In this document: positions 1 through 64,000 of the stretch, one piece after another | How positions within the stretch are numbered: the stretch's first letter is position 1 | Layout: every line of letters begins with the position of its first letter | NCBI GenBank assembly: GCA_947653875.1 | Contig: CANTIK010000010.1 | Location: 12,366 to 76,365, forward strand | Direction of reading: 5' to 3' | Length of the DNA stretch: 64,000 nt | Source of the DNA: an uncultured Clostridia bacterium | GTDB lineage: Bacteria > Bacillota > Clostridia > Oscillospirales > Oscillospiraceae | Made by a program: the position numbers and the translations under genes | Notes under the pieces: model-generated | Database searches by the model: none | The model's input: only the letters and a program-made list of their open reading frames with translations | Told to the model about the DNA's origin: nothing

Positions 1-125
1 CCGGGGTCCAGATCATAGGAAACCAGCATCTCCCGCAGCCGGTCAATGGCCTCCCATTCGGATTGGGCGTCCACATAGATGTCCTCCAGGGTGCCGCCCA
101 TGTCGAACAAAACAGATGTAATCAT
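1..125 (-). CDS. HAD-family hydrolase, N-terminal part only (gene runs off the left edge)
   Basis: Minus-strand ATG at 125 preceded by GGGGAGG. Translation MITSVLFDMGGTLEDIY carries the HAD motif-I-like DMGGTL. Confidence 0.5.
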   Translation of the reverse strand, partial: MITSVLFDMGGTLEDIYVDAQSEWEAIDRLREMLVSYDLDP

Positions 126-166
126 ATTGACCTCCCCGGCGCTTTTGCGCTCCTGATGAAGGGATT

Positions 167-1120
167 TTATCCCCCTTGCTTCGGAGGCAGGATCGTCCCG
201 TCCTCCTCAATGGTAAATTTCACGGAAGTCCAGCGCTCCGCCGCCCTTCCGGGCAGCCGGAAGCTGTCGGTGAACCATACCCGGCTCCCCTGCTCCTCCA
301 GCAGCGCCACCGTGCGCAGGGAGGGCCGGTCCTTCCGGGCGATATACGCTGACGAACAGGAAATAACCGCATGGGCAGGCCTCAGCCGCCTCACCAGTTC
401 CGGCGTGACCGCCTTGGCGTCCCCATGGTGGGGCACTTTGAAAATGTCGCAGGGCGTGGCGCGATCCTCCCAGACCGCACCGTAGCAGTCTCCGGCCAGC
501 TGGATACGCCGCCCGGCGTACCGCAGGCACACCCGCAGCGAACCCGGGTTGCGGAACTTGGAGGACCACCAGACCCTGTCCGGGTCCGCCGTCCCCCCGG
601 CCAGCAGCTCCGTCCATACCTGCCGTTGGCGGGCAGCGGCGGACCGGCCGTCACAGACCAGCTCCGCCTCCAGCCGGGGCGTAAAGGGCAGGACCGCCGT
701 ATCCTCCACCTGACACAGGCGGCAGCTGTGGGCCGTCAGCTTTTCGGTGCAGGACGCCCACCGCTCCAGGCAGTCCATCAGCCCTCTCACGGTTTTTTCC
801 TCCGCCCCCGTCCGGGTTATAGACGCAACGGGCAGACAGGGGAAAAAACCGGAGTACACGGTCCCGATGGAAACCTTCTCCGCCAGAGCGGCGGTCCCGC
901 CGAAGTGGTCCTCGTGAAGATGGGTCACCACCAGGGCATCCAGCCCGGTGATCCCCAGCTCCGTCAGATACTCCGCCGCCGTGCAACGCAGGGAGCCGGG
1001 CTCTCCGCCCACGTCCTCCCTGCCGGTATCCACCAGCATCCGGAAGGCGCTTCCTTCCCGCAGCTCCTCCACGAGAATGGCATCGCCGTCGCCTACGTTG
1101 ATAAAATGCAGTCTCAGCAC
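167..1120 (-). CDS. MBL-fold metallo-hydrolase (ComEC C-terminal-like)
   Basis: 317 aa ORF. FINVGDGDA and THLHEDHFGG metallo-beta-lactamase motifs. Confidence 0.8.
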   Translation of the reverse strand: MLRLHFINVGDGDAILVEELREGSAFRMLVDTGREDVGGEPGSLRCTAAEYLTELGITGLDALVVTHLHEDHFGGTAALAEKVSIGTVYSGFFPCLPVASITRTGAEEKTVRGLMDCLERWASCTEKLTAHSCRLCQVEDTAVLPFTPRLEAELVCDGRSAAARQRQVWTELLAGGTADPDRVWWSSKFRNPGSLRVCLRYAGRRIQLAGDCYGAVWEDRATPCDIFKVPHHGDAKAVTPELVRRLRPAHAVISCSSAYIARKDRPSLRTVALLEEQGSRVWFTDSFRLPGRAAERWTSVKFTIEEDGTILPPKQGG

Positions 1121-1124
1121 GGCC

Positions 1125-1706
1125 TCACCTGCGCTGGGTGAATTTCTTCCAGGGCTGGTCCTCCTCCCGCTTCGGCGGCACGTAGTCCCGCCGGTACAGG
1201 AAGTAGGAGACGATCAGCCCCAAAGCCACCGGGATGGCGGCAAACCACGCAAAGAAATGCAGGAACGCAGCAAAAGCCTCCCAGTCTCCCAGCATAAATA
1301 TCATAGACACGCTCACCAGCAGGATGTAGCCGACCAGCCACAGGTAGGTCCCCAGCATCAGCCGCTTCTCAGAGAAGATCCGGTGCAGGATCAGCGCTGC
1401 CAGCACCCCCACCACTCCGGCGGCCAGGGACTGTACCAGGTTTCCGGCAAACACCGGCCACTCCGCCGTTACCGGCGACAGCCAGTTGATAATCAGATTG
1501 AACGCGCCGATATACAGCAGCACGAACACGATGCTCAGACAGAAGGTATACACCATCAGGCCGCTCTTGGGCTTGCCGTCCTCGGTGAACAGGAAGGCCT
1601 TCCAGAAGCTCTTCTCCCGTTTGGCCCACTTTTCCTTCCGCTCCTTCTTCTGCCGTTCCCGCTCCGCGTCCTCGATCTGACGCTCAAAATCATTGTTGTA
1701 ATCCAT
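1125..1706 (-). CDS. Membrane protein of unknown function
   Basis: Start moved to internal ATG (MDYNNDF) with AAGGAGG upstream. Charged N-terminus followed by about 4 hydrophobic helices. Confidence 0.6.
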   Translation of the reverse strand: MDYNNDFERQIEDAERERQKKERKEKWAKREKSFWKAFLFTEDGKPKSGLMVYTFCLSIVFVLLYIGAFNLIINWLSPVTAEWPVFAGNLVQSLAAGVVGVLAALILHRIFSEKRLMLGTYLWLVGYILLVSVSMIFMLGDWEAFAAFLHFFAWFAAIPVALGLIVSYFLYRRDYVPPKREEDQPWKKFTQRR

Positions 1707-1838
1707 TGCAGCCTCCTTTGTTTCAGCCCTGCCTGTAAAAAACGCCCCGCGCGGCAGGTATGCGCCTGCCGCGCAGGGCTTCTGTTCAGCGTTCAGTATA
1801 CGCCGGGCCAGGACAAAGGTCAAGGCCGCAGGGGGAAA

Positions 1839-3167
1839 TTACTTGGTGTAGGGGCTGACGCTCAGCCAGTAGGTCCACAGGTCCTGGGTGGAGCCGAAAG
1901 TGTCGTTGATGGCAGCCAGATCCGGCTCGATGGCGCCGCACTCCTGGAGGCTCACGGGGTTCCAATCGCCTGCCACATCGTCACGGACGGGCCAGTTGCC
2001 TTCCTTGGAGAAGGGCTTCAGACCGCCGCTCTGGCCGTCCACGCCGCCGGTGATCCAGCGGATGAACAGACGGGCCGCTGCGGGGTGACGGCAGCCGTTG
2101 ACCACGTACATGTACTCGCAGTTCTCCAGGCCGGTGTAGGGAGTCAGGTTGGTCAGCCACGCGATGTTGAAGCCGGACTCGTCGCGGTTGCCGATCTTGC
2201 CGCCGGAGGCCAGGCACAGGGCAGGATCGTCCTTAGTGGAGTTATGGACCGCCTGCACCAGCTCGTCGCCGTCACCGATGAAGGTCATCTGCATCTGGGA
2301 GAAGCGCCACATGTACTCCAGACCGGCGTTGTTCTCAGGCACCTCGAACTCGAAGCCGCTACCGTCATAGGTGTACTCCAGAGGCTCGCCGTACAGGTCC
2401 TCATAGGCCTGCTCCATCTGGTCGGCGTTGACCACGAAGCTGGCGAACAGGGACAGGTAGGAGGTCTCGGTGCCGATCTCCTTGGTAAACAGGCGGTACT
2501 TCTGGGAGCCGTCCTCGTTCTTCTCGATGATCTGCCACCAGCTGGTCACGGGCTGCTCATCGGGGAAGGCTTCGGTGTTGTAGTACCAGAAGCTCTGGGA
2601 GGCGTACAGGGGATAGCCGTAGCGCAGCAGGTCCTCGTCCACCTTGGCGGAGAGGTCGCGGGGATAGAAGGCGGACATGTAGCCCGCTTCGTAGTAGTCA
2701 AAGAAGACGTTGCCGTTGACATCCTTGGCCTGAAGGACATCGCCGAAGATGTTGCCGGAGTCGGCTTCCAGCACGCACTTCTCCAGGACTTCGTCCTGGT
2801 CCATGTCCATGATGACCACGTCCAGACCGGGGTAGGCGGCTTCAAAATCGTCCTCCGCCTTCATCATCTTGGAGGAGGTGGCGTAGATGTTGATCTCGGG
2901 GTACTCCTTGACCTCCTCCAGAGCCTTCTGATACAGCTCGTCGTCGGTCATATCGCTCCACTCGTCATAGATGGGGCCGAAGAACTCGGAGTCCTCCACC
3001 TTCTCGGGCTTATCCTCGCCGGGATCCTTGTCGTCGCCGCCCTTGTTGTCGCTCTGACCGGGCGTGCTGTCGTCAGGCTGCTTGTCGTCATTGCCGCCGC
3101 CGCAGGCTGCCAGGCTCAGCAGCATGGTCAGGGCCAGCAGGAGGGCTAAGAGCTTGCTCTTTTTCAT
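1839..3167 (-). CDS. ABC transporter substrate-binding lipoprotein (family-1 SBP, Fe3+/polyamine/thiamine type)
   Basis: Signal peptide with lipobox LSLAAC. 442 aa. Last gene of the permease-ATPase-SBP operon. Confidence 0.8.
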   Translation of the reverse strand: MKKSKLLALLLALTMLLSLAACGGGNDDKQPDDSTPGQSDNKGGDDKDPGEDKPEKVEDSEFFGPIYDEWSDMTDDELYQKALEEVKEYPEINIYATSSKMMKAEDDFEAAYPGLDVVIMDMDQDEVLEKCVLEADSGNIFGDVLQAKDVNGNVFFDYYEAGYMSAFYPRDLSAKVDEDLLRYGYPLYASQSFWYYNTEAFPDEQPVTSWWQIIEKNEDGSQKYRLFTKEIGTETSYLSLFASFVVNADQMEQAYEDLYGEPLEYTYDGSGFEFEVPENNAGLEYMWRFSQMQMTFIGDGDELVQAVHNSTKDDPALCLASGGKIGNRDESGFNIAWLTNLTPYTGLENCEYMYVVNGCRHPAAARLFIRWITGGVDGQSGGLKPFSKEGNWPVRDDVAGDWNPVSLQECGAIEPDLAAINDTFGSTQDLWTYWLSVSPYTK

Positions 3168-3272
3168 AGTGATCCAATTCTCCTTTCAAAATACAAGTGA
3201 ACAGGTTGATTTGGGACATCCTATTTCCTCGCCGTCCCTTTTGTCTGTGGCGGCGGCGTCAGAAACCCGCGC

Positions 3273-4391
<1,119 letters not shown>

Positions 4392-4428
4392 TGTGTCAAC
4401 CTTTCCTTTCTATTTGTTCCGTCCCGGG

Positions 4429-6249
4429 TCACCATGCCTTGCCGATATCCGCGCCGAAGCGGTTGGCAATAATGTAGCACACTAAGATAAACAACAGCAC
4501 ACACACGGAAATGGCGTCAGCCATCTGGTTATAGCCCTCCTGAGAGTAGGTAAAGGCCAGGTAGGACATGGTCTGGGTATGCTTATCCATCATGATGATG
4601 ATGAGGTCAAGCTCCTTGGCAATACTGATGAAGGTCAGCATGAAGCCGGAGATGAAGCCGTTCTTTGCCAGAGGCAGGACGATCTTGCCCATCCGCTGCC
4701 AGAAGTTGGCGCCGTTGATGTCGGCGGCCTCCTCCAGCTCCACGGCGATCTGCATCATGTTTGCGGTACCGGACCGGCTGGCGAAGGGGAAGTGCTTGAC
4801 CACGCTGGTCAGAACGATCAGGGTGAAGGTGCCGTACAGGGAGGGAATCAGCCCGCCCAGACGGGGCTGGGAGAACATGGCCACGTACATGGAGGAGAAG
4901 GCCACGCCGCTCATCAGGTAGGGCACGAACACCAGCTGCTCCGTGGCGGAGCCGTACCATTTGCCGCGGCCGCGGGTGGAGATGTAGCCCAGGAACTGTC
5001 CGCACAGGGCGGTGATGATGGAGCCGATGAAGGTCAGGCGGACGGTGTTCCACACGGCCTTGCCGAACTCCGCGTTGCGGAAGATGCCCTCCATGCTGGT
5101 GTAGGTCTGGGCCTCGTCCAGGGTGCCGATCCAGTTGTAGAGGGTCAGGTTGTTCAGTCCGTAGCCGTTGCCGGTGGTGACCTGGAAGGTCTCCATGACC
5201 AGCACGAACATGGGCGCCACCATGGCGAAGAACAGGAAGACCACCAGGAAGCACATCAGGGGGATCTTGGCTCCGCCCAGGTGCATCTCATTGGACCGGC
5301 CGCCCTTGCCGCCGATGGTGGCGTAGGACTTGCGCACGCCGATGATCCGCTGGTTGGAGAAGATGATGAGTGCCGCCAGGCTGATGAGAACCAGACTCAT
5401 GGCGAAGCCTACGCCCTGAGGACCGCCGTTGATGAAGGTCTTCATCTTGGTAGCCAGGGTGAAGTAACCGATACGGGAGCCCAGGTTGGCCGCCACGCCG
5501 TAAGTACCGATGGACTTGCTGAGGGTCATGACCAGGGCGGACAGGATGCTGGGCAGCACCAGGGGCAGGGTGATGGATTTCAGGATCTGCACCTTGTTGG
5601 CGCCGCAGATCTCGCCCATCTCCTCCAGCTCCGAGTTGATGGAGCGCAGGGCGGAGGAGACATGTATGTACGAGAACGCGTAGTAGTGCAGGCTCATACA
5701 AAGGACGATGGCCACGGGGCCGTAGGCCAGCCAGTCGGGAATGGGGATGCCCATGCCGGCCAGGAAGCCCAGGGAGCCGGAGGTCTTGTTCCGGAACACC
5801 GCCAGCCAGGCCAGAGCCTTACACCAGGAGGGGATCATATAAGGAATGACCACCAGCATGCCCAGCAGCTTCTTCCCCGGAATATCCGAGCGGACCATCA
5901 GCCAGCCCAGAATGGAGCCCAGAGGCACCGACACGATGACCGTGAAGAAGCCCACCACCAGGGAGTTTTTCAGCGGGCCCCACAGCGTCGCGCCGGACAG
6001 CTTGCCCACCAGGATGTAACGCCAATAATACAGGGTGAAATCGCCCACCTCGCCGCCGTAGCGCTTGGCCTCCGCGCGGGCCAGGGTAAAGGTGGAGGCG
6101 ATCATCTGGAGCAGGGGGATCACAATCAGGCAGAACAGGATAACCAGGCTGATCGCCACGATCATATTGAACGGGTTCTTTACCACGTTCAGGATCTGAT
6201 TTTTGAGTCGGGTCTTGTTGAACGGACGGCGTTCTCTCTTCCTTTTCAC
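4429..6249 (-). CDS. ABC transporter permease, duplicated (two fused TMD halves, FbpB/ThiP-like)
   Basis: 606 aa, GTG start with AAAGGAG. About 12 TM segments. Typical of the iron(III)/thiamine importer family. Confidence 0.85.
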   Translation of the reverse strand: MKRKRERRPFNKTRLKNQILNVVKNPFNMIVAISLVILFCLIVIPLLQMIASTFTLARAEAKRYGGEVGDFTLYYWRYILVGKLSGATLWGPLKNSLVVGFFTVIVSVPLGSILGWLMVRSDIPGKKLLGMLVVIPYMIPSWCKALAWLAVFRNKTSGSLGFLAGMGIPIPDWLAYGPVAIVLCMSLHYYAFSYIHVSSALRSINSELEEMGEICGANKVQILKSITLPLVLPSILSALVMTLSKSIGTYGVAANLGSRIGYFTLATKMKTFINGGPQGVGFAMSLVLISLAALIIFSNQRIIGVRKSYATIGGKGGRSNEMHLGGAKIPLMCFLVVFLFFAMVAPMFVLVMETFQVTTGNGYGLNNLTLYNWIGTLDEAQTYTSMEGIFRNAEFGKAVWNTVRLTFIGSIITALCGQFLGYISTRGRGKWYGSATEQLVFVPYLMSGVAFSSMYVAMFSQPRLGGLIPSLYGTFTLIVLTSVVKHFPFASRSGTANMMQIAVELEEAADINGANFWQRMGKIVLPLAKNGFISGFMLTFISIAKELDLIIIMMDKHTQTMSYLAFTYSQEGYNQMADAISVCVLLFILVCYIIANRFGADIGKAW

Positions 6250-6384
6250 ATCGTTGCTCCTTTCGTCATTTCAAAATACGCCAATCAAACCGCGCCCCTG
6301 GAGAGCGCCTCGGGACGCGCGAATATTTTTTCTTCAACTCCCACCTTTCTTCGAACACGTTTCCGATATTTGATTTCTATAGTG

Positions 6385-6413
6385 ATTATAGCAAAATCGG
6401 TAATTATCGTCAA
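6385..6413 (-). promoter_or_regulatory. Sigma-A-type promoter of the ABC importer operon
   Basis: Minus strand reads TTGACG, 17 nt spacer, TATAAT, about 135 nt upstream of the GTG start. Confidence 0.5.
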
Positions 6414-6961
6414 TTACTTTACAGGCAAAAAACGATTTTTCGCTGTTTTGTCCATTTCAATCCATCCAATCTTGTTGGAATTCACAATTTCTTCATATCT
6501 GTGCGAAATTTTCTGCCTGCTTTCATGCACTCTTTTTCAACTTATGCAAATGTTTCCGTAAAATATTCGAAATCAGCCGGGTTTTATCCTTGCACGCGTT
6601 TGAGGCTGCGCAGAGCAAAAGAACCCGGAGTATGGCCGCCGAACGGATAATACGTGGGAAGCTGCTATATATTATCGGCAAATTTTGGCGCACTTTTTAG
6701 TAGTTCTACCAATAGGTGACGGTATGCAAATTGGCGAGAAAAATTTTTTGCCTGGCAAGGAAGAAACTCGCAGGAATCCTGACGGATTTCAAGAGTTTCT
6801 GACGCAGCCAGACGAAAAATTTTCCGTCAAGATGCGTGCCGGCGCCTATTGGTACAGCTTCTTAACGTCCGGACACTCCCCAAGAAGAAAAAGGGATTGT
6901 AATTTCCTCCCGGATGATATATACTAAAGAGGCGTACCAGATTTTTTGAGGAGGTCTACCC

Positions 6962-7159
6962 ATGAAGAGTTCTAGTACATGGCGCTTCGTGCTGAAAATC
7001 GTCGGGTTGTCTCTGGCCGCGGCGGGGCTGATCTGCCTGCTGGTCGGCTTCTGGGACAAGCTGGCGGAGGATGCCGCCGCAGTGAAGAGCAAGCTGTCCG
7101 GGAAGTGCGGCTGCTGCTCCGAGTTCGACGATTTTGACGACGATCTGCTGTGCGAGTAA
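6962..7159 (+). CDS. Small membrane protein with Cys-rich acidic tail
   Basis: 65 aa, GAGGAGG RBS, one TM helix, followed by a strong terminator. Confidence 0.5.
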   Translation: MKSSSTWRFVLKIVGLSLAAAGLICLLVGFWDKLAEDAAAVKSKLSGKCGCCSEFDDFDDDLLCE

Positions 7160-7185
7160 CCCCGGGCTGCCATAAGCGTATAGGG

Positions 7186-7226
7186 AAAGCCGCGTCTCCG
7201 GTGATTTGCCGGAGACGCGGCTTTTT
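7186..7226. terminator. Bidirectional intrinsic terminator
   Basis: 16 bp stem AAAGCCGCGTCTCCGG/CCGGAGACGCGGCTTT flanked by A and T runs, between convergent genes. Confidence 0.65.
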
Positions 7227-7227
7227 G

Positions 7228-7746
7228 TCAGTATTCGATCCCTTCCCGGGCGGGGACGCCCTTGTCGAATGGGTGCTTGACTGGTTTCATCTCGGTCAGG
7301 TAGTCCGCGCGGTCCCGGAGGGCCTGGGAGGGGCCCCGGCCGGTGAGGACGATCTCCAGAGGCTCCGGCCTGCCGTCCAGGAGGGACAGGAGGCGGTACT
7401 CGTCCAGCAGTCCGGCGGTGCAGGCCCCCAGGACTTCGTCCAGAATGAGCAGGTCGAAGTCTCCCGCGCGGCAAAAAGCGTCATCCAGAAGGGAGGTGTA
7501 ATAGGCGGCGGCCGCCTGCTTCTCCTCCGGGGTGAGGGTCCAGGTGAAGCCGAAGGTTCTGGTCTGGGGGACGGCCTCGATCCCCGGGACATGGGACAGG
7601 GCGGCAAACTCGGAGCTTTTGCCGTCCTTCAGGAACTGGAGGATCAAAACCTTTCGTCCGCTGCCCGCGCAGCGGACGGCGAGGCCTATGGCGGCGGTGG
7701 TCTTGCCCTTGCCCTCGCCGCAGTAGATGTGGATGAGTCCCGGCAT
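7228..7746 (-). CDS. cobO: Cob(I)yrinic acid a,c-diamide adenosyltransferase
   Basis: 172 aa. P-loop GEGKGKTTAA and overall CobO/BtuR-like sequence. Confidence 0.8.
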   Translation of the reverse strand: MPGLIHIYCGEGKGKTTAAIGLAVRCAGSGRKVLILQFLKDGKSSEFAALSHVPGIEAVPQTRTFGFTWTLTPEEKQAAAAYYTSLLDDAFCRAGDFDLLILDEVLGACTAGLLDEYRLLSLLDGRPEPLEIVLTGRGPSQALRDRADYLTEMKPVKHPFDKGVPAREGIEY

Positions 7747-7751
7747 TCTTT

Positions 7752-8228
7752 CTACTCCTTTTTCAGCTTCACGGGGATGAACGCCTCCATCTGGGCCCAG
7801 CCCTGGGCGGCGATGACCTCCGGCGGCGTGATGATGTGGCCCATGGAGAGGTGGCCGGGGCGGACGTCCGGCTCCAGGACGGGGGAGGCCTCGATACAGG
7901 CGGCGGCTTCCTGGTAGAGCTTGGCGTTGGCCTCCTGGTCGCCGTCCCGGTAGGTGTAGGTCACATAGCAGCCGCCCTCGCAGTCCACTTCCTCATACCC
8001 GCCGCTATCCATCCCCTCGCTGAGAGCATAGAGCCAGACCACGCCGCCGGTCTCAACGTCAAAGCACAGGAAGTCCCGGGGCATGAAGCTGTCGCGGGGG
8101 CTGGGGGTGATGGCGGAAAACCAGGCGTTGAACTTTCCCAGAGCGCCCTCGGGGGAGAAGTCGAAGTCCCGGATCAGGCCCGAGGACGCCGCGCGGAAGG
8201 GCGGCAGGGAGATGATACGAAAGTCCAT
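7752..8228 (-). CDS. GyrI-like/AraC effector-binding-domain protein
   Basis: Start trimmed to MDFRII (the upstream part of the ORF is the shadow of cls). About 158 aa, small-molecule-binding-like fold by sequence feel. Confidence 0.5.
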   Translation of the reverse strand: MDFRIISLPPFRAASSGLIRDFDFSPEGALGKFNAWFSAITPSPRDSFMPRDFLCFDVETGGVVWLYALSEGMDSGGYEEVDCEGGCYVTYTYRDGDQEANAKLYQEAAACIEASPVLEPDVRPGHLSMGHIITPPEVIAAQGWAQMEAFIPVKLKKE

Positions 8229-8262
8229 ATGTGCTGTACTCCTTTTTTGTTGTTGGGGGGCT

Positions 8263-9816
8263 TTACATCCAGATGGAGAACACCCGCAGCACCTTCTCCA
8301 GCGCTTTTTTGAACCAGGAGCGCCTGGCCCAGCCCTCGGGGTCCACCGGACTGGTGCGGGACTGGATATCCTCCATGTCCCGCACCACGTCCGCGATGAC
8401 CTGCGCGCCGTAGAAGGCAACGCCGCACTCGTAATGGAGCTGGAAGCTGCGGTAGTCCATGTTGATGGTGCCCAGCAGGGCCAGCTCGCCGTCGGCCACA
8501 AGGCTCTTGGTGTGGAGGAAGCCGGGAGTGAACTCGTAAATTTTGACCCCGTGGCGCAGGAGGCGCTCGTAGTAGGACCCGGCGACGATCTGGGTGTATT
8601 TGTGGTCCGGGATGCCCGGCAGCATCAGGCGCACGTCCACGCCGCTGCCGGCGGCCATGCACAGGGCGCGGACCATGCTGTCCTCCACCGCGAAATAGGG
8701 GGTGGTGAGCCACAGGGAGCGGTGGGCGTTGGCAATGCACTGGAGGTACATGTCCTCCGCCGGGTTGTCCGGGTTGTTCATGGGGCCGTCTCCGAAGGGC
8801 TGGCACCAGCCGGCGGCCTCCCGCTCGTACATGGGACGGTAGTAGTCATGCTCGTTGTGAGGCCGTTCCCCCAGCATCTCCCACATATGGAGGAACTGGG
8901 CGGTGAGACCCCAGGCGCCGGGGCCGTCCAGCAGCACGCCGCCGTCCTTCCACTCACCGAAGCGGCGGAGATAGCCCACGTACTCGTCGGCCACGTTCAC
9001 TCCGCCGGTGTAGGCGTACTGGCCGTCCACGCACAGGATCTTCCGGTGGTCCCGGTAGTTGAAGTAGAGGCGGTTCACGTACTGGTGGACGGGGTTGAAG
9101 ACGCAGACCTCCATGCCCTCCGCACGCATGGCCTCGATGGTCTCGCCCCGCATACGGGTGATGTTGCCGAAGTCGTCGAAGATGATCTTGATCTCCACGC
9201 CCCGCCGGGCCCGGTCCGTGAGGACGGCCTGTATCCGGTCCCACAGCCGGCCCTCCGCCAGGATGAAATACTCCAGAAAGATGAACCGCTCCGCTTTCTC
9301 CATGCGCCGGATGGCGTCCTCAAAAAAGGCCGCGCCGGTGGGGAAATAAGTGGAGGCGGTGTCGCGGTACAGGAGGAAGCCCCGGCAGGTCAGAAGGCGG
9401 GATGCCCGCTGCCAGTTGGGCAGCTCCCGGCCCAGCCTCTCCTGACTGGCGCCGGACTGGCGCAGCTCTATGCTCCGGCTGCCCGGAGGCGGGAGAGGCA
9501 GGAGATTCAGCTTCTTGCTCTGAACGTTGCCTCCCCAGAGGACATACAGCACCATGCCCGCCACCGGCAGGGCCACCACCAGCAGGGTCCAGGCCAGCTT
9601 GTAGCTGCCGCTGGAGGCGCTGGACTGGATGTTCACCGCCACGCCGATGGCAATCAGCTCCAGCAGGGCGAAGAAGATGAAGGCGTGGGATTGGAGGAAA
9701 TAGGTCAATATCACCACGGAGGCGATGTTGAGCAGCAGCAGGAACAGCACCAGGGCGATGCGCAGGGAGGCGGAAATCCTTCGTTCTGTTGTCTGTTTGA
9801 TGGTCTGTTTTTTCAC
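8263..9816 (-). CDS. cls: Cardiolipin synthase
   Basis: 517 aa. Two N-terminal TM helices and two PLD HxK(x)4D motifs (HRKILCVD, HTKSLVAD). Confidence 0.9.
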   Translation of the reverse strand: MKKQTIKQTTERRISASLRIALVLFLLLLNIASVVILTYFLQSHAFIFFALLELIAIGVAVNIQSSASSGSYKLAWTLLVVALPVAGMVLYVLWGGNVQSKKLNLLPLPPPGSRSIELRQSGASQERLGRELPNWQRASRLLTCRGFLLYRDTASTYFPTGAAFFEDAIRRMEKAERFIFLEYFILAEGRLWDRIQAVLTDRARRGVEIKIIFDDFGNITRMRGETIEAMRAEGMEVCVFNPVHQYVNRLYFNYRDHRKILCVDGQYAYTGGVNVADEYVGYLRRFGEWKDGGVLLDGPGAWGLTAQFLHMWEMLGERPHNEHDYYRPMYEREAAGWCQPFGDGPMNNPDNPAEDMYLQCIANAHRSLWLTTPYFAVEDSMVRALCMAAGSGVDVRLMLPGIPDHKYTQIVAGSYYERLLRHGVKIYEFTPGFLHTKSLVADGELALLGTINMDYRSFQLHYECGVAFYGAQVIADVVRDMEDIQSRTSPVDPEGWARRSWFKKALEKVLRVFSIWM

Positions 9817-9846
9817 AGTTCCGCTCCTTTTCCGCCGCAGCGGTCA

Positions 9847-11295
9847 TTATCCGTTCTTTTCCAGCAGGCCGTGCTTCACGTCCCACAGCTTCTGGGAAAG
9901 GTCCACGTAGTATTTATGGGGGTTGTCAAAGCGCTTGACCTCATCCCAGAGGGTATCCACCTGCTCCAGACAGTACCGGCGGATCTCCGGCAGGGAGGGG
10001 AGGCTGTAGACCAGCTGGCCGGACCGGAAGACGGGGACCTGCAGCTCCTTGGCGGTGAAATCGTAGACCTCCTTTTTCTTCCAGGTGGCGTCGGGGTCGA
10101 AGATCACCAGCGGGCGGCTGTCGTCCACGGTCTCGTCGTGGATGGTCAGGTAGTCGGCGATGGCCTTGCCGGTATCGTTGCCGAAGAAGCGGTAGAGCTT
10201 CTTGTAGTGGGGGGTGGTGATCTTGGCCACGTTCTCGCTGATCTTGATCTTGGGGGTGATATTGCCGCCCTCGTCCTCCACAGCCACCAGCTTGTAGACG
10301 CCGCCGAACACCGGCTCGCTGCGGGCGGTGATGAGGCGCTCGCCCACGCCGAAGGCGTCGATCTTGGCCCCCTGAAGGAGGAGGTTCCGGATCAGCTTCT
10401 CGTCCAGAGAGTTGGAGGCGGAGATGGTGCAGGTTTCCCACCCGGCGGCGTCCAGCAGCTTCCGGGCCTCCTTGGTCAGGTAGGCGATGTCCCCGGAGTC
10501 CAGGCGGATGCCGCATTTGGTGATGCCCCTGGGGCGCAGGACCTCGTTGAAGGCCCGGATGGCGTCGGGGACGCCGCTTTTCAGGGTGTTGTAGGTGTCC
10601 ACCAGCAGCACAGCGTTGGTGGGGTAGATCTCGCAGTAGGTCCGGAAGGCCTCGTACTGGGTGTCGAACATCTGGACCCAGGAGTGGGCCATGGTCCCGG
10701 CGGCGGGGACGCCGTAGAGCTGGTCGCTGATGGCGCAGGCCGTGCCGTGGACGCCGCCGATATAGGCCGCCCGTGCGCCCACCACCGCGCCGTCCACCCC
10801 CTGGGCCCGGCGGGAGCCGAACTCCAGAACGGTGCGGCCCTGGGCGGCGCGGACCACCCGGTTGGCCTTGGTGGCGATGAGGGACTGGTGGTTGATCGCC
10901 AGCAGGGCGTAGGTCTCGATGAGCTGGGCCTGGGAGGCGGGGGCGCGGACGGTGACCAGAGGCTCCCCGGGGAAGACCGGGGTGCCCTCGGGGACCGCCC
11001 AGATGTCGCCGGTGAACTGGAAGTTCCGGAGGTAGTCCAGAAAGTCCTCCTGGAAGAGGTTCTTGCCGCGGAGGTAGGCGATGTCCTCCTCGTCAAAGTG
11101 GAGATCCCGGATGTAATCCACCAGCTGCTCCAGACCGGCTGCGATGGCAAAGCCGCCGCCGTCGGGCACCCGGCGGAAAAAGACGTCGAAATAGGTGATG
11201 CGCTCCTGCATCCCCTGTCGGAAATAACCGTTGGCCATGGTCATCTCATAAAAGTCAAACAGCATGGAGAGATTGAGCGGTTGGTTGCGTTCCAT
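9847..11295 (-). CDS. pncB: Nicotinate phosphoribosyltransferase
   Basis: 482 aa, N-terminus LFDFYEMTMANGYF, typical NAPRTase. Confidence 0.9.
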   Translation of the reverse strand: MERNQPLNLSMLFDFYEMTMANGYFRQGMQERITYFDVFFRRVPDGGGFAIAAGLEQLVDYIRDLHFDEEDIAYLRGKNLFQEDFLDYLRNFQFTGDIWAVPEGTPVFPGEPLVTVRAPASQAQLIETYALLAINHQSLIATKANRVVRAAQGRTVLEFGSRRAQGVDGAVVGARAAYIGGVHGTACAISDQLYGVPAAGTMAHSWVQMFDTQYEAFRTYCEIYPTNAVLLVDTYNTLKSGVPDAIRAFNEVLRPRGITKCGIRLDSGDIAYLTKEARKLLDAAGWETCTISASNSLDEKLIRNLLLQGAKIDAFGVGERLITARSEPVFGGVYKLVAVEDEGGNITPKIKISENVAKITTPHYKKLYRFFGNDTGKAIADYLTIHDETVDDSRPLVIFDPDATWKKKEVYDFTAKELQVPVFRSGQLVYSLPSLPEIRRYCLEQVDTLWDEVKRFDNPHKYYVDLSQKLWDVKHGLLEKNG

Positions 11296-11391
11296 AGCGT
11301 GCGCTCCTCGATTTCTGTACAGAATGGACGGGCGGTCCTGGGCCCGTCCCCTATATAGTATATCTTTTTCGGCGGATTTGCAACGATGGAA

Positions 11392-11420
11392 TTGACAATT
11401 CTTTCACTTTCTACTAAGAT
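11392..11420 (+). promoter_or_regulatory. Candidate sigma-A promoter for coaW-larE
   Basis: TTGACA, 17 nt spacer, TAAGAT, 55 nt upstream of the start. Confidence 0.45.
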
Positions 11421-11473
11421 AAGGAGACAGCCGGGGCCGTTTTGAGAGGGCTCCGGGGGAGGAGGACACTGCT

Positions 11474-12298
11474 ATGTCCATTATTTTGGGTATCGATATC
11501 GGCGGCTCCACCACGAAGATCGTGGGGCTCCGGTCGGACGGGACCACCATCGCCATGCACCGGGTACAGGCTCAGGACCCCATCACGTCCCTCTACGGGG
11601 CCATGGGGAACTTCCTGTTTACCAACCGCCTCCAGCTGGGGGACGTGTCCCGGATCGCGCTGACGGGGGTGGGGGCCTCTTACATTGACGACGACATCTA
11701 CGGCATCCCCACGGAGAAGGTGGAGGAATTCGCCGCCGTGGGCGTGGGCGGACTGGCCCTCAGCGGGCAGGACCGGGCCGTGGTGGTCAGCATGGGTACC
11801 GGCACCGCTTTCATCTGGGCGGAGAAGGGAAAGCCCGTGCGGCATCTGTGCGGCTCCGGCGTGGGGGGCGGCACGCTGGCGGGGCTCTGCTCCCGGCTGT
11901 GCGGCACCCGGAAGTACCAGCAGATCGTGAAGCTGGCCTCGGAGGGGGACGTGGCCCGGGTGGACCTGACGGTGGGAGACCTGACCCGGAACAGCCATCC
12001 GTCCCTGCCGCTGGATATCACGGCGGCGAACTTCGGGAACGTCTCCGACGACGCGGCGGCGGGGGATTTTGCCGCCGGGGCCATCAATATGGTCTTGCAG
12101 TCCATCGGCACCACTGCCGTGATGGCCTGCCGGTTCTGTAACTGCGAGACGGCGGTGCTGACGGGGTTCATGTCCAATCTGCCCCAGGCGCGGGAGTGCT
12201 TCGATCTGTTTACCAGGCTTCATGGGATCAGATTCGTTATCCCGGATAACGCGACACACGCGACGTCCATCGGCGCGGCGCTGCATCTGGTGGAGTGA
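11474..12298 (+). CDS. coaW: Type II pantothenate kinase
   Basis: ASKHA motifs GIDIGGSTTK, GTGTAF, GSGVGGGT and DITAANFG match the staphylococcal CoaW pattern. Confidence 0.7.
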   Translation: MSIILGIDIGGSTTKIVGLRSDGTTIAMHRVQAQDPITSLYGAMGNFLFTNRLQLGDVSRIALTGVGASYIDDDIYGIPTEKVEEFAAVGVGGLALSGQDRAVVVSMGTGTAFIWAEKGKPVRHLCGSGVGGGTLAGLCSRLCGTRKYQQIVKLASEGDVARVDLTVGDLTRNSHPSLPLDITAANFGNVSDDAAAGDFAAGAINMVLQSIGTTAVMACRFCNCETAVLTGFMSNLPQARECFDLFTRLHGIRFVIPDNATHATSIGAALHLVE

Positions 12299-12301
12299 CG
12301 T

Positions 12302-13060
12302 ATGACGCTGCGGGAGTTTTTTGAGGAGAATCCGGTGTGCGCGGTTGCCTTTTCCGGCGGGGTGGACTCAGCGGTGCTGCTGTCCGCCGCAGCGGCCTAC
12401 GGGCGGAAGGCGGCGGCGTATTTTGTGCGGACGGTTTTTCAGCCGGGATTCGAGCTGGAGGATGCCCGGGAGACCGCCGGGCGGCTGGGCGTGGAGCTGC
12501 GGGTGCTGGAGGCTGACATTCTGGCGGTCCCGGAGGTCGCGGCCAATCCGGCGGACCGGTGCTACTACTGCAAGCGGGCGCTGTTCACCCGGCTGCTGGA
12601 GGAGGCGGCGCGGGACGGGTTCCCGGTGGTGCTGGACGGCGGCAACGCCTCCGACGACGCCGGGGACCGGCCCGGTATGCGGGCGCTGGCGGAGCTGGGG
12701 ATACGGTCCCCGCTGCGGGAGTGCGGCATCGGGAAGGCCGAGGTGCGGCGTATGGCCCGGGAGGCGGGTCTCAGGGTATGGGACAAGCCTTCCTATGCTT
12801 GTCTGGCGACGCGGGTCCCGGCGGGGACGGCAGTCTCGGCGGCAGCCCTGGCGCGAGTGGAACGAGGTGAGACAGCGCTGATGGCTTTGGGATTCTCCGA
12901 CCTCCGCCTGCGGCTGAGAGGAGAGGACGGGCTGCTCCAGGTCAGGGAGGAACAGCTTGAGCTGGCCCGGAGGCTGCTGCCGGAGATCCGGGAGCGCCTG
13001 GGGGGAGACTTCCGGACGGTCTGGCTGGATGATGTGCCGAGAGAGAGCCGGGAGACATGA
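12302..13060 (+). CDS. larE: LarE-like ATP-dependent sulfur transferase (PP-loop ATP pyrophosphatase)
   Basis: PP-loop SGGVDS and downstream PSYACLATR cysteine motif. 252 aa. Confidence 0.7.
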   Translation: MTLREFFEENPVCAVAFSGGVDSAVLLSAAAAYGRKAAAYFVRTVFQPGFELEDARETAGRLGVELRVLEADILAVPEVAANPADRCYYCKRALFTRLLEEAARDGFPVVLDGGNASDDAGDRPGMRALAELGIRSPLRECGIGKAEVRRMAREAGLRVWDKPSYACLATRVPAGTAVSAAALARVERGETALMALGFSDLRLRLRGEDGLLQVREEQLELARRLLPEIRERLGGDFRTVWLDDVPRESRET

Positions 13061-13088
13061 CGGATATGGGAAGAGCGGTCCGGTGGAG

Positions 13089-13679
13089 TCACCGGGCCGC
13101 TCTTTTAAGGTTTATGGCGGGGAGCTGGGGGATCAGGGTGCCGGAGGCTCCCAGAAGCAGGAACAGGCCCGCGTGACAGCGGACGGTCAGGAACAGGGCG
13201 GCGGCGGTGAGGAGGAGGGCGCAGAGGAGGCCGGTGCGGCGGCTCACGGTGTCCGCCGTCAGAGGCTCCCAGAGCCAGCTCACCAGAAGGTGCAGGGCGC
13301 GTCCGCCGTCCAGGGCGGGGATGGGCAGGAGGTTGAAGCAGCCCAGGACCAGGTTGGAGCCCGCCGCCGTGAAATGGCCCGTCAGCCGGGCCAGGAGAAG
13401 GGCCAGAGCCAGGTTGACCGCCGGGCCCGCCAGGGTGCAGGCGATTTCGCGGGGATAGGACAGGCGGCGGGTATCGGCCCGGATCTCCGCGCCGAAGGCG
13501 TTCAGCCGCAGGCGCTCCACCCGCGCTCCCGCCAGCCGCAGGGCCGAGAGATGCCCCAGCTCGTGACACGCCGCCGCCAGAAGCACCGGCGGCAGCGCCG
13601 GACCGGCTCCCCCCAGCAGGGCCAGGACGATGAGGGCTGCGAACCCCCAGCCCAGTTCCAGTTTACCCCACTTCCACAT
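13089..13679 (-). CDS. M50 site-2 protease, short form (SpoIVFB-like, no CBS domain)
   Basis: HELGH and NLLPIPALDGG motifs. 196 aa polytopic. Overlaps the upstream M23 gene. Confidence 0.75.
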   Translation of the reverse strand: MWKWGKLELGWGFAALIVLALLGGAGPALPPVLLAAACHELGHLSALRLAGARVERLRLNAFGAEIRADTRRLSYPREIACTLAGPAVNLALALLLARLTGHFTAAGSNLVLGCFNLLPIPALDGGRALHLLVSWLWEPLTADTVSRRTGLLCALLLTAAALFLTVRCHAGLFLLLGASGTLIPQLPAINLKRAAR

Positions 13680-14727
13680 AGTAAATGGGGTTCAGATACA
13701 GGGCTCCGTCGTGGAGTTCGAAATGGAGGTGGGGGCCGGTGACCAGTCCGGTATCCCCCACCTCGGCTATTTTCTCCCCCATGGCGACGCTCCCGGAGGA
13801 GGCGGTGATCCGGCTGCAGTGGGCGTACAGGGTGATATAGCCGCCCTCGTGCTGGAGCATGATATAGTTGCCCAGGGTGCTGCTCTCCCCGGAGGCGTAG
13901 ACCTCCCCGGCGGCGAAGGCCAGCACGTCCGTGCCGGTATTGGCCGCCAGGTCAACGCCGTAGTGGAATTTGCTGCCCCCCTCCACCGGATGCTCCCGCC
14001 AGCCGAAGGTGGAGGTGAGATGGCCCAGGACCGGAGTGCAGTGGGGAAAGCCCAGGTTGCGTTGCTCCAGGCTGGCGTTCTCCGGCATGGCGGCCATGGT
14101 GTAGAGATGGAATGCCTCCGCCGTGGCGGTGTCGTCCTCCTCAGGGGGAGACTCCGGGGCCTCGGGGGGCTGTGATCCGCCTCCGTCCCCCGCCGGGTGG
14201 GCGATGGAGCCGGAGGCGCTTTCGGGCGAGATCAGCAGCTCCCGCATCACCGCCTTGTCCGCCTCCGGCAGCTCCAGGGCTCCGAAGCGGAGAATGCGTG
14301 TGTCCGGACCGGAGGGGCCGGCGGCGGTATTGCTTGCGGGACGGGAGTCCTCCTCCGGCCGGGCCTCCGGAACGGGACCGTCCTCCGGGGCGGGGTCGTG
14401 CTGCTGCTCCAGGCCGGGATCGGGGTTGAAAACGGCGGTGTAGGCCTCCTGCAGGGAGTCGCCTACGGAACGCTCGCCGCTGACGGCCCGGCCTACGGCG
14501 GCGAAGGCCTCCCGGAAATCCGCGTCCCGGCCGATGAGCTGCCGGGCGGAGCCCGCCAGGCGCTCCACCGCCTCGGGAAACAGCAGCTTCGCCGCTACCA
14601 GCAGGACGAAAATCACGCCGCAGACGATCAGCCGGACCGGCGTCTGGTTCTCCGCGCCGCCCCGGCGGCGGCTTCTGGTCCGGCGCAGCTGCTGGGCACG
14701 GCGGCGCTGGGCATTGGCTGATGACAA
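13663..14727 (-). CDS. M23/LytM peptidase-domain membrane protein (SpoIVFA-like position)
   Basis: N-terminal TM. C-terminal HYGVD...HLHFE M23 motifs. Operon with the M50 protease. Confidence 0.8.
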   Translation of the reverse strand: MSSANAQRRRAQQLRRTRSRRRGGAENQTPVRLIVCGVIFVLLVAAKLLFPEAVERLAGSARQLIGRDADFREAFAAVGRAVSGERSVGDSLQEAYTAVFNPDPGLEQQHDPAPEDGPVPEARPEEDSRPASNTAAGPSGPDTRILRFGALELPEADKAVMRELLISPESASGSIAHPAGDGGGSQPPEAPESPPEEDDTATAEAFHLYTMAAMPENASLEQRNLGFPHCTPVLGHLTSTFGWREHPVEGGSKFHYGVDLAANTGTDVLAFAAGEVYASGESSTLGNYIMLQHEGGYITLYAHCSRITASSGSVAMGEKIAEVGDTGLVTGPHLHFELHDGALYLNPIYYVEVG

Positions 14728-14806
14728 TGGTATCCCCCCTTTTTGACGCTAGTTTATGCGAAAAAATGGAGGGATATGCCTGCGCGGCGGCGCGGCAGGA
14801 ACAGGA

Positions 14807-14835
14807 TTGTAATATGATGGTATATTTGCTATACT
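14807..14835 (+). promoter_or_regulatory. Candidate sigma-A promoter
   Basis: TTGTAA, 17 nt spacer, TATACT, upstream of the GNAT gene. Confidence 0.4.
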
Positions 14836-14865
14836 GAGATAAAAGCATATAAGGAGATGATCGTG

Positions 14866-15435
14866 ATGCTGCTTGCATGCAAAACGCCGGAGGAACTGGA
14901 TATCTCGAAGCTCCTAGCGATCTACCGCTCGGACTCCCTGGAGAACTGCCGGAGCATGTATCCGGAGGAGCCCACCGTGGAGGCTGCACTGGCCCTCTAT
15001 GAAGCGGGGTACGCGGCGTTCATGCGAAGTGAGTTTTTTGCCCGGCCGGGACGGCTGTGGATGGTGGAGACGGAGGACGGCCTCTGGGCCAGCGCCCTGC
15101 GGCTGCTGCCTTTTGAGGAGGCGAACACTTGGAAGCTTGAGGCCCTGGCGACCCATCCGGACCACCTAAGGCGCGGGTATGCCGCCCGGCTGCTGGCGGA
15201 CACGATCCGATATCTGGAAGAACGCTATGGGGTGGTCACGCTGCTCTCCAGCGTGGGGAAGAGCAACACGGCCTCTCTGCAAACCCATCTGCGCGCCGGC
15301 TTTGTCTGGGAGGGAGAAGCCCAACTGGAGGACGGCTGGCGGTATACGATGGCCTACCGCTCACCCCAGGGGGACAGGTCTGCCGGAACCGGCGCGTCCA
15401 GCGTCAGGCCGTCCGGTGTGACCAGACAGTCATAG
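14866..15435 (+). CDS. GNAT family N-acetyltransferase
   Basis: RRGYAARLL acetyl-CoA motif. Start chosen 9 nt after AAGGAG (alternatives at 14857 and 14863). The 3' end overlaps sfsA convergently. Confidence 0.65.
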   Translation: MLLACKTPEELDISKLLAIYRSDSLENCRSMYPEEPTVEAALALYEAGYAAFMRSEFFARPGRLWMVETEDGLWASALRLLPFEEANTWKLEALATHPDHLRRGYAARLLADTIRYLEERYGVVTLLSSVGKSNTASLQTHLRAGFVWEGEAQLEDGWRYTMAYRSPQGDRSAGTGASSVRPSGVTRQS

Positions 15436-16052
15436 GCGTATACGTCCACTCCGTTTCCGGCGGCCTCCCGCAGGGCCGCGCCGAAGGCGGGGTGGGTGGC
15501 GTCGTTGGGCCGGAACCGGGCGGGGCCCTTCATCTGAATGACAAAGAAGACTGCCGCACGATGGCCCTGTTCCACCGCCCGCTGGAGGCCCCGGAGGTGC
15601 TTCACGCCCCGCTCCGTAGGCGCGTCGGGGAAACGGACCTCGCCGTCCTCCTCCAGGGTCACGCCCTTGACCTCTACGAAGATTTTTCCTTGGGCGTCTT
15701 CTAAAAGGAAGTCGAAGCGGGAATCCTCCCAGGTGAACTCAGGCCGGATGGCGGTGAGGTCCGGCAGGAAGTTCCCCGCTGCCGCCCATTCGCCGAAGAC
15801 CTTGTTGGGGGCCTGAGCGTCCATATTGATGAGCAGGCCCCCCTTCTCCACGGCGACGAGGTCGTACCTCGTCTTCCGGGCCGGGTTGGCGGAGGACTCC
15901 AGGTAAACGGCGGCGCCGGGGACCAGAAGCTCCCGGCAGCGGCCCGTGTTCTTCACGTGGCATACCTCCGTGCGCCCGTTCAGGTCCACATGGGCGATGA
16001 AGCGGTTGGGGCGGGCGAGGAACCGGGCCCGCTGGATGGCTTGATAACGCAT
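15354..16052 (-). CDS. sfsA: Sugar fermentation stimulation protein SfsA
   Basis: 232 aa. RPNRFIAHV...CHVKNTGRCRELL is the SfsA signature. Confidence 0.9.
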   Translation of the reverse strand: MRYQAIQRARFLARPNRFIAHVDLNGRTEVCHVKNTGRCRELLVPGAAVYLESSANPARKTRYDLVAVEKGGLLINMDAQAPNKVFGEWAAAGNFLPDLTAIRPEFTWEDSRFDFLLEDAQGKIFVEVKGVTLEEDGEVRFPDAPTERGVKHLRGLQRAVEQGHRAAVFFVIQMKGPARFRPNDATHPAFGAALREAAGNGVDVYAYDCLVTPDGLTLDAPVPADLSPWGER

Positions 16053-16163
16053 ACGCGCTCTCCTTCTGTTGGGAAGACTGTAACGGTATCATACCACAGC
16101 GGGAGTGAAAAGGAAAGTGCCTGTCCGGCTCGAAAACTTGTCGGAAATGTGCAGGGAAAGGTA

Positions 16164-16192
16164 TTGAAATTTTCCGGAAAGTTTGCTATACT
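16164..16192 (+). promoter_or_regulatory. Sigma-A promoter of the decarboxylase operon
   Basis: TTGAAA, 17 nt spacer, TATACT. A GTGAAAAT/ATTTTCAC palindrome lies just downstream (16211-16233). Confidence 0.5.
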
Positions 16193-16296
16193 AAAAACAA
16201 TTTCGCGCGCGTGAAAATTGTCAGGATTTTCACGAGGAACCAGGCGGCCCGCTATCCGGCGGACTGCCAACATTTGTGAGAAGGAGGAACCACCTG

Positions 16297-16584
16297 ATGC
16301 CTGAACCGTCAATTCCGTTCGTCATTCTGATGGGTGTAGGAGTCGTCTTTATCGGCCTGATCTGCATCATTCTCCTCTGTATGGCCATGAGCGCCATCTG
16401 CAGATCCATGGGAGACAAGACGCCCGCTCCGGCGCCGGCTGCCGCGGCCCCTGCCGCTCCTGCCGCTTCCGCCGGGAACATCCCCAACCGCCAGGCCATG
16501 GTCGCGGCGATTGCCGTCGCCGTCGCGGAGGAAATGGGGACCGATCCCGCCGGTATCCGTATCCTGTCCATTAAACAACTTTAA
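16297..16584 (+). CDS. oadG: OadG-family decarboxylase gamma subunit
   Basis: One TM helix, Ala/Pro linker, conserved C-terminal AAIAVAVAEEMG. GAAGGAGG RBS. Confidence 0.7.
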   Translation: MPEPSIPFVILMGVGVVFIGLICIILLCMAMSAICRSMGDKTPAPAPAAAAPAAPAASAGNIPNRQAMVAAIAVAVAEEMGTDPAGIRILSIKQL

Positions 16585-16606
16585 TTGAGAAGAGAGGAAA
16601 AGAGTC

Positions 16607-16948
16607 ATGAAAAAGTACAAGGTAAATGTGAACGGCACCGTTTATGAGGTCACTGTCGAGGCCATGGACGGCGCTGCCCCCGTAGCTGCGGCTCCCGCCG
16701 CCGCTCCCGCCCCTGCCGCCGCCGCTCCCGCAGGCGGCGAGAAGGTCTCCGCCCCCATGCCCGGCACCATCCTGGACGTGCGCGTCAGCAACGGCCAGAC
16801 CGTGAAGAAGGGCGACATCCTCTTTATTCTCGAGGCCATGAAGATGGAGAACGAGATCATGGCGCCCTGCGGCGGCACCATTGCTTCCGTCAGCGTCACC
16901 AAGGGCGCGGCGGTGGATTCCGGCGCTCTGCTGTGCGTGATCGGCTAA
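16607..16948 (+). CDS. Biotin carboxyl carrier (biotinyl domain) protein
   Basis: Ala/Pro linker plus EAMKMENEI biotinylation motif. Confidence 0.85.
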
Positions 16949-16974
16949 GGCCGGGACGCTGGGAGGAATATTAA

Positions 16975-18252
16975 ATGGAAGCTATCATGAATTTCATTCA
17001 GGCGACCGGCTTCTATCAGATTGCCACGGGGGACTGGAAGGTCTTGATTATGATGGTCATCGCCTTCGTCCTGCTGTACCTGGCGATTGTGAAGAAGTTC
17101 GAGCCCCTGCTGCTGCTGCCGATTGCCTTCGGTATGCTCATCACCAACCTGCCCGGCGCGGAGATGTATCATGAGATTCTCTTTGCCGGCGGACACGTCA
17201 ACTGGGAGATCTTCGGCGGTCATCCCATTGACCAGGCGTTTATTGACAAATTGAATGACTTGAGGGTATCCCCCGATGTCATCAATACAGTGCAGATGGG
17301 ACAGACCATCTCCGTGGGCCTGCTTGACATACTGTATCTGGGCGTCAAGCTGGGCATCTACCCCTGCCTCATCTTCATGGGCGTGGGCGCGGGCACCGAC
17401 TTCGGTCCCCTGATCGCCAACCCCAAGACCCTGCTGCTGGGCGCGGCCGCCCAGCTGGGCATCTTCATGACCTACGCAGGCTGCCGCCTGTCCGGCATGA
17501 TCCCGGGCTTTGACGGATTCACCTCCGCAGAGGCCGGCTCCATCGGCATCATCGGCGGTGCGGACGGCCCCACGGCCATCTTTGTCACCAGCCGTCTGGC
17601 TCCTCACCTGCTGGGGCCCATCGCCGTTGCGGCATACAGCTACATGGCCCTGGTGCCGGTCATTCAGCCCCCCATCATGCGGGCGCTGACCAGCGAGGCG
17701 GAGCGGAAGATCGTGATGCGCCCCCTGCGTCAGGTTTCCAAGCGTGAGAAAATCCTGTTCCCCATTGTCGTTACCGTGTTCGTGGCCCTGCTGGTGCCCT
17801 CCGCCGGTCCTCTGATCGCCTGCCTGATGCTGGGCAACCTGTTTAAGGAGTCCGGCGTGGTGGAGCGTCTGAACAAGACCGCCCAGAACGAGCTGATGAA
17901 TATCGTCACCATCTTCCTGGGCATCTCCGTGGGCGCTACCGCTACCGCCACCACCTTCCTGTCCTTCCAGACCATCGCCATCATGCTCATGGGCGTTGTG
18001 GCTTTTGGATTCGGTACGGCGGGCGGCGTGCTGCTGGCCAAGTTCATGAACCTGTTCCTCAAGGAGAAGATCAATCCCCTTATCGGCTCCGCCGGTGTGT
18101 CCGCGGTGCCTATGGCGGCCCGCGTGTCTCAGGTGGAGGGGCAGAAGGCCAACCCGGCCAACTTCCTGCTGATGCACGCTATGGGACCCAACGTCGCCGG
18201 CGTGATTGGTTCCGCCATCGCCGCCGGTGTGCTGATGGCGCTGTTCGGTTAA
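16975..18252 (+). CDS. oadB: Na+-translocating decarboxylase beta subunit
   Basis: 425 aa polytopic. OadB/GcdB/MmdB-like sequence throughout. Confidence 0.9.
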   Translation: MEAIMNFIQATGFYQIATGDWKVLIMMVIAFVLLYLAIVKKFEPLLLLPIAFGMLITNLPGAEMYHEILFAGGHVNWEIFGGHPIDQAFIDKLNDLRVSPDVINTVQMGQTISVGLLDILYLGVKLGIYPCLIFMGVGAGTDFGPLIANPKTLLLGAAAQLGIFMTYAGCRLSGMIPGFDGFTSAEAGSIGIIGGADGPTAIFVTSRLAPHLLGPIAVAAYSYMALVPVIQPPIMRALTSEAERKIVMRPLRQVSKREKILFPIVVTVFVALLVPSAGPLIACLMLGNLFKESGVVERLNKTAQNELMNIVTIFLGISVGATATATTFLSFQTIAIMLMGVVAFGFGTAGGVLLAKFMNLFLKEKINPLIGSAGVSAVPMAARVSQVEGQKANPANFLLMHAMGPNVAGVIGSAIAAGVLMALFG

Positions 18253-18304
18253 TGGTTCTCTGCGCCGCTGCGCGGCGCATGGCAAGCTGTTTCGTTTCGG
18301 AGGC

Positions 18305-18800
18305 CCGGGGCTTACGCAGCCCCGGACTCCGCGCCTACTTTTGCCCCGCGGCAAAAGTAGGCAAAAACGCGCCAGAACCATATGGTTCTGGACTCCTTTT
18401 ACGGGGGAGCAAAGGGCTGTGCGGCGGGGTTTCTGGTTAGGCGAAGCCTCCGAATTTGCAGTTCTTCTTCTGCCACTCTGGTACTTGTAGAACTTCGCCT
18501 GTCGGCCTTTCAAAGAGAGACTGCCTGCAAGGGGCGCTTGTTCTAACGAACCAGCCAGCAACTTGCACCCCGGCGAGCCTGCCCCGCTAAAGCGGTAGGG
18601 GCCATCGTCAACCACGCTGAAATAGAAACTGAAGTTGCACGAAGCGGACGGCAGTATGGTAGACCAAACCAGACTGTGCCTCGGGCGCAAACCAATAACC
18701 CCCGTAATGAAGGAGGATTCTTAAGGAACGTAGTTCCTTAAGCGACCTTTTGCTTCTTTTCGTTCGCACGAAAAGAAGGTCCCCGCCCCTGGTGGGGCGG
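18305..18800. repeat. Structured noncoding repeat, copy 1 (inverted relative to copy 2)
   Basis: Alignable to the reverse complement of 43896-44430. GC hairpins at 18305-18325 and 18783-18800. Paired AT-rich hairpins and conserved islands inside. Confidence 0.7.
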
Positions 18801-18849
18801 AAAAAGCCTCCGCCGCCGTGAAACGGCGGCATAAGAAAGGAGCAATTCA

Positions 18850-20316
18850 ATGGAAACAATGGAATTTCTGTCCAAGAAACCCCTCTTAATTACTGATACC
18901 ATCCTCCGCGATGCCCACCAGTCCCAGGCCGCTACCCGCATGACCATCGAGGACATGCTCCCCGCCTGCGAGATTCTGGACTCCATCGGCTACTACTCCC
19001 TGGAGTGCTGGGGCGGCGCTACCTTCGATGTGTGCATGCGCTTCCTCAACGAGGATCCCTGGGAGCGGCTGCGCACCCTGCGCAAGCATCTGCCCAACAC
19101 CAAGCTGCAGATGCTCTTCCGCGGCCAGAACATCCTGGGCTACAAGCACTATGCCGACGACGTGGTGGACGCCTTCTGCCGCAAGTCCATTGAGAACGGT
19201 ATCGACATCATCCGCATCTTCGACGCCCTCAACGATGTGCGCAACCTGGAGCAGGCCATCAAGTCTACCAAGAAGTATGGCGGCACCGTGGAGGCCACCC
19301 TGTCCTACACCATCTCCCCCATCCACAACGAGGACTACTTTGTGAAGATGGCCAAGGAGCTGGAGCAGATGGGCGCGGACACCCTGTGCATCAAGGACAT
19401 GGCCAACCTGCTGCTGCCCATGGACGCTTACTCTCTGGTCAAGCGGCTCAAGGAGAGCGTCAAGATGCCCATCCACCTGCACACCCACAACACCACCGGT
19501 ACCGGCGACATGGTGTACCTCATGGCCGCCTATGCCGGTGTGGATATCGTGGATACCGCTCTGAGCCCCCTGGCCAACGGTACCGCCCAGCCCTCCACCG
19601 AGTCCCTGGTGGCAACCCTCCAGGGCACCGTCCGGGATACCGGTCTGGATCTGAACAAGATGAGCGACGCCGCCGTCCACTTCCGGAAGGTGGCCCAGCG
19701 CCTGAAGGACACCGGCTCTCTGGACCCCAAGGTGCTGAACGTGGACACCAACACCCTGCTCTATCAGGTGCCCGGCGGTATGCTGTCCAACCTTATCAGC
19801 CAGCTCAAGCAGGCCGGTAAGGAGGATAAGTATTACGACGTGCTGGCGGAGATTCCCCGCGTCCGTGAGGACTACGGCTATCCCCCGCTGGTGACCCCCT
19901 CCTCTCAGATCGTGGGTACCCAGGCCGTGATGAACGTCATCATGGGCGAGCGCTACAAGACCTTCACCAAGGAGTCCCGGGCCGTCCTGAAGGGCGAGTA
20001 CGGCGCTCTGCCCGGCAAGGTCAACGAGAAGGTCCGGGAGAAGGCCGGCATCAAGCCTGACGAGGTCATCACGTGCCGTCCGGCGGATCTGCTGGAGCCT
20101 GAGCTGGAGAAGTACAAGGCCGAGTTCAAGGATCTGGCCAAGAGCGAGGAGGACGTGCTGAGTCTGGCGCTGTTCCCCCAGGTGGCCCCCAAGTTCCTGG
20201 CCTGGAGAGACGGCCCCCACGACGAGCCCAAGGCCGCTCCCGCCCCTGCCGCCGCAAAGCCCGCCGCCGATCCCAATGCGGTGCGCGAGCTGTACGTGGA
20301 CGATAAGAGCATCTGA
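18850..20316 (+). CDS. oadA: Oxaloacetate decarboxylase alpha / carboxyltransferase 5S subunit, without biotinyl domain
   Basis: LRDAHQS and TIM-barrel carboxyltransferase sequence. The C-terminus ends in an Ala/Pro linker with no MKM motif. Confidence 0.9.
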   Translation: METMEFLSKKPLLITDTILRDAHQSQAATRMTIEDMLPACEILDSIGYYSLECWGGATFDVCMRFLNEDPWERLRTLRKHLPNTKLQMLFRGQNILGYKHYADDVVDAFCRKSIENGIDIIRIFDALNDVRNLEQAIKSTKKYGGTVEATLSYTISPIHNEDYFVKMAKELEQMGADTLCIKDMANLLLPMDAYSLVKRLKESVKMPIHLHTHNTTGTGDMVYLMAAYAGVDIVDTALSPLANGTAQPSTESLVATLQGTVRDTGLDLNKMSDAAVHFRKVAQRLKDTGSLDPKVLNVDTNTLLYQVPGGMLSNLISQLKQAGKEDKYYDVLAEIPRVREDYGYPPLVTPSSQIVGTQAVMNVIMGERYKTFTKESRAVLKGEYGALPGKVNEKVREKAGIKPDEVITCRPADLLEPELEKYKAEFKDLAKSEEDVLSLALFPQVAPKFLAWRDGPHDEPKAAPAPAAAKPAADPNAVRELYVDDKSI

Positions 20317-20493
20317 TTTTTTAGAACCTGTATTCATAACCGGAGGATGCTGGATGGACGAGGATTTTTCTCGTCAGACAAGGAGATTTTTCGCAGCAAT
20401 CCTGACGGATTGCAAGGGAAATCGACGCAGTATGGCGGGAAAAAGACCGGCCAGACGGCGTACTACGGTTGTGAATACAGGTTCTTATAGTGT

Positions 20494-20530
20494 AACAGGA
20501 GGACCATCCGTAGGATGGTCCTCCTGTTTT
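20494..20530 (+). terminator. Intrinsic terminator
   Basis: 16 bp perfect stem AACAGGAGGACCATCC/GGATGGTCCTCCTGTT followed by TT. Confidence 0.6.
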
Positions 20531-20661
20531 GGTATATAGCGGTCTTTAGGGAAAGTCCGGGAAAAATATTACGGAGGAGGCGCAACCAACGGGGCGGTTT
20601 GGCAGTCTTTATAGGTGAAAGCCGGTTTTCATGGAATCTGACAAATCTGGAGGTGATCGGA

Positions 20662-21210
20662 TTGACGGATGAGGAGCTGCTGGGGCTCTATTTTGCCCGC
20701 TCAGAGGAGGCCATCCAGGCTACGGGGATGGTGTATGGGCCCTACTGCCGGGCTATCGCTCTGCGGATCCTGGACAGCGAGGAGGATGCTGAGGAGTGTC
20801 TGGCGGACGTGTGGCTGCGGGTCTGGAACGCCGTTCCGCCGGAGAGGCCGGAGCATTTCAAGGGCTGGCTGGGCGTTATTACCCGGAATCAGGCGCTGAC
20901 CCTTCTGCGCTCCAGGGAGCGGAGGCCCCGGCAGGCGGATGAGGCTGCTCTGGAACTGGCCCTGTCCCTGTCCGGCGGGCCGGAGGCCGAGCTGGAGGCC
21001 AGGGAGCTGGGACGGGCCGTCTCCGCTTTCCTTGCGGGCCAGCCGGAGAGGAATCGGAGCGTGTTCCTCCGCCGGTACTGGTATGGCGACACGGTGGAGG
21101 AGGCCGCACGGTGGGCGGGCTGGAGCCTCAGCCGGACGAAATCGGCGCTGTTCCGGATGCGGAAGAAATTGAAGGACTATCTGAAAAAGGAGGGGCTTTA
21201 TCATGAATAA
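20662..21210 (+). CDS. ECF-type sigma-70 family RNA polymerase sigma factor
   Basis: TTG start after GGAGGTG. Region 2 (DVWLRVW) and region 4 HTH (TVEEAARWAGWSLSRTKSALFRMRKKL). Confidence 0.8.
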   Translation: MTDEELLGLYFARSEEAIQATGMVYGPYCRAIALRILDSEEDAEECLADVWLRVWNAVPPERPEHFKGWLGVITRNQALTLLRSRERRPRQADEAALELALSLSGGPEAELEARELGRAVSAFLAGQPERNRSVFLRRYWYGDTVEEAARWAGWSLSRTKSALFRMRKKLKDYLKKEGLYHE

Positions 21211-22147
21211 GGACAAGATCATGGAAGCGATGGATCACATTGACCCCGCGCTGGTCGAGGAGGCGGGACGGGAACTTTCCGTGGCAAAGCGGGGCCGGAG
21301 AGGATGGAGCCGGGCGGCTGTCATCGCCGCGTGCCTGTGCGCCGTGCTGGCGGGGACAGCGGTGGCGGTGGAGCTGTCCGGGGTGCGGATCGTGGATATC
21401 TGGAATAATGAGATGAGGGCCACCGGTCCGGACGGTACTCTGGAAGAGGTTTCCGGCGTTACCATCAGCAGAGATATCCGGTATTTTTCCATTGACGAAC
21501 TCTCTCAGCAAATCATGGAATTGGACCAGGGATTTACGGAGCCCGCCGCCAGAACGTTCTCCTCCTGGGAAAAAATGGAGGACTTTGTGGGGATCCGGGT
21601 TATGGAAAACCCCGTGCTGGATGAAGCCCATTCGGGCGGCACTATGGATGTAGGCCTGCCGGACGGTAAGGGCAGGTTTGTGGCCCACTTCAGTCCAGGC
21701 CCTGGACATGCCGCTGACGGTGTAACGCCGATGGACGGCATCGTGGCTGTCAGGATGTATGGCTGCTATTCTCTTCGCAGCGGCAGCCCGGAACTGCAGC
21801 CCTGGGGTGGGGTCGACATTACTGTTTCTGCGGAACTGGCGATCGACACGGAGAACAATTTCCTTGATGAGATGGAGCTGCTCTATTCGGATGACGCGGC
21901 CGCTGTTCAAGAGACTTATGTGACCCCCAACGGCCTGAACGTTCTGATCTCCAAGACGGAGATCCCGGAACAGGAAGGCGGCAGCGTGCCAAGTCCGGCT
22001 GTTGACTGGTATACTGCGTACTTCACATTGGACGGTATTTTCTTCCGTATCAGCGCCGTAGATTACAAGGACTTCAATGGCGGGAATATCCCTGCCGGGC
22101 TGGTGGAGGAGACCCTGAAAGAGGTTCTGGACGGCTTTGTCTGTTAG
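21203..22147 (+). CDS. Putative anti-sigma factor (single-pass membrane protein)
   Basis: Overlaps the sigma gene stop. Short cytoplasmic N-terminus, a TM helix, then a large extracytoplasmic domain. Confidence 0.55.
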   Translation: MNKDKIMEAMDHIDPALVEEAGRELSVAKRGRRGWSRAAVIAACLCAVLAGTAVAVELSGVRIVDIWNNEMRATGPDGTLEEVSGVTISRDIRYFSIDELSQQIMELDQGFTEPAARTFSSWEKMEDFVGIRVMENPVLDEAHSGGTMDVGLPDGKGRFVAHFSPGPGHAADGVTPMDGIVAVRMYGCYSLRSGSPELQPWGGVDITVSAELAIDTENNFLDEMELLYSDDAAAVQETYVTPNGLNVLISKTEIPEQEGGSVPSPAVDWYTAYFTLDGIFFRISAVDYKDFNGGNIPAGLVEETLKEVLDGFVC

Positions 22148-22290
22148 ACAGAGGCATGAGGCGGGACGGAACAGTTCCGATACAGGGAGAAGGGGGAGCG
22201 GCAAGGATGCCGCTCCCCCGGTTTTTGTCCGCCTTGCAGTCGGCGGCCGCTTGTGGTATGATAGGGGAAAACATGAGGGGAGATACAAAA

Positions 22291-23100
22291 ATGAAGGAAA
22301 AGGTACTGCTGTTAGGCGCAAATGGATTGGTGGGACGGGCGGTGGCCGCCGCCCTGCGGGAGGACTATCAGATCATCCCCGCGGCGGGGCACGGCACGCC
22401 GGAGGGCGGGTACTGCCTGCCAGTGGAGGCGCCGGGACGGCTGGCGGAGGTACTGGAGCTGGAAGCGCCGGAGATCGTGATCTCCTCTATTCGAGGGGAT
22501 TTTGGGCAGCAGATGGCCTTCCATGAGGCGCTGGCGGAAAGGCTGGCGGGGAGTGGGGCGCGGCTGCTGTATGTGTCTACGGCGAACGTGTTTGACGGGG
22601 ATCTGTCGCGGCCCCGGAGGGAAGTGGATGAGCCCACGCCGGAGTCGGAATATGGCGTTTTTAAGCGGGACTGCGAGGCCATGCTGGAGGAAAGGCTGGG
22701 GGAGCGGCTGAGCGTTTTCCGGCTGCCTTCCGTGTGGTCGGAGGGTTGTCCCAGACTCAGGATGCTGGAGAGGCACAGCCGGAGCGGGGAGCCCCATCAC
22801 ACCTGGCGGGGGGATACGGTGAATGTTGCGCTGGCGAGACAGGTGGGGGACTGGGCGCGGTATGTGCTGGGGCATGGACTGCGGGGAATCTTCCACGTGG
22901 GGACCACGGATATGGCGGACTACTTTGCGTTTGAGAAGATGGTCTGCGAGGCGCTGGGCATTCCGGAGCCGGTGTTTGAGATCGAGGAAGTCGGATGGGA
23001 AGCATACCAGGCGGTGCTGCCGGGGAGGGAGGAAATCCCGGAGGAGCTGCAAATGACGGTGGCGCAGGTATTGGAGAGCCTGCGGGACGGCAGACGTTAA
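22291..23100 (+). CDS. SDR-family NAD(P)-dependent oxidoreductase (RmlD-like)
   Basis: Start at MKEKVLLLGANGLVG (Rossmann GxxGxxG). Confidence 0.65.
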   Translation: MKEKVLLLGANGLVGRAVAAALREDYQIIPAAGHGTPEGGYCLPVEAPGRLAEVLELEAPEIVISSIRGDFGQQMAFHEALAERLAGSGARLLYVSTANVFDGDLSRPRREVDEPTPESEYGVFKRDCEAMLEERLGERLSVFRLPSVWSEGCPRLRMLERHSRSGEPHHTWRGDTVNVALARQVGDWARYVLGHGLRGIFHVGTTDMADYFAFEKMVCEALGIPEPVFEIEEVGWEAYQAVLPGREEIPEELQMTVAQVLESLRDGRR

Positions 23101-23111
23101 GAGGAGAATGT

Positions 23112-24167
23112 ATGGAAAGACGGAAAGAGATCAACGGCAGGCTGGTCCGGTGGATCGCGGAGAAGGCGGAGCGGGAATATGCGGAGGATATCAGCCTGGT
23201 ACTGATATATGGGTCCTATGTCAACGGTACGGCCAACAGCAGGTCGGATGTGGACTGCTGCTTTATTCCGAAGACGGAACGCGGATATGAGATGGCGGCG
23301 GGGTTTATCCTGGAGGGTGTGGGGTATGACATATTCCCGATGTCCTGGGAGCGGATAGAACGGATCGCCTGTCTGCGGGAGAACTTGACGCCGCTGGTGG
23401 GAGATGCTGAGATCATTTTCTGCGGCAGTGCGGAGGATATGGCGCGGTTTCAGGGAATGCAGGAGAAATTGCAGTGCTGTCTGGCTGACGGTGCGTACGT
23501 CCGGGAGATTGCAGAGGAGCGGTGCAGGGAGGCAGGGCGGCTCTGCGGGATGCTGGAGCGTGTACGCACGGAGACAGAGGCATGGAAGCTCACGGGAATG
23601 GTCATCATAACGCTGGCAGATGCGGTGGCAGTATTCCACCACCGGTACTTCCATTTTGGGCTGAAACGGCAATTTGAGGATCTGATGAAGATCCAGGAAG
23701 TGCCGGAGGAGATTGTGGAGGGGTACAGGAGCGTGGTGAAGGCGGCCAGTGGAAGCGAGGCGGCGGTTTGCGCCAGGAAGATGCTGGCGGATGTTTGCAG
23801 GCATCTGTGGGTTGCGGTGCCGGTACAGGCGGCGATGGAGGATGCAAGTCCGGGAGGAGGCGCCATCGACGGAATGCAGCTTGCGGGACTCTATGAGGAG
23901 ATCAGTTCGACCTTCAATAAAATTTACGTGTGCTGTGAGACTGGAAACGCGGTCCTGGCGTTTCTTTCGGCAGTGTGTCTGCAGAGGGAATTAGACGAGG
24001 TGGGTGAGTATGATCTGCTGGAGGCGTACGACCATAGAGCGCTGGACAGGCTGGCGGAGGCCGCCCGGAGGATCGAGGCAGAGCTTGTTGGCCTGATCGA
24101 GGAGAACGGCGGGCGTATCCGGCGGTATGGAAGCTTTGAGGAGTTTGCGGCACATAGGGGATGTTAA
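23112..24167 (+). CDS. Nucleotidyltransferase-domain protein (KNTase/ANT-like)
   Basis: YGSYVNGTANSRSDVDCCF minimal-NTase motif followed by a helical C-terminal domain. Confidence 0.65.
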   Translation: MERRKEINGRLVRWIAEKAEREYAEDISLVLIYGSYVNGTANSRSDVDCCFIPKTERGYEMAAGFILEGVGYDIFPMSWERIERIACLRENLTPLVGDAEIIFCGSAEDMARFQGMQEKLQCCLADGAYVREIAEERCREAGRLCGMLERVRTETEAWKLTGMVIITLADAVAVFHHRYFHFGLKRQFEDLMKIQEVPEEIVEGYRSVVKAASGSEAAVCARKMLADVCRHLWVAVPVQAAMEDASPGGGAIDGMQLAGLYEEISSTFNKIYVCCETGNAVLAFLSAVCLQRELDEVGEYDLLEAYDHRALDRLAEAARRIEAELVGLIEENGGRIRRYGSFEEFAAHRGC

Positions 24168-24255
24168 CTATTCGGGCGGAATTGCATGAGCTGCCTGGTG
24201 GATTTGGGGGACGAGGGACGGTATAATGGGGACATCCTAAGAAGAAAGAGGTGCC

Positions 24256-24723
24256 ATGATGAATTTGGGAAACAACCTGTTCCAGGCGCGTAAGAAATGC
24301 GGGCTCTCTCAGGAGGAGGTGGCGGAAAAGCTGGGGGTGAGCCGTCAGACCATATCCAAGTGGGAAACCAGTGAGACGCTGCCCGACATCCGGCAGTCCA
24401 AACGGCTGGCGCTCTTGTACCGCCTGTCGCTGGACGAACTGATCGACTTTGATATGGATATTCAGGAGGTGGAGCAGGCCATTGAGCGGACCAGTGCCGC
24501 TCTGGAGGAAAAAATCGATTGGACAAAGGCTTGGGGCAAAAAATACCCCATCCTGCTGACCTACCGGCAGGATGTGAACGTGGGCAACTACGCCGTACAG
24601 CTGTCCGCAATGATCGCAGATCTAAAAAGCAGCTACGGCTACAGTGAGCTGGACGCCTTCCTGGTATTGAAGGATATTCTGGCCGCCGTCTGGAAGAGCC
24701 GGAAACAGCGGGAAAAGGCGTAA
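24256..24723 (+). CDS. XRE-family HTH transcriptional regulator
   Basis: LSQEEVAEKLGVSRQTISKWE HTH_3 motif. Confidence 0.8.
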   Translation: MMNLGNNLFQARKKCGLSQEEVAEKLGVSRQTISKWETSETLPDIRQSKRLALLYRLSLDELIDFDMDIQEVEQAIERTSAALEEKIDWTKAWGKKYPILLTYRQDVNVGNYAVQLSAMIADLKSSYGYSELDAFLVLKDILAAVWKSRKQREKA

Positions 24724-24769
24724 GGCAGCCGGAGAGGTCCGATAACGGGGGCGCGGGAGCGCCGGAAAT

Positions 24770-24803
24770 AAAAAAGATGCACCGCGCAGCGGTGCATCTT
24801 TTT
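24770..24803 (+). terminator. Intrinsic terminator
   Basis: GATGCACCGC/GCGGTGCATC stem plus TTTTT. Confidence 0.65.
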
Positions 24804-24861
24804 GGGAGCTTGTCCGGCACAACGGACGCCGGCAGTTTGCAAGTTAACTCCTAGTGAGGCC

Positions 24862-25359
24862 TCATTTTGCGATATATCCCGTCCTTGCAAGACGGTCGAT
24901 CGCTGAATCGATCCTCTTTTCCGAATACTTATTCCCCTTGATTTTAATAACTCCCAGTTTTACAGCAGATACCTCTTTTTTTGCCTGCAAATAGACATAA
25001 AGCGACGTGGCCAACAGCTCCAGCTCGCTTGGGGAATCCTTGGCAAATTCATCTATAACCTCATTAACAATTGCATCATTATAAGGCTCACGTTCCAGAA
25101 CGGATGTATCTGCCACAGAAATCAAATGTTCCATAGGGGTATAATGGATTTGCAAAATGCCCTCGTCACTTAATTCTCTAACCGCAAAATCTAAATCCGC
25201 ACTATATGGCCCATAGAAATGAATTCCGTAATCACAGCCAAGGTCTATCTGCTTTGCCTGAATCAGGAACACAATTTTTTGAAGTGTTTTTTTACACGGC
25301 GGAGCGTTTTCCTTCGTTATCCTGTTGACGATATTTACAATTGCATGATTATTGACCAT
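24862..25359 (-). CDS. YwgA-like small protein (possible DUF4065/Panacea-like fold)
   Basis: ATG at 25359 with GGAGG 8 nt upstream. 165 aa. KTLQKIVFLIQ...FYGPYSADLD motif. AT-rich. Immediately downstream of the HD gene, as in the B. subtilis ywfO-ywgA pair. Confidence 0.6.
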   Translation of the reverse strand: MVNNHAIVNIVNRITKENAPPCKKTLQKIVFLIQAKQIDLGCDYGIHFYGPYSADLDFAVRELSDEGILQIHYTPMEHLISVADTSVLEREPYNDAIVNEVIDEFAKDSPSELELLATSLYVYLQAKKEVSAVKLGVIKIKGNKYSEKRIDSAIDRLARTGYIAK

Positions 25360-25376
25360 GAATAATCCTCCGAATT

Positions 25377-26678
25377 TCAATCGCTTTGTAAGCGCTCTAT
25401 TTCTGCCAATACCTCCCCGACGATGTCCTTGCCTGCATAAATGCGATGGATGTTAATGGGCCTTACGATAGATTCTAAAATAATGGACTCTTCCATAATA
25501 TTTGTCACAGCGCGCGTCTGTGGATCAAGAATCATAATACCCTTTCCGCTGTCATCCTGAGGCGCAAGCAGCACCGGCGCAAGCTTATGTGCAGCTTTAT
25601 CAACACTGTCGTAGGCAACTTGGTCTCCATATGCCTCTTGCAGGATTTTATAGATCACTTTGGCATTTGTCTTTTCACCTTTTCCTGCATGAGCTTTTGA
25701 TTCAAATACACATGTCATAATTTCTCGCTGCTTAAAGGCAATGACCTCCGGTGCCTCCGAATCTGCAATCAAGCTGAGAATTCGAGAATCATTCCATTTC
25801 AAATACTCGTGAACTTCCGTTGGATACTTTCCATTTGGGAGGATCGCTTTCAAACTTTTGACCAGAACCTTGTCCAAATATCTGCGTGTCTTATGGAAAT
25901 AAACCTGGATAAACATAAAATATCTCGCAAGCACGAATTCCTCTAAGGCCTGGACACCTCCCCTCTCAATAGCAAGCTGTAGTGTGTGGTCATCTTTATA
26001 GACAGTCAATGTTGAAATAAATCTATTCAGATCATATTTGCCATAAGTAACGCCACAATACAAAGAGTCCCTCAACAAATAATCCATCTTATCGCAGTCA
26101 AGCTCGCCATCCATAAAGCTTTGCAAAAAGAGAAAATCAGGAACGACAAATTTCTCATCTGTAACCTGTTTTCCCTCATAAATCATCCAAACAAGCTCTG
26201 GCGTGATATCATAAGCTTCACCATATTCCCGCTGAAACTTCGAGCCAATCCTGCGAATATGATCTGCGATCTCAGTTTCAGTAATAATAATCCGTGTAAA
26301 ATCTTCATGCTTTTGCCCATTCTCAAACAATTCCTCAGATGCATGAGAAAAAGGAGCATGTCCCAAATCATGGGTCAGTCCAATAATCCGGAGCAATTGC
26401 CGGTACCACGCCGTCTTACGCCGGTTTTCCTCCCTGTTATCTGAAAAGAGGTTCGGCGTTTTTTGCGTCACAGAATCAAATGCGCGGGAGGTCAAGTGCA
26501 TAGTACCGATAGAATGTCCAAACCGTGTATGTTCAGCCCCATGATAAACCAAATATGTGGTAGCTAATTGATGTATATTGCGTAATCGCTGAAAGGGAGC
26601 TGAGTTTATGATTTTTAATTCATCTTCAGAAACATCAATGAATCCATGGACAGGATCTCTAAATTGGTACATAGGCAC
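25377..26678 (-). CDS. HD-domain phosphohydrolase, YwfO/SAMHD1-like putative dNTP triphosphohydrolase
   Basis: 433 aa. EHTRFGHSIGTMHL and THDLGHAPFSH HD motifs. AT-rich relative to the flanks. Confidence 0.8.
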   Translation of the reverse strand: MPMYQFRDPVHGFIDVSEDELKIINSAPFQRLRNIHQLATTYLVYHGAEHTRFGHSIGTMHLTSRAFDSVTQKTPNLFSDNREENRRKTAWYRQLLRIIGLTHDLGHAPFSHASEELFENGQKHEDFTRIIITETEIADHIRRIGSKFQREYGEAYDITPELVWMIYEGKQVTDEKFVVPDFLFLQSFMDGELDCDKMDYLLRDSLYCGVTYGKYDLNRFISTLTVYKDDHTLQLAIERGGVQALEEFVLARYFMFIQVYFHKTRRYLDKVLVKSLKAILPNGKYPTEVHEYLKWNDSRILSLIADSEAPEVIAFKQREIMTCVFESKAHAGKGEKTNAKVIYKILQEAYGDQVAYDSVDKAAHKLAPVLLAPQDDSGKGIMILDPQTRAVTNIMEESIILESIVRPINIHRIYAGKDIVGEVLAEIERLQSD

Positions 26679-26973
26679 TCTCCTTTTGTAAAGGGAGACA
26701 TAGTTTTTTTATTTTAACAGAAATGTATACAGATTTCAATCCCTTGATTGTGGATATCCTTTCAGGCCTCCCGGTCCGAAGGGCTTTTTTATCCAATTCA
26801 TGACATCAGTACGCCTTCTCCACGCCGCCGGAGCAACCCCCACCGATTTGGTGAACTCCTTGTTATCATCGGGAAACCATATATAGCAATCATCAGAATT
26901 CCTGGCAAAAGCTCGGGGATACAAAGGGCGCATGGCCGCGTTGTCGTCCTTGGCGGGCGTCAGCCCGCCTGCG

Positions 26974-27041
26974 TCCTCCGCCTTGCCCTGCGCCCTTTGT
27001 CCTCCCCTCCTTTTTTGTCATGAATTCTGAAGCTTGCTATA
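26974..27041 (+). repeat. 68 bp repeat, copy A (inverted partner at 40003-40069)
   Basis: About 64 of 68 positions identical to the reverse complement of 40003-40069, with one 1 nt indel. Confidence 0.8.
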
Positions 27042-27043
27042 TA
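27015..27043 (+). promoter_or_regulatory. Sigma-A-like promoter inside repeat copy A
   Basis: TTGTCA, 17 nt spacer, TATATA, pointing toward the XRE gene at 27308. Confidence 0.45.
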
Positions 27044-27202
27044 TAGTCGAAGCAGTTGAAAATCGGTAAAGTTCGGCGGCCAAAACAGGGCGTGGACTTC
27101 GTTGTTGTCCTTGGCGGGCGTCAGTCCGCCTGCGTCCTCCGCCTCGCCACACCCGGTTTTCCCTCGCCTCCTTTTTACCGATTCTCAACTGCTTCGACTA
27201 TA
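27042..27202. repeat. 29 bp inverted repeat pair flanking a 103 bp spacer
   Basis: 27042-27070 versus the reverse complement of 27174-27202, one mismatch. The spacer holds a second copy (27100-27144) of the 45 nt unit at 26939-26983. Confidence 0.75.
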
Positions 27203-27307
27203 CTATAGGAAAAACAGAATATGCAACCGCTGGTTGCGGAAGTTTCAAGCGCAGTTGATAGCGTGCCGCGGGAAATGGCGGTATGATTTTGGCAAGGAGG
27301 TAAGAGA

Positions 27308-27763
27308 ATGTTGTCTGAAAAAATCTATTCACTCAGGCGGAAGAATGGACTTTCACAGGAGCAGCTTGCGGAAAAAATCGGTGTTTCACGGCAAGCGGTA
27401 TCAAAATGGGAGGGAGGGCTGTCCACCCCGGAATTGGACAAGCTCAGGGCGCTGAGCGAATGCTTTCAAATTACAATGGACGAGCTGACCGGAAACCGGA
27501 CGATCCATGGTTCCGGCGATGCAGACAGGGAGGAACAGGCCCCGGCTCCCGGCAAAGGAGGAGAGAGCAGACTGGGCGTTTGCCTCTGTGTGACAGGCGC
27601 CGTCTGTCTGATCCTGTTTGGCGTCCTGACCGTTATGCACCCATCGACTGTTGACCGGATCAGCGGCTCATCGGCGGTCACCCTGAACGGAACGGGAATG
27701 CTCATTCTCCTGTTTGTGCTGCTGATGGTTTCAGGAATGCGGATGATGTTTAAGAAAAAATAA
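27308..27763 (+). CDS. XRE-family HTH protein with C-terminal transmembrane region
   Basis: LSQEQLAEKIGVSRQAVSKWE HTH, then two hydrophobic helices. AAGGAGG RBS. Confidence 0.8.
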   Translation: MLSEKIYSLRRKNGLSQEQLAEKIGVSRQAVSKWEGGLSTPELDKLRALSECFQITMDELTGNRTIHGSGDADREEQAPAPGKGGESRLGVCLCVTGAVCLILFGVLTVMHPSTVDRISGSSAVTLNGTGMLILLFVLLMVSGMRMMFKKK

Positions 27764-27788
27764 GAACCTGTATTCAGGAGGTAACACG

Positions 27789-28025
27789 ATGAAGAAATAC
27801 AAGCGGCTGACCTGTCTTTTTGCCGTTCTTGCGGCGCTGCTTTCGCATGTCATGTGCGCCGCGGTTGCATACAGCTACTGCGCGCTTCAATGGGGCGGAC
27901 AATACGCCGGATGCAGCGCCCCGGCCGGCACAGCGTTTCTGCTGTGCATTCCATACGGGATTGGCGTGCTGATATGCGCCGCCTCGGCCTGGCTTTTCAA
28001 TGTAAAGTCTCAGCAGTCCGTATAA
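27789..28025 (+). CDS. Small membrane protein
   Basis: 78 aa, GGAGG RBS, about 3 hydrophobic segments. Confidence 0.5.
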   Translation: MKKYKRLTCLFAVLAALLSHVMCAAVAYSYCALQWGGQYAGCSAPAGTAFLLCIPYGIGVLICAASAWLFNVKSQQSV

Positions 28026-28152
28026 GCGGCGACGCTCTTGAAGGCGTTCTTTCCAGCGGAATTTCTTATCTTTCGCGCCGGCCTGCCGATATGTTAGTAT
28101 AAGCAGCCATCAAAACCGCCGCGGCGGTTTGATAAGAAGGGAGGCCCCAGGA

Positions 28153-30855
28153 ATGAACGAGCTGGCCATTGGCAGAAGAAAGGACGCCGCCATTTTCCGG
28201 CAGCAGGGAACGGTCAAAGCGGAGAAGAAGGCCGCCGCCACCTCCGCGCAAAAAGCGGAGAAGCCTGTAAGCAGCGCCGCCTCGGACTCCGTGCGGCAGC
28301 GGATGACCGGGAGCGTCCGCGCGGAGGCCCTCTCCCGTGAGAGCCGCCGGACGCTTCAGGCGGGCGAAGCCGTGCTGTCTGAGATACAGGAGCGTCTGGG
28401 CCGTCTGGCGGAGCTGGCGGAAAAGGCCGCCGGCGGCGGCGAGGAGGATCGGGCCGCCCTCCAGAAGGAGCTGACGCGCCTGCTGGGGGAGATCGACCGG
28501 ATGGCCGGGAGCGCCGCCGGGGATAAATCCCTGTTCCTGAGCGGAGACCCGGACGCCGCCGTGGGCGCGGACGCCCTCCCCGCGTGGCTTCTCAACGGTA
28601 TTGCCCAAGGAGCGGTCTCCCCGGAGCGCCTGCTGTCCGCCCTGGGCCTGGACCAGACCGCCAGCGGAGCGGACATTCTGGCCGCCATCATGGGCAGCTC
28701 GCCCGAGGGAAACGCCGCCGTGGGCTATCTGGCCGCCCTGTACCTGGGCGCGGTGATCTCCGGCGGAGGCCAGACTGAAAATCCGGACCCCTCTTTGGCC
28801 CTGGACGGCCTCCGGCAGCTGCTGGCGGCGGTGGAGAGCGGCGTCCCCCTGGACCGGGCGGTGGAGCTGCTGACGGGCGGCGAGTTTACCAGCCTCTCCG
28901 ATTTCCAGAACCAATTCACCCAGGGCACGATCCCCGGGATGGAGGACTTCCTCACCAACCTGCTGCTGTCCGGCGGTGATTCCCCCCTGGGCGAGGGCCA
29001 GTCCCTGCTGGCCCTCCTGGCGGCCACCTTCGACGGGATGGGGCCGGATCTGCTCATGGACCTGCTGGCCGCCCTGCCGGTCCCCGGCGCCGCCGCCGCT
29101 CCTGATCCCGCCTCCTCCGGGCCGGACGCCGCCCTGGCGGAGAGCGCGCCCGGTCTTCCGGATTCTTCCGGGGCATCTCCCGTCTCTCTCCTGACCTTCG
29201 GGAACGTGCAGGTGATGGGCCGGGACCTCTCCGGCGTATCCATGGACGCCAACGGCGTACTGACCATCGGCGGCACAGCGGACGTAACCGTTCTGGGAAC
29301 CGGCCAGGGCGGGCAGGCTCTCCGCCTCACCGGCTCCGGCGCGGTGATCCTGCGCAATGCAGATGTCTCCACCCTGACTGCCGCCGCCCCCGAGACCCGC
29401 GTCGTCAGCGCGGGCGGAAACACGATAGGTACGGTGCAGCTGGGCGAAAACACAACCCTCACCCTGGACGGCGGCCTGCTGCGCCTTGGCTCCGTCCAGG
29501 GCGGAGCGCACAGCCTCCTCCGCCTCACCGGCGGCGCGGCGGTCCTGCTGGAGAAACCGGCCCAGTCCGGCGAAGCCGCCGCCCTGACGGTTCCCGTGGT
29601 CCTGGACGGCCCCGCTTCCCTGATGGCCCGGGCCTCGGTCGTCCGCGATACCGGCGGAAAAGCCCTCCAGCCCTTCGACGTGGTGTGGAAGGCGCTGCTT
29701 CCGGGCTTCCGGGCCATCACCTCTCTGGAGATCGACGGCCAGCGCTCCCGCCTGTCCCTCACCCGGGACCAGGCCATGCGCCTCTGGCTGGCGAAGGGCG
29801 ACCTCTCCAACCAGGGCTATCCCGCGCACAGCCTGGTCATCCGGGGCCGGGACCGGATGGGCCGCCTCCGGACCCGGTACGCCTATCTGCGCTGGGACCA
29901 GCGCGCCGGCGGCTTCGAGGAGACGGAGCTGTACCCCAACCCCTTCACCGTCACCGGCGGCGAGCCCGGGGAGGACTGGGTGTATGAGGAGGGCTCCCAT
30001 ACCCTGCACATCCTGTCCGCCCAGGTGTCCGCCATCTCCGGCGGCTCCGGCGTGGACGCGGACCAGTCCCCCTTCAGCGGCAGGATTGTCCTGGCGGACA
30101 GCATCGGCGCCATCGAGCTGGCCCTGCGGGGCGTAGCCTGCCGCGTGACCTCCGGCCGGGCCTTCTATCTGGGGTGCGGGAATGACGTGACCCTCCTCCC
30201 GGAGGGCGGCACCGCCAACTTCTTTGAGAGCGGCGCGGACTGCGCGGGCATTTCCGTAGGGGAGGGCACCTCCCTGCGGGTGGACTGCACCCGCACCAAC
30301 GGCCTGCCTGCCGGGACAATCACTGCCTCCGGCGGTACCAGCATCGGCGGCGACAGAGGCCGGATTCCCGCCGGACGCATTCTGATCCGGGGCGGCGCGG
30401 TCACCGGCGGCGAGCGGCGGGGCTCCACAGAGTCCGTGACCATCGTAGGCGGCATGGCCCCTGACAATAAGGGCGGGGCCAAGGTCCTGGCCCGCATGGG
30501 CGTCATTCTCCAGGCAGGGGAGGATATCCTGATTCTGCCCCGAATCCGCCTGTCCGCCAAATCCCTTCGGCTGGACGGCCTGTGCGTGTCTACCCGCGAG
30601 CAGGCCCATGCCGCCGTGGTGTCCATCGAGGTAGGCCGCCGCTGGATTGCCCGCCTGCAGGATGACTGCGGCGTTCTCTCCGGCCAGGTGAAGCAGAGCG
30701 GATTCTTTCCCGTCCGGCATCCCGCTGTCCCTGTGCGGGACGCATCGGAGGCCGGGATACTGCTGGAGAATATCGGCCCCATATCTTTTTCCCGGGCCAT
30801 GCGTCTCCGTTCCGGCCGTAAGAACGCAGAGGATGTAGAGCAGCTGCTGCGGTGA
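28153..30855 (+). CDS. Giant divergent flagellin-like protein with central beta-helix-like insert
   Basis: N-terminal segment AGEAVLSEIQERLGRLAELAEKAAGGGEEDRAALQKELTRLLGEIDRMAG aligns to the Flagellin_N consensus. The C-terminus (VRDASEAGILLENIG...VEQLLR) resembles Flagellin_C. The middle is Gly/Thr-rich and repeat-like. Confidence 0.65.
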   Translation: MNELAIGRRKDAAIFRQQGTVKAEKKAAATSAQKAEKPVSSAASDSVRQRMTGSVRAEALSRESRRTLQAGEAVLSEIQERLGRLAELAEKAAGGGEEDRAALQKELTRLLGEIDRMAGSAAGDKSLFLSGDPDAAVGADALPAWLLNGIAQGAVSPERLLSALGLDQTASGADILAAIMGSSPEGNAAVGYLAALYLGAVISGGGQTENPDPSLALDGLRQLLAAVESGVPLDRAVELLTGGEFTSLSDFQNQFTQGTIPGMEDFLTNLLLSGGDSPLGEGQSLLALLAATFDGMGPDLLMDLLAALPVPGAAAAPDPASSGPDAALAESAPGLPDSSGASPVSLLTFGNVQVMGRDLSGVSMDANGVLTIGGTADVTVLGTGQGGQALRLTGSGAVILRNADVSTLTAAAPETRVVSAGGNTIGTVQLGENTTLTLDGGLLRLGSVQGGAHSLLRLTGGAAVLLEKPAQSGEAAALTVPVVLDGPASLMARASVVRDTGGKALQPFDVVWKALLPGFRAITSLEIDGQRSRLSLTRDQAMRLWLAKGDLSNQGYPAHSLVIRGRDRMGRLRTRYAYLRWDQRAGGFEETELYPNPFTVTGGEPGEDWVYEEGSHTLHILSAQVSAISGGSGVDADQSPFSGRIVLADSIGAIELALRGVACRVTSGRAFYLGCGNDVTLLPEGGTANFFESGADCAGISVGEGTSLRVDCTRTNGLPAGTITASGGTSIGGDRGRIPAGRILIRGGAVTGGERRGSTESVTIVGGMAPDNKGGAKVLARMGVILQAGEDILILPRIRLSAKSLRLDGLCVSTREQAHAAVVSIEVGRRWIARLQDDCGVLSGQVKQSGFFPVRHPAVPVRDASEAGILLENIGPISFSRAMRLRSGRKNAEDVEQLLR

Positions 30856-30877
30856 CCCCTTCGACTATATGGCAAAA

Positions 30878-30905
30878 GGCCCTCCAGCATTGCTGGAGGG
30901 CCTCT
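30878..30905 (+). terminator. Terminator-like hairpin
   Basis: GGCCCTCCAGC/GCTGGAGGGCC stem. Weak T tract. Confidence 0.4.
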
Positions 30906-31215
30906 GTGCGTCAAAAAAGCGGCGCAGCCACTTTTTTGAGTGAAAGGCGGTCATTCGGCTGATGCCGGCGGCCCAAAGGCCGCCCCGCTTCACTCTGCGC
31001 TTCGGCTGTGCGCCTATGGCGCACAATTCGATGCTTGCTCCGCGCAAAGTGTTTTTCCCCGTGGGCCGGCCAAAGGCCGGCTTAGCACTAAAAGCGCCGC
31101 TGTGCGGCGCTTCACGACGTACACGCCGAGAGCAAAGCGATTGGATTTTTTTGCCGCCTGCGTGCGGCAAACTCTCATGGGGCCGTCAAAGGCGGCTTTA
31201 GGCCTGTCCGGCCGG

Positions 31216-31644
31216 TCACTCCCGTTTTTCCTTCCTTTTCGCCACGCTGTTGGTATCCAGAGAATCCCGGAACACCACGAACCGGTCGTAGAGGAACTCC
31301 AGTACAAAATTGGCAATCATATTGATGGCCGTCACCAGATACTCGTTCCAGCGCAGCCCCTCCGCCAGATAATTCCCCAGCAGTGTGGACAGCGGCGTGA
31401 ACACGCAGTAGAATCCGAACACCAGCGCCATGGCTTTGGGCACATTGCTGGCGGATTGGAAGGTGTACCGCCGGTTCAGCGTAAAGTTCCACAGCACCGA
31501 CAGCGCCAGCGCAATGAGATAGCAGGGCCAGTAGCTCCAAGCCGTCAGCTCATTGAGCAGGGAGAACGCCCCGATCTCAATGATCCCCGCAGAGAGCGAA
31601 AACAGGAGAAATTTCAGAGAGCGCAGAATTTCCTTGCGATCCAT
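31216..31644 (-). CDS. GtrA-family membrane protein
   Basis: 142 aa, 4 TM, WNFTLNRRYTF motif. Confidence 0.8.
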   Translation of the reverse strand: MDRKEILRSLKFLLFSLSAGIIEIGAFSLLNELTAWSYWPCYLIALALSVLWNFTLNRRYTFQSASNVPKAMALVFGFYCVFTPLSTLLGNYLAEGLRWNEYLVTAINMIANFVLEFLYDRFVVFRDSLDTNSVAKRKEKRE

Positions 31645-31659
31645 GGCCGCACATCCTTT

Positions 31660-33246
31660 CTAACCGTTCAGCGCCCGGAACTGCGCCCTGTTGGCTGCGT
31701 ACAGCTTCCGGAACACCGCGTAATTTTTATCATAAGCCGCCTTGACGGCGGGGTCCGGCACAAAGGTCCGCTCCGGCGGGATCAGCGTCCCCACCGCGTC
31801 CAGATCCGCTATCACCCCCAGACCCACCGCCATTACCGCCGCCGCGCCCACGCTGCCCGCGTTCTGAGGGCTGGCCACGGTCTGAACGGTCCTCCCGGTC
31901 ACGTCGGCCAAAATCTGAGACGTCACCGGCGACAGCGCCCCGCCGCCCACGAACCGGACGGGATCAGAGGTGGACACCTTTTTCGCCTGACACTCCAGCA
32001 TCCACCGCAGATGGAAGCACACCCCTTCCAGCACCGCCCGGATCAGCTCCGTCTTCCCGGTGTCCAGCCGGATGTTGAAGAACATCCCCGCCGCTGCCGG
32101 GTCCTCAAAGGGACACCGGTTGCCGTGGAGCCAGGGGGTAAAGATGACGCCTCCGGCCCCCGGCGGGACCCTGCCTACCGTCTCGGTGAGGTAGTCGTAG
32201 AGGCTGGCGTACACCGCCTCCTGACTGCCGGCCACATCCTTCTTTTCCAGATAAACCCCGATCTCATCCAGCGCCAGATGGTCCTTGACCCACTCCAGAC
32301 ACTTCCCGGCGGTCTCCATCTCGGCGAAGTAGTTGTACCGCCCCGCCTGAGCCCCCGCGATAGCGGCAATCATGGCATCCACATCCACCAGCTGCCGGTC
32401 CGTCACCGTAGACACCCACCCGGAGGTGCCGCAGTAGATATGCGTGCTGCCCACCGCCGCCGCTCCGGCGCCGATGCCGATAAGGGACGCGTCCCCTCCG
32501 CCGCCGAACACCGGCGTACCGGGAACCAGCCCCAGCTCCACCGCCGCCCGGTCCGTCAGGCCTCCCGCCCGGTCCACACTCTGGATGACCGGCGGCAGAT
32601 GGTCCATGTTCACGCCGAACATCCTGCATAAGCTTTCACTCCACGCCCGCTTTTTCGTGTCATAGAGCAGGGTAGCGTAGGCAGAATCCTCCGTCATCAC
32701 CGCCCGTCCGGTGCAGCGAAGCAGCAGGTATTCCTTCACGTCCAGCCACATGTCCGTCCGGGCGAAGTTGCCCGGCTCGTGACTCTGGACCCACTTGTAC
32801 TTCCACACCGGGTCCTTGACGCTGCTGGGCACCGCGCCGTTGGCCCTCAGGCATTTCAGCAGCTTTACAACGTTGGCCCCGGCAATCTGGGGGCCGTGGG
32901 CCAGTCCCTTTTTCAGCTCCCCGCCCGCCCGCTGGTCCATGTAGCTCATGGCCCGGCGTACCGGCTTCCCGGACCGGTCTACCAGCACCAGCCCCTGCAT
33001 CTGGGAGCAGAAGGACAGTCCGGCGATTTGTTCCGGCTTGATGTCCACCTTTGAAAACAGCTCTCCGGTGGTATGGCACATGGCCTGCCACCACTCCTCC
33101 GGGTCCTGTTCCGCGCCGCCGTTCTCCACCAGATATAGACCGTAGCCCTTCTGGGCGCTGGCAAGCAGGCCGATCCGCTCCTCCACAGAAAACAGACAGG
33201 TCTTCACTCCTGTGGTGCCGATGTCATAGGCCAGCACATAGGTCAT
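31660..33246 (-). CDS. FGGY-family carbohydrate kinase (xylulokinase-like)
   Basis: Start at MTYVLAYDIGTTGVK with GAGGAGGGA RBS. FGGY N- and C-terminal domains. Confidence 0.85.
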   Translation of the reverse strand: MTYVLAYDIGTTGVKTCLFSVEERIGLLASAQKGYGLYLVENGGAEQDPEEWWQAMCHTTGELFSKVDIKPEQIAGLSFCSQMQGLVLVDRSGKPVRRAMSYMDQRAGGELKKGLAHGPQIAGANVVKLLKCLRANGAVPSSVKDPVWKYKWVQSHEPGNFARTDMWLDVKEYLLLRCTGRAVMTEDSAYATLLYDTKKRAWSESLCRMFGVNMDHLPPVIQSVDRAGGLTDRAAVELGLVPGTPVFGGGGDASLIGIGAGAAAVGSTHIYCGTSGWVSTVTDRQLVDVDAMIAAIAGAQAGRYNYFAEMETAGKCLEWVKDHLALDEIGVYLEKKDVAGSQEAVYASLYDYLTETVGRVPPGAGGVIFTPWLHGNRCPFEDPAAAGMFFNIRLDTGKTELIRAVLEGVCFHLRWMLECQAKKVSTSDPVRFVGGGALSPVTSQILADVTGRTVQTVASPQNAGSVGAAAVMAVGLGVIADLDAVGTLIPPERTFVPDPAVKAAYDKNYAVFRKLYAANRAQFRALNG

Positions 33247-33305
33247 GGTATCCCTCCTCACACATGATCGTTTCCACACGCTGCCGGGGCGGACCGTATC
33301 CTCCC

Positions 33306-33956
33306 CTATGTCCTGTGGACGATCTCCGATTGTTCGAATGTAAACGCCGATTCCAGAAATTTCAGCAGCTCCCGTTCCAGCCGGTCCTCCTGCTCCTCCG
33401 GCGTACCGCCGCAGTATAGCCGGAAGCGCTCCCGGTAGTAATCACAGCATCCGGCAAACTGGACCATCATCAGCAGGTTGTCGAAAAAGAAAGCCAGCAT
33501 CGCCGGATCGATGTCCCGGCGCAGGTCTCCCGCCGCCTGTCCGGCGGCGATGGTCCCGGCATATAACCGGGAGGTGACGCCCTCGATCTCTCCCGCCAGC
33601 CGCCGGGCCTCCTCTCCGCCGGAGGCGGCAAGGACACAGTACAGCCGCACATACCCGGCATGTTCCCGGGAGAACCGGAGCAGGGCCCGGATGATCCGCC
33701 GGGCATACTCCCGGAAGCCGGCCTCCTCCGAGGTGACCTCCGCCAGCGTCCGGTCCAGCGCCTCCAGACTCCGGTCCAGGCAGGCCCGGAAGAAGCGCTC
33801 TTTATCTCCGTAATATTTATACAGGGCTCCCACGCTGATGCCCGCCCGGTCTGCGATGGTCCGCATGTTGGTCCCCGCAAGGCCCCGGAGGGCGAACTCC
33901 CCCACTCCGGCCTCCAGAAGTCTCTCCAGCTGCTCCTCTGACAGCTTTTTCAGCAT
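33306..33956 (-). CDS. TetR/AcrR-family transcriptional regulator
   Basis: Start at MLKKLSEEQ. HTH TNMRTIADRAGISVGALYKYY. Confidence 0.8.
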   Translation of the reverse strand: MLKKLSEEQLERLLEAGVGEFALRGLAGTNMRTIADRAGISVGALYKYYGDKERFFRACLDRSLEALDRTLAEVTSEEAGFREYARRIIRALLRFSREHAGYVRLYCVLAASGGEEARRLAGEIEGVTSRLYAGTIAAGQAAGDLRRDIDPAMLAFFFDNLLMMVQFAGCCDYYRERFRLYCGGTPEEQEDRLERELLKFLESAFTFEQSEIVHRT

Positions 33957-35056
33957 AAATCCTTTTTCCCCCTGTAGGACTTCTGATAGATCAGCCGCTG
34001 GAGCGCCGCGTCCGCAGGATTCAGGGGGCGGCATCCGGGGACTGCCCGGGCGTACAGCCGCGCCGCGCAGCCCTTGGCTATCAGGGCCCTGACGGCATCC
34101 ACATCGCTCTCGCAGGTCCCGGCGCACAGGGCTCCCATGCCCCGCAGCAGCACTGCGTTCCGGCCCCGGATGGCCCGCTCGATTCGTCCCGGCTCCGCCG
34201 GTATGGAGAGAATGTCCGCTCCGGCAATCTGGGCCAGGTCATCCAGATAGGGCCGCAGCCTCCGATCCGAAGCGCTGACGGCCAATGTCTCATAGGATGT
34301 ATCGTGGGCAATATATTGGAAGTTCCCCGCCCGGTAGACCGCCGCGTGAAGAGCGGCGGCCCGGGGAAGGGAAACCCCGGTCATAGGATAGAACCTGCTC
34401 CTGCCCTTCCGGGTCAGACAAAAGGCGTCCCCCCGCCGGAAGCTGGTCCCCAGATCCGGCGGGACGGGGAGGGGTTTTCCATCCTCCAGCTGGTCCCGGA
34501 CACGGGTTTCACAGATTTCTTCCAGGGCCCGGGCGGCGGCAAAGGCGTCCTCCATGTCTCGGCCCAGACACAGCGCCCCGTGACTGCGCAGAAGGAAGGC
34601 CTGGCAGTCCGGCCACGCTTCCATCTCCGCTTCCACCGCACGGCGCAGGCGGGCCGTGCCCGGCAGGCCGTAGGATGCGCAGGGAACCCGCTTCCCCAGC
34701 AGGGGATGGATAAAGCCCGTCAGGGCCCGGCCCTCGGTCCCGGCTACGGAGGCATAGTACTGGTGGGTATGGATCACGAAGTTTACTTCGGGACGCAGGC
34801 GGTAGGCGCCGGCGTGGATGCCCTTCTCGCTGGAGGGCTTGATAGTTCCCTCCCAGGAGACGTCCGCGATGTTCACCAGTACCAGCTGCTCTGGGTGCAG
34901 GGCCTCATAGGCCAGACCGCTGGGGGTGATGAGAAACTGAGTGTCCGACACCCGGGCGCTGATGTTGCCCCAAGTGCGCTCGATGAGGCCCTCTCCGGCC
35001 AATCGGGCCGCCGCGTGCAGGATCTGTTCCCGGACCCGGGTTTCCGAGGCGGTCAT
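33950..35056 (-). CDS. Class II aldolase/adducin-family protein (tandem domains)
   Basis: RTWGNISARV...ITPSG...VIHTHQ motifs. The second half is a degenerate repeat of the fold. Confidence 0.75.
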   Translation of the reverse strand: MTASETRVREQILHAAARLAGEGLIERTWGNISARVSDTQFLITPSGLAYEALHPEQLVLVNIADVSWEGTIKPSSEKGIHAGAYRLRPEVNFVIHTHQYYASVAGTEGRALTGFIHPLLGKRVPCASYGLPGTARLRRAVEAEMEAWPDCQAFLLRSHGALCLGRDMEDAFAAARALEEICETRVRDQLEDGKPLPVPPDLGTSFRRGDAFCLTRKGRSRFYPMTGVSLPRAAALHAAVYRAGNFQYIAHDTSYETLAVSASDRRLRPYLDDLAQIAGADILSIPAEPGRIERAIRGRNAVLLRGMGALCAGTCESDVDAVRALIAKGCAARLYARAVPGCRPLNPADAALQRLIYQKSYRGKKDLC

Positions 35057-36543
35057 GGCTGGACCTCCAGAGGGCCGCAGCCCGCGAACACACGGTCGAA
35101 GCGGGAGAGGACGTCGTCGATCATCTCCTCGGTATAGGCCGCGCTGGTATACAGGCGGGAACCGGCCAGGGTGACGATGCCCTCCGCCATGTAGGCCGCG
35201 CCCATATGCTCCATCTCCTTCTGCCGGATGCCGGTCTGCTTGAGAATGTCCGGGATGGTCCAGGGCTTTTTCCAGTCGATGCAGAAGTGCATAGTTCCCG
35301 CATTGTCCAAGTGGCAGATGGAGCCCTGGTTGAAGGCCACGAAGGGAAGGTTATATTTCTTGATGAGCAGCTGCAGACCCCGGGTCAGGCGGTCGCCCAT
35401 GCGGCCCGCCGTTTCGCAGGCGTTGGTGCGCTCGATCTCACACAGGGTATAGTAGCCCGCCGCGCAGGAGATGGGGGTCGCCGCCATGGTGCCGCCGCAC
35501 ATAGCCTTGGGGACCTTCTTTCCGGAGGAGTCCAGACCCGCCCCAAGGTGGGCCATGCAGTCCGCGTGGCCGCCTACACCGCCGGCGCCGGGGTAGCCTC
35601 CGGCGATGATCTTGCCGAAGACCGTCAGGTCCGGGTCTACGCCGAAGTAGCCCTGTGCGCCGCTGAGTCCGATGCGGAAGCCGGTGACCACCTCGTCGAA
35701 AATCAGAAGGGAACCGTACTGCCGGGCCAGCCGGGCCGCGCCACGGACGAACTCCCGGCTGACGGGCCGGGTGCCGCTCTCGGGACCCATGGGCTCCAGA
35801 TACACCGCCGCCGTGCCGCCGGTGAGGCGGTTGGCCTTCAGCTTCCGCTCCAGGTCCTCCAGATCGTTGGGGAAAAATTCGTCGGTATGCTTGAAGACGA
35901 AGTTGGGCACGCCCTTGGACATGATGCCCTTGGTGCCCGGGACACGCATTCCGTAGGCAAGCTGGTCGGACCAGCCGTGGTAGGCACCGCCCATTTTCAG
36001 GATGTTCTTTTTGCCGGTCTTCAGGCGGGCGATCCGGGCGGCGCACATGGCCGCCTCCGTGCCGGACCCCAGCATCCGGAACATCTCCACCGAGGGGACC
36101 ATGTCGGAGATCTTTTTTGCCAGCTTGTACTCAAACTCATGGAACAGGCCAGTGGAGGGGCCGCAGGTGTTCAGAAGCTCGATGACCTGATCCCGGACCG
36201 CCGGAACGTTGCTGCCCAGAATGGTGGGGCCTCCGGCCTGGAGCAGGTCGTAGTACCAGTTGCCGTCGATGTCCCACAGCTTTGCACCCTCCGCCCTGGT
36301 AATCACAATGGGGAAGGGGTAGTTGAAGGCCAGGTTGTGCTGGACCCCGCCGGGGATGACCTTTTTCGCCTGGGAGATCATCGCTTTGGACTGGGGACAC
36401 TTGGCGTCAAAGTAGTTTTCCACGTAGTCCGCCAGCTTATCACGGCGGATGGACCAGACGGGCTTTTTAATCAGCTCGTCCAGCTGGCGGGTCACCTCCG
36501 CCGCGTCCAGGTACTGATCGATGGCAAAACCGTTATAGGACAT
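35053..36543 (-). CDS. Class III (GSA-aminomutase-like) PLP aminotransferase
   Basis: Start at MSYNGF with GGAGGAAG RBS. LIFDEVVTGFR and FGKIIAGG (PLP lysine). Confidence 0.85.
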   Translation of the reverse strand: MSYNGFAIDQYLDAAEVTRQLDELIKKPVWSIRRDKLADYVENYFDAKCPQSKAMISQAKKVIPGGVQHNLAFNYPFPIVITRAEGAKLWDIDGNWYYDLLQAGGPTILGSNVPAVRDQVIELLNTCGPSTGLFHEFEYKLAKKISDMVPSVEMFRMLGSGTEAAMCAARIARLKTGKKNILKMGGAYHGWSDQLAYGMRVPGTKGIMSKGVPNFVFKHTDEFFPNDLEDLERKLKANRLTGGTAAVYLEPMGPESGTRPVSREFVRGAARLARQYGSLLIFDEVVTGFRIGLSGAQGYFGVDPDLTVFGKIIAGGYPGAGGVGGHADCMAHLGAGLDSSGKKVPKAMCGGTMAATPISCAAGYYTLCEIERTNACETAGRMGDRLTRGLQLLIKKYNLPFVAFNQGSICHLDNAGTMHFCIDWKKPWTIPDILKQTGIRQKEMEHMGAAYMAEGIVTLAGSRLYTSAAYTEEMIDDVLSRFDRVFAGCGPLEVQP

Positions 36544-36876
36544 AGTCGCTTCCTCCATTCCTTCTTGTGAACAATGATTCACGTCATGGGACCAGCGTAC
36601 CACAACGGGGAAGGATTGTCAACGGATGGGAGGAATTTGTTCCTCGTTTTGTTGATTTTGTCAAGGTGCGCTGCGACAGCCCTTTGGACAGCCCGGCTGC
36701 GCTGGCCTGATATCCGGCCCGGGCATCGACTTGCTTCCGTACATGTGAACGCGGAGGTTTGTCTTCCCTCAAACTGGGGACAGAAACGGGGAAAAGTTGC
36801 CGGGGAGAGGGCAACGGGTGGGGAAAATTTTTCTGCGGCGGGTGCGGGGCATTGGTTATTCACGCCCTCACATGGG

Positions 36877-37130
36877 TCATCGGCGCAAAATCGTAGACAA
36901 ACGGTTTTTTATCGCTATAATGGGGCGTGCATTGCTCGTGAAGGTGTGACGGAGCATATGGAGATGGGAGTCCTCCAAGCCTTTCACCTTTTTCTTTGCC
37001 TGACGGCACATGATGCTTACTGTCCCCGGCCCCGTCAGGCCGGAGGCAGACAAAGGATATTGCTCTATATTCCTCCGCACCGGACCGGGTGCAGACCTCA
37101 TATTTATGGCGAGACAGGGAAAGTAAAAGT
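36877..37130 (-). pseudogene. Tyrosine recombinase (phage integrase) remnant
   Basis: Translation contains KGLEDSHLHMLRHTFTS (box II HxLRHTF), but there is no catalytic Tyr region and no proper N-terminus. Confidence 0.5.
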
Positions 37131-37917
37131 CCACAAAAGGTAACAGTAGCAATACTTAGGGAGAATTAGGGAGAGATAGGGAAAGTGTTAGATAATCCTA
37201 TCTGAAATATAAATGCGATGATGGAATCTTGAAAGGGATAGAGCAGGCGGCTTTTCATCTTCACTGCAGCACAAGACAACTCCAGAGGGTTTTGAACCAA
37301 TGTGAAGCTGATGGATTTGTCAAAAAAGTAGGGAAGGGAACGTATAAACTGTTTGGAGCGGAATGATTCAGACAGTCAACTGTCTATTAAAAGCGGGAAA
37401 TATGGGTAGAAAGATAATTGAAATAGAATTGCATTTTTCTGCTTTATATGCCACCATTAGAATTGTGAACCGGCAGGGAAAAGCAAGATAGTTTGTCTGC
37501 CGTTATCACCGCTGATAAATCCAAATTGTTTCGCAGTATATCACTGGCAGATGGATTGCTAAGCTTTTATAGCTTACTGAATCATGGGATGAATGCTTGG
37601 GAAACGGTGCTGAATGTAGTTGCATTTCCCCGCCTTTTGTGCTACTATTTTGAGAGAAAAATCAAGCTGTCAAAGCGGATTTTGTATAACAGACCGTATG
37701 AACGCCTTTAGCTGCGGATGACACGGCTAAAGACGTTTTTATCATTTTCGTTCTCCTCTTTTAACCATTTATTTTGAATATAATCTTGTCTAAATCGCCA
37801 ATATTTTCTCTATGGCAAAAGCAATTTTTGAAGCAATAGTCCTGCAAATATTATTTACAAAACCGCGAATGTGCGGCATAGAAACGGCATCGCTGAATTT
37901 TTACCGGAGGACAAATC

Positions 37918-38928
37918 GTGAATACTGAAGCCACTTTTGCAGAAATCAGAAATAGATATTCTGATGAATACTATAGTACAGAGAATTCCATTCTTGTCCA
38001 GGGGGATTCCTTGGAACTGTTAAAAAAAATTCCTGACCATAGTGTCGCACTGATTTTGACGGACCCGCCCTATCATTCAACCAAAAAGCGCAACATAATC
38101 GGTGATACCAACTTCTCAAAAGATTCTGAATATATCGAATGGATGAAAAAATACGCAATAGAATGGAAAAGAGTCCTGAAACATAACGGCAGTATTTTTT
38201 GCTTTTGTTCCTCAACAATGTCGGCACAGCTGCAGGTAATGTTCTCTGCGTATTTCAATGTATTATCCGAAATTGTCTGGACGAAGCCAAATGCTCCCGG
38301 GTATGACGGCTGGAAGCAAAAGATGAAAAAAGAAGCTCTCCGTCAATGGTATTCTTATTCGGAACGCATCATTTTTCTTGAAAATGCCGCGGAGGGGAAT
38401 TTATTCAAAAGTTATTTTGGCGGGCGGCTTACTGCCTGGAGAAAAAGCGTTAATATGACCACAATCAAACTGGCTGAGCTAACTGGGGCATATGGCAAAG
38501 TCAACCACGGAGGGGCTGTTGCAAATTGGGAAGCAGGACGAAATATTCCGAGCAAGGAACAGTATGAAAAACTTAAAAAGGCACTTTCGGAAGCAGGCGT
38601 CCCTGACCTTCCGGAGTATGAAGATGTCATCCGTCCATTTAATGTAAGTAAAGATATTGAATTTACAGATGTTTGGTCTTTTGAAAATGTGCGGCAGTAT
38701 AAAGGCAAGCACCCGGCCGAGAAGCCTGTGGATTTATTGGAACATGCTATAAAGGCAACCACATATGAAGGCGACATTGTCTTGGATTGTTTTGCCGGTT
38801 CTGGATCGACGGGCGTTGCCGCACTGCACTTAGGCAGAAGAGCGGTCTTGTTTGAAATTGATCCAGCATGGTGCAGCTATGGGAGAGATTGTCTGCATGG
38901 CAGCAGCGCTTTCAGCGTCATTGGATAA
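37918..38928 (+). CDS. Type II DNA methyltransferase, beta-class N6A/N4C (DPPY before FxGxG)
   Basis: GTG start after GGAGGA. TDPPYHS motif IV, C-terminal DCFAGSGSTG motif I, HTH-like insert (TTIKLAELTG...ANWEAGRNIP) between them. AT-rich. Confidence 0.85.
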   Translation: MNTEATFAEIRNRYSDEYYSTENSILVQGDSLELLKKIPDHSVALILTDPPYHSTKKRNIIGDTNFSKDSEYIEWMKKYAIEWKRVLKHNGSIFCFCSSTMSAQLQVMFSAYFNVLSEIVWTKPNAPGYDGWKQKMKKEALRQWYSYSERIIFLENAAEGNLFKSYFGGRLTAWRKSVNMTTIKLAELTGAYGKVNHGGAVANWEAGRNIPSKEQYEKLKKALSEAGVPDLPEYEDVIRPFNVSKDIEFTDVWSFENVRQYKGKHPAEKPVDLLEHAIKATTYEGDIVLDCFAGSGSTGVAALHLGRRAVLFEIDPAWCSYGRDCLHGSSAFSVIG

Positions 38929-38963
38929 CAAAAAACCTGAGTGTTTTATACTCAGGTTTTTTG
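38929..38963. terminator. Bidirectional terminator between the convergent M and R genes
   Basis: CCTGAGT/ACTCAGG stem flanked by A6 and T6 runs. Confidence 0.65.
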
Positions 38964-38969
38964 TTGGCT

Positions 38970-39968
38970 TTACTGCAGATAACCGGCTTCCTTATTTTGG
39001 GCAATCACTTTTTGCATCCAATCGAGCGTAGGGTATATACCTGCATCTTTTACGACTACGTTGCAGAAATGGCAGCCCCATCCAAGATTATATGGGCGAT
39101 GATTAAACGCTCCGAATTTTAGCTCTTCAATATGGAACAAGTTGACTTGGGTTACCGTGAGATCCGGCACTTCCCGGCCTTCAGGCTGGGCTAAACGGTT
39201 CAGAAACTCTTCTCCGGATAGTTCCTTCAGGCAAAGAGGACAAATCGTATGATTTAGAGAATTGATAATTCTTTTGAACCGCAGTTTTTCAAAATCAAGC
39301 AAGCCGTGCCTTTGGCTTTTGTCCAAAACCAAACGTTTTCGCAATTCGGCATCTTCACGCCGCATACCATTATTGGCCATTGTTTCAAGGGAGTCCCTGC
39401 ACAGCCAGAAAATCGCTTCTAACTGCAGTCTGCATTCCTTGATTGTGTCCTTTGACGCGTACTCATATAATCGGATGCCAGCTCCTTTGGAAGATTGGGC
39501 AGCATAGCCCAGATTGACTTTTTGCGCGCGGCCAGCATCAATTGACGTATTGGCAGGAACACGCGCGGCATACTGCCCGCCTAATGGCGCGGTTCTGCTG
39601 TTTGCATATATCCATCCATAATTATCGGGCGAATAGGCTTCCCAATCTGCGCGGGTTTCATAAAAGACGAGAGCGTTTTCTCCTAAAGCCAGATCAAATT
39701 TTTGAAAATACTCTGTCGGGTTTTCTATGGAAAAATAATCTGCCGGAGAAATCAATACGATATATCCACATTCAAATTGATCGGACATATCTCTTAACGC
39801 GGGACTTTCCTGCCATTGATGGAAGGGAATCAAAACGGTATTGCTGCGCGAAACACGATTTTGAAAAATAACGTCGTCATCAGCACCTCTGGTCTGTCCT
39901 GTTTTGCTGAGTTTCTGTTCCAGCAGTTGTGGTAATTTCGGTAATCCAGGTTTACTACGTCTCGGCAT
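38970..39968 (-). CDS. Putative type II restriction endonuclease with C-terminal beta-beta-alpha-Me (HNH-like) Cys/His module
   Basis: 332 aa, AT-rich, convergent with the methyltransferase. CPLC...LFHIE...FNH...GWGCHFCN motif. Confidence 0.55.
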   Translation of the reverse strand: MPRRSKPGLPKLPQLLEQKLSKTGQTRGADDDVIFQNRVSRSNTVLIPFHQWQESPALRDMSDQFECGYIVLISPADYFSIENPTEYFQKFDLALGENALVFYETRADWEAYSPDNYGWIYANSRTAPLGGQYAARVPANTSIDAGRAQKVNLGYAAQSSKGAGIRLYEYASKDTIKECRLQLEAIFWLCRDSLETMANNGMRREDAELRKRLVLDKSQRHGLLDFEKLRFKRIINSLNHTICPLCLKELSGEEFLNRLAQPEGREVPDLTVTQVNLFHIEELKFGAFNHRPYNLGWGCHFCNVVVKDAGIYPTLDWMQKVIAQNKEAGYLQ

Positions 39969-40000
39969 GTTTACTTTCCTCCATAAATATTTTTTTCCTA

Positions 40001-40029
40001 TCTATAGCAAGCTTCAGAATTCATGACAA
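40001..40029 (-). promoter_or_regulatory. Sigma-A-like promoter inside repeat copy C, driving the endonuclease gene
   Basis: Minus strand TTGTCA, 17 nt spacer, TATAGA, about 30 nt upstream of the RBS/ATG at 39968. Confidence 0.5.
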
Positions 40030-40069
40030 AAAGGAGAGGAGGACAAAGCGCGCAGGGCAAGGCGGAGGA
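40003..40069 (-). repeat. 67 bp repeat, copy C (inverted partner of 26974-27041)
   Basis: Reverse complement matches copy A, including the promoter hexamers and the GAATTC/AAGCTT-containing spacer. Confidence 0.8.
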
Positions 40070-40115
40070 TGTGGGCGGCAGCGAAGCCCTGCGCCATTTG
40101 GCGTCTGACGGCAGT

Positions 40116-41294
40116 TCACCAAAGCTTGAACGTCTGAATCCCCCACTTGGCAGCCTTATAGGACAATGTCTCCAGCTCTGAGGCCGCCTCCTTCAGCAGC
40201 TGCCGGACGGGCAGCTGCTGGGGACAGTGGCTCTCACATTTTCCGCAGCCCACGCACAAGGAGGCGCTGCTGGGGTTCTGCCGCATGGCGGTACACTGCA
40301 GATAGTCCCGCCGGCCGGAAGCGCGTCCCTCGGCATACATGGCGTTATAGCACCGGAAGGTCCCCGGGATATCCACACCCTTGGGGCAGGGCATGCAATA
40401 CCCGCAGCCGGTGCAGCCAACCTTCATATACCGCCGGATCTCCTCCCTGACCCGTTCCACCAGAGCCCGGTCGCCATCCGTCATACACCCCGGCAGGCAC
40501 GCGGAAGCCAAAGCGACATTCTCCTTCACCATCTCCATGGAGTTCATGCCGGACAGGACACAGGTCACCTCCGGCTGGTCATACAGCCACTTGAACGCCA
40601 GGGCGGCAGGGGTACGGCCCTGGGGATCGTTTTGGAACAGCGCCCTGGCCGTCTGGGGCAGCATGTTCACCAGCCGCCCGCCCCGGAGGGGCTCCATGAT
40701 AACCACCGGCAGGCCCTTGGCATGGGCGTACCGCAGGCCCTCCACTCCGGCCTGGGAGGTCTCATCCATGTAGTTGTACTGAATCTGGCAAAAGTCCCAG
40801 TGGTAGGCGTCCACCAGCTGCTTGAACACAGGGGCGCTGCCATGATAGGAAAAGCCGATGTTCCGGATCTCCCCGGCCTCCAGCTTGCCGGCAATCCAGT
40901 CCTCTATCCCCAGGGCTTTCAGCTTCTCCCAGGTGGCGGCGTCGGTGAGCATGTGCATGAGGTAGTAGTCGATATGATCCGTCCCCAGGCGGCGCAGCTC
41001 CTCCCGGAAGATCTTTTCCGCGCCCTCCACGGACTTGATGAGGTAGTGGGGCAGCTTTGTAGCCAGATAGACCTGGTCCCGGCGTCCGTTCCGGCGGAGG
41101 ATCTCTCCCACCGCCGCCTCGTTTCCGGAATATATATAGGCCGTATCCAGGTAATTTACGCCGCCCTCAATGGCCGCCGTCACCTCACGCTCCGCCTTGT
41201 CCAGGTCTGTACCGCCTCCCTTCCGGGTAAAGCGCATACAGCCGTAGCCCAGGAGGGAGATGTCCTTCCCCTTCTTGTCCTTCCGGTATTGCAT
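40116..41294 (-). CDS. Aldo/keto reductase with C-terminal 2x[4Fe-4S] ferredoxin domain
   Basis: Start at MQYRKDK. AKR motifs (LDTAYIY). CTGCGYCMPCP and CVGCGKCESHCP clusters. Confidence 0.85.
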   Translation of the reverse strand: MQYRKDKKGKDISLLGYGCMRFTRKGGGTDLDKAEREVTAAIEGGVNYLDTAYIYSGNEAAVGEILRRNGRRDQVYLATKLPHYLIKSVEGAEKIFREELRRLGTDHIDYYLMHMLTDAATWEKLKALGIEDWIAGKLEAGEIRNIGFSYHGSAPVFKQLVDAYHWDFCQIQYNYMDETSQAGVEGLRYAHAKGLPVVIMEPLRGGRLVNMLPQTARALFQNDPQGRTPAALAFKWLYDQPEVTCVLSGMNSMEMVKENVALASACLPGCMTDGDRALVERVREEIRRYMKVGCTGCGYCMPCPKGVDIPGTFRCYNAMYAEGRASGRRDYLQCTAMRQNPSSASLCVGCGKCESHCPQQLPVRQLLKEAASELETLSYKAAKWGIQTFKLW

Positions 41295-41514
41295 GATCCT
41301 GTCTCCTTTCGACAAAATGGGAGAAAATTCCCATCGTTCTCTTATGTGCGCCCCGCCTCCATCCGATAAAGGATAAGAAGAGATATGGCGCATGTGTCCG
41401 GGCCGGCGGGTTCCCGCCGGCCCTTCCCATAGGCCCGGGAATATTTATGATGACTTTTGTCCCCGGATGGAGTATAATACCATCATCACAACTTGAGCAT
41501 GGGAGGATCGTCCA

Positions 41515-42366
41515 TTGAGAAAGCTGAATGAATCCATTGACCGCTTCTGCGCCCTCCATCCCCGGCTGGGGATCACCGGGCTGATGCGATACATCGTTAT
41601 TGCCAATGCCGCCGTCTATATCCTGGGCCTGTTTGACCGGTCCGGGATGCTGTACCAGGTCCTGTTCATGGACCCCCAGGCGGTACTCCACGGCCAGATC
41701 TGGCGGCTGGTGAGCTATGTACTCATCCCCTCCAGCGACGGGTTCTGGCTGATAATCTCCCTGATGTTCTACTACTGGCTGGGAGAGTCCCTAGAGCGGC
41801 TGTGGGGAAGCACGAAGTTCACGGTCTACTACCTCAGCGGGACGCTGCTGTCCGCTCTGGCCGTCCTTCTGGTCTATTTCATCGACAAGATCCCCGTGCC
41901 CCTGGCCAGCGCGGGCTATGTGAATACCGCTCTCTTCATGGCCTACGCTCTCACCTATCCCGACGCCATGGTGCGCATCTATTTCATCCTGCCCGTCAAG
42001 ATGAAATGGCTGGCCATCCTGGAAGCCGCGCTGTACGTTTTCAGCGTCATTTCCGCCGCTGCGGCCGGCCTGTGGGGCATGGCGCTGCTGCCCATTGTGG
42101 CCATGCTGAACCTGTTCGTCTTCTTCTCCCCAGACTTCTCCCGACGGGCGGACCAGTTCCAGGCCCGGCACCGCTCGGAGGCCGTCCAGTTCCGCAAGGC
42201 GGTGAAGGAGCAGAAACGCCAGCGGGGCTACAACCACAAATGCGAGGTCTGCGGCCGGACGGACACGGATTTTCCGGATCTGCAGTTCCGCTACTGCTCC
42301 AAGTGTACGGGGTACCACTGCTTCTGCGAGGAGCATATTTTCAATCACATCCATCATACGGAGTAA
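41515..42366 (+). CDS. Rhomboid-family-like membrane protein with C-terminal Cys/His zinc-ribbon tail
   Basis: GQIWRLVSY...WLGESLE rhomboid-like helices. The canonical GxSG is not evident (LASAG). Tail CEVCG...CSKCTGYHCFCEEH. Confidence 0.6.
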   Translation: MRKLNESIDRFCALHPRLGITGLMRYIVIANAAVYILGLFDRSGMLYQVLFMDPQAVLHGQIWRLVSYVLIPSSDGFWLIISLMFYYWLGESLERLWGSTKFTVYYLSGTLLSALAVLLVYFIDKIPVPLASAGYVNTALFMAYALTYPDAMVRIYFILPVKMKWLAILEAALYVFSVISAAAAGLWGMALLPIVAMLNLFVFFSPDFSRRADQFQARHRSEAVQFRKAVKEQKRQRGYNHKCEVCGRTDTDFPDLQFRYCSKCTGYHCFCEEHIFNHIHHTE

Positions 42367-42372
42367 GCCTTT

Positions 42373-43215
42373 TTACAACAGTTCAATTACGCCGCAGGCG
42401 AATCCAAGCCACTCCGGATGCTCCAAGGCCATTTTTTGCAGAGAGGTGCCGCCGGCCGGCAGTTCCTTCCTGCCGTCAAAAAGATTCTCAAAAGCCTGTC
42501 CGGAATCGGCACAGCAGCCAATGACTGTGAACCGCTCCGCAAACTGCCGGATGCGGGAATCCGGGGGCAGGTGCGTCACCATAGGCGGATACAGCAGCCA
42601 GCTGTAGCAGAGGAACGCCCTGAATGGGTTGGCCGGAGCGCATTCCTTGAAAAAGCGTCCCGCTTCTTCCAGCGACCGGGCGGTCATTCCGGCATCCAGA
42701 TCTGTTCCGCGCTGTATATGGCAGTTGATGACCGGACTTCCCGCGGGTATCCGCTCTTTTTGCTCCTGCGTAAACGACATGTACGGTTCGCCGAGGGTTT
42801 CCTCATCCAGATATATCATTTCAAACGGCTGAAACTGCAGTGTGCCGAGCTTGAAGATGTTGATGTTCATGATATGGCGGAACCAGATCACGTCATCCTT
42901 TGACAGCCCGGCCTCGCCGGTCTTTTCCCGGTACAGTCCGGCCCGCAGGGAGACGTCTTTGAATGTCTCAATAATAACGTCGCCGGGCGTCCCCTTTTCC
43001 CTGTAAGCGTCATATTTTTCTGTCAGAAGACAGGTTATCACCGCCAGCCGCGTCAACGGTTCGGAACCGCAGAGGTGAAAGTCAAAGTCCTCTCCCCGGT
43101 ACGCTTCCGCCGCCAGCCTCCGGATTCGCTCCGGGCTCCGGCTGATTTCCCCGCGCACGGCGTCTTCCATGCCGTGCGCAAATTCCAGTTTGGGCAGCAG
43201 CGACTCCAAAGTCAT
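42373..43215 (-). CDS. Hypothetical protein (DUF5596/acyltransferase-like)
   Basis: Start at MTLESLL forms an ATGA overlap with the arsC-family stop. No clear catalytic motif recognised. Confidence 0.5.
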   Translation of the reverse strand: MTLESLLPKLEFAHGMEDAVRGEISRSPERIRRLAAEAYRGEDFDFHLCGSEPLTRLAVITCLLTEKYDAYREKGTPGDVIIETFKDVSLRAGLYREKTGEAGLSKDDVIWFRHIMNINIFKLGTLQFQPFEMIYLDEETLGEPYMSFTQEQKERIPAGSPVINCHIQRGTDLDAGMTARSLEEAGRFFKECAPANPFRAFLCYSWLLYPPMVTHLPPDSRIRQFAERFTVIGCCADSGQAFENLFDGRKELPAGGTSLQKMALEHPEWLGFACGVIELL

Positions 43216-43547
43216 TCCCACTGTTCCCACACCTCCGGGCAGTAGCCCACCGTGACCTGCTTCCCGTTGCGGACAATGGGGGTGCGGAACAGCTTGGGAT
43301 TCTCGAATAGCTTATCCTCCGCCGCTTCGGGGGTGATATACGCCATGTATAAGTCCTGATAGGCTTTACACTTTGTATCCACCAGCTGCTGAAAGGTCAG
43401 CTTCTGCCGGATGGAGCGGTATTCCCCCAGGGAGAAGCCCTTTTTCGGAAGATCGATGGACTGGTACTTGATGCGCCGCTCCTTGAACCAGCGCTCTGCC
43501 TTTTTGGTGTCGAAGCACTTGGATGAGCCGAAAATCTGGATATTCAT
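43212..43547 (-). CDS. ArsC/Spx/YffB-family protein
   Basis: 111 aa. MNIQIFGSSKCFDTKKAERWF thioredoxin-like N-terminus. Confidence 0.8.
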   Translation of the reverse strand: MNIQIFGSSKCFDTKKAERWFKERRIKYQSIDLPKKGFSLGEYRSIRQKLTFQQLVDTKCKAYQDLYMAYITPEAAEDKLFENPKLFRTPIVRNGKQVTVGYCPEVWEQWE

Positions 43548-43590
43548 AACGACAACTCCTTTGTTGATATGTTAATGGAGGTATATTTCC

Positions 43591-43880
43591 TTGAAATATG
43601 AGATCGTGAAACTCCGGGAGTGTCCGGAGAGGAAGGACGAGGCCGCGGTATGGTTCCATGAGAAGTGGGGCTATCCTCTGGAGGCCTACCGGGAGAGTAT
43701 GGAAGAGTGTCTGGCGGGCGGGGGCCCGGTTCCCCAGTGGTACATGGCTGTGGCGGAGGGACGGATCATACGTCGTTTTATGAGCGGTATGGATGGGAGT
43801 TTTTCTGCATGGCCTTGGGGGATGGGGAGGACAGGCCCAGCAGGATGTACCGGCGGCCCTGCGGGCCGCTCCTGCTCTGA
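43591..43880 (+). pseudogene. GNAT acetyltransferase with internal deletion/frameshift
   Basis: The N-terminal 60 aa are in frame 1. The C-terminal TDHTSFYERYGWEF...SRMY is in another frame. The acetyl-CoA-binding core is missing. Junction near 43759-43772. Confidence 0.55.
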
Positions 43881-43895
43881 TCTTTCGTTTAGATT

Positions 43896-44430
43896 CGTCC
43901 CTGCCGGGACGGGGGCGTACTTTTCGTGTGAACGAAAAGTACCAAAAGGTCACTTAGGAAACTGCGTTTCCTAAGAACCTTCCCTCATTACGGGGGTTAT
44001 TGGTTACGCTACGACCTTTGGACTGGCTGGGCTATCTCCGGTGCTATGGGCCGATGCCGGTGCATACTTCTGCGCACAGTCCTAACGATGGTGCTGGTTG
44101 CCTCGCGGCACTCGGCACGGGGGTCTGGTGGGGAGGGTGCGAATTTGAAGGATGTACCGTTAGACCGTGTGCCCCTTGCAGGGAGTACCCCTTTGAAAGA
44201 GCGGCAGCCGGAGTTCTACAAGTACCAGAGCGGCAGAAGGAGAACCGGAAATTCGGAGGCTTCGCCTCCCCAAAAACCCCGCCGCACAGTCCTTTGGTCC
44301 TCGCCGAGGATTTGCCGAACAGGCAAAGCCGAGAAGGGATTCTTAAACCGTCAGGTTTAAGTGACTTTTTGGTTACTTTTTGTTCACACAAAAAGTAACC
44401 GCAGGGCGTCCGGGGCCGCGCAGGCCCCGG
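43896..44430. repeat. Structured noncoding repeat, copy 2
   Basis: GC hairpins at 43896-43911 and 44410-44430. Terminal inverted modules at 43917-43980 and 44337-44400. Homologous to copy 1 in reverse orientation. Confidence 0.7.
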
Positions 44431-44513
44431 GGTATCGAAAAGAAACAGGCGGAGGCGGCCCGCAGGGCCGCAGATAAGACCACCGCGATACGCACATGAA
44501 GGAGGGCCCCCCT

Positions 44514-45224
44514 ATGATGGAAGCCGTCAAAAAACTGAAGGACTGGATCGACCAGAGCAGAAACATCGTCTTCTTCGGCGGAGCCGGCGTCAGCACGGAG
44601 AGCGGCATCCCCGATTTCCGCAGCACCGGCGGCCTCTATAACCAGGAATACGACTACCCCCCGGAGACCATCCTGAGCCACAGCTTCTATGAAGCAGACC
44701 CGGAGGAGTTTTTCCGCTTCTACCGCAACAAGATGCTCTATCTGGACGCCCAGCCCAACGCCGCCCACAGAAAACTGGCGGAGTGGGAAGCGGCGGGAAA
44801 GCTGAAAGCAGTCATCACCCAGAATATCGACGGCCTCCACCAGAAAGCGGGGAGCAGAAACGTCCTGGAACTCCACGGCAGCGTCCTGCGGAACTACTGC
44901 GCCAGGTGCGGTACGTTCTACGGAGTGGAGCGCGTTACCGGCAGTACCGGCGTCCCCCGGTGCCGGTGCGGCGGCATCATCAAGCCGGACGTGGTCCTCT
45001 ACGAGGAGGGCCTCAGCGAGGACGTGCTGGCAAGGTCCGTCTCCGCCATCCGGCAGGCGGATGTACTCATCATCGGGGGCACGTCTCTCACGGTGTACCC
45101 GGCGGCGGGGCTGGTGCGGTACTACCGGGGGGACAAGCTGGTTGTCATCAACAAGACCGCCCTGGGAACCGGGGCCGATCTCACCATCACGGAGCCTATC
45201 GGAGAAGTTATGGCTCAGCTCTGA
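44514..45224 (+). CDS. cobB: NAD-dependent protein deacylase (Sir2 family)
   Basis: GAGVSTESGIPDFRS, QNIDGLH, Zn-ribbon CxxC...CxC. Start 8 nt after GAAGGAGGG. Confidence 0.85.
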   Translation: MMEAVKKLKDWIDQSRNIVFFGGAGVSTESGIPDFRSTGGLYNQEYDYPPETILSHSFYEADPEEFFRFYRNKMLYLDAQPNAAHRKLAEWEAAGKLKAVITQNIDGLHQKAGSRNVLELHGSVLRNYCARCGTFYGVERVTGSTGVPRCRCGGIIKPDVVLYEEGLSEDVLARSVSAIRQADVLIIGGTSLTVYPAAGLVRYYRGDKLVVINKTALGTGADLTITEPIGEVMAQL

Positions 45225-45257
45225 TTATCATATCACAAAAAGACGGAAGAGGGAAGT

Positions 45258-46646
45258 ATGGAAAAAACGAGACGTCTGAGCAAAGACGATTTTTACAGCC
45301 AGATTTTCAAGCTGGTTCTGCCCATCATCATCCAGAACCTGTTGAGCGCCGCCGTCAGCTCCGCCGACGTGGTGATGCTCAACTATGTGGGACAGTCCTC
45401 CATCTCGGCGGTCTCCCTGGCCGCCCAGTACGCCAGCGTGCTGTTCATGGTCTTCTACGGACTGGGCACCGGCGTCACCATTCTCTGCGCCCAGTATTAC
45501 GGCAAGGGGGACATGCGGGCCATTCAGGTGGTGGAGGGCATCGCCATGCGCTTTTCGATCCCTATCGCGGCGGCCTTTGCGGCGGCGGCGCTGCTGATGC
45601 CGGAGACCATGATGCTGCTGTTCACCGATGACGCCGAACTCATTGCCATCGGCGCGTCCTACCTCCGCTGCATGAGCGCAGCCTACCTCTGCTGGGGTGT
45701 GGTTGAGGTCTATCTGGCGGTGCTGCGGAGCATCAACCGGGTGGTTATCAGCACCGTGATGAACGTGCTGGCCTTTTCCCTGAACATCATCCTCAACGCG
45801 GTATGGATCTTTGGACTCTTCGGCGCGCCCAGGCTGGGAGCCATGGGGGTGGCCCTGGCCACCAGCCTGTCCCGGCTCATCGAGCTGGCGGCCTGTATCG
45901 TGGTGTCCCTCTTCAGCAAGGACGTGCATCTGAATCTCCGGTACATCTTTGTGCGCAACAAGCTGCTGTTCTCCGACTTTGTCCGCCTGTCCCTCCCCGC
46001 TCTGGGGAACGATATCAGCTGGAGCGTTGCTTTCTCCATGTACTCAGTGATTATCGGCCATATGGGCACCGACGCGGTGGCGGCCAACTCCTTCGTGGTG
46101 GTGGTGCGCAACTTCGGCACCATCCTCTGTTTCGGCATGGCCAGCGCGGGCGGCATCCTTCTGGGGAATATCATCGGGGAGAACAAGCTGGAGGAGGCCC
46201 GGGCAGGGGCGAAAAAGCTGATGAAGCTGACGGTTATCACCGGAGCCATCGGCGGGCTGATCGTGCTGGCGGCCATGCCGCTGGTCATGGCCTACGCAAG
46301 GGAATCCCTGTCGGAGCAGGCCATGTATTATCTGCGGAATATGCTGTTCATCAATACCTACTACGTCATGGGCGCGGCGGTGAATACGACATTGATCGCC
46401 GGAGTGTTCCGGGCGGGAGGAGACAGCCGGTTCGGGTTTGTCTGCGATACCATCGATATGTGGTGCTACGCGGTGCCGTTGGGGTTCATTGCCGCGTTTT
46501 TGCTGAAGCTGCCGGTCATGTGGGTGTATTTCCTGCTGTGTACCGATGAATTTGTCAAGTGGCCCTGGGTCATTGGGCACTATCGGAGGGGGTCCTGGCT
46601 GAAGAATATTACCCGGGAGGGGCTTTTCACGGAGGAAAAAGGCTGA
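45258..46646 (+). CDS. MATE-family efflux transporter
   Basis: 462 aa, 12 TM, typical MATE N-terminus (ILKLVLPIIIQNLL-like). Confidence 0.9.
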   Translation: MEKTRRLSKDDFYSQIFKLVLPIIIQNLLSAAVSSADVVMLNYVGQSSISAVSLAAQYASVLFMVFYGLGTGVTILCAQYYGKGDMRAIQVVEGIAMRFSIPIAAAFAAAALLMPETMMLLFTDDAELIAIGASYLRCMSAAYLCWGVVEVYLAVLRSINRVVISTVMNVLAFSLNIILNAVWIFGLFGAPRLGAMGVALATSLSRLIELAACIVVSLFSKDVHLNLRYIFVRNKLLFSDFVRLSLPALGNDISWSVAFSMYSVIIGHMGTDAVAANSFVVVVRNFGTILCFGMASAGGILLGNIIGENKLEEARAGAKKLMKLTVITGAIGGLIVLAAMPLVMAYARESLSEQAMYYLRNMLFINTYYVMGAAVNTTLIAGVFRAGGDSRFGFVCDTIDMWCYAVPLGFIAAFLLKLPVMWVYFLLCTDEFVKWPWVIGHYRRGSWLKNITREGLFTEEKG

Positions 46647-46677
46647 GCCAGCCCGCCGCAGGCTGGAGGTCCGGCGT

Positions 46678-47229
46678 TTGAGAAATGCTATGAAGTACTT
46701 CATTGATTTTGCGGCCCTGGCGCTGTTATACGCCCGGTTTTTTTACCGCAGGTGGCACCGCGAGGGCCTGGACGTACTGCTTGTCAACACGCTCCTGTAT
46801 GTCTACCTCTCCCTCGTACTCTATGTTACCCTGATGCCGGTGATCGTATCGCTGCCCTTCCTGTTCAACCATCCCTATTCGCCCATGAACCTGATCCCGT
46901 TTGTCGATGTCCTGGCAGGGCGGGGGGACTTTTTAAGGCAGGTGCTGCTGAACGTTATCATGACCATGCCCTTCGGCTTCCTGTTTCCGCTGGCCGGGAA
47001 GAGGAAGGCCAAATTCGGCAGGACGGTATTTTTCTGTTTTTTGATGACCCTGGGTATAGAGCTGCTGCAGCCGCTTATCAGCGGTACCCGCTCCTCGGAT
47101 ATCACGGACATTATCACCAATATGACCGGCGGGATACTGGGATACGGTCTTTATCTGGCCTTCAGGCCGGCCGCGTTTGGGATATTGGAGCGTCTGAAAA
47201 GGTTGGGGCAGCATTTGCCGCCGCAATGA
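46678..47229 (+). CDS. VanZ-family membrane protein
   Basis: TTG start 8 nt after GGAGG. GIELLQ...SSDITDIITNMTGG VanZ-like motif. Confidence 0.7.
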   Translation: MRNAMKYFIDFAALALLYARFFYRRWHREGLDVLLVNTLLYVYLSLVLYVTLMPVIVSLPFLFNHPYSPMNLIPFVDVLAGRGDFLRQVLLNVIMTMPFGFLFPLAGKRKAKFGRTVFFCFLMTLGIELLQPLISGTRSSDITDIITNMTGGILGYGLYLAFRPAAFGILERLKRLGQHLPPQ

Positions 47230-47263
47230 TCGCAACGATAAATTCCTGAGAAGGAGAGCTGTT

Positions 47264-48556
47264 ATGGAAAAAACCGACTCCCGCTACCGGCACTTTGTTC
47301 AGATCCTCCGGGAGGAGCTGGTCCCGGCCATGGGCTGTACGGAGCCCATCGCCATCGCCTACGGCGCGGCAAAAGCCCGGGAGGTGCTGGGACATCTGCC
47401 GGAGCGGATGCTGGTGGAGGCCAGCGGCAATATCATCAAAAACGTCAAGAGCGTAGTGGTCCCCAATACCGGCGGACTCAAGGGCATCTCCGCCGCAGCC
47501 GCGGCGGGCGCGGTGGCCGGTGACCCGGGGAAAATTCTGGAGGTCATCTCCACCGTCACCGAAGGGCAGAAGGCGGAGATCCGGGACTATCTGGACCGCT
47601 GCGAGATCCGGGTAAAGCCCGCGCCGGGGGATGTTGTCTTCGATGTGATCCTGACCCTGTGGGCAGGTGAGGACAGCGTGCGGCTGCGCATCATGGACTA
47701 CCATACCAACATCGTACTCATTGAGAAAAACGGGGTGCCTCTGCTGCAATGCGGCGCGGTAACGCCCGCCGGTGAGGCCGCCAGCGGCCTCACCGACCGC
47801 AGCTGCCTGTCGGTGGACGCGATCGTGGACTTCGCGGACACTGTGGACCTGGAGGACGTGGCGGCGCCGGTGGAGCGGCAGCTGGACTACAATTGCGCCA
47901 TCGCCCGGGAGGGCATGGCCCGGGACTGGGGGGCCAACATCGGCAAGGTCCTCCGGGAGTATTACGGCGAGGACGTGAAGGTCCGGGCCCGGTACATGGC
48001 CGCCGCCGGGTCCGACGCCCGGATGAGCGGGTGCGAGATGCCGGTCATCATCGTCTCCGGCAGCGGCAACCAGGGGATCACCGCCTCGGTACCTGTGGCG
48101 GTGTATGCCCAGGAGCTGAAGGTGAGCCATGAAAAGCTCCTCCGGGCGGTGGTCCTCAGCGACCTGCTGGCCATCCACATGAAAACCGGCATCGGGCGTC
48201 TGAGCGCCTACTGCGGTGCGGTCAGCGCCGGGTGCGCCGCCGGAGCCGCCATCTCCCACCTCTACGGCGGGGGACGCCGGGAGGTGGAACATACCCTGGT
48301 CAACGCCCTCGCTACCATCTCCGGCATGATCTGCGACGGGGCCAAGCCCTCCTGCGCCGCCAAGATTGCCGCCGCTGTGGACGCGGGCATCCTGGGCTGG
48401 CACATGTTCCGCAGCGGACAGCAGTTCCGGGGCGGCGAGGGGATCGTCACCAAGGGGGTGGAGGAGACCATCGCCAACATCGGCCGCCTGGGCCGTCTGG
48501 GTATGCGGGAGACGGACCGGGAGATCATCCGCATTATGACGGATGTCTGCTCCTGA
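47264..48556 (+). CDS. L-cysteine desulfidase family protein (UPF0597/YhaM-like)
   Basis: MGCTEPIAIAY motif and serine-dehydratase-alpha-like sequence. 430 aa. Confidence 0.8.
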   Translation: MEKTDSRYRHFVQILREELVPAMGCTEPIAIAYGAAKAREVLGHLPERMLVEASGNIIKNVKSVVVPNTGGLKGISAAAAAGAVAGDPGKILEVISTVTEGQKAEIRDYLDRCEIRVKPAPGDVVFDVILTLWAGEDSVRLRIMDYHTNIVLIEKNGVPLLQCGAVTPAGEAASGLTDRSCLSVDAIVDFADTVDLEDVAAPVERQLDYNCAIAREGMARDWGANIGKVLREYYGEDVKVRARYMAAAGSDARMSGCEMPVIIVSGSGNQGITASVPVAVYAQELKVSHEKLLRAVVLSDLLAIHMKTGIGRLSAYCGAVSAGCAAGAAISHLYGGGRREVEHTLVNALATISGMICDGAKPSCAAKIAAAVDAGILGWHMFRSGQQFRGGEGIVTKGVEETIANIGRLGRLGMRETDREIIRIMTDVCS

Positions 48557-48678
48557 TCTGCGGCAGCTGCTGCCCGCACGCCATACAGTTTCCGCGCCGC
48601 GCGGCAGTGCAGCGTACGGCGCACCCTCCATTGAATAAAAACAGAACAGCAATGATGCAGAAAGCGAGGAAATCAGCG

Positions 48679-51600
48679 ATGGAAAAACGAAGAGCATCCT
48701 TCCGGCTGCGCCCGGCCCTGCTGGCCGCAGTCATGTTCCTTTCCCTGCTGGCCCCTATGGCGCCTGCCGCCCGGGGCGCGGATGCTGCCGTTACCGGCAG
48801 TGTCTCCGCTACCGTGCGCCTGGATTATGACCAGTCTCTGACGGAACTCCGCCGCCGGGAGGTCCGGGCGGAGCTGTGGCAGGGGGAGAACTATCTGGGC
48901 GCCGCCAGCCTGGCGGACGCCGGGACCACCTCCCTCTCCGGCTATGCCGCCTCTGTCTCTCACCGTGACACCGCCGGGGAGCCCCTTGCCGGGGAGGAAC
49001 CCGGCTATCTGGACCTCCGGGTGGACGGCCTGCCACGGGGCAGCTATACCCTGCGCCTCTCCGGACGGGGGTACGTCACCTGTGAGCGGACCATGTTCAT
49101 GGACGACTGCGCCCGCCATATCCTCGTGGGCACCGGCGACGCCGCTTTTGCCCTGGGGGATTTTGACGGGGACGGCGAAGTGGATGCCCGGGACCGGGAT
49201 CTTCTGGCCGGAGCCTTGGGCTCCGGCGACGCTGGGGACCTGGAGCGCTTCGACCTTAACGGAGACGGGGAGATCGATATTATCGACCTTGCCTATGTCA
49301 ACCGGCAGACCGGCGCCGAGGGCGATGCTCAGTTACTGGAGACCGCTCTGCTGGCCCCTCCGGTGGACATGACCGGCCTGGCCGCAGAACTGGCCCAGGA
49401 GGGTGTGATCCTGCTCTCCGGCAGCCTGACGGACCTGTTTCAGGCCGGGGGCACGCCTGCGATCTTCCAGGCCGTTGAAAACGGGGAGATCGTCCTGCCC
49501 ATCCCCTTCCGCGAGAGCGTTGAGATGGAGCAGCTTCAGATCGGAAGCGCCGTCGATGCCCCCATTCTGGCGGGCGTGGTGGAGGTGGAGGACGAGTACG
49601 GGGAGACCACCCTCTACGCCTTTGATACCGCCCGGTCCGGCGGGGCGCAGACCCTCAGCCTGTCCCAGGCGGAGGACAATGTCATCACCATTGACCTGGG
49701 CCGCCGGGTGGCGGTGAAGAAGATCACCATCACCGTCACCAGGACGGAAAACGGCTATGCCGCCGTGGAATCCATTCAGTTCCTCAAGGAGATGGTCCCC
49801 CTGGACCCGGAGGCCGCAGAGGGGCGGGTCAAGGGCCTGGCCGCAGAGGCAGGGGACGGGAAGGTGGACCTCACCTGGAACCGGATGCCCAATATCACCG
49901 GCTACCGGGTGGACTGGCAGTGCCTGTCCGACCAGCGGCAGAACGGGTCCCTCTACGTGGAGGTCAACCGTGCTGAGATCACCGGACTGGACAACCTGAA
50001 AGAATACCAGTTCACCGTCACGGCAGTCAACGGCTCCTGGAGCGGCAAGCCCTCTCAGCCGGTCACCGCCACGCCCCAGCCGGCCTCCGCGCCGAAGGCG
50101 CCGGATATGGTCAGCGTCACCTCCCTGGACGGCGCTCTGCAGGTGGGCTGGAAGGCCGCCAAGGGCGCGACCTGGTATGAGCTGTATTATACCGACCGGG
50201 AGAACGCCTCCACGGATTCATACATTCCCCTGGGGGAGACCCTGACCACTACAGGGACCACCCTCACGGGCCTGACCAACGGCGTGACCTACTACCTGTA
50301 CATCGTGGCCGGAAACGACATGGGCCGCAGCGGCCCCTCCCGGATCTCCGCCGGCACCCCCAAGGCCGTAGTCTATGAGCGGCCCGCCGGTATCCCCGCG
50401 CTGGGCGTGCTGGACTGGCGGGATATTGCCACCATCCGGCTGGCGGATCAGAACAACTACGACCGCCCGGCCTACTCTGCCGGTGCGCCCTTTACGCCGT
50501 CCAACATGGCGGACGGGGACTACCGTACCCACTGGACGGCAAGGGACTGGTGGTACAATGAGCATGTGGTGGTCACCTTCCGGGAGCCCCAGGACCTCCA
50601 GGCCGCTATCTGGGTGCCCCGGCTGGACGGGAATCATGCCGCCAACCTGCGGGCCTACAGCGTCCTGGTCTGGTATGAGGGGGACGACCTGAACGGGCCG
50701 GGCCGCCATGTGACCCCCGGCACAGACAATAACGGCAATACCGACGGCGGGGACGTCCAGACCTGGCCCGGTATCCGGGGAAACCCCGCCGTGACCAAGT
50801 TCGCCGTCATGCCCTTTGCACCCCAGAAGGACGTGGTACAGATCAGCGTGGCCGCTGAGCAGGCGGGATATGTCAATGTCAGCCTCTCGGAGCTGATGTT
50901 CCTGAAGTACGATGAGAACCACCGTCTGCCCGATGAGATCGGGGAGCTGTTCGCCGACGGGCTGCACACCGTTCTGGCCCCCGGCGTGACACAGGCGCGG
51001 ATCAATGAGCTGCGCGGCCGGCTGAACAGCGATGAGCGGAACTACTACATGGATCTGGACACCATGGCCGACGAGCTGGTCCTGGCCCAGGAGCTTCTGG
51101 ACAGCGGACGCAGCTCCGGCGTGATCGTGGACGGCATCGATTCCCGCAGCAGCGGACGGGACAACGGGAAGTATGGTCAGGGCGGCAGCGAGCTGCAGCC
51201 CCTGGGCGTGGCCGCCGGGGCCGGGCGGGAGATCGCCGTCTATGCCGCAGGCATCCCCGCCGGGGAGAAGGTGACGGTCTACGCCACCCAGTTCAACGCC
51301 GAGGCCTCCGCGTGGCAGGCAAAGGTGGGGGAGCTGGTCAACGGCCGGAACGTCCTCACCATTCCCCAGATCGGCAGTCAGAACACCCCCCGGGGCGGCA
51401 GCCTGTATATCACCTACGGCGGGACCAACCCTGAGGGCATCCGGCTCCACATCCGCCGGGCTGTGGATATCCCGGTGCTGGAGCTGGGCGGCTGGAAGAC
51501 CATGACCGACGCGGAGCGGTCCCAGACCATCAACGCCTATCTGACAGAGCTGGATAACTACCTGGCAGTCAACAGGGTGGGTACTTCCCAGACAGACTGG

Positions 51601-53589
51601 CACAATGTGACGGAGATCTCTACGCCGTCGGTACTGCTGAGCCTGCCCGCCGGAGCGGTCCAGGCTGGACTGAGCCGGGTCTCTGACCGGGCCGCCCAGC
51701 TGGAGAATTCCCTGCTGGCCTGGGAGGACGTGCTGTCCATCTGCCAGACTGTCCAGGGCATCTCCGGCCCCATGGAGTCCCGGCAGAATATCCGGTGTAT
51801 GCAGATGTTCACTGGTGCGTTCATGTACGCCGCCGGGAACCACATCGGCATCGGCTACGGCTCCTGCTCCGGCATGGTGGGCGGCGCGCCCCTGAGCCAG
51901 CTAGCCGGGGCAACGGCCAACAGCCTCTTCGGCTGGGGCATCGCCCACGAGATCGGGCACAACATGGACAAGCTGGGCAAGGCGGAGATCACCAACAACA
52001 TCTACGCCCTGGCCATCCAGACCAGCGACGGCTACCAGAACACCTTCACCTCCCGTCTGGAGGCCAGCAACAAGTATGCCGCCATCTTCAACAAGACCGC
52101 CCAGGGCCGCGCAGGCGCCTCCGGGGATGTGTTCGTCCAGCTGGGCATGTACTGGCAGCTCCATCTGGCCTATGACGGCGGAGACAATCCGCTGGACTTC
52201 TTCAACCGGTTCTTCGCCGCGTGGAAGAGCGGGCAGTACTTTAACGGCGCTTCTGCCTACGATGACAAGGTGGCCCTGACCGCCTCCGCCATCGCAAACA
52301 GGAACCTGACCGAGTTCTTCACCCGCTGGGGCATGACTCTCAGTCCGGAGACCCAGGCCAAGCTGAGCGGCTATCCCGCCGAGGCCCGGGCAGTCTGGTA
52401 CCTCAACGACCAGAGCCGCAGGGACCGGCTGGCTGGAGTCTCCGCCGGTGTGGGCACCGTCAGCGCGCAGGCAGACAAAGTGGGGGACAGCGAGTTTAAG
52501 CTGACCTTCTCCGCCGCTCTGACCTCCGGCAAGGTTCAGGGCTATGAGATCCGGCGCAATGACGAGACCATCGCCTTTACCACGGACACCAGCTTCACCG
52601 ATACCATCGGCTCCGGCAACAACCGGACCTATACCTACACCGTCACCGCCTACGACACCCTGGGCAACAGGCTCGGTTCCGCCTCCACCCAGGCGTTCCG
52701 GGTCTCCTACGATCTGCTGGTGGATCCCTCGGAGTACACCATCCGCCGGGAGGCCGGCGGAGACGTGCAGATCACCTTCCGCAAGCCCACCGCCGTCTCC
52801 GGACTGCGCCTGCCCGCGTCTGTGATGGGCGGAGGGAGCTTCCGGGTCCTCGTAACTGAGGCGGACGGGTCCAAGACCCTTGTGCGTGACGGGAGCTTCG
52901 CCAATAGCAGTCAGGTTTCGGAGGGGGACCGGTTCGTCAGCTACTTCCAGCTGGCGGACGCGCCGGGAGACGATGCCCGGATCGGCACCTATCAGGCCTC
53001 TGCGGTTACCATTTCCGGCATTCCCGAGGACACAGCGCTCTCCGATGTGCGGCTCATCAGCTATGTGGGCGATGATATCGCTTTCCTCTCCGGCCCCACC
53101 GTGGGACGCATGGCTGCGGATTACCGATACGGAAGCGGCGCGGATGATGTGATCCGTGAGGGCACCCTGGTCATTGCCGGTACCTTCACCGGCGACCCGG
53201 TGTACAACACCGTCCGCATCGAGGGCGAGTTTGCCCCGCCGGATATGGGCGCGGTCAACGGCGAGAACGGAACGGGGAGCGCCGTCACCCGCTACCTCGA
53301 CGGCTACGCCCTCCTCTTCGCCGACGAGCAGGCGGACGGCATCTATACCAACATCAGCAACGGCATCTTTCTCTTTGTGCCTGACGTGCAGGCGGAAAAG
53401 GCGCTCCAGGAGGGCGAGACCTCCTGCGGCGGCGAGAATGTACTGCCCAGCCGCATCCGCGCGGAGCTGTGGCGCACCGACACGCCGGACAGCGCCGAGG
53501 GCACCCGCCGCACCGCCCAGACCATGTGGATCAACAGCCCCGGCGGCAGTGAACTGCCTCTGGTGGTATTGGAAGGAGGCAGCCAATAA
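48679..53589 (+). CDS. Secreted multidomain M60-like (enhancin-type) zinc metallopeptidase with dockerin, FN3 and discoidin-like modules
   Basis: Start at MEKRR after GAGGAA, with a signal peptide. Dockerin duplicated loops DFDGDGEVDARD / DLNGDGEIDIID (49156-49310). FN3-like repeats about 49.8-50.35 kb. HEIGHN zinc motif at 51946-51963. Confidence 0.8.
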   Translation: MEKRRASFRLRPALLAAVMFLSLLAPMAPAARGADAAVTGSVSATVRLDYDQSLTELRRREVRAELWQGENYLGAASLADAGTTSLSGYAASVSHRDTAGEPLAGEEPGYLDLRVDGLPRGSYTLRLSGRGYVTCERTMFMDDCARHILVGTGDAAFALGDFDGDGEVDARDRDLLAGALGSGDAGDLERFDLNGDGEIDIIDLAYVNRQTGAEGDAQLLETALLAPPVDMTGLAAELAQEGVILLSGSLTDLFQAGGTPAIFQAVENGEIVLPIPFRESVEMEQLQIGSAVDAPILAGVVEVEDEYGETTLYAFDTARSGGAQTLSLSQAEDNVITIDLGRRVAVKKITITVTRTENGYAAVESIQFLKEMVPLDPEAAEGRVKGLAAEAGDGKVDLTWNRMPNITGYRVDWQCLSDQRQNGSLYVEVNRAEITGLDNLKEYQFTVTAVNGSWSGKPSQPVTATPQPASAPKAPDMVSVTSLDGALQVGWKAAKGATWYELYYTDRENASTDSYIPLGETLTTTGTTLTGLTNGVTYYLYIVAGNDMGRSGPSRISAGTPKAVVYERPAGIPALGVLDWRDIATIRLADQNNYDRPAYSAGAPFTPSNMADGDYRTHWTARDWWYNEHVVVTFREPQDLQAAIWVPRLDGNHAANLRAYSVLVWYEGDDLNGPGRHVTPGTDNNGNTDGGDVQTWPGIRGNPAVTKFAVMPFAPQKDVVQISVAAEQAGYVNVSLSELMFLKYDENHRLPDEIGELFADGLHTVLAPGVTQARINELRGRLNSDERNYYMDLDTMADELVLAQELLDSGRSSGVIVDGIDSRSSGRDNGKYGQGGSELQPLGVAAGAGREIAVYAAGIPAGEKVTVYATQFNAEASAWQAKVGELVNGRNVLTIPQIGSQNTPRGGSLYITYGGTNPEGIRLHIRRAVDIPVLELGGWKTMTDAERSQTINAYLTELDNYLAVNRVGTSQTDWHNVTEISTPSVLLSLPAGAVQAGLSRVSDRAAQLENSLLAWEDVLSICQTVQGISGPMESRQNIRCMQMFTGAFMYAAGNHIGIGYGSCSGMVGGAPLSQLAGATANSLFGWGIAHEIGHNMDKLGKAEITNNIYALAIQTSDGYQNTFTSRLEASNKYAAIFNKTAQGRAGASGDVFVQLGMYWQLHLAYDGGDNPLDFFNRFFAAWKSGQYFNGASAYDDKVALTASAIANRNLTEFFTRWGMTLSPETQAKLSGYPAEARAVWYLNDQSRRDRLAGVSAGVGTVSAQADKVGDSEFKLTFSAALTSGKVQGYEIRRNDETIAFTTDTSFTDTIGSGNNRTYTYTVTAYDTLGNRLGSASTQAFRVSYDLLVDPSEYTIRREAGGDVQITFRKPTAVSGLRLPASVMGGGSFRVLVTEADGSKTLVRDGSFANSSQVSEGDRFVSYFQLADAPGDDARIGTYQASAVTISGIPEDTALSDVRLISYVGDDIAFLSGPTVGRMAADYRYGSGADDVIREGTLVIAGTFTGDPVYNTVRIEGEFAPPDMGAVNGENGTGSAVTRYLDGYALLFADEQADGIYTNISNGIFLFVPDVQAEKALQEGETSCGGENVLPSRIRAELWRTDTPDSAEGTRRTAQTMWINSPGGSELPLVVLEGGSQ

Positions 53590-54695
53590 TGGGCAAACGT
53601 ATCCTCTCTCTTTTTGCGGTTCTGACGCTGGCTCTGGGAACCGCGCCCGCGGCCCTGGCGGCGGCGGAGCCCACTCTGGTGTGTGAATTCCTGCGGGACA
53701 GCGAAACCGCGGTCCTCACCCTTGAGGATCTGGACGGCAGCGATATTTACGGCGTACAGCTGGAGCTGACACTGGAGGGGGAATACCCGGACTGCACCTT
53801 TACTCCCGGCAGCCGGACAGCCTACGCGCCGGAGTGCAGCGTACGGGATACACGGGACCGGACGCGGCTGACCATATACCTGACAGACCGGATGCCGCTG
53901 AACGATGGGAACACCCTGGACCTGGGCGAGCTGGACCTGGGCGGGGATGGCGGGGACGCTTTTCCGGAAACTGTCCGGATCACCCTGCTGGGGGAACAGC
54001 TGCGCCCCCTGACCGGCGGCATGTCCGGAACGGCGGACGTGGAGGTCTACTCCCGGGAGGAGCCCTCCGGGTCCGAGGACCCGGCGCCGCCCTCCTCCCA
54101 GCCGGATACCACCCCCCAGGTCCCCCCAGCGCCGGTGGTCTATCTCCCCTTCATCGATGTAAGCGCAGGGGACTGGTTCTATGAAGCCGCGGGCTATGTC
54201 TACGCCCACGGAATGATGCGGGGACTCTCGGAAAACACCTTTGCCCCCTATGAGGTCACGGACCGGGCCATGATCGTTACCATCCTTCACCGGCTGGAGG
54301 GCAGCCCCGCCGCTCTGCCCGCCGCCTTCACCGATGTCCCGGAGGGCCAGTATTACGCCATTCCGGTGGCATGGGCCTCTTCGGTGGGCATCGTGGAGGG
54401 CTATGAGGATGCCACCTTCCGCCCGGAATCCCCCATCACCCGGGAACAGCTGGCAGCCATTCTCTACCGCTATGCCCGGTATAAGGGCCTGGACATCTCC
54501 GTCAGAGGGGATATGGGCCGCTTCCCGGACGCCGTATCCGTCTCCCTCTACGCCGCGGACGCTATGAGCTGGGCAGTGGGTACGGGATTGATCGCCGGTC
54601 TGGACGGCGCGCTCCAGCCGGGCGGCGCGGCCGGACGGGCTCAGGTGGCGGTCATTCTCCAGCGGATGTGCGCCGGCCTGCTGCAAATGCCGTGA
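53589..54695 (+). CDS. Cell-wall anchor protein: N-terminal cohesin-like module plus three SLH repeats
   Basis: TAATG overlap with the upstream gene. Signal peptide. Three SLH units (FIDVSAGDWFYEA..., FTDVPEGQYYAIP..., FPDAVSVSLYAAD...). Confidence 0.75.
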   Translation: MGKRILSLFAVLTLALGTAPAALAAAEPTLVCEFLRDSETAVLTLEDLDGSDIYGVQLELTLEGEYPDCTFTPGSRTAYAPECSVRDTRDRTRLTIYLTDRMPLNDGNTLDLGELDLGGDGGDAFPETVRITLLGEQLRPLTGGMSGTADVEVYSREEPSGSEDPAPPSSQPDTTPQVPPAPVVYLPFIDVSAGDWFYEAAGYVYAHGMMRGLSENTFAPYEVTDRAMIVTILHRLEGSPAALPAAFTDVPEGQYYAIPVAWASSVGIVEGYEDATFRPESPITREQLAAILYRYARYKGLDISVRGDMGRFPDAVSVSLYAADAMSWAVGTGLIAGLDGALQPGGAAGRAQVAVILQRMCAGLLQMP

Positions 54696-55096
54696 GGATC
54701 GCGGTATGTATTGACAGCCGGGGCGGGATGCTCTTCAACCGCCGCCGGCAGAGCCAGGACCGGCTTCTCCGGCAGGATCTCCTGTCGGAGGCCGCCGGAG
54801 GGCCTCTCTGGATGAGCCCCTACTCCCGGGAGCAGTTTTCCGATCCGCCGGAGATGGTCCGCGCGGCGGAGGACTTTCCCCGCCGGGCGGGCCCAGGAGA
54901 GCTGTGCTTTTTCGAGGACCTGGACCCCGCCCTCTGGCTGGCGGAGGCGGAGGAGGTTGTCCTCTACCACTGGAACCGGACCTATCCATCCGACCGCCGG
55001 TTTCCCCTGCCCCTGGCGGGGTGGACTCTGGCGCGGCGGGAGGAGTTCCCCGGGTCCAGCCATGAGAAGATCACAAAGGAGGTGTACCGCCGGTGA
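54692..55096 (+). CDS. Small conserved hypothetical protein
   Basis: GTGA overlap at both ends with the neighbouring genes. No signal peptide. VRIAVCIDSRGGMLFNRRRQSQD. Confidence 0.45.
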   Translation: MRIAVCIDSRGGMLFNRRRQSQDRLLRQDLLSEAAGGPLWMSPYSREQFSDPPEMVRAAEDFPRRAGPGELCFFEDLDPALWLAEAEEVVLYHWNRTYPSDRRFPLPLAGWTLARREEFPGSSHEKITKEVYRR

Positions 55097-55986
55097 AGGT
55101 GAAGAAACAGAATAGAGTCTGGCTGTCCCTGGCACTCCTGCTGGTCCTCCTGGCAGGGCTGTGGTATCTGCACACTGCCGGGGACATCCAGAGCCAACAT
55201 GTCCAGAGCGTTACCGCCATCTATCTGGACGATATCCCGCCCTTCTCCGGGGAGCCTTATGTGGCTGTCAACGGCAACGAGCCCTCCTTCCTGCCGGGGG
55301 AGATGACCACCTCCTCCTATGAGGTCTACAGCCCCCTGGACGCGCTGGGGCGCTGCGGCGTTGCCTCCGCCTGCGTGGGGGTGGACCTGATGCCTACCGA
55401 GGAACGGGAGTCCATCGGCCAGGTGAAGCCCTCCGGATGGCAGACGGTGAAGTATGACTGCGTGGACGGAAAGTATCTCTACAACCGGTGCCACCTCATC
55501 GGCTTCCAGCTGACGGGGGAGAACGCCAACAAGCAGAACCTCATCACCGGCACCCGGTACATGAATGTGGACGGGATGCTGCCCTTTGAGAACATGGTGG
55601 CGGACTACGTGAAGGGGACGGAGAACCACGTCCTTTACCGGGTGACACCTGTTTACAGCGGCGATGATCTGGTGGCCGGCGGCGTACAGATGGAAGCTCT
55701 GAGCGTGGAGGACAAGGGGACGGGCATCAGCTTCAACGTCTATGTCTACAATGTCCAGCCCGGCGTGGAGATCGACTATGCTACCGGCGAGAGCTGGCTG
55801 GAGGGCGAATCCCGTCCGGAGGCGCCGGAGACTGCCTACGTTCTCAACACCAGCTCCAAAAAGTTCCACCTGCCCGCCTGCTCCGGTGCGTCCTCCATGA
55901 AGAAGGAGAACCGGGAGGAGTACAGCGGCAGCCGGGAGTCCCTGATCGAACAGGGATACAAGCCCTGCGGGACGTGTAACCCATAA
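55093..55986 (+). CDS. Membrane-anchored DNA/RNA non-specific endonuclease (DNA-entry nuclease-like) with C-terminal Cys motif
   Basis: N-terminal TM. NRCHLIGFQLTGENANKQNLITGTRYMN nuclease core. C-terminal FHLPACS...CGTC. Confidence 0.8.
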   Translation: MKVKKQNRVWLSLALLLVLLAGLWYLHTAGDIQSQHVQSVTAIYLDDIPPFSGEPYVAVNGNEPSFLPGEMTTSSYEVYSPLDALGRCGVASACVGVDLMPTEERESIGQVKPSGWQTVKYDCVDGKYLYNRCHLIGFQLTGENANKQNLITGTRYMNVDGMLPFENMVADYVKGTENHVLYRVTPVYSGDDLVAGGVQMEALSVEDKGTGISFNVYVYNVQPGVEIDYATGESWLEGESRPEAPETAYVLNTSSKKFHLPACSGASSMKKENREEYSGSRESLIEQGYKPCGTCNP

Positions 55987-55995
55987 GCGGATCAG

Positions 55996-56037
55996 AAAAA
56001 GGACCCCGCAGAAGGAAACTTCTGCGGGGTCCTTTTT
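55996..56037. terminator. Bidirectional intrinsic terminator
   Basis: GGACCCCGCAGAAG/CTTCTGCGGGGTCC stem flanked by A5 and T5. Confidence 0.7.
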
Positions 56038-56055
56038 GCTGTTTATGGATAAAGG

Positions 56056-57366
56056 TCAGTCCCAATCCACACCAAAGTCAGGCCGGACGGGGTCCAGGAT
56101 ATCTTTCGCGTCATAGAACTGGAGATACCGTTTCCGGGAGTTGCGGAGAGTGGTTCCATCGGGGTGGAGGCGGTCGCAGATCACGGCGCAGATGTCCTTC
56201 TTGATAAAGCTGAAGCTCTCGATGCCCACGGAGCAGAACACCCGGAAGCCCTGGCTCTGCAAATATTTGAAGATGGGCCCGGTTTGGGTCCAGTCGCCGC
56301 CGTCGGGGCGCTCGCCGTGGGGGTAGTACAGGATGGAAGTCTCGCCCACCAGGCTGCCCACCTCGTCAAACCACTTCTGGGTGTCCTTCTGGATGGCGTC
56401 CAGGCCCAGGCGCTGGCCGCTGAGGCGGATGTGGCCCCAGGTGTGGCTGCCGAAGGTCCAGCCGGTGCGCTTGAGTTCCTCGATGATGGGCTTCACCGCC
56501 TCCCGCTCGGCCTGGCGGTTGGCCTCCAGCTCACCGGTCCACTCCACAGCGCCGTCGGTCTGGGTGCGGTAGCCCAGGATGCCCTGGTAGCCGGTGAGGC
56601 TCAGGCTGGCCTTGGCCCCGAAGGGGGAGAAATCCGGATGCTCCTCCACAAACTTGTCCAGGGCGGGGATGGCGTCCAGCTCCCGGCTGGTGACCTCCTT
56701 GCCGTCAGGGTCCAGCCCCCAGGATGTGACCTGTCCGCTTTCGTCCAGAATCAGCTTGTAGGTGAAGCCGTTGTCCAGCATGTAGGGGTAATAGTTGGTG
56801 TCGTCATAGGAGAAGATCAAAGGCTTTTTGCCCTCGGGAAGATAGAGTGTGTTGCGGACCATCTTGGGCTGGCCGTCGTCGCCGGTGGTCTCGCTCCACA
56901 CGTCGCCGATATCCACCAGCACGTAGCCGTTGGCGTAGCAGCTGTCCATGATTTTCCAGAACTCGTCCGCCGTCACCATGAAGTCATCCAGGCCCTTCTC
57001 CTCGCTGTCGCCGTCAAAAGCCAGCTCGGGATAGGCGATGATGGGGTGAAAGAAGAGATGCTCGACAATGCCGTTATAGGCCTCGTATTTCACGCCGTCC
57101 CGCTCCCCGCCCTCGGGCATGACGGTGGGGTCGAGAATCTCATAGGGCGCCTTCTCCGCCGGAACAGGTTCGGGTTCGGCCTCAGGTTCCGGTTCAGGCG
57201 CAGGCTCCTGGGCGGGCTCCGATGGAGCGGTCTGGTCCGCCGGGGGCGTTTGCTCCTGGACCGGCGAGGTTCCGGATGTATCCGGTGCGTCCGGTGTCCC
57301 GCCGCTGGCGCAGGCGGATGTGAACAGAAGCGTCAGGGCCAGCAGCAGCGCGGTGAGCTTTTTCAT
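56056..57366 (-). CDS. Polysaccharide deacetylase-family lipoprotein
   Basis: Start at MKKLTALLLALTLLFTSAC (lipobox). Pro/Glu-rich linker. NodB-like HTWGH motif. Confidence 0.75.
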   Translation of the reverse strand: MKKLTALLLALTLLFTSACASGGTPDAPDTSGTSPVQEQTPPADQTAPSEPAQEPAPEPEPEAEPEPVPAEKAPYEILDPTVMPEGGERDGVKYEAYNGIVEHLFFHPIIAYPELAFDGDSEEKGLDDFMVTADEFWKIMDSCYANGYVLVDIGDVWSETTGDDGQPKMVRNTLYLPEGKKPLIFSYDDTNYYPYMLDNGFTYKLILDESGQVTSWGLDPDGKEVTSRELDAIPALDKFVEEHPDFSPFGAKASLSLTGYQGILGYRTQTDGAVEWTGELEANRQAEREAVKPIIEELKRTGWTFGSHTWGHIRLSGQRLGLDAIQKDTQKWFDEVGSLVGETSILYYPHGERPDGGDWTQTGPIFKYLQSQGFRVFCSVGIESFSFIKKDICAVICDRLHPDGTTLRNSRKRYLQFYDAKDILDPVRPDFGVDWD

Positions 57367-57486
57367 GTGTACAGTACCTCCTGGAGGCGGTTCATCCCGC
57401 CTTTTTCTTCCCTTAGTATACCACGCCTGCCGCCAGAAGCAAGCCAACTTTTTGTATCATATTGGTGACAAAAGGGTAACAGACTC

Positions 57487-57750
57487 CTATTCCTTCACCG
57501 GATCCATGTAGTAGATGCTGTTCATGGTCTCCACCATGATCCGGCCGGATTCCGGCTCCTTTTTCCAGTTCTGGACCAGGCTGGTACGGATATACCGGTT
57601 GCAGGGCTCCCCCCGGCTGTCGTAGCGGCAGTGGAACAGCACACAGCCGTCCTCCATTTTTGCATCGCCGATGCAGCCCAGGTGTGCCCGGTCGGCCGCT
57701 TCCGCTTTGGCGACGCCTTCTTTATCCGTAATATGTTTGATCTGATACAT
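57487..57750 (-). CDS. Hypothetical small protein
   Basis: 87 aa ORF with coding-like composition. No recognised motif. Confidence 0.4.
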   Translation of the reverse strand: MYQIKHITDKEGVAKAEAADRAHLGCIGDAKMEDGCVLFHCRYDSRGEPCNRYIRTSLVQNWKKEPESGRIMVETMNSIYYMDPVKE

Positions 57751-57816
57751 CGTTAACTCTCCTTTTCGGTTTTCTGGCTTGCTTTCTTTATTACACTCTG
57801 CGTGGCACGGTACTGT

Positions 57817-58266
57817 TCATCGCGGTCCGCGCAGGGCGGCGAAAAAATCGGTCAGGACTCTGCGGCACTCCTCCTCCAATATCCCGCCCACCAGAGCGGG
57901 AGTATTGGGAAAGTCCTCCATGAAAAGATTCAGCACTCCCCCGCAGGCCCCCATAGCCGTGTCGCGGGCCCCGTAATACACCCGGGGAATCCGGGCGTTC
58001 AGGATTGCCCCGGCGCACATGGGGCAGGGCTCCAGTGTGACGTACAGCGTACAGTCCTCCAGCCGCCAGGAACCCAAGGCGGCGTTGGCCTCCCGGATGG
58101 CCTCGGTTTCCGCGTGGGAGAGCGCGCTCCGCTTCTCCTCCCGGCGATTCCGTCCCCGACCCACAATCTCACCGCCGCGGACAATGACACAGCCTACGGG
58201 CACCTCGCCCGCCCCGGCGGCTTCCCGGGCCAGGAGAAGCGCCTGACGCATGTAAAATTCGTGCAT
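57817..58266 (-). CDS. tadA: tRNA adenosine(34) deaminase
   Basis: HAETEAI and PCPMCAGA CDA zinc motifs. 149 aa. Confidence 0.9.
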   Translation of the reverse strand: MHEFYMRQALLLAREAAGAGEVPVGCVIVRGGEIVGRGRNRREEKRSALSHAETEAIREANAALGSWRLEDCTLYVTLEPCPMCAGAILNARIPRVYYGARDTAMGACGGVLNLFMEDFPNTPALVGGILEEECRRVLTDFFAALRGPR

Positions 58267-58363
58267 AGAGCCTCAGTCCCTCCCTTCTCCCTGAGATCGG
58301 CGTTTAAGAATTGGCATATTTGTCCAAACTGAGCATAGATTGGTAACCAAGGAGGGATCTTCC

Positions 58364-58636
58364 ATGAAACGTATTTCCCCCATCCGAAACCGGGGAACGG
58401 AGTCCCCGGCCCTGCTGGAATTAAAGACAAGCCTGCAGGAGACCCAGACCGCCCTCAGCCACGCCTATACCGCCTTCGATTACGCCAGCGACCCGGAGCT
58501 GACGGAGGCCTGCATCTATGAGATCCAGTCCCTCCAGGCCCGGATGAACTATCTGGTCCGGCGGATCAAGGAGTTTGAGCTGTGCGCCGCCACGGCGGTG
58601 GCAGCACAGCAGCCGGGGAGGGCGCGATGGATATAA
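58364..58636 (+). CDS. YaaL/DUF2508-family protein
   Basis: Start at MKRISPIR after AAGGAGGG. Precedes bofA, as in Bacillus. Confidence 0.6.
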   Translation: MKRISPIRNRGTESPALLELKTSLQETQTALSHAYTAFDYASDPELTEACIYEIQSLQARMNYLVRRIKEFELCAATAVAAQQPGRARWI

Positions 58637-58890
58637 TGGCGGTTATTTTCCTGGTCCTGGGAGGACTGGCCGCAGCGGCCCTGGGTGCCAGGGCCGCTGC
58701 GGCGCGGGAGGGCTTCCTGCCGGCGGCGGTCAACGGCCTGCTGGGCCTGGCGGCCCTGCTGGCGGTGAACCTCACCACCAGATACACCGGCCTGCATCTG
58801 GGATTCAACCTCTTCAACGGATTGACCGCCGGTATACTGGGGGTCCCAGGCGTGGTGCTTTTGCTGCTGGTGCAGTGGGTGATTACATAG
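58627..58890 (+). CDS. bofA: Pro-sigma-K processing inhibitor BofA
   Basis: 87 aa, two to three TM. LGFNLFNGLTAGILGVPGV conserved C-terminal segment. Confidence 0.75.
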   Translation: MDIMAVIFLVLGGLAAAALGARAAAAREGFLPAAVNGLLGLAALLAVNLTTRYTGLHLGFNLFNGLTAGILGVPGVVLLLLVQWVIT

Positions 58891-58919
58891 GCAGCCGCCT
58901 TTGGCGGCTGCCGGACCAG

Positions 58920-61900
58920 TCAGAACCGCAGCCGTCCGTTGATCCTCTGCATCCGGGGCACGTCCACCTTGCAGGACTTCCGGTCAAAGGTCAGGATGCC
59001 GTTGACCTCGTCCTCCACGTCGCTCACCTGGGTATACACCGCGGCGGACAGGGCCTGCTTGTCAAGACAGGGGATGATCTCCTGCTCGTACAGCCGGGCC
59101 AGTGCGTCCATATACTCTCTGGTGGACTGGTACATCCGGTAGCCGAAGGGCTTGTCCCCGGCGGTATGTCCCGGCACCGGCAGGCTGTAGCCCCCAAACT
59201 CGGTGAGGGCCAGGATACGGCTCTTGTCGTGCTTCAGCCGCACGGGCCTGAAGTACACATGGCGGCTCTTGAAGTCCCCGCCGCCCTGGTCGTGCCAGCC
59301 GGAGGCGTGGTCTACCAGACGGGTGGGATCCTGCTCCCAGAGCATCTGGGTGGCCATCAGGCTGTCGAACTGGCCCCAGCCCTCGTTGAAGGGCACCCAG
59401 ACGGCCAGAGAGACGGTGTTCCGGAGCAGCTCCACCGTGTCGTGGAGGTCCCGAATGAACTGCTCACGGCCGGCCTCCTCCTCCCGTCCGAAGCGGCTGT
59501 ACCGGCTGTCGTTGAGATGGATGCCCAGGAAGGGGGCAACCTGGATGACCAGAGGGTCCAGGCGGCTTCCGCCGCTGACCAGGTCCTGCCATACCAGCAT
59601 CCCCAGCCGGTCGCAGTGGTAGTACCACCGCAGGGGCTCGATCTTGATGTGCTTGCGGAGCATGTTGAACCCGCATTCTTTCATCTTCCGGATGTCGTAG
59701 ACCATGGCCTCGTCGGAGGGCGGGGTATAGAGCCCGTCGCTCCAATACCCCTGGTCCAGCACACCGGACATGAAGATGGGCCGGTCGTTGAGGGCCAGGA
59801 CCTTCTTGCCGTTCACGGCGGTTACGCCGAACTTCCGCATCCCAAAGTAGCTCTCCACCTTGTCCCCGCTCTTCAAGGTGACGGTAACATCGTAGAGGAA
59901 GGGGTCCTCCGGAGTCCAGGGACGGAAGTTTTCATCGGTGATGAGAAACTCCTCGTATTCCCGGGAGGCGTCGTACCAGTCCTCGGCGATGACCACGCCG
60001 TCCCTGCGGACCACCACGTTGGCCCCTTCCGGGTCCTTGGCCTGGAGGACGAAGCGCACCCGCCTGCGGTCGTAGTCCGGGGTGACAGTGAGCTTCTCTA
60101 CATAATTTTCCGGGACGGACTCCATCCAGACCGTCTGCCAGATGCCGCTCTGGGGGGTGTACCAGATGCCGCCGGGACGGAAGCTCTGCTTGCCGTAGGC
60201 GTGGCGGGACCGGGAGGTGGCGTCGGTGACGGCCACCGTCAGGGTGTTCTCCACCTCCGTGAGAGCGTCTGTGATATCACAGGTGAAGGGCAGATAGCCT
60301 CCCTCGTGGCTCCCCGCGAGCCGGCCGTTGACAAAGACCTGGCAGGACTGGTCCACCGCTCCGAAGTGGAGCAGCACCCGGTCCTTCCGGAATCCCTCCG
60401 GCAGGGTGAAGGTCCGGCGGTACCACAGTTTATCCCCGGGCATTACCTTCTTCATCACGCCGGACAGGAAGCTCTCCGGGGAGAAGGGGACGATAATCTC
60501 GCCGTCATAGGAGTCAGGATCCTTCTCCTTCCCGTTCCGGATGGCGTACTGCCAGCGGCCGTTGAGGTTGAGATAGCTGTCCCGGCGCAGCTGGGGACGG
60601 GGATACTCCGGCAGGGGACGCTCCCGGTCCAGATTTTCCCCCCAGGTGGTCAGCATGGGCCGCAGGGACCGGAGGGTCCTGGAGGGCTCCTTCCGCCGCA
60701 GCAGGGCCAGAGGGATGGCGATCAGCAGCAGCACCAGTGCGGCGGCGATGAAGATTTCCGGCGTGGGGACTTCCTTCACCACGCCCAGATCCTCATAGGT
60801 CTCCCCGCCGTGCTGGATCACCGCCGCGCCGATATAAGGGCCTGTCACCATGGGCAGCAGCACCTGGAAAAGGATGCGGATGCCCTGGAACTGTCCCGCC
60901 TTATGGGCGGGGGTGTGGTCCCGGATGAGTCCCTGCAGGCAGGCGGAGAGGACCATGCTGGCTCCCAGCATCACCGTGCCCGCCAGAATAACAGGGACCA
61001 TACCCCGGACGAAGAACATGGCGATGAGCCCGGCGAAGGCCGTAACGGCGGCGGGGACCGCCACATGGAGCTTTCCGTGCCGGTCGATTACCCGCCCAAA
61101 AGCCACGCTGGCCACGCTGGCGGCGGTAAGCACCACGCCCAGAATCACGGCGTAGCTGTCCACCCCAAGGAAGCGCTGGATATAGATGATGAGGTAGGGC
61201 ATATACACCTGCTGGCTGGCGGCGTACACCGCCAGGGCCAGCAGGGCCAGATACAGGGAGGGATTGGCCCAGACGACCCCCGGGCGCAGGCCGTAGAGGA
61301 TGTTCCCCACGTAGTTGCCCTCCGCCCGGCGGAGGTTCTCCGGCTCCTGAATGAGCAAATGGCCCAAGCCGCCTCCCAGCAGGGTCAGTCCGCCCACCAC
61401 AAGGAAGAAGATCCCCCACTTCCCCTGGGTGGTCAGGCCGTCCAGGGCACCGAAGACCACCAGCATGGCCACCAGTGGCATGACGGCCAGCACCGCCTCC
61501 ACCCGGCCCCGGTTCCCGTCGTCGGTGACGTCGGTGACCCAGGCGTTGAAAGCCGCGTCGTTGGCGCTGCTGCCAAAGAAGGTCATCACGCAGTCCAGAA
61601 CGATCACCAGCACCGCCGCAGTCTGGACGGCCTTTGCCGGACCCAGCAGGCGCTCCAGCCCACTCACCCGCACCAGGGCGAAGGCCATGACGCTCAGGCC
61701 CCACAGCAGATAGCCCGTGACGATGATGGGCTTGCGCACCCCCAGCCTGTCCGACAGCGCGCCCACCGTCAGGGTGGTCACCGCCGCCACCACGGCGCTG
61801 GCCGCCACCATGGCGGCGATCATGCCCGTGTCCCCGGTAATGGTGTTGTAGAGGAACACATTGAAATACATGTTCTCCACCACCCAGGCGATCTGGCCGA

Positions 61901-61970
61901 TGAGTCCAAAGCTCAGCAGCGCCGCCCAAACCCGCACGCCCAGGGCGTGCTTTTCCTTCTCCCGTCCCAT
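58920..61970 (-). CDS. Fusion protein: N-terminal MFS/GPH-type transporter plus C-terminal glycoside hydrolase family 2
   Basis: Start at MGREKEK with AGGAGG RBS. About 430 aa with about 12 TM, then the GH2 sugar-binding region (WYRRTFTLPEGF, VLLHFGAVDQSCQVFVNG), acid/base NEGWG and nucleophile-region LTEFGG. Confidence 0.8.
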   Translation of the reverse strand: MGREKEKHALGVRVWAALLSFGLIGQIAWVVENMYFNVFLYNTITGDTGMIAAMVAASAVVAAVTTLTVGALSDRLGVRKPIIVTGYLLWGLSVMAFALVRVSGLERLLGPAKAVQTAAVLVIVLDCVMTFFGSSANDAAFNAWVTDVTDDGNRGRVEAVLAVMPLVAMLVVFGALDGLTTQGKWGIFFLVVGGLTLLGGGLGHLLIQEPENLRRAEGNYVGNILYGLRPGVVWANPSLYLALLALAVYAASQQVYMPYLIIYIQRFLGVDSYAVILGVVLTAASVASVAFGRVIDRHGKLHVAVPAAVTAFAGLIAMFFVRGMVPVILAGTVMLGASMVLSACLQGLIRDHTPAHKAGQFQGIRILFQVLLPMVTGPYIGAAVIQHGGETYEDLGVVKEVPTPEIFIAAALVLLLIAIPLALLRRKEPSRTLRSLRPMLTTWGENLDRERPLPEYPRPQLRRDSYLNLNGRWQYAIRNGKEKDPDSYDGEIIVPFSPESFLSGVMKKVMPGDKLWYRRTFTLPEGFRKDRVLLHFGAVDQSCQVFVNGRLAGSHEGGYLPFTCDITDALTEVENTLTVAVTDATSRSRHAYGKQSFRPGGIWYTPQSGIWQTVWMESVPENYVEKLTVTPDYDRRRVRFVLQAKDPEGANVVVRRDGVVIAEDWYDASREYEEFLITDENFRPWTPEDPFLYDVTVTLKSGDKVESYFGMRKFGVTAVNGKKVLALNDRPIFMSGVLDQGYWSDGLYTPPSDEAMVYDIRKMKECGFNMLRKHIKIEPLRWYYHCDRLGMLVWQDLVSGGSRLDPLVIQVAPFLGIHLNDSRYSRFGREEEAGREQFIRDLHDTVELLRNTVSLAVWVPFNEGWGQFDSLMATQMLWEQDPTRLVDHASGWHDQGGGDFKSRHVYFRPVRLKHDKSRILALTEFGGYSLPVPGHTAGDKPFGYRMYQSTREYMDALARLYEQEIIPCLDKQALSAAVYTQVSDVEDEVNGILTFDRKSCKVDVPRMQRINGRLRF

Positions 61971-62116
61971 TGCCTGAACCTCCTGTCTTTGAAAAAACAC
62001 CGCAGCAGCCGGTCAAAATTCCCGCTCTGGCGTCCGCCGGCGGCGGACAGTGCGGCACCACGGCGCGCCTCCGGCCCGGCAAAAACGCCTCGGAGGCACA
62101 AACCACAATATGTTGT

Positions 62117-62145
62117 ATTATACAACCCCGGGGGCTATCCCGCAA
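62117..62145 (-). promoter_or_regulatory. Candidate sigma-A promoter for the MFS-GH2 gene
   Basis: Minus strand TTGCGG, 17 nt spacer, TATAAT, embedded in a GTTGTAT-TAT-ACAAC palindrome. Confidence 0.4.
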
Positions 62146-62372
62146 GTAGTGTTTAGCGGAAAATTGGAAGAAAAGAAAATTTTCGTTTCTCGACAAATTC
62201 CGGCAAACTTCACCCCCTTGATTCGCTATACTATGCGACAGAGAGCGACACCCAACGTCTCGATTCTCCAGCATCTGCTTTCCTTCGCCGGACGGGGGCT
62301 GGCCCTCTCTTTACATAAAGTCCACCTGCTGAACGGCGGAACTATTTATCCATATGAAGGAGCCATTAAATC

Positions 62373-62531
62373 ATGGATTATCAAAAAGAGTATGCAAGCC
62401 TTGTAGGTCAGATCGACCGGGCCATCTCCATCTTAGAGAACTACGCGCCCGGCGACCCCATCGTCCAGAGGGCCGGAGACCTGCTGTTGTCTGCCCTGCG
62501 GGATGCAGAGGAACACTATTTGCAGGAATAA
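62373..62531 (+). CDS. Small hypothetical protein (52 aa, below the ORF-track cutoff)
   Basis: ATG after a GAAGGAG RBS. MDYQKEYASLVGQIDRAISILENYAPGDP... Followed directly by a strong terminator. Confidence 0.4.
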   Translation: MDYQKEYASLVGQIDRAISILENYAPGDPIVQRAGDLLLSALRDAEEHYLQE

Positions 62532-62548
62532 TTTGCCCTCAATGAGAG

Positions 62549-62585
62549 AAGGAGGAGACCGCGGCACGGTCTCCTCCTTATTTTT
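62549..62585. terminator. Bidirectional intrinsic terminator
   Basis: 13 bp stem AAGGAGGAGACCG/CGGTCTCCTCCTT plus ATTTTT. Confidence 0.65.
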
Positions 62586-64000
62586 CTATTCATCAACCGC
62601 CGCGATATACAGCTGAACCGCCCGGTAGTCCCCTGTAAGCGGGGGCAGCGGATATCCTGCGTGCATCAGTGCGCCGCCGTCCCAGCAGTCCCCGCCGTTC
62701 ACCCGATAGCGCGCCGCGGGATCCAGACCCTTCAGCTTCAGCAGCCGGAAGGGCTGCGCGGCCCGGGTGCTTCCGGCTACCACGGACACCAGCGCCTCCC
62801 GCCGGTCGGGGGAAACCTGCTCCCAGGCGGTGTAAGGCCCGTCCCGGAAGGGGTCTGTAAGGCGGTAGTAGTCTCCCTGATGGAGCAGCTTCCAGCGCTT
62901 CTTGTAGGTCTCGATCTGCCGGCGGATGCCCTCCTTCTCCTCCGGCGTGCATTTACTCAGGTCCAGCTCGTACCCGAAGGCCCCGCTCATGGCCGTGATT
63001 CCCCGGGTCTCCAGGGGGGTGATCCGCCCGTTCTGCTCGTTGGGTACGGCGGAGACGTGAGCCCCCATGGTACACACCGGGTAGCAGAAGGAGGTCCCGT
63101 ACTGGATGCGCAGCCGGTCTATGGCGTCGGTGTTGTCGCTGCACCAGATCTGAGGGGTGTAGTACAGCATCCCCCCGTCGAAGCGGCCGCCGCCGCCGCA
63201 GCAGCCCTCGATCAGGATATGGGGAAAGTCCGTCCGCATCCGCTCCAGCATTTCGTAGACCCCCAGGACGCAGCGGTGATAGACCTCCCCCTGCCGCCGG
63301 GGCGGCAGGGCGGCGGACCACACGCCGGACAGGCTCCGGTTCATATCCCACTTCACATAGGCCACCGGCGCGCTGGACAGCACCTGCCGCAGCTGGGCGT
63401 AGACATGGTCACGGACCTCCTGCCGGGAGAAGTCCAGCACCAGCTGGTTCCGGCCTCTTGCGGGAGACCGTCCCGGGACCCGGAGGGCCCAGTCGGGATG
63501 GGCGCGGTACAGCTCGCTGTCCTCGCTGACCATCTCCGGCTCTACCCAGATGCCGAAGGAGAGTCCCAGGGCGTTGATGGCGGGCGCCAGGGACTCCAGC
63601 CCGCCGGGGAGCTTGTCCGTGTTCACCCGCCAGTCCCCCAGGCCGCTGTTGTCGTCGTCGCGCTTCCCGAACCAGCCGTCGTCTAATACGAACAGCTCCA
63701 CGCCCAGCGCCGCCGCCTCCCGTGCGATGGCCAGCAGCGTTTCCGGATCAAAGTCAAAGTAGGTGGCCTCCCAGTTGTTCACCAGCACAGGCCTGCGCTG
63801 TCCCCCCAAAGGGTCCCGGAGAAGATGGTCCCGGATGGCCTGGTGGAACCGGCGGCTCATCTCCCCCAGACCTGCCTCGGAGCAGATCATGGCCGCCTCC
63901 GGCGCGCTGAAAATTGCGCCGGGCTCCAGGGTCCAGGTAAAATGATAGGGGTTGATGCCCATTACCAGCCGGGCGCTCTCAAACTGTCCGGCCTCCGCCT
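62586..64000 (-). CDS. Alpha-galactosidase (GH36), C-terminal about 470 aa; the 5' end lies beyond the window
   Basis: RPVLVNNWEATYFDFD, ELFVLDDGWFGKRDDD, KWDMNR GH36 motifs. The frame stays open to position 64000. Confidence 0.85.
   Translation of the reverse strand, partial: AEAGQFESARLVMGINPYHFTWTLEPGAIFSAPEAAMICSEAGLGEMSRRFHQAIRDHLLRDPLGGQRRPVLVNNWEATYFDFDPETLLAIAREAAALGVELFVLDDGWFGKRDDDNSGLGDWRVNTDKLPGGLESLAPAINALGLSFGIWVEPEMVSEDSELYRAHPDWALRVPGRSPARGRNQLVLDFSRQEVRDHVYAQLRQVLSSAPVAYVKWDMNRSLSGVWSAALPPRRQGEVYHRCVLGVYEMLERMRTDFPHILIEGCCGGGGRFDGGMLYYTPQIWCSDNTDAIDRLRIQYGTSFCYPVCTMGAHVSAVPNEQNGRITPLETRGITAMSGAFGYELDLSKCTPEEKEGIRRQIETYKKRWKLLHQGDYYRLTDPFRDGPYTAWEQVSPDRREALVSVVAGSTRAAQPFRLLKLKGLDPAARYRVNGGDCWDGGALMHAGYPLPPLTGDYRAVQLYIAAVDE

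Follow-up and report, generated by a model that had tools for sequence, protein, structure and literature searches.

In the window, by which we mean the whole 64-kb stretch of DNA that was analysed, an OAD_beta gene (oadB) and a PYC_OADA/HMGL gene (oadA) flank, one on each side, copy 1 of an element whose second copy lies on the opposite strand directly upstream of a Sir2-family gene. These domains bear out the gene context given in a first-pass annotation, which had placed copy 1 between oadB and oadA. That annotation had also aligned 18305-18800 to the reverse complement of 43896-44430, and the homology is real: when 18240-18860 (plus strand) was aligned by MAFFT with the reverse complement of 43860-44500, the mean column identity was 78%. 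The two segments are copies of one element, ~78% identical, with nhmmer E-values of 5.6e-152 (copy 1) and 3.1e-158 (copy 2). Four conserved islands had been listed. Three of them (TCTACAAGTACCAGAG, AATTCGGAGGCTTCGCCT and CATTACGGGGGTTATTGGTT) were searched for across the 64-kb window, and each occurs exactly twice, where the annotation had placed it, against a mean of 0.00-0.12 matches expected in shuffled sequence; the fourth, ACCCCGCCGCACAG, has the same letters in both copies in the alignment. The stems said to differ between the copies while keeping their pairing are likewise present, do differ and still pair. The extent had been set too short, however. Copy 1 occupies 18261-18830 (570 bp) and copy 2 occupies 43853-44471 (619 bp), each with an outer GC hairpin on both sides and neither with a transposase gene inside. 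Relative to their co-directional neighbours, the two copies point opposite ways. Their parts are as follows.

18261..18830, plus strand: copy 1 in full (alpha + beta1), flanked by the oadB stop codon (18250-18252) and by the oadA ribosome-binding site and ATG (18850)
18261..18407, plus strand: copy 1 left arm, with hairpins A-D, linkers and inner arm
18261-18279, plus strand: copy 1 hairpin A, which looks locus-specific
18305-18325, plus strand: copy 1 hairpin B, preceded by a linker
18335-18360, plus strand: copy 1 hairpin C
18361-18371, plus strand: copy 1 linker after hairpin C; CGCGC (18368-18372) is complementary to the loop of C
18372-18391, plus strand: copy 1 hairpin D
18392-18407, plus strand: copy 1 left inner arm, ACTCCTTTTACGGGGG
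18408..18549, plus strand: copy 1 alpha module, non-coding, with islands GGCGAAGCCTCCGAATTT and CTCTGGTACTTGTAGAAC, terminating in TCTAACGA
18550..18698, plus strand: copy 1 beta1 module, the variable half; in relatives the same module is found after XRE or DUF6809 genes
18699..18830, plus strand: copy 1 right arm, inverted counterpart of the left arm, with hairpins D', C', B' and A'
18699-18715, plus strand: copy 1 right inner arm, CCCCCGTAATGAAGGAG
18720-18742, 18753-18778, 18783-18800 and 18812-18830, plus strand: copy 1 hairpins D', C', B' and A', in that order
43853..44471, minus strand: copy 2 in full (alpha + beta2), lying upstream of a Sir2-family gene with its start at 44496
44301..44471, minus strand: copy 2 left arm, with hairpins A (44455-44471), B (44410-44432), C (44371-44400) and D (44342-44361)
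44311-44328, minus strand: extra hairpin in the copy 2 left arm, missing from copy 1
44157..44300, minus strand: copy 2 alpha module
44007..44156, minus strand: copy 2 beta2 module, of a sequence type unlike copy 1 beta1
43853..44006, minus strand: copy 2 right arm, with hairpins D' (43953-43975), C' (43917-43942), B' (43896-43911) and A' (43853-43869)

Across the family, two imperfect inverted-repeat arms of ~150-200 nt each enclose a variable middle of ~300 nt, made up of two modules of ~140-150 nt that meet near TCTAACG. There are three or four palindromic hairpins to an arm, and in the orientation of copy 1 the order is A, linker, B, C, linker, D, inner stretch and middle, followed by the mirrored side out to A'. 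The outer GC hairpins (A, one or more) vary between loci and are constant among orthologs of one locus. The linker between A and B has the consensus TTTCTATTCGATA; hairpin B is of GC type; hairpin C is AT-rich, of the form CTACTTTTGCC...GGCAAAAGTAG; the linker between C and D reads CAAAAACGCGC; hairpin D has the form CTTAAACC...GGTTTAAG; and the inner arms end in TTACGGGGG on the left side and CCCCCGTAA on the right. A profile of the left arm matches the right ends on the opposite strand with E ~1e-17 to 1e-25, and local alignments of the left arm with the reverse complement of the right extend over 150-200 nt; the linkers are included in the repeat. In some copies the right arm is a near-perfect inverse of the left, and in others, including both window copies, it is more diverged. 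A closing stem of an RNA, a 'long-range helix' of TTACGGGGG with CCCCCGTAA, was considered and rejected, because these stretches are the innermost part of the terminal inverted repeat. The terminal sequence of the arms is TTTCTATTCGATA-CCCCGGGG. That the left and right ends of each window copy are mutually inverted repeats had been overlooked in the first-pass annotation.

The element is a many-copy dispersed non-coding repeat family of a gut Oscillospiraceae clade. With one genome per species searched, the exact 18-mer GGCGAAGCCTCCGAATTT was found on 8 contigs of one Clostridiales MAG, on 6 contigs of an Oscillospiraceae MAG and in three further Oscillospiraceae/Oscillibacter MAGs; the other sequences matching this 18-mer do not share the rest of the element. 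In metagenome contigs, a two-island pattern identified at least 119 loci, and an nhmmer search with a profile built from 14 copies gave 232 matches, 70 of them near-full-length, with 63 non-redundant at <96% identity. A copy count in related genomes, which the first-pass annotation had proposed, thus returns many copies. At least 17 of them are in one metagenome assembly, and in ERZ808054, an assembly of uniform coverage, matches lie on at least 11 contigs, with at least 5 on one 193-kb contig. A large number of matches fall at the ends of contigs, where assemblies would be expected to break at a repeat. Crude gene calls suggest that, on either side, a copy lies next to a gene start roughly twice as often as next to a gene end. 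A 15-mer scan of viral contigs yielded a single true homolog (locus L061).

This family is, as far as the tools used here can tell, undescribed in the catalogues and literature that we searched. Rfam 15 (4227 models) gave no match in the whole window at the gathering threshold, and with E <= 10 the two copies drew only chance-level matches to unrelated small families, in agreement with the earlier statement that RNase P, tmRNA, SRP, 6S, a group II intron domain V and riboswitches could not be recognised. Searches with blastn against PLSDB plasmids and INPHARED phages gave no match, and the literature on Oscillibacter MITEs and on Clostridia MITE hairpins held nothing relevant.

The middle of the element is modular. 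Module alpha carries GGCGAAGCCTCCGAATTT and occurs as type A with CTCTGGTACTTGTAGAAC, as in both window copies, or as type B with a different, longer insert; for the second module, two or more forms that look unrelated were seen, with beta1 found in copy 1 and beta2 in copy 2. Several loci hold only half an element, an arm together with alpha. The oadB-oadA site is occupied in all relatives examined, at 90-95% OadB identity, with a spacer of ~600 nt each time. In one species (L268-270) the outer arms at this site are as in the window, and the interior, which lacks alpha, has beta1 in reverse and after it a beta2-like module. Compared on a sliding basis with two orthologous loci, the window is 96-100% identical to them on either side of the element and 75-85% identical in the middle. 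Since the differences in the middle occur as blocks that match variants of other copies, the interior appears to be exchanged among paralogs and not conserved. Locus L137 has just one flank of an element in common with L149, as does L166 with the window, which suggests that copies act as rearrangement breakpoints. Unusually strong purifying selection on the left arm was rejected, because the adjacent 3' end of oadB is equally conserved in this sliding comparison. We also rejected the possibility that 'truncated' copies consisting of alpha only are integration sites of one mobile element, because their neighbours differ: they include RHH and XRE genes, TnpV in L122, and chromosomal genes in L194 and L169.

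Some relatives carry genes. The same arms and alpha/beta modules flank a divergent pair of XRE-HTH (PF01381) and DUF6809 (PF20648) genes in L155, L260 and L272-277, and an XRE gene only in L255. Three of these elements, each ~1.1-1.3 kb with XRE and DUF6809 genes, were delimited:

L155:5-1193, gene-bearing element, XRE + DUF6809
L260:183-1329, gene-bearing element, XRE + DUF6809
L272:4386-5521, gene-bearing element, XRE + DUF6809

Both passenger genes read outward, each through its own module and then through hairpins D, C and B. In L272, the element (~1.13 kb) separates pyrE from a HAD hydrolase gene within an operon for pyrimidine biosynthesis, and has a beta1-type module in both arms, so that its inverted repeat reaches ~300 bp. 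All six gene-bearing copies at the HAD-pyrE site are in the same orientation. Other relatives show other states of this site, which is found full, gene-less or as a remnant and never cleanly empty. It holds a diverged gene-less member in L278 and L280, and in L279 a large-serine-recombinase element whose junction falls within hairpin D. In L282-284 the spacer is 115 nt, and this is a remnant, not a virgin site, since outer right-arm sequence and an A-type hairpin are still there.

Copy 1 as a whole folds far above shuffled sequence on both strands (z = -8.75 plus, -7.75 minus), whereas its middle, 18404-18700, folds no better than shuffles on either (z = +0.10 and +0.59). In a strict column-pair scan of 63 copies, the only hairpins whose covariation was supported are B, C, D, D' and C'; a permissive scan was discarded as noise. 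For hairpin C and the loop-linker helix, an alignment of 45 arm sequences (A4) was compared with 500 shuffles. Overall, 96.2% of cells were paired and 10 of 16 pairs had changed on both sides; hairpin C accounted for 7 such pairs out of 12, with 98.1% of cells paired, and the loop-linker helix for 3 out of 4. None of the 500 shuffles reached the observed covariation score or paired-cell percentage, and shifting the partners by 1-3 columns abolished the signal. The homologs collected here therefore covary above shuffles in hairpin C and the loop-linker helix. In alpha, mutual information pointed to one convincing pair, part of a 3-bp mini-stem; 37 copies have CG there and 21 have GC, and the two positions are complementary throughout. 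RNAalifold on the whole alignment did not discriminate between the strands (-271 vs -279). The 'conserved islands plus covarying stems' of the first-pass annotation thus hold for the arms but not for the middle, with its shuffle-level folding and single covarying pair.

The loop-linker helix is formed by four loop nucleotides of hairpin C that are complementary to the end of the following linker. Its variants are GYGA with TCRC, GCGC with GCGC and GCCCGC with GCGGGC, and in one case GCCCAC/GTGGGC represents a fresh double change. The pairing would be either a pseudoknot or an alternative helix, and its covariation points to structure beyond simple palindromes, which would also fit an RNA-level role of the arms. 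CTAC...GTAG stems occur in many, though not all, variants of hairpin C. On the outward-reading strand of the arm stems, G.U outnumbers A.C by ~2:1 (83 vs 42, a raw count over related copies). This excess is modest and compatible with hairpins that act in outward transcripts; it likewise points to arms more elaborate than simple palindromes, and an RNA-level role fits here too.

The best-supported description of the element is a non-autonomous DNA element with terminal inverted repeats, whose arms are selected for intrastrand pairing and whose interior is modular and recombining. We lean towards reading the window copies as gene-less MITE/MIC-like derivatives from a small family of cassettes, which have been retained at old sites while recombination rearranged them. 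The cassette family would have spread as DNA into intergenic sites, some of them within operons, probably mobilised by an enzyme acting in trans. Different species would then have kept copies at the same sites, and recombination or gene conversion between paralogs would have shuffled the interiors. The compensatory changes in the arms may stem from selection that keeps the palindromes able to pair within a strand, as single-stranded DNA or RNA, and are probably not a sign of one large folded RNA. We infer mobility only from copy number and the variety of contexts, since the other expected traces were not found. All ORFs of ~270 loci were clustered, and no transposase or recombinase recurs beside the copies; among the same ~270 loci no autonomous element or parent IS with the same ends was seen. 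Target-site duplications, for which the first-pass annotation had suggested looking, were not recognisable by eye at the copy ends, where the termini are blurred by the locus-specific hairpin A. Homologs of OadB, DUF6809 and PyrE led only to occupied, variant or remnant orthologous sites and to no empty one.

Several other explanations bear on the same observations. Two decayed duplicates of a protein-coding gene might be suspected from the ORFs that cross the copies. The first-pass annotation had mentioned only short shadow ORFs, but an ORF of 132 aa in copy 2 and a shadow ORF of 581 aa in copy 1 are longer. As it had also stated, however, the frames differ between the copies, and the copy-2 frame meets a stop in copy 1; types A and B differ in this region by stops and frameshifting indels, present in the type B relatives, and the hairpin-sized indels are not multiples of three. 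No consistent frame can be recovered across copies and types, the middle is non-coding, and we give this explanation hardly any credence. A discrete ~0.5-kb structured non-coding RNA gene with many paralogous copies, which the annotation had preferred, is the reading to which the conserved islands between variable hairpins and hairpin-sized indels would lead. It could also draw on the covarying arm helices with their pseudoknot-like loop-linker pairing, on the one covarying pair in alpha, and on a C(UACG)G-type loop and GNA triloops that are readable in the sequence. Against it, no Rfam family matches even at the permissive threshold, the stability of the core is at shuffle level on either strand, and the core diverges faster than the flanks. 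Moreover, some homologous elements lack alpha, and in others it is inverted or has given way to protein genes. A sigma-70 promoter scan found none in either window copy, candidates picked by eye are not conserved between types, and the orientation of the element or its middle bears no relation to the direction of flanking genes. We consider an RNA gene of this kind improbable. The annotation's other suggestion, a structure-dependent mobile element, stands with the many dispersed copies and their long, hairpin-rich inverted repeats. An invertible DNA switch of the inverton or shufflon type, with the arms as recombination sites and a middle that flips to change the readout toward neighbouring genes, would account for long inverted repeats bracketing a ~300-bp middle, for the opposite orientation of the window copies relative to co-directional neighbours, and for the reversed beta1 at the same oadB-oadA site in L268-270. 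It is nevertheless very improbable: the orientation of flanks to element agrees in all but 4 of 546 comparisons, and those 4 are rearranged flanks; the arrangement in L268 is a module replacement and not a simple flip; no invertase gene recurs nearby among ~270 loci; no promoter was detected in the middle; and the gene-bearing copies at the HAD-pyrE site share one orientation.

A minor but real chance remains with domesticated REP/BIME-like repeats, whose arm hairpins would work at the RNA level to stabilise 3' ends, terminate transcripts or insulate genes, either those in the flanks or those within the element, and whose copies would be kept for that role. The two window regions contain 8 and 6 terminator-like sites, compared with 1.3-1.4 expected from shuffles, and the outermost hairpins adjoin the stop codons or the RBS/ATG of neighbouring genes. 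Copies are kept at orthologous sites across species-level divergence, the passenger genes of relatives read outward through hairpins, and the excess of G.U lies on the outward-reading strand. On the other hand, conservation of the arms beside oadB does not exceed that of the coding sequence next to them. Hairpins C and D are rich in AT, most of the GC-rich hairpins have no T-run immediately after them on the outward strand, and no RAYT-type gene was seen among ~270 loci. Domestication partly overlaps with the MITE/MIC-like reading, as it concerns the role of retained copies and not their spread.

Under the MITE/MIC-like reading, the closest known systems share part of the design. Bacterial MITEs include Correia/NEMIS in Neisseria, RUP and BOX in pneumococcus, and bcr1 in Bacillus cereus. 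Like these, the element is small, non-coding and present in many copies, has terminal inverted repeats but no transposase of its own, lies in intergenic and sometimes intra-operon positions, and could form long hairpins in transcripts. Unlike them, it has far longer arms, of ~150-200 bp or, in gene-bearing relatives, as much as ~300 bp, that consist of three or four separately covarying palindromes and a loop-linker pairing; its interior is modular and swapped between copies, and neither a target duplication nor a parent IS was found for it. MICs, such as MIC231 of Bacillus cereus, have as their ends the short inverted repeats of IS231 and are moved by its transposase. The resemblance here is in inverted-repeat ends around passenger genes without a transposase, a feature of L155, L260 and L272 (XRE-HTH + DUF6809) and not of the window copies, and in the coexistence of gene-less derivatives; the element differs in that its ends are long multi-hairpin arms and its cognate IS or transposase was not found. 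What separates the family from textbook bacterial MITEs is the length of its multi-hairpin arms, the covarying loop-linker pairing and the XRE/DUF6809 relatives.

REPs are 20-40 nt long and REPINs ~100 nt, with no ~300-bp unique middle. The element shares with REP, BIME and REPIN sequences its palindromes with compensatory change, an inverted arrangement, long vertical persistence and a location at gene ends, and may similarly act in mRNA stability or termination. It differs from REPs and REPINs in having the ~300-bp middle; no RAYT was seen at the ~270 loci, and a GTAG-type motif is confined to some hairpin C stems. A more specific and tentative proposal, which we regard as rather doubtful, is that the family plays in Firmicutes the part of REPIN/BIME systems, at a new grade of structure. 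The cassette would be recognised by its structure and have hairpin-array ends of 150-300 nt with pseudoknot-like pairing, the ends being read as single-stranded DNA or RNA by a putative enzyme; it would carry XRE/DUF6809 or non-coding modules, and serine-recombinase elements would land in its copies, which would also be breakpoints of genome rearrangement. Large structured non-coding RNAs of Firmicutes (OLE, ROOL, GOLLD, HEARO/omega RNA and raiA) are similar in size range, in their Clostridia-type genomes and in conserved islands between variable stems. In contrast to these, the element has no Rfam match even at permissive thresholds, its core is without thermodynamic or covariation support, and its ends are mutually inverted repeats.

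If the mobile-element reading is true, a common gut Oscillospiraceae group carries a repeat family that is absent from the catalogues searched here. This repeat would break assemblies, mark rearrangement breakpoints and sit within operons, oad here and pyr in relatives; mobile elements were found abutting or interrupting copies. The mode of movement, and a host role of retained copies as transcript-end structures, are matters that we infer from comparison of the copies. A single large structured RNA gene is unlikely, and for annotation such regions should not be called novel RNA genes. The defined covarying hairpins, together with the one loop-linker pairing, offer a handle for finding the protein or process that recognises the arms. 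A literature search on DUF6809 returned nothing, and as far as it shows, the XRE/DUF6809 relatives provide the first genomic context for this domain. Most contigs that encode close DUF6809 homologs are shorter than 2 kb, as expected for a repeat.

Several copies of the hairpin-armed repeat (the element) found at loci of other assemblies (L-numbers, element copies or orthologous sites) themselves harbor smaller repeat units. A double-palindrome of ~77 nt (CGATTATTCATGACCGCATCGAGCGGTCATGAATAATTG...) is nested in the arm hairpins of several of these copies; this is a further small repeat, which inserts into the element. Another unit, a 55-nt pair of GC hairpins with the sequence GGGGCGGCC TTT GGCCGCC ... 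GGGGCCGCC GTA GGCGGCC, is inserted in L240, L160, L218, L163 and L115 at one identical point of the alpha module, between GGGGTACTGCC and CTGCAAGGGGC. A related doublet is present in the B' region of the right arm in L153, L252 and L189. These 55-nt units and the right-arm doublets are REPIN-like and appear to move independently. Element copies are also adjoined or interrupted by genes of mobile elements, and in L279 the mobile-element junction falls within hairpin D. The element repeats may serve as integration sites for mobile elements. The sites are as follows.

L138, L117, L238 and L141: ~77-nt double-palindrome, within hairpin C or adjoining hairpin B
L279:160-2463: large serine recombinase (Resolvase, Recombinase, Zn_ribbon_recom and DUF4368 domains) and TnpW
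L122:86-1427: TnpV, an HTH_17 excisionase-like gene, an XRE gene and an RHH gene

The alpha module also contains an invariant island, GGCGAAGCC, at 18440-18448 of the window in copy 1 and at 44258-44266 in copy 2, which includes the heptamer GCGAAGC. This heptamer forms a DNA mini-hairpin of unusual stability with a GAA loop. We take its presence as a pointer to a role in single-stranded DNA only as a lead.

Small inserts also occur outside the element. The interval from oadA to the sigma-factor gene downstream holds a stretch of ~160 nt (20324-20484) that is separate from the element. Its ends form a 14-bp inverted repeat, AGAACCTGTATTCA ... TGAATACAGGTTCT, and it is missing in L154, L231 and L265, which are otherwise collinear with the window. 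It looks like a small MITE, different from the element, that was gained recently. Around copy 2, the window and L259 share 98-99% identity; L259 carries ~170 additional bases (L259:4902-5074, corresponding to window ~43760-43769), ~90 nt away from the element. At this extra stretch the alignment falls into two blocks with an overlap of ~10 nt. The extra stretch may be a further small insertion accompanied by a target duplication.

Gene content also differs between the window and its close relatives. In L250 and L265-267, ~70 nt take the place of the segment at 14783-15351, which overlaps an ORF (14857-15435) whose counterpart in L268 is an acetyltransferase by Pfam. The segment at 42367-43208, which overlaps a 285-aa ORF (42373-43230), is missing in L122 and L194. 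An acetyltransferase-like gene is intact in L194 (7307-7954), and its counterpart in the window, 43411-43880, holds only two short ORFs (43411-43575 and 43665-43880), neither with a Pfam match. This region, adjoining copy 2, may be a frameshifted pseudogene of the acetyltransferase-like gene. On a crude gene map, two further stretches of ~3.4 kb each (24723-28129 and 36603-40116) contain no ORF showing the elevated GC at third positions that characterizes the genome; they may represent foreign DNA, genes for RNA or genes of low third-position GC.

Within oadB, the differences from its orthologs are clustered in a block of ~200 nt (17175-17375). The block is 69-80% identical to the orthologs and the remainder of the gene 91-100%. 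The block has the look of a recombination tract or of a protein loop that varies locally.

Follow-up and report, generated by a model that had tools for sequence, protein, structure and literature searches.

The window, a 64,000-nucleotide stretch of a contig from an uncultured Oscillospiraceae bacterium, contains two short sequences that face each other across about 13 kb, at positions 26974 to 27041 (copy A) and 40003 to 40069 (copy C), and the question they raise is whether they delimit the DNA between them as a mobile or invertible unit. The two are reverse complements over 67 to 68 nt except for 3 substitutions and, in a T run, an indel of 1 nt (identity, ~94%; longest identical run, 30 nt), as the preliminary description had reported and as the alignment of both copies confirmed; a repeat search of the window returned the same pair (as I3 plus I4). 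Taken as a single pair, their similarity is far beyond chance.

Copies A and C as parts of a dispersed palindromic element

The limits first drawn around the repeat proved to be wrong: copy A forms the right arm of an intact 160-bp palindrome at positions 26882 to 27041 (+ strand), and copy C (− strand) is the truncated right half of another copy. This element, e1, has a 156-bp body (TAGCAATC...GCTTGCTA) with TA at 26882 to 26883 and at 27040 to 27041, and its arms, with TATAGCAA at both ends, pair along their entire length into a long imperfect hairpin. Apart from spurious overlapping open reading frames (ORFs), none of at least 70 amino acids is listed inside it. The genome contains 14 full e1 copies and several halves; copy identities are 91 to 100%, and three full copies are identical to copy A. 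Boundaries are sharp and common to the 14 copies, with unrelated flanks outside TATAG...CTATA.

Copy C, which in its full extent spans 40003 to 40078, retains approximately positions 84 to 160 of e1 and breaks near the hairpin apex, in keeping with the half copies of the element, which break at positions 75 to 91. Its left arm is absent, an endonuclease ATG lies 34 nt downstream of its intact TA end, and the 46 nt between copy C and the stop codon of a reductase gene on its other side are unique in the genome. A deletion or rearrangement beginning at the palindrome center may have removed the left half.

Directly abutting e1 at 27042 to 27202 (+ strand) is a sister element, e2 (TATAGTCGAAGCAG...CTGCTTCGACTATA), with 24 full copies in the genome; this "inverton-like" unit is the same kind of element as e1. 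The two have a 77-nt center in common at ~85% identity and differ in their arms, and 42 copies bearing this shared core are present in the 3.42-Mb genome. To a large extent, therefore, the 68-mer is the common dispersed unit that the preliminary description had itself set against an island-border reading.

Copies A and C are 2 of ~15 e1 copies, and by our own arithmetic 15 copies in 3.42 Mb would give ~0.8 pairs within 13 kb by chance. Because e1 occurs this often, the bracketing of the 13 kb is almost certainly coincidental, and copies A and C would have inserted independently, each in TA-rich intergenic sequence bordering an accessory island. Placement of e1 is not random: a single 78.5-kb contig carries four of the ~15 copies, about ten times as many as expected. 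In addition, 10 of 38 copies touch DNA of less than 50% GC, which points to a real link of some kind with plastic regions. What survives of the proposed association with island borders is this weak tie to AT-rich DNA, although an element that targets TA would yield the same pattern anyway.

The pair could in principle support inversion of the 13 kb, by homologous recombination or a dedicated invertase, swapping the genes downstream of each end. We regard this as improbable. The identity of the two copies and their perfect 30-nt run are in its favor, but homology of this extent is barely enough for RecA-type exchange, which counts against it. Window positions 6882 to 24708 do lie in the opposite orientation in comparison with genomes G014 and G036, with one breakpoint within 24.7 to 28.05 kb, at the site of e1 and e2, and the other beside a different MITE (6691 to 6872); MITE-rich junctions thus do coincide with rearrangements. 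However, that rearrangement proceeded without copy C, and nothing in the relatives points to the A/C pair. Moreover, an invertase gene is absent nearby, and the contig assembles in a single orientation.

Target duplication and kinship with IS630-family elements

Comparison of the genome under study (G000, a draft assembly of 106 contigs) with its relatives revealed empty insertion sites. At the e1 locus C24:31472-31630, five relatives read CTGCYTC-TA-GTATGTCC where G000 reads TA-e1-TA, and at the e2 locus C18:51239 the empty site in G017 and G070 carries a single TA. G036 and G014 likewise lack e1 at the C58 and C20 loci. For each of the two elements, a single locus shows a clean TA duplication, divergence blurring the other empty sites.

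The ends of both elements recur on insertion sequences. e1-type ends, TATAGCAA(T/C)(C/A)ATCA, are found on IS630-family elements of G066, G064, G024, G012, and G021, including an element of ~1.0 kb (G066:C50) with e1-type sequence at both ends; the terminal 14 to 15 nt are common to e1 and the IS630-family elements of the genus. e2-type ends, TATAGT.....CAGTTGAAAA..GGTA, occur on insertion sequences of G061 and of G000 itself, where an IS630-family element of ~0.9 kb (G000:C9) matches e2 at 23 of 30 end positions and is flanked by TA. Matches to the DDE_3 transposase profile support these as parent IS630-family elements. G066:C50 and G000:C9 resemble the MITEs in terminal sequence and TA flanks but encode a DDE_3 transposase, whereas the MITEs are noncoding, with an unrelated interior, and match only in the outer 14 to 30 nt. 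In addition to this e2-like insertion sequence at C9, a search for an e1-cognate transposase in the draft genome recovered none, only a 24-amino-acid relic and paralogues at 28 to 32% identity.

Because empty sites carry a single TA and the ends are common to IS630-family elements, e1 and e2 are, on this sequence evidence, TA-duplicating IS630-type MITEs. They combine the features of IS630/Tc1-mariner-type MITEs, being noncoding with terminal inverted repeats, TA duplication, dispersed copies that vary in presence and absence, and ends shared with insertion sequences. It is thus very probable that e1, of which the 68-mer forms the right arm, is a noncoding palindromic MITE mobilized by IS630-family (DDE_3) transposases, which would insert it at a TA dinucleotide and duplicate that TA.

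The fold of the element brings up a different reading, that the 160-nt units are structured-RNA genes or a selected family of regulatory hairpins rather than mobile DNA. The predicted e1 RNA is very stable (−88.6 kcal/mol; z score, −10.8), and an asymmetric center of ~45 to 55 nt (...CGTTGTCGTCCTTGGCGGGCGTCAGCCCGCCTGCGTCCTCCGCCTTGCC...) is nearly invariant over at least 7 arm subfamilies and ~10 Oscillospiraceae genera, while the arms vary yet remain complementary. Nevertheless, both strands fold about equally well, an Rfam search with the element returned no matching family, and copies occur upstream as well as downstream of genes and in either orientation. Together with the TA duplications, the empty sites, and the ends common to IS630-family elements, these observations make an RNA-only origin very unlikely, and an RNA-level role could exist alongside mobility.

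Gene content of the 27- to 40-kb interval

Pfam searches bore out most of the gene content originally assigned to the interval. An XRE regulator with a small-ORF module (27223 to 28050, + strand; HTH_3 domain) is followed by a flagellin-like gene (28051 to 30892, + strand) whose 908-amino-acid product has a weak Flagellin_N match, by a block of GtrA, FGGY kinase, TetR, class II aldolase, and class III aminotransferase genes (31208 to 36815), and by an AT-rich type II restriction-modification pair (37918 to 39968; GC content, 0.41 to 0.45) consisting of an N6_N4 methyltransferase (+ strand) and a BstXI-family endonuclease (− strand). Just outside copy A, as had been described, is an AT-rich accessory island (24862 to 26678, − strand; GC content, 0.42 to 0.44) encoding an HD-domain protein (HD and HD_assoc_2) and a partner. 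Beyond copy C lies a core gene for an aldo/keto reductase with a 4Fe-4S domain (40116 to 41393, − strand; Pfam). The supposed integrase remnant did not hold up, as Pfam analysis of the ORFs at 36571 to 37711 gave no integrase domain, and the ORFs analyzed between 24.1 and 43.2 kb likewise lacked recombinase domains.

These parts have different histories in the genus. The 5.6-kb metabolic block is conserved genus DNA: at least 18 genomes have a match to it as a unit, at 74 to 92% identity, next to varying neighbors. The flagellin-like gene adjoins it in G036 too. The XRE module has different flanks in G017 (C381) and is absent upstream of the flagellin-like gene in G014 and G036. The HD island had, among the matches listed, a single partial hit within the genus (G016; query positions 5298 to 5744), and the restriction-modification island had none among those listed for 49 genus genomes. 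In relatives, homology ends at the reductase stop codon, and other DNA follows. The 13-kb interval is, as far as these comparisons indicate, a mosaic that combines genes conserved in the genus with islands specific to this genome.

This composition bears on the proposal that the 13 kb moves as a unit, as a composite transposon or mobile island with the two repeats for its ends. The inverted orientation of two related copies, the AT-rich accessory DNA at both of them, and the clustering of e1 on this contig would fit such an element. Copy C, however, is truncated on its outer side and therefore offers no outer terminus for a transposase to cut; the interval includes a block kept in many genus genomes among different neighbors, lacks recombinase and integrase domains by Pfam, and occurs as a syntenic unit in none of the 48 other genus genomes. 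We therefore rejected a composite mobile element, the chance of which we consider slight.

The main value of the IS630-type MITE assignment is negative. The 13-kb "bracket" consists of two insertions of a common MITE, so an annotation as island boundary, composite transposon, or switch is not warranted. The positive yield is a defined family, with its ends, TA duplication, parent IS630-family elements, and sister subfamilies, which can be masked or annotated in genomes and MAGs of gut Oscillospiraceae, in which repeats of this kind disrupt assembly and can be mistaken for regulatory structures. Other interspersed repeats flank the metabolic block (30903 to 31205 and 36652 to 36834). Across the window, these and the e1/e2 family mark nearly every block boundary.

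Promoter potential, the shared center, and comparison with Correia elements

At both e1 ends, a −35 hexamer (TTGTCA or TTGCCA) is separated by 17 nt, including a TGn motif, from half of a −10 hexamer. In copy A, TTGTCA is followed by a spacer ending in TGC and then by TATA, made up of the element end and the duplicated TA. The preliminary description had seen in each copy a good sigma-A promoter directed into the interval. The hexamers it named are literally present at this spacing (TATATA in copy A and TATAGA in copy C), but a consensus promoter scan called neither copy because both −10 hexamers lack the T at the last position. The inward-facing geometry is incidental, as the full copy A element has an equivalent outward pair at its other end. 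Of the earlier suggestions, a promoter cassette spread by recombination came closest, although the unit spreads by TA-targeted transposition and, with an incomplete −10 at both copies, is a candidate promoter only.

The flank supplies the final T at 5 of 15 right ends and at none of 14 left ends, and several sister subfamilies have no −35-like hexamer. Promoter activity of the e1 ends at copies A and C is plausible from these motifs. Since a flank can complete the −10, some e1 copies could drive an adjacent gene, in the manner of the Correia "Black promoter," a reading by analogy that we consider somewhat less likely than not; the endonuclease gene next to copy C is a candidate example. Should promoter activity at the ends be borne out, Firmicutes would have in this family their equivalent of Correia elements, and the family would give rise to differences in expression among strains of abundant gut bacteria.

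The target duplication of Correia elements is TA, and among known systems these neisserial elements are the closest in design to e1 and e2. Correia elements (CREE or NEMIS) are noncoding units of ~155 bp with terminal inverted repeats starting TATAG, a target duplication, a conserved directional core, and many dispersed copies and solo halves (PMC2649163). Their Black promoter is an outward −35 with a partial −10 at the element end, which the flank may complete (PMC2649163). Correia elements have been shown to bind IHF, to be cleaved by RNase III, and to act as promoters. e1 is alike in size, TATAG ends, target duplication, directional core, dispersed full and half copies, and end hexamers. 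In contrast, the 26-bp Correia repeat and the neisserial core were not found in e1, the sequences being unrelated save for the TATAG start, and the hosts belong to different phyla. The mobilizer of Correia elements was not determined (PMC2649163), whereas that of e1 can be named as an IS630-family insertion sequence with matching ends, and here one core is joined to several unrelated arm classes. Judged by these features, e1 works like a CREE but is not one.

Among Firmicutes, the pneumococcal RUP is a small (~107-bp) noncoding element that targets TA, and RUP and other IS630-mobilized MITEs have ends like those of the IS630-family element thought to move them in trans. RUP differs from the 160-bp e1 in sequence and length; moreover, only the outer 14 to 30 nt match the insertion sequences here, the inner arms and center being MITE specific, and the draft genome yielded no e1-cognate transposase. 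REP/REPIN-type palindromes spread by a RAYT (HUH) transposase are likewise dispersed intergenic hairpins, but REPINs have no TA duplication and keep their arms while their loops vary, the reverse of the pattern here, so that the TA duplication at e1 and e2 loci and the ends matching DDE-type IS630-family elements leave this alternative with hardly any weight.

The arms of the MITE subfamilies that have the nearly invariant center of ~45 to 55 nt in common match different IS630-family lineages. This center may be a functional module, either a site for a host factor or transposase accessory or an RNA-level signal, that was repeatedly rearmed or was kept while the ends coevolved with diverging transposases, and the e1 ends may also be portable extended −10 promoters that rewire neighbors, including the BstXI-type endonuclease gene; we offer this combined reading as speculation that is rather unlikely to hold in full. 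The distribution of the elements is patchy, with 15 of 37 genus genomes carrying them.

The e1 element and its half copies

The preliminary description had reported a sequence at 26974-27041 (copy A) that recurs in inverted orientation at 40003-40069 (copy C) and had read the pair, with inward-facing promoters, as bracketing a 13-kb segment. The observation itself stands: the two copies align over 67 to 68 nt, differing by three substitutions and by a single indel within the T run. The interpretation holds only in part. A genome-wide search (106 contigs, 3.42 Mb) using the 68-mer as query, as that description had proposed, returned 15 near-identical matches, most of them adjoined by weaker inverted partners. 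Alignment of the copies together with their flanks delimited a 160-bp unit, e1, with sharp ends (TATAGCAATC...GCTTGCTATA), outside which the flanks are unrelated between copies. In the window, e1 occupies 26882-27041, with copy A as the right arm. Folding of the element is predicted to give a single, long, imperfect hairpin (-88.6 kcal/mol, z -10.8), and both strands fold about equally well. Elements were trimmed at a fixed offset, and minimum-energy folds were dropped because flanks paired spuriously.

The genome harbors 14 full copies of e1 at 91 to 100% identity, three of which match copy A exactly. In copy C (40003-40078, minus strand), only e1 positions ~84 to 160 are left, and the left arm and the centre are missing. 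Further half copies break at positions 75 and 91, near the hairpin tip, and we infer that half copies, copy C included, may arise by palindrome-centred breakage. Genome searches did not find the missing half of copy C at the opposite border of the R-M island (the methyltransferase and BstXI-type endonuclease pair), and the 46 nt beside the break are unique in the genome. No transposase genes were found adjoining the partial e1 copies of this genome, which are solo halves. No match in an Rfam scan of 26700-27400 rose above chance level (all E 0.15 or more).

Directly abutting e1 is a sister element, e2, a 161-bp palindrome at 27042-27202 (ends TATAGTCGAAGCAG...CTGCTTCGACTATA) with 24 full copies in the genome. 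The two have in common a 77-nt centre (~85% identity), and their arms are not alignable. Among species-representative genomes, more than 94 contigs contained the central hairpin pattern, and almost all of these carried the label of Oscillospiraceae, Oscillibacter, Flavonifractor, or Clostridia MAGs; conservation of the 29-nt search pattern is by construction, and that of the bases on both sides of it is not. This hairpin is housed in at least seven arm classes, mostly of ~160 bp and one of 276 bp. Outside the genus, a wider query with the centre matched 9 of 133 genera in the family, and plasmid and phage collections gave no match. The e1 element occurred in 15 of the 37 genomes sampled across the genus and in none of 24 other families of the order. 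The asymmetric centre common to several unrelated arm classes is the sole unusual feature of these elements.

The 276-bp element, with GCGTCGATTAACAAGG ends, is found at ~5110-5385 of CAKTBC010000001.1 (L108) and in L068, L075, L076, and L127. It is 94 to 97% identical across these five different MAGs and in L108 has a GTP-binding, release-factor-3-like gene downstream of it.

Insertion at TA and IS630-family partners

For each e1 copy, the left and right flanks were joined and searched across the genus. At the e1 locus C24:31472-31630, five relatives read CTGCYTC-TA-GTATGTCC, and the genome studied here reads ...TTC-TA-[TAGCAATC...GCTTGCTA]-TA-GTATG. The locus in the relatives is an empty site, and the TA was duplicated upon e1 insertion. 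At an e2 locus (C18:51239-51399), G017 and G070 read ...CATGCCTG-TA-T..., compared with TA-e2-TA in this genome. Two other e1 loci, on C58 and C20, are without the element in G036 and G014, with blurred junctions.

In a Pfam DDE_3 search, 22 of 49 genus genomes contained transposase genes of the IS630 family, and this genome contained two. Elements matching e1 are present in G066 (~1.0 kb, both ends present), G064, G024, and G012, with a deleted copy in G021. All of them end in TATAGCAA(T/C)(C/A)ATCA, which corresponds to the first 14 to 15 nt of e1, and all have TA flanks wherever both sides are visible. An e2-matching element with ends TATAGTAAAAACAGTTGAAAAAAGG, which agree with e2 at 23 of 30 positions, is present in this genome on C9 and probably provides e2 with transposase here. 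This compact element of ~0.9 kb (C9:31246-32147) is flanked by TA and contains two ORFs, of 119 and 183 aa, that overlap. Another in G061 matches e2 positions 12 to 30 at 18 of 19, and one in G028 matches e5, a third subfamily. The sequence common to MITE and IS is limited to the outer 14 to 30 nt, the inner arms and centre being MITE specific.

No e1-cognate transposase was found in this genome, only a 24-aa relic and paralogues at 28 to 32% identity. Its second IS630-family element, on C50, was considered as a partner of e1 and set aside, as its ends are unrelated. Overall, e1 is an IS630-type, TA-duplicating MITE that is Correia-like in how it works and belongs to a well-known kind; as far as could be found, the e1 family itself was previously uncatalogued.

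For ~15 copies in 3.42 Mb, our own arithmetic gives a chance expectation of ~0.8 pairs within 13 kb. Two tighter inverted e1 pairs exist, one on C15 (1754-1912 and 2213-2371, 0.3 kb apart) and one on C10 (1977-2136 and 3710-3869, 1.6 kb apart), both with left arms facing each other. Local hopping could account for such pairs, as could small segments flanked by MITEs. The copies are not placed entirely at random: four e1 copies lie on the window's 78.5-kb contig. A 1-kb flank below 50% GC is touched by 10 of 38 e1 and e2 copies, compared with 6.3% of genome windows. Both features would be expected of a TA-targeting element tolerated in accessory DNA.

Promoter-like ends

Both ends of e1 carry a -35 hexamer (TTGTCA at the right, TTGCCA at the left) and 17 nt ending in TGC, followed by TATA. 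This TATA is formed by the element end plus the duplicated TA, and the last two bases of the -10 come from the flank. At copies A and C, the reported hexamers are present, TTGTCA being followed after 17 nt by TATATA or TATAGA, respectively; both of these -10 hexamers lack the final T, and the promoter scanner called neither copy. Counting every e1 copy, the flank provides that final T at 5 of 15 right ends and at none of the 14 left ends. Four ends, including that of copy C, are followed at 15 to 34 nt by a start codon that has a ribosome-binding site, and those genes must therefore be transcribed from or through the element. Gene-context statistics based on a GC3 heuristic were too noisy to reveal any 5' bias of the copies. 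Correia elements of Neisseria, whose ends are built in the same way, do form promoters (PMC2649163). Promoter activity of some e1 copies is possible, if somewhat doubtful.

Composition of the 13-kb interval

Most of the genes attributed to the interval were recovered with Pfam: an XRE regulator; a 908-aa flagellin-like protein (weak Flagellin_N match); GtrA, FGGY kinase, TetR, class II aldolase, and class III aminotransferase genes; and an N6_N4 methyltransferase with a BstXI-family endonuclease. An HD protein was likewise recovered in the AT-rich DNA left of copy A (the HD island). The proposed integrase remnant was not, as no integrase domain was found at 36571-37711 (Pfam, E 0.01 or better).

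When a 20-kb query was searched against the 49 genus genomes and the loci were fetched, the interval proved not to be a unit. At least 18 genomes keep the stretch 31208-36815 as one block, between differing neighbours, and the flagellin-like gene adjoins it in G036. The XRE and small-ORF module (27223-28001) occurs in other contexts in relatives (G017, G034, G027, G067, and G013, 74 to 78% identity), with different flanks in G017, the one checked, and is absent upstream of the flagellin-like gene in G014 and G036; it behaves as a separate movable module. The R-M island had no listed match among the 49 genomes, the HD island had one partial match (G016), and in relatives the reductase gene has other DNA downstream.

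Window positions 6882 and 28051-28057 adjoin head to head in G014 and G036, and relative to them 6882-24708 is therefore oppositely oriented in the present genome. One junction falls within 24.7 to 28.05 kb (HD island, e1, e2, and XRE module) and the other beside a different, 175-bp repeat at 6691-6872; thus, rearrangements occur at repeat-rich junctions. Copy C takes no part in them. A single inversion relative to these relatives is rejected, since G014 DNA beyond window position 24708 maps to another contig of the present genome, so several events were involved. A composite transposon ending at copy C is dismissed because copy C lacks the required outer terminus.

Block boundaries in the window are nearly all marked by some repeat family. 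The copy at 6691-6872 belongs to a palindromic family (TACCAATAGG...CCTATTGGTA, ~10 copies, 94 to 98% identity) and lies 10 nt from 6882, the point at which the orientation of synteny with G014 and G036 is reversed. A 163-bp palindromic repeat at 20323-20485 (AGAACCTGTATTCATAAC...GAATACAGGTTCT), with many genome copies, is precisely absent from the orthologous site in G014 and G017; the e1 copies on C20 and C58 lie directly against members of this family. Interspersed repeats at 30903-31205 and 36652-36834 (38 and 8 genome matches, self included) stand on either side of the genus-conserved GtrA-to-aminotransferase block. Relative to G014, the window has ~500 bp extra at 14782-15351, and G014 has ~770 bp extra at 7227/7228.

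What the first reader, a model, noticed from the sequence alone, without database searches (positions are those of the whole stretch)
27308..30855. 900 aa flagellin-like protein in a three-gene unit with an XRE-TM regulator and a small membrane protein, with no flagellar genes nearby
The N-terminal segment of the 28153-30855 product aligns convincingly to the second helix region of Flagellin_N (taEgaL..v...LqRmrELavqaaNg..s..Draa.q.E..qL..EidRia). Its last about 90 residues follow Flagellin_C, down to a terminal ...EQLLR.

Three features are atypical:
- The RLSSGlRIn/DDAAG motif is missing.
- The extreme N-terminus is atypical.
- About 650 residues of Gly/Thr/Ala-rich repeat, resembling a parallel beta-helix, are inserted between the two ends.

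The gene follows a membrane-tethered XRE regulator and a 78 aa membrane protein. It is expressed downstream of the repeat-borne promoter and the inverton-like leader. This could be a giant or enzymatic flagellin, a surface adhesin that co-opted the flagellin export ends, or a phase-variable antigen.
Basis: partly seen in the sequence, partly recalled or inferred. Interest (0 to 1): 0.6.

Follow-up and report, generated by a model that had tools for sequence, protein, structure and literature searches.

The report
Degenerate giant flagellin, protease lost
This 900-residue gene is a real but eroded relative of flagellin, descended from giant protease-carrying flagellins of gut Clostridia; it has its own flagellar-type promoter and occurs only in flagellated species, while the regulator and small membrane genes beside it are unrelated neighbours.

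Summary
The ORF at 28153-30855 (900 aa) belongs to the flagellin superfamily. A profile of 50 relatives matches solved flagellins at both ends (E = 9e-24). The LSSG/DDAAG segment is missing.

- The XRE-TM and 78-aa genes are a separate two-gene module. They lie elsewhere in four other species and are never next to a homologue.
- The "inverton-like leader" is two copies of a roughly 160-nt repeat found in many near-identical copies across the genome.
- The gene carries its own sigma-28-type promoter (TTATCTTT-N11-GCCGATAT, 28066-28092). It is conserved upstream of at least 68 of 79 homologues, and a similar motif precedes this genome's flagellin, FliD and CheA genes.
- The genome encodes FlhA, sigma-28, FliS, FliD, FlgK/FlgL and two canonical flagellins.
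- Every sampled genome carrying the family has FlhA, and no FlhA-negative genome carries it.

The insert is not one repeat. It is a helical remnant of the flagellinolysin protease domain (no HExxH), a disordered linker and a 470-aa beta-rich domain. That beta domain is found only in flagellins, including canonical 1,500-1,700-aa giants with an intact protease.

Best reading: a late flagellar-regulon gene, probably exported by the flagellar apparatus, acting as a non-catalytic accessory flagellin. Export and location are inferred. I class it as a new variant of a known kind.

The parts
28066..28073 (+). -35-like element TTATCTTT of a sigma-28 (FliA/SigD)-type promoter
   Evidence: This is the only match in the window to TTATNTTT-N10-12-GCCGATA, with 0 expected from 100 shuffles. 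The element is conserved upstream of at least 68 of 79 homologues. A similar motif precedes this genome's CheA, flagellin and FliD genes.
28085..28092 (+). -10 element GCCGATAT, the hallmark sigma-28 -10 box
   Evidence: It lies 11 nt after the -35-like element and 60 nt before the ATG. The synteny break with relative G036 is at 28051, so the promoter travels with the gene.
28137..28144 (+). Ribosome-binding site AAGGGAGG
   Evidence: Read directly from the sequence. It sits 8 nt before the ATG at 28153. Homologues start at the equivalent MxEL codon.
28153..30855 (+). CDS of the 900-aa flagellin-superfamily protein, including the stop codon
   Evidence: dN/dS against orthologues is 0.24-0.29.
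28153..28275 (+). Residues 1-41: degenerate ND0. The MxELxIRRxR start is conserved, followed by a K/A/S/Q-rich stretch that replaces LSSGxRIN...DDAAG
   Evidence: AlphaFold2 pLDDT is 25-29 with no secondary structure. The charged fraction is 0.29 against 0.16 and proline is 0.043 against 0 in five canonical flagellins. The region aligns position for position with flagellin ND0 in the profile search.
28276..28545 (+). Residues 42-131: ND1 helical hairpin
   Evidence: Pfam Flagellin_N covers residues 43-131. Helices 42-93 and 100-121 have pLDDT around 80-87. They superpose on solved flagellin D1 over 65-100 residues at rmsd 1.4-4 A with probability about 1.
28567..29070 (+). Residues 139-306: helical domain, a remnant of the C-terminal subdomain of the flagellinolysin (M9-like gluzincin) peptidase domain, without its catalytic motif
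   Evidence: 13 of 14 isolated domain fragments hit NCBIfam NF033876, best E = 4.3e-8, profile positions 149-278 of 384. hhalign against a real flagellinolysin starts just after its HExxH. The domain is collinear with giant flagellin P0182, which keeps HEMIH. No HExxH occurs in 50 members and the third-ligand Glu position varies.
29071..29178 (+). Residues 307-342: Pro/Ala/Ser-rich linker, variable in length
   Evidence: pLDDT is below 50. The alignment is gappy and variable here.
29179..30588 (+). Residues 343-812: beta-rich outer domain, possibly a solenoid or beta-helix, found only in flagellins
   Evidence: It has no Pfam or PDB sequence match. Model pLDDT is 70.6 and Foldseek gives no significant match, best E = 0.17. 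phmmer against 1.84 billion representatives finds only 82 hits; every one of the 14 long hits I scanned with Pfam that had any match matched Flagellin_N or Flagellin_C (three had none). dN/dS is 0.19-0.26.
30589..30852 (+). Residues 813-900: CD1 helix (815-847) and a degenerate CD0 ending ...EDVEQLLR
   Evidence: The family profile aligns with the last ~118 residues of solved flagellins, i-Evalue 1.3e-8. Helix 815-847 has pLDDT 75-80, while residues 853-900 have pLDDT 36-46. CD1 has the lowest dN/dS, 0.04-0.11. The last 40 residues are less hydrophobic (0.38 against 0.49) and more charged (0.27 against 0.12) than in canonical flagellins.
30907..30926 (+). Terminator-like hairpin followed by a T-run
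27308..28025 (+). NOT part of the unit: the XRE-family HTH protein with C-terminal TM segments (27308-27763) and the 78-aa membrane ORF (27789-28025), an independent two-gene module
   Evidence: Pfam HTH_3. The pair is conserved together at 74-78% nt identity in G034, G027, G017 and G013. There it lies on contigs other than the one carrying the flagellin-like gene, and G027 has no such gene. The pair is absent upstream of every homologue in L006-L025.
26876..27202 (.).
   Evidence: Inverted-repeat pairs I1 and I2 and direct repeat D2. BLAST of 26870-27210 against the genome gives 133 HSPs, many at 95-100% identity on many contigs.

Best explanation
The gene encodes a D0-degenerate, catalytically dead descendant of the giant flagellinolysin-type flagellins of gut Clostridia.

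**Shown**
- It keeps the flagellin D1 core (ND1 hairpin and CD1 helix) and a recognisable C-terminal end.
- Its middle is collinear with the outer domains of canonical 1,500-1,700-aa flagellins. Those carry an intact HExxH peptidase followed by the same beta-rich domain.
- In this lineage the N-terminal half of the peptidase, including HExxH and the third zinc ligand, is gone.
- The ND0/spoke motif is replaced by a disordered basic stretch.
- The whole protein is under purifying selection.
- It has its own conserved sigma-28-type promoter.
- Among the genomes sampled it occurs only where the flagellar export gate is present.

**Inferred**
- It is transcribed with the late flagellar genes and exported through the flagellar type III apparatus. 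I saw no hydrophobic leader in the N-terminal sequence, and no Pfam anchoring domain was found.
- Outside the cell it acts as an accessory flagellin that displays a non-enzymatic beta-rich binding module. It could be a minor or terminal filament subunit or a released protein.
- With an eroded D0 it is unlikely to build a filament by itself. The two canonical flagellins do that.

The upstream XRE-TM and 78-aa genes and the repeat cluster are unrelated neighbours. A strain-specific rearrangement and a ~9.7-kb stretch that includes a low-GC block placed them there.
For: **Flagellin-superfamily membership**
- The family profile matches solved flagellins at E = 9e-24, in an N-terminal and a C-terminal stretch that runs to the last residue.
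- 48 of 50 members hit Flagellin_N.
- ND1 superposes on solved D1.

**Descent from giant flagellinolysins**
- 13 of 14 helical-domain fragments hit NF033876, best E = 4e-8.
- hhalign places the match just after HExxH.
- BLASTP of residues 133-751 against P0182 residues 374-995 gives E = 2e-47. P0182 has HEMIH and FPDWFVEG.
- The beta domain has 82 hits in 1.84 billion representatives. Those at 30-37% identity have full Flagellin_N, Flagellin_C or both (four of the six also weakly hit Beta_helix_3). Of those scanned at 38% or more, none has Flagellin_C and four of seven have a partial Flagellin_N.

**Loss of catalysis**
- 0 of 50 members have HExxH.

**Promoter**
- TTATCTTT-N11-GCCGATAT is unique in the window, with 0 expected by chance.
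- It is conserved in at least 68 of 79 loci, a median of 51 nt from the start codon.
- A similar motif precedes this genome's CheA, flagellin (C24) and FliD genes.
- A sigma-28 gene is present next to flhA.

**Co-occurrence with the export gate**
- Genus level: 19 of 26 FlhA-positive genomes carry the family and 0 of 11 FlhA-negative ones do (p = 3.7e-5).
- Family level: 6 of 35 against 0 of 116 (p = 1.1e-4).

**Purifying selection**
- dN/dS is 0.24-0.29.

**D0 erosion**
- pLDDT is below 30 for residues 1-41 and about 40 for residues 853-900.
- Composition differs from canonical flagellins.

**Context**
-.
Against: - There is no direct evidence of transcription, export or location.
- The co-occurrence statistics ignore phylogenetic relatedness. 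Seven FlhA-positive genomes of the genus lack the gene, although several of those are incomplete.
- The -35-like element (TTATNTTT) differs from the textbook sigma-28 -35 (TAAA). Its assignment rests on the -10 box and on a few flagellar genes in this genome, and the second canonical flagellin (C48) lacks an obvious copy.
- No terminator was detected between the 78-aa gene and the promoter, so read-through from upstream is possible in this strain.
- Low AlphaFold2 confidence for D0 is weak evidence of disorder, and I could not run a canonical flagellin as a control.
- D1 is well kept and its ancestors are filament subunits, so ordinary co-polymerisation is not excluded.
- The function of the beta domain is unknown.
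Confidence: 0.65

Rival explanations
1. It is an ordinary structural flagellin. It co-polymerises along the whole filament with the two canonical flagellins, as flagellinolysin does in Clostridium haemolyticum, and simply decorates the filament with a beta-rich outer domain.
For: - D1 is conserved and under the strongest constraint.
- Its closest relatives with the same outer domains are canonical flagellins.
- It has a sigma-28-type promoter and strict co-occurrence with FlhA.
- Flagellinolysin is a filament component alongside a structural flagellin (PMC5595980).
Against: - The most conserved flagellin segment (LSSGxRIN...DDAAG, the end of ND0 and the spoke) is missing. Its replacement contains proline, is highly charged and is predicted disordered.
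- CD0 core positions have become polar or charged, and no member reaches Pfam Flagellin_C.
- From established knowledge of filament structure, D0 forms the inner tube and is needed for polymerisation.
Confidence: 0.25
2. The three genes form a regulatory unit. The membrane-tethered XRE regulator and the small membrane protein control a phase-variable surface antigen through the upstream invertible repeat.
For: - All three genes are on the same strand with short gaps.
- No terminator was detected between the 78-aa gene and the large ORF.
- Inverted repeats lie upstream.
Against: - The pair is absent upstream of every homologue in L006-L025.
- In four related species the pair lies on other contigs, and it occurs in a genome without the large gene.
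- Synteny breaks at 28051 and base composition changes there, from 0.49 to 0.69 GC.
- The repeats are a many-copy interspersed element.
- The large gene has its own conserved promoter.
Confidence: 0.04
3. It is a cytoplasmic regulator rather than an exported protein. As a flagellin mimic, it would titrate FliS or FliW through its D1 and C-terminal helices and so tune flagellin translation or export.
For: - The parts that are retained (D1 and the C-terminal end) are those that flagellin chaperones and partners bind in Bacillus subtilis (flagellin-FliS complexes 5MAW and 6GOW appear among the matches).
- FliS is encoded in this genome.
Against: - A 470-aa beta-rich domain under purifying selection, otherwise found only as a flagellin outer domain, is hard to explain for a cytoplasmic decoy.
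- No such role is known for any large flagellin paralogue.
Confidence: 0.06

Closest known systems
Flagellinolysin / proteolytic flagellins (FliA(H) of Clostridium haemolyticum; NCBIfam NF033876; Eckhard et al. 2017, PMC5595980)
   Same: - It has flagellin ends with a domain inserted in the hypervariable region.
- Residues 139-306 are homologous to the part of the peptidase domain that begins at the 'LPxWFxEG' helix and runs to its C-terminal end.
   Different: - The HExxH helix and everything before it in the peptidase domain are absent, and the third zinc ligand is not conserved.
- It scores 25 bits against a 205-bit cut-off.
- It carries an extra 470-aa beta-rich domain.
- Its D0 is degenerate.
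Canonical giant protease-plus-beta-helix flagellins of rodent-gut Clostridia (e.g. P0182, 1586 aa, MCI8647163.1; no description of this architecture turned up in the papers I searched or read)
   Same: - The helical subdomain and beta-rich domain are collinear, with 29% identity over 661 columns and E = 2e-47.
- The habitat is similar, since most records are mouse-gut MAGs.
   Different: - Those proteins have full Flagellin_N and Flagellin_C, an intact HEMIH motif, and several hundred more residues of GAGIG beta-helix repeats.
- This family is 890-1120 aa, has degenerate ends and has no catalytic motif.
Giant flagellins (over 1000 aa) of marine gamma-proteobacteria (Thomson et al. 2018, PMC6248924) and flagellins with pectate-lyase-like outer domains (cluster #35 in Fields et al. 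2024, PMC11532411)
   Same: It has a very large outer region between the flagellin ends, and that region may be a beta-solenoid.
   Different: - Those have canonical D0/D1 and form thick filaments.
- Here D0 is eroded, the window's protein is 900 aa, and the beta-helix fold could not be confirmed.
FlaC of Campylobacter jejuni (PMC4863622), a secreted flagellin-like protein that is not part of the filament
   Same: It is a flagellin paralogue with flagellin-like N and C ends in a flagellated bacterium. FlaC is a possible model for export without polymerisation.
   Different: - FlaC is small and lacks a central domain, whereas this protein has a 680-aa insert and a degenerate ND0.
- There is no sequence relationship beyond the flagellin ends.
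- Secretion was not tested here.
Cell-surface flagellin homologues p5/p6 of Sphingomonas sp. A1 (PDB 2ZBI, 3K8V, 3K8W)
   Same: They are the top Foldseek and profile matches over D1, and they are flagellin homologues used as surface binding proteins.
   Different: The lineage and outer domain are different. The resemblance is limited to the shared D1 fold.

Membership tests
Flagellin superfamily (D1 core) | N-terminal helical region homologous to Flagellin_N (PF00669) | tested here: met
   - This protein scores 24.2 bits (E = 3.9e-5), just under the 26.6-bit cut-off, and covers profile positions 46-136 only.
- 48 of 50 relatives hit the model, best 4e-11.
- The family profile against solved flagellins gives E = 9e-24.
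- ND1 superposes at rmsd 1.4-4 A.
Flagellin superfamily (D1 core) | C-terminal helical region homologous to Flagellin_C (PF00700) | tested here: inconclusive
   - No member reaches Pfam Flagellin_C at E <= 0.01.
- The family profile does align its last ~118 positions with the C-termini of solved flagellins, i-Evalue 1.3e-8, to the last residue.
Filament-forming flagellin | Intact ND0 helix and spoke with the LSSGxRIN...DDAAG motif | tested here: not met
   The motif is absent in the window's protein and across the family alignment. Residues 1-41 have pLDDT 25-29 and no helix. Proline and charge are enriched.
Filament-forming flagellin | Incorporation into the flagellar filament | not testable with these tools
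   This needs proteomics, immunogold EM or cryo-EM of filaments from a cultured carrier.
Late flagellar (sigma-28) regulon | Sigma-28-type promoter upstream, and a sigma-28 gene in the genome | tested here: met
   - GCCGATAT lies 11 nt after TTATCTTT at 28066-28092, with 0 expected by chance.
- The motif is conserved in at least 68 of 79 loci.
- A similar motif precedes the CheA, flagellin and FliD genes.
- FliA/SigD scores 233 bits against a 189.6-bit cut-off.
- Actual sigma-28 dependence was not tested.
Flagellar type III export substrate | Occurs only with the export apparatus; export depends on FlhA/FliS | tested here: inconclusive
   Co-occurrence is met: 19 of 26 against 0 of 11 at genus level, and 6 of 35 against 0 of 116 at family level. 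Export itself was not testable.
Flagellinolysin (NF033876) | HExxH zinc-binding motif plus a downstream Glu ligand | tested here: not met
   0 of 50 members have HExxH, and the residue at the Glu position varies (Q/N/K/R/S...). The alignment with a real flagellinolysin begins after its HExxH.
Flagellinolysin (NF033876) | Score above the curated cut-off (205 bits) | tested here: not met
   25.1 bits. The best isolated domain fragment gives E = 4.3e-8.
Right-handed parallel beta-helix (pectate-lyase-like) domain | Significant sequence or fold match to beta-helix families | tested here: inconclusive
   - There is no Pfam or PDB sequence match.
- The best Foldseek E-value is 0.17. Secretion-domain and autotransporter beta-helices and tapirins appear in the list only at probability 0.01-0.09.
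- Longer relatives and the canonical giants give weak Beta_helix_3 hits in the adjacent GAGIG repeats.
Conserved operon with XRE-TM regulator and 78-aa membrane protein | Gene neighbourhood conserved across homologues | tested here: not met
   The pair is absent upstream of every homologue in L006-L025. It is found elsewhere in four species.
Invertible-promoter (inverton) phase variation | Locus-specific inverted repeats flanking the promoter of the regulated gene | tested here: not met
   The repeats belong to an interspersed element with many copies. They lie 860 nt or more upstream of the gene's own promoter and are separated from it by two other genes. Reads to test inversion were not available.

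The most novel reading that the evidence does not exclude
A whole clade of gut Oscillospiraceae, with loci in 125 representative species genomes, has converted a giant enzymatic flagellin into something that no longer polymerises or cleaves. It would be a sigma-28-driven cargo of the flagellar export apparatus. Once exported, it would either be released as a soluble beta-rich binding or immune-decoy protein, or cap growing filaments as a chain terminator because its D0 is defective. To my knowledge that would be the first flagellin-derived secreted effector described in Firmicutes, and an example of a flagellin pseudo-enzyme.
Probability: 0.3. Interest if true: 0.65.

Novelty: new variant of a known kind. 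Interest (0 to 1): 0.5.

Why it matters
Flagellins of gut Clostridia are major targets of innate (TLR5) and adaptive immunity. Their outer domains are now seen as a place where new functions arise, such as proteases and lectins.

This family shows what can follow such an innovation:
- the catalytic half of the inserted protease was discarded;
- the filament-core ends decayed;
- the flagellar promoter, the D1 core and the beta-rich module stayed under selection.

The family is common in mouse-gut Oscillospiraceae and cultured carriers exist, so its fate can be tested directly: filament subunit, filament terminator or secreted protein.

The practical lesson for annotation is that these genes are usually labelled "hypothetical" or "FlgL-like". 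The neighbouring regulator genes should not be read as their operon partners.

Tried and rejected
- **Three-gene operon.** Rejected by context comparison.
- **Inverton or phase variation.** The repeats are a many-copy element.
- **Active metalloprotease.** Rejected because no HExxH is present.
- **PDB sequence relatives of the helical and beta domains.** None found.
- **Fold search with the whole model and with the beta domain alone.** It returned only flagellin D1 matches and then non-significant beta-helix-like matches, so the fold of the beta domain stays open.
- **Structured 5'UTR.** The hairpin at about 28108-28133 is not better than shuffled sequence, z = -1.28.
- **Sigma-70 promoter scan of 27200-31300.** It found nothing.
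- **Conserved partner gene.** ECF sigma/anti-sigma pairs lie near two homologues but not in this window. I did not pursue this.
- **Literature.** The searches I ran on flagellinolysin, giant flagellins, and Oscillospiraceae or Lawsonibacter flagellins turned up no description of this family.

Full report
**1. What is at the coordinates**

- The + strand carries three consecutive ORFs:
  - 27308-27763, 151 aa;
  - 27789-28025, 78 aa;
  - a large ORF whose ATG at 28153 follows the ribosome-binding site AAGGGAGG.
- The large ORF ends at 30855 and encodes 900 aa.
- The first ORF has an XRE-type HTH (HTH_3, E = 1e-16) and a hydrophobic C-terminal half. The second has no family match.
- None of the neighbouring ORFs scanned between 22995 and 35056 is flagellar. 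They include an XRE regulator, an HD-domain protein, GtrA, an FGGY kinase, TetR and an aldolase.

**2. Is the large protein flagellin-like?**

Yes.

- On its own it falls just short of Pfam Flagellin_N: 24.2 bits against a 26.6-bit cut-off, residues 43-131 against profile positions 46-136. It has no Flagellin_C hit.
- It belongs to a large family. A word-indexed search found 463 relatives of 890-1040 aa, most already flagged PF00669.
- A profile of 50 of them matches solved flagellins at E = 9e-24 in two stretches:
  - profile 7-129 against flagellin 11-136;
  - profile 820-937 against flagellin 153-270, ending at the last residue.
- 48 of the 50 hit Flagellin_N individually and none hits Flagellin_C.
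- The AlphaFold2 model has a mean pLDDT of 70.5. It shows:
  - the ND1 hairpin, helices 42-93 and 100-121;
  - a long CD1 helix, 815-847;
  - residues 1-41 with no structure, pLDDT 25-29;
  - residues 853-900 with pLDDT around 40.
- Foldseek finds only flagellins. Whole-model E-values are weak, but ND1 superposes over 65-100 residues at rmsd 1.4-4 A.

D1 is present, the C-terminal end parallels flagellin, and the LSSG...DDAAG segment is gone.

Compared with five canonical flagellins, two of them from this genome:

| Region | Measure | This family | Canonical |
|---|---|---|---|
| First 40 residues | charged fraction | 0.29 | 0.16 |
| First 40 residues | proline fraction | 0.043 | 0 |
| Last 40 residues | hydrophobic fraction | 0.38 | 0.49 |
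| Last 40 residues | charged fraction | 0.27 | 0.12 |

**3. The insert**

The insert is not one repeat. It has three parts.

*Helical domain, residues ~139-306.*
- The domain gives a weak hit to NCBIfam flagellinolysin.
- Cut out alone, 13 of 14 family fragments hit that model, best E = 4.3e-8, profile positions 149-278 of 384.
- I fetched a real flagellinolysin from a Clostridia genome. hhalign places the match from its 'GALPTWFQEGAAEF' helix onward, which is just after HExxH.
- No family member has HExxH, and the position of the third zinc ligand varies.

*Linker, residues 307-342.*
- It is disordered and of variable length.

*Beta-rich domain, residues 343-812.*
- It has no Pfam or PDB sequence relative.
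- Modelled alone (pLDDT 70.6), it has no significant fold match. Secretion-domain and autotransporter beta-helices and tapirins appear only at probabilities of 0.09 or lower.
- An exhaustive phmmer search of 1.84 billion representatives finds only 82 proteins with this domain. They fall into two groups:
  - Seven hits at 38% identity or more (890-1120 aa) were scanned. None has Flagellin_C; four have a partial Flagellin_N and three have no Pfam hit.
  - Hits at 30-37% identity: the four full-length 1,500-1,700-aa proteins scanned have full Flagellin_N and Flagellin_C, and two shorter records (1,050 and 1,094 aa) have Flagellin_C only. Four of the six also give weak Beta_helix_3 hits.
- One of the second group, P0182, is 1586 aa and comes from a mouse-gut Firmicutes MAG. 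It contains 'TIAHEMIHAF' and 'FPDWFVEGMAQ'. It is collinear with residues 133-751 of this protein at E = 2e-47.

The family is therefore a derived offshoot of giant protease-plus-beta-domain flagellins. It lost the catalytic half of the protease, and its D0 decayed.

**4. Is it a live gene?**

- Against two orthologues about 80% identical, dN/dS is 0.24-0.29 overall.
- By region, dN/dS is:
  - 0.04-0.11 in CD1;
  - 0.19-0.26 in the beta domain;
  - 0.36-0.50 in the protease remnant.

**5. Context and regulation**

*The neighbours are not operon partners.*
- The XRE-TM and 78-aa genes are upstream of none of the homologues in L006-L025, and differently composed neighbourhoods flank two relatives.
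- In a relative about 87% identical at the DNA level, collinearity runs from window 28051 rightwards. The left neighbour there corresponds to window 18343-6882 in inverted orientation.
- Window 18344-28050 is absent at that site. The 24-28 kb part of that stretch has 0.49 GC against 0.60-0.69 around it.
- The XRE-TM/78-aa pair is itself conserved as a pair (74-78% nt) in four other species. There it lies on contigs other than the one carrying the flagellin-like gene, and one of those genomes has no such gene.
- The "inverton-like leader" (26876-27202) is two tandem copies of a ~160-nt palindromic element with many near-identical copies across the genome.

*The gene has its own promoter.*
- Just right of the synteny break lies TTATCTTT-N11-GCCGATAT (28066-28092). 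It is the only such site in the window, with 0 expected by chance.
- The -10 box is the classical sigma-28 box, a point of established knowledge.
- The motif is conserved upstream of 12 of 14 and then at least 68 of 79 homologous loci, a median of 51 nt from the start codon.
- In this genome a similar motif precedes CheA, one canonical flagellin and a 948-aa FliD-like gene. It also precedes a few other ORFs.

*The genome is flagellated.*
- It encodes sigma-28 next to flhA, FliS after fliD, FlgK/FlgL and two canonical flagellins of 585 and 652 aa.

**6. Distribution**

- The family has 125 loci among species-representative genomes. Almost all are Oscillospiraceae, mostly from the mouse gut, and they include cultured Flintibacter muris, Neglectibacter sp. 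X58 and several unnamed isolates.
- Within the genus, 19 of 26 FlhA-positive genomes carry it and 0 of 11 FlhA-negative ones do (p = 3.7e-5).
- Across the family, 6 of 35 FlhA-positive and 0 of 116 FlhA-negative genomes carry it (p = 1.1e-4), in 4 of 101 genera.
- These tests ignore shared ancestry, but the direction is consistent.

**7. Mechanism**

*Shown.*
- It is a member of the flagellin superfamily.
- It descends from giant flagellinolysin-type flagellins.
- The zinc site is lost.
- D0 is degenerate.
- It is under purifying selection.
- It has its own conserved flagellar-type promoter.
- It is restricted to flagellated genomes.

*Inferred.*
- It is expressed as a late flagellar gene and exported through the flagellar type III apparatus. 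I saw no hydrophobic leader in the N-terminal sequence, and no Pfam anchoring domain was found.
- It works outside the cell as an accessory flagellin that displays a non-enzymatic beta-rich module.
- Because the filament core needs D0, I think it cannot build filaments alone.
- The sequence cannot tell whether it co-polymerises sparsely, sits at the tip or is released.

*Rivals.*
- Ordinary structural co-flagellin: 0.25.
- Cytoplasmic chaperone decoy: 0.06.

**8. Comparison and novelty**

- Protease outer domains and pectate-lyase-like outer domains are known separately in flagellins (PMC5595980, PMC11532411). Giant flagellins are known too (PMC6248924).
I reached the same kind of protein independently through the beta-domain search.
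- None of the papers I searched or read describes the degenerate clade.
- I class it as a new variant of a known kind. It is moderately interesting as a case of domain decay in a flagellin, and as a widespread, uncharacterised candidate cargo of the flagellar export apparatus in gut commensals.

**9. Limits**

- The fold and function of the beta domain remain open.

Noticed in passing
window 26876-27202 (also C10 copies at window-external positions and many other contigs): There are two tandem copies of a ~160-nt palindromic interspersed repeat. Each has 29-35-nt inverted arms about 102 nt apart. BLAST of 26870-27210 gives 133 HSPs in the genome, many at 95-100% identity. It looks like a MITE-type element.
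   Followed up: partly
window 6882-28050: Relative to a species about 87% identical (G036), window 6882-18343 is inverted. Window 18344-28050 is absent at that site; within it, the 24-28 kb stretch has only 0.49 GC and holds an XRE gene, a 172-aa ORF and a 433-aa HD-domain protein. The right breakpoint, 28051, is 15 nt upstream of the sigma-28-type -35 element.
   Followed up: partly
window 27308-28025: The XRE-TM regulator and the 78-aa membrane ORF form a two-gene module of their own. The pair is conserved at 74-78% nt identity in four other species of the genus. Its function is unknown.
   Followed up: partly
window 30893-31217: About 325 nt of non-coding sequence between the flagellin-like gene and the GtrA gene has no counterpart in the G036 relative, where the two genes are about 20 nt apart in the alignment. 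A terminator-like hairpin lies at 30907-30926.
   Followed up: no
own genome C2, minus strand, promoter-like site at 45323: A 183-aa ORF beginning MELRITGRPK... follows a sigma-28-like motif (CTTAACTTT-N12-GCCGAAA). Its first residues resemble the conserved MxELxIRRxR start of the flagellin-like family. This could be a shared N-terminal feature of late flagellar export substrates, or chance.
   Followed up: no
own genome C29, plus strand, promoter-like site at 25252: A 188-aa ORF that looks like an ECF-type sigma factor by its sequence (it gives only a weak partial match, E = 9.7e-4, to the FliA/WhiG sigma model) is preceded by a perfect TTATTTTT-N12-GCCGATAT motif. ECF sigma/anti-sigma pairs also lie within a few kb of the flagellin-like gene in two relatives (L006, L009).
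   Followed up: no
own genome C58 (promoter-like site 17550, minus strand) and C24/C48: The filament cap gene is unusually long at 948 aa. The two canonical flagellins are 585 and 652 aa and have ~200-nt leaders that share conserved segments. The C24 leader starts at a CCTTATTTTTT-N11-GCCGATTA site, but no equivalent site was seen for C48.
   Followed up: partly
own genome C16:60736-60924: A further Flagellin_N match (profile 76-137) runs into the end of contig C16, so the genome may hold a third canonical flagellin that is cut by the assembly.
   Followed up: no

Follow-up and report, generated by a model that had tools for sequence, protein, structure and literature searches.

A probable MITE-like repeat with long multi-hairpin arms in the genome of a gut Oscillospiraceae bacterium

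The segment studied here, located in a 64,000-nt stretch of DNA from an uncultured Clostridia bacterium (the window), is probably a copy of a MITE-type interspersed repeat of non-coding DNA. The family to which this copy (copy 2) belongs is new and MITE-like and can be assigned to no named family, and a second member (copy 1) was found in the same window. Copy 2 is ~0.6 kb long and consists of two arms of ~135 nt, each made of four hairpins, which are inverted around a core of ~350 nt.

Structure of copy 2 and pairing of the arm hairpins

The hairpins were named H1 to H4 from the outside to the inside of each arm, and the arm modules are mirrored (H1-H2-H3-H4 ... H4-H3-H2-H1). The nhmmer module map places copy 2 at C10:56217-56837, corresponding to 43852-44472 of the window, and an outer inverted repeat with 91% complementarity was found at 43848-43869/44455-44476. 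Both hairpins H3 and H4 of the right module are perfect or near-perfect, and a conserved block of the core module CR, CCCCCGTAATGAGGGAAGG, adjoins H4. The coordinates of all features are listed in Table 1.

The left and right ends of copy 2 had been described in the original prediction as inverted copies of one module, and this was confirmed by a complementarity of 87-94% over seeded stretches (87% for 43918-43947 with 44368-44397, and 94% for 43941-43956 with 44358-44373). The GC hairpins said to cap each module on the outside are present as H2 on both sides. The predicted terminal inverted repeats of about 90 bp do exist as inverted arms, while their length had to be corrected to ~135 nt, with an extra outer GC hairpin (H1) on each side. 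Since the H1 loops at the two ends are reverse complements of each other (TGC/GCA), the H1 pair is an inverted repeat and not a target duplication. Copy 1, for which the same arrangement had been proposed, indeed has an identical layout in the opposite orientation and is 79% identical to copy 2 overall.

Table 1 Coordinates of copy 2, copy 1 and related features (window positions, or contig of the same genome where a C number is given)
Feature	Position	Strand	Sequence or remarks
Copy 2, whole element	~43848-44476	-	reverse to the family consensus (class I arm - core CL - core CR - class II arm)
Copy 2, left outer GC hairpin H1	43853-43869		GCGGCCC TGC GGGCCGC
Copy 2, left GC hairpin H2, class II form	43896-43911		GTCCC TGCC GGGAC
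Copy 2, left A+T-rich hairpin H3	43917-43942		GTACTTTTCGT GTGA ACGAAAAGTAC, then CAAAAGGTCA; perfect hairpin 43917-43927/43932-43942, 100% complementary
Copy 2, left hairpin H4	43953-43975		CTTAGGAAAC TGC GTTTCCTAAG, then AACC; perfect hairpin 43953-43962/43966-43975
Copy 2, core module CR	43979-44155 (limits approximate)	-	nhmmer CR-, profile positions 2-177
Copy 2, core module CL	44157-44335 (limits approximate)	-	nhmmer CL-, positions 2-180
Copy 2, right hairpin H4	44342-44361		CTTAAACC GTCA GGTTTAAG
Copy 2, right A+T-rich hairpin H3	44371-44400		GGTTACTTTTTGT TCAC ACAAAAAGTAACC; perfect hairpin 44371-44383/44388-44400, 100% complementary
Copy 2, right GC hairpin H2, class I form	44410-44430		CCGGGGCC GCGCA GGCCCCGG
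Copy 2, right outer GC hairpin H1	44455-44471		GCGGCCC GCA GGGCCGC
Copy 1, whole element	~18261-18830	+	consensus orientation; between oadB (stop 18252) and oadA (start 18850)
Copy 1, class I arm, H1-H4	18261-18398	+	covariance model match, 151 bits
Copy 1, class II arm, H4-H1	18713-18830	-	covariance model match, 44 bits; module map
Eight-copy subfamily, loci given	C25:28769-28968, C12:42849-43101, C31:29830-30338, C2:81766-81955, C61:10828-11026, C63:10374-10602, C8:72588-72765		
Nested GC-rich unit, example arms	C38:5479-5605, C66:11754-11880, C68:8014-8139, C42:14776-14895, C6:63513-63640, C75:9145-9271		
Tyrosine recombinase contigs	C11, C14, C59, C65, C67, C83, C46, C28, C5		

To describe the pairing of the arms, a covariance model was built on the class I arm, and its 141 matches in the family loci examined were aligned. 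In this alignment, which is thus fitted to the structure, 97.3% of the pair cells hold standard pairs, compared with 72% after shuffling of partners and 35-52% when partners were slid by 1-3 columns. Changes on both sides were seen in 30 of the 36 arm pairs, and compensated cells numbered 1011 against 316 in the shuffles. By helix in the same alignment, all seven pairs of H1 had changed on both sides, 7 of 8 pairs were compensated in H2, H3 was paired in 98.6%, and H4 was paired in 99.4% with all eight pairs compensated. The same picture was obtained from an independent MAFFT alignment of H3 and H4, which contained 1369 Watson-Crick cells, 7 G-U, 14 A-C and 4 other cells.

The arms are maintained as palindromic hairpins, and no excess of wobble pairs was found in them on either strand. 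In a DNA palindrome both strands fold alike. The near-pure Watson-Crick pairing, with no strand-specific wobble, therefore points to a constraint on the palindrome at the DNA level and not to a strand-specific RNA.

The repeat family, its distribution and its empty sites

When copy 1 was compared by BLAST with its own genome (3.42 Mb in 106 contigs, a 98% complete draft whose assembly breaks at some copies), 84 matches were obtained. nhmmer profiles were then used for four modules, namely the left and right versions of arm T and the cores CL and CR, and these gave 259 module hits at 89 loci, which total 37.6 kb or 1.1% of the genome. The family is far beyond chance occurrence.

Complete elements of the form T>CL-CR<T are present at about 39 loci, with a length of 0.6-0.67 kb and with cores that abut within 0-3 nt. 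Another 8-10 loci hold long elements of 1.16-1.2 kb, which carry an extra ~0.58 kb precisely where the two cores meet (T>CR(-)[...]CR(+)<T or T>CL[...]CR<T), and there are about 16 half elements, consisting of an arm and one core, as well as about 20 solo arms. Two classes of arm were distinguished: class I usually adjoins CL and class II usually adjoins CR, and the two arms of one element usually belong to different classes and are only about 70% alike. At the divergence of 10-35% seen between most copies, the family may by now have become mostly inactive. Average identity of the cores is 65%, and copies have exchanged modules with one another. We also considered CL as an inverted relative of CR, which was ruled out (z = 0.4 against the CR reverse complement), as was a coding reading of the core, because the longest ORFs differ in frame and strand between copies.

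Element ends read (T)TCT-H1 ... H1-AGA(A), and the flanks beyond them are locus-specific. In them one finds either a stop codon at a distance of 0-10 nt or, in complement, a ribosome-binding site with its start codon. Most members of the family occupy the very short gap that separates a stop codon from the ribosome-binding site that follows.

The family also includes an eight-copy subfamily, whose arms are class II-like and surround another conserved core, ~110 nt long (…GGTGCGCCGGTCTGGTGGTTCTATCCACGGGTTCTTACGG…); no Rfam match was found for it. A GC-rich double-hairpin unit of ~55 nt (…TGGGCCGCCGCGGCGGGCTTAGCGCTAAAAGCGCCGCTTGCGGCGCTTCAC…) is nested in H2 of at least eight arms of both classes and resembles another repeat, of smaller size, with the H2 palindrome as its target; the copies on contigs C20 and C2 contain two small GC hairpins related to it.

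The original prediction proposed a search for empty sites at the oadB-oadA and GNAT-cobB junctions, and both proved to be empty in relatives. In the more distant relatives (L036, L039, L041, L042 and L044), oadB and oadA are separated by only 15-20 nt, comprising the stop, the ribosome-binding site and ATG. The junction is variously occupied across the close relatives L031-L035, with a truncated arm in L031, similar arms around another core in L033, and other hairpin-rich inserts in L034, L035 and L037. GNAT-cobB is uninterrupted in G017 and G009, where the GNAT stop overlaps the cobB start, while in the genome of the window the last GNAT codons are replaced by element sequence. The GNAT gene is decayed as originally described, lacking ~170 nt internally compared with its G017 orthologue. 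In its remnant at 43591-43880 the ORF runs to a TGA inside the arm, and no Pfam domain was detected in the ORFs that remain there.

The two flanks of each of twelve other elements were also joined and used to query eight congeners, and alignment of the regions obtained showed three more loci to be uninterrupted among G009, G012, G013, G019, G021 and G024. Altogether, five of the six junctions examined are empty in at least one congener, and at the sixth a 130-nt mini palindrome stands instead of a 1.2-kb element. No clean empty site was seen in G014, the closest relative, since nearly all insertions are either present there too or coincide with breaks between its contigs. An exact-protein look-up of cobB in metagenome assemblies returned only filled sites. 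The presence of different inserts at one junction across species could reflect repeated targeting rather than turnover after a single insertion. At one further junction, the own genome carries an element (C5:53089-53692), and G014 has 1.5 kb of A+T-rich sequence that contains an ORF of 406 aa and lacks arms (G014:C13:31534-33017, L154).

Of 25 genomes of the genus, 20 carry the repeat, at widely varying loads. It was detected in 2 of the 134 genera of the family Oscillospiraceae, while among 16 genomes from other families of the order there was a single weak match in one. As far as these genome sequences go, the repeat family is confined to one genus of gut Oscillospiraceae. No match to the repeat was found in phage and plasmid collections.

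Two loci share a 385-nt stretch, comprising an arm, CR and nested hairpins, which is 99.7% identical between C20:41498-41880 and C2:39887-40270 (L187 and L188). The two elements become identical 8 nt outside H1, at TCTTTCTT; beyond this stretch they differ, and their flanks are unrelated. Such identity between unrelated flanks argues for recent copying or conversion, and the sequences point to a recent gene conversion or partial copy.

Search for a transposase and the gene-bearing relatives

Among 26 complete elements, no target-site duplication of fixed length or offset was found, and the mean best repeat was 3.5 nt compared with 2.6 nt in shuffled pairings. Since the relatives with empty sites are only 75-85% identical, a duplication of 2-3 nt may have escaped these alignments, and the element ends given are approximate.

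A transposase gene flanked by the same terminal modules, as had been anticipated, was not found in the genome: between arms there are only cassettes encoding HTH and DUF6809-like proteins and one unannotated 221-aa membrane-like ORF. No match to Y1/RAYT (PF01797) was obtained in the 98%-complete genome, while control genomes were positive, and no multi-copy transposase emerged from clustering of all ORFs of at least 120 aa. This clustering yielded only tyrosine recombinases, two IS21-like copies and serine recombinases, none of them adjacent to elements. The sole sizeable multi-copy enzyme family comprises ten XerC-like tyrosine recombinases, none of which lies within 8 kb of an element. These ten paralogues, of 270-320 aa, have Phage_integrase and SAM-like N domains, and several are located at contig ends. 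Thus, of the proposal that the segment is a MITE-like non-autonomous element, the multi-copy, dispersed nature and the empty sites stood, while neither the transposase encoded elsewhere nor a regular target-site duplication was found.

In the long elements, two divergent small genes occupy the 0.58-kb insert, in the layout arm-core-[DUF6809-like <- -> HTH]-core-arm. One encodes an XRE-type HTH protein of about 76 aa (PF01381, E = 3e-14), and the other a helical DUF6809-like protein of 76-90 aa (PF20648, 19-49 bits). Both genes run outward and stop 0-25 nt before a core, with the arm beyond it, and 17 of the 41 cores outside complete cargo-less elements have a cassette gene reading into them. 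Cassette-bearing units are also present in G009, G017, G020 and G021. At the site of the long element C2:2908-4065, the cassette is found in G017 and G009 as well, G017 having CL where the own genome has CR, and G021 has only a 130-nt mini palindrome of the form H1-spacer-H2-spacer'-H1'.

No catalytic domain was detected in either cassette protein. The DUF6809-like protein was modelled as three helices (pLDDT 86), and a search for relatives gave no structural match for the model, no PDB relative by sequence and no PHROG or PADLOC family. Literature searches on DUF6809 and on MITEs in Oscillospiraceae or Clostridia returned nothing relevant. Across the genus, the DUF6809 count correlates with the repeat load (Spearman rho 0.63, p = 0.0008; 0.53 per Mb). 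Genomes beyond this genus have DUF6809 too, and in its canonical form it lies in an ICE-like region that lacks arms. This region of the own genome, C9:21500-28000, carries the best-scoring canonical DUF6809 gene, with no HTH partner, and its neighbours are an amidoligase-like gene, a DUF4314-like gene, a cytosine methyltransferase and a broken IS5-like transposase.

In the MITE-like reading that we favour, the arms would be the conserved cis-acting part, and the ~350-nt core (CL + CR), which drifts, would be filler. Because the cassette sits exactly at the CL/CR junction, the 0.6-kb form would be a cassette-less derivative, which probably arose by loss of the central 0.58-kb cassette from 1.2-kb relatives with the same arms and cores. 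New insertions would be catalysed in trans. Copies already inserted would change mainly in two ways: by recombination or gene conversion between arms, with cores and cassettes being swapped, and by palindrome-mediated deletion, from which half elements, solo arms and mini palindromes would result. Since the hairpins are palindromes, their inverted copies contain direct repeats of the stem arms, so that slippage could lead to mini palindromes such as the one in G021.

Alternative readings and comparison with known repeats

The predicted inward-facing terminator-like hairpins may affect neighbouring genes. The elements might be REP/BIME-like and retained by the host, with hairpins that act as terminator-like or mRNA-stabilising stacks at gene ends and are kept for this RNA or transcription function and not for mobility. 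Consistent with this, 6 and 8 terminator-like sites were predicted against 1.4 expected, nearly all of them pointing inward from both ends; elements lie within 0-30 nt of stop codons and ribosome-binding sites, and copy 1 is retained in the oad operon both here and in G014, with 90% identity. However, the T-runs are separated from H1 by 5-8 nt, no sigma-70-type promoter is predicted to restart oadA, and the hairpins lack a G-U excess. By a crude GC3-based gene call, the elements occur in 41 tandem, 16 convergent and also 12 divergent contexts, roughly as for any intergenic DNA, and this distribution gives no evidence that a terminator effect is the reason for the existence of the repeats. Most congeners also do well with empty sites. 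We consider host retention unlikely, and in the MITE-like reading such effects would be a by-product.

Less likely again is a mobile cassette system that works without any transposase. The 1.2-kb form would then be autonomous, with its HTH and DUF6809-like proteins recruiting host recombination or replication to the arms, or the arms would serve as portable homology for the exchange of cores and cassettes among about 90 sites.

It is also improbable, and somewhat more so, that the arms are recombinase sites and the elements invertible or exchangeable cassettes, inverton- or integron-like, with HTH and DUF6809 as a cargo or control module. Such exchange would fit the finding that similar arms at one junction enclose cores or cassettes that differ from species to species, as well as the substitution of CL for CR downstream of the same gene in G017 and the ten small tyrosine recombinase paralogues. 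Against this, no recombinase adjoins any element, five orthologous copies are colinear between the own genome and G014 with no inversion seen, and the arms of one element, usually of two classes, are poorly matched to each other.

The segment is no RNA gene. Pairing of the two ends as RNA, a long-range clamp, had been raised as the alternative to a transposon, and we consider it very improbable that the arms clamp a functional core in this way within a large non-coding RNA. The whole element folds strongly as a single strand with its arms paired (-289 and -265 kcal/mol, z = -9.1 and -6.1 against shuffles), which makes the clamp thermodynamically possible, but any inverted repeat yields such a fold. 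No sign of selection was seen, be it in co-adaptation of the arms, orientation bias, strand-specific wobble or core structure. Arm identity is 0.67 within one element and 0.72 between elements, so the arms within an element are no more alike than those of different ones and give no sign of a selected clamp. Orientation relative to tandem neighbour genes is random (13:8, p = 0.38). The RNAalifold consensus fold of the cores (68 CR and 43 CL copies, both strands) showed essentially no structure (-2 to -6 kcal/mol). The window gave no match at gathering thresholds in Rfam 15 (including OLE, ROOL, GOLLD and HEARO), and permissive Rfam searches gave only noise at E up to 10 for copy 1 and nothing at E up to 0.1 for ten other family loci. 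The copy number of about 90, in which half elements and solo arms are common, also speaks against an RNA gene.

Judged by behaviour, the closest counterparts of the family are bacterial MITEs and structured interspersed repeats (Correia/NEMIS, RUP, BOX and bcr1), and the long forms resemble mobile insertion cassettes (MICs). With regard to the features of MITEs, the elements are small, non-coding and multi-copy, have terminal inverted repeats and correspond to empty sites in relatives, while a fixed target-site duplication and a cognate IS with the same ends and a transposase were not found.

Correia/NEMIS elements of Neisseria and RUP of Streptococcus pneumoniae are small, non-coding, multi-copy and intergenic, carry terminal inverted repeats, vary by presence or absence between relatives, and are often co-transcribed with neighbouring genes; Correia elements are not known to have a cognate transposase. 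The present family shares the first six of these properties, but its arms of ~135 nt with four separately covarying hairpins contrast with a repeat of 20-30 bp, and its element length of 0.6 kb with 0.1-0.15 kb. Moreover, no TA or other target duplication was seen here, and the longer relatives carry regulators instead of a transposase. BOX of the pneumococcus and bcr1 of the Bacillus cereus group are similar in being modular (boxA/B/C compared with arm/CL/CR), in their stable predicted hairpins, which show compensatory changes, and in having dozens to about 100 copies in one lineage, whereas they have no sequence relationship to the present family, which in addition has cassette-bearing versions. 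In addition, a defined duplication, TTTAT, accompanies bcr1, and long inverted arms are missing from BOX.

REP/BIME and REPIN-RAYT systems likewise consist of extragenic palindromic hairpins in mosaic clusters and inverted pairs at gene ends and in operon interiors. However, the RAYT that defines them (PF01797) is absent here, the present units far exceed theirs in length, and the arms enclose two cores of 180 nt that are unrelated to each other. Elements derived from IS200/IS605 differ in that their left and right end hairpins are in direct orientation and the arm modules of the present family mirrored, and no Y1 TnpA gene was found in the genome. The likeness to MICs such as MIC231 of Bacillus cereus concerns 1.2-kb units flanked by inverted repeats, passenger genes without a transposase, and MITE-like versions that lack the cargo but keep the same ends. 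MICs are moved by a known IS (IS231) whose ends they have in common, whereas a related IS was not found in this genome.

The family makes up ~1% of the genome in a common gut Oscillospiraceae genus, breaks assemblies at contig ends, lies inside operons such as oadB-oadA and took the place of the final codons of a GNAT gene that was broken already. Annotators could mistake the repeat for an RNA gene or for terminators. It is unusual among mobile DNA for its very long multi-hairpin arms with compensatory maintenance and for the lack of a detected transposase or target duplication. Since the relatives that do bear genes encode only a small regulator pair, one may ask what moves such elements in Clostridia. 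The arm profile would allow these repeats to be masked and used as strain markers. The window also contains a 51-nt inverted repeat unrelated to the family (26965-27015 and 40028-40078), which is 90% complementary and brackets ~13 kb.
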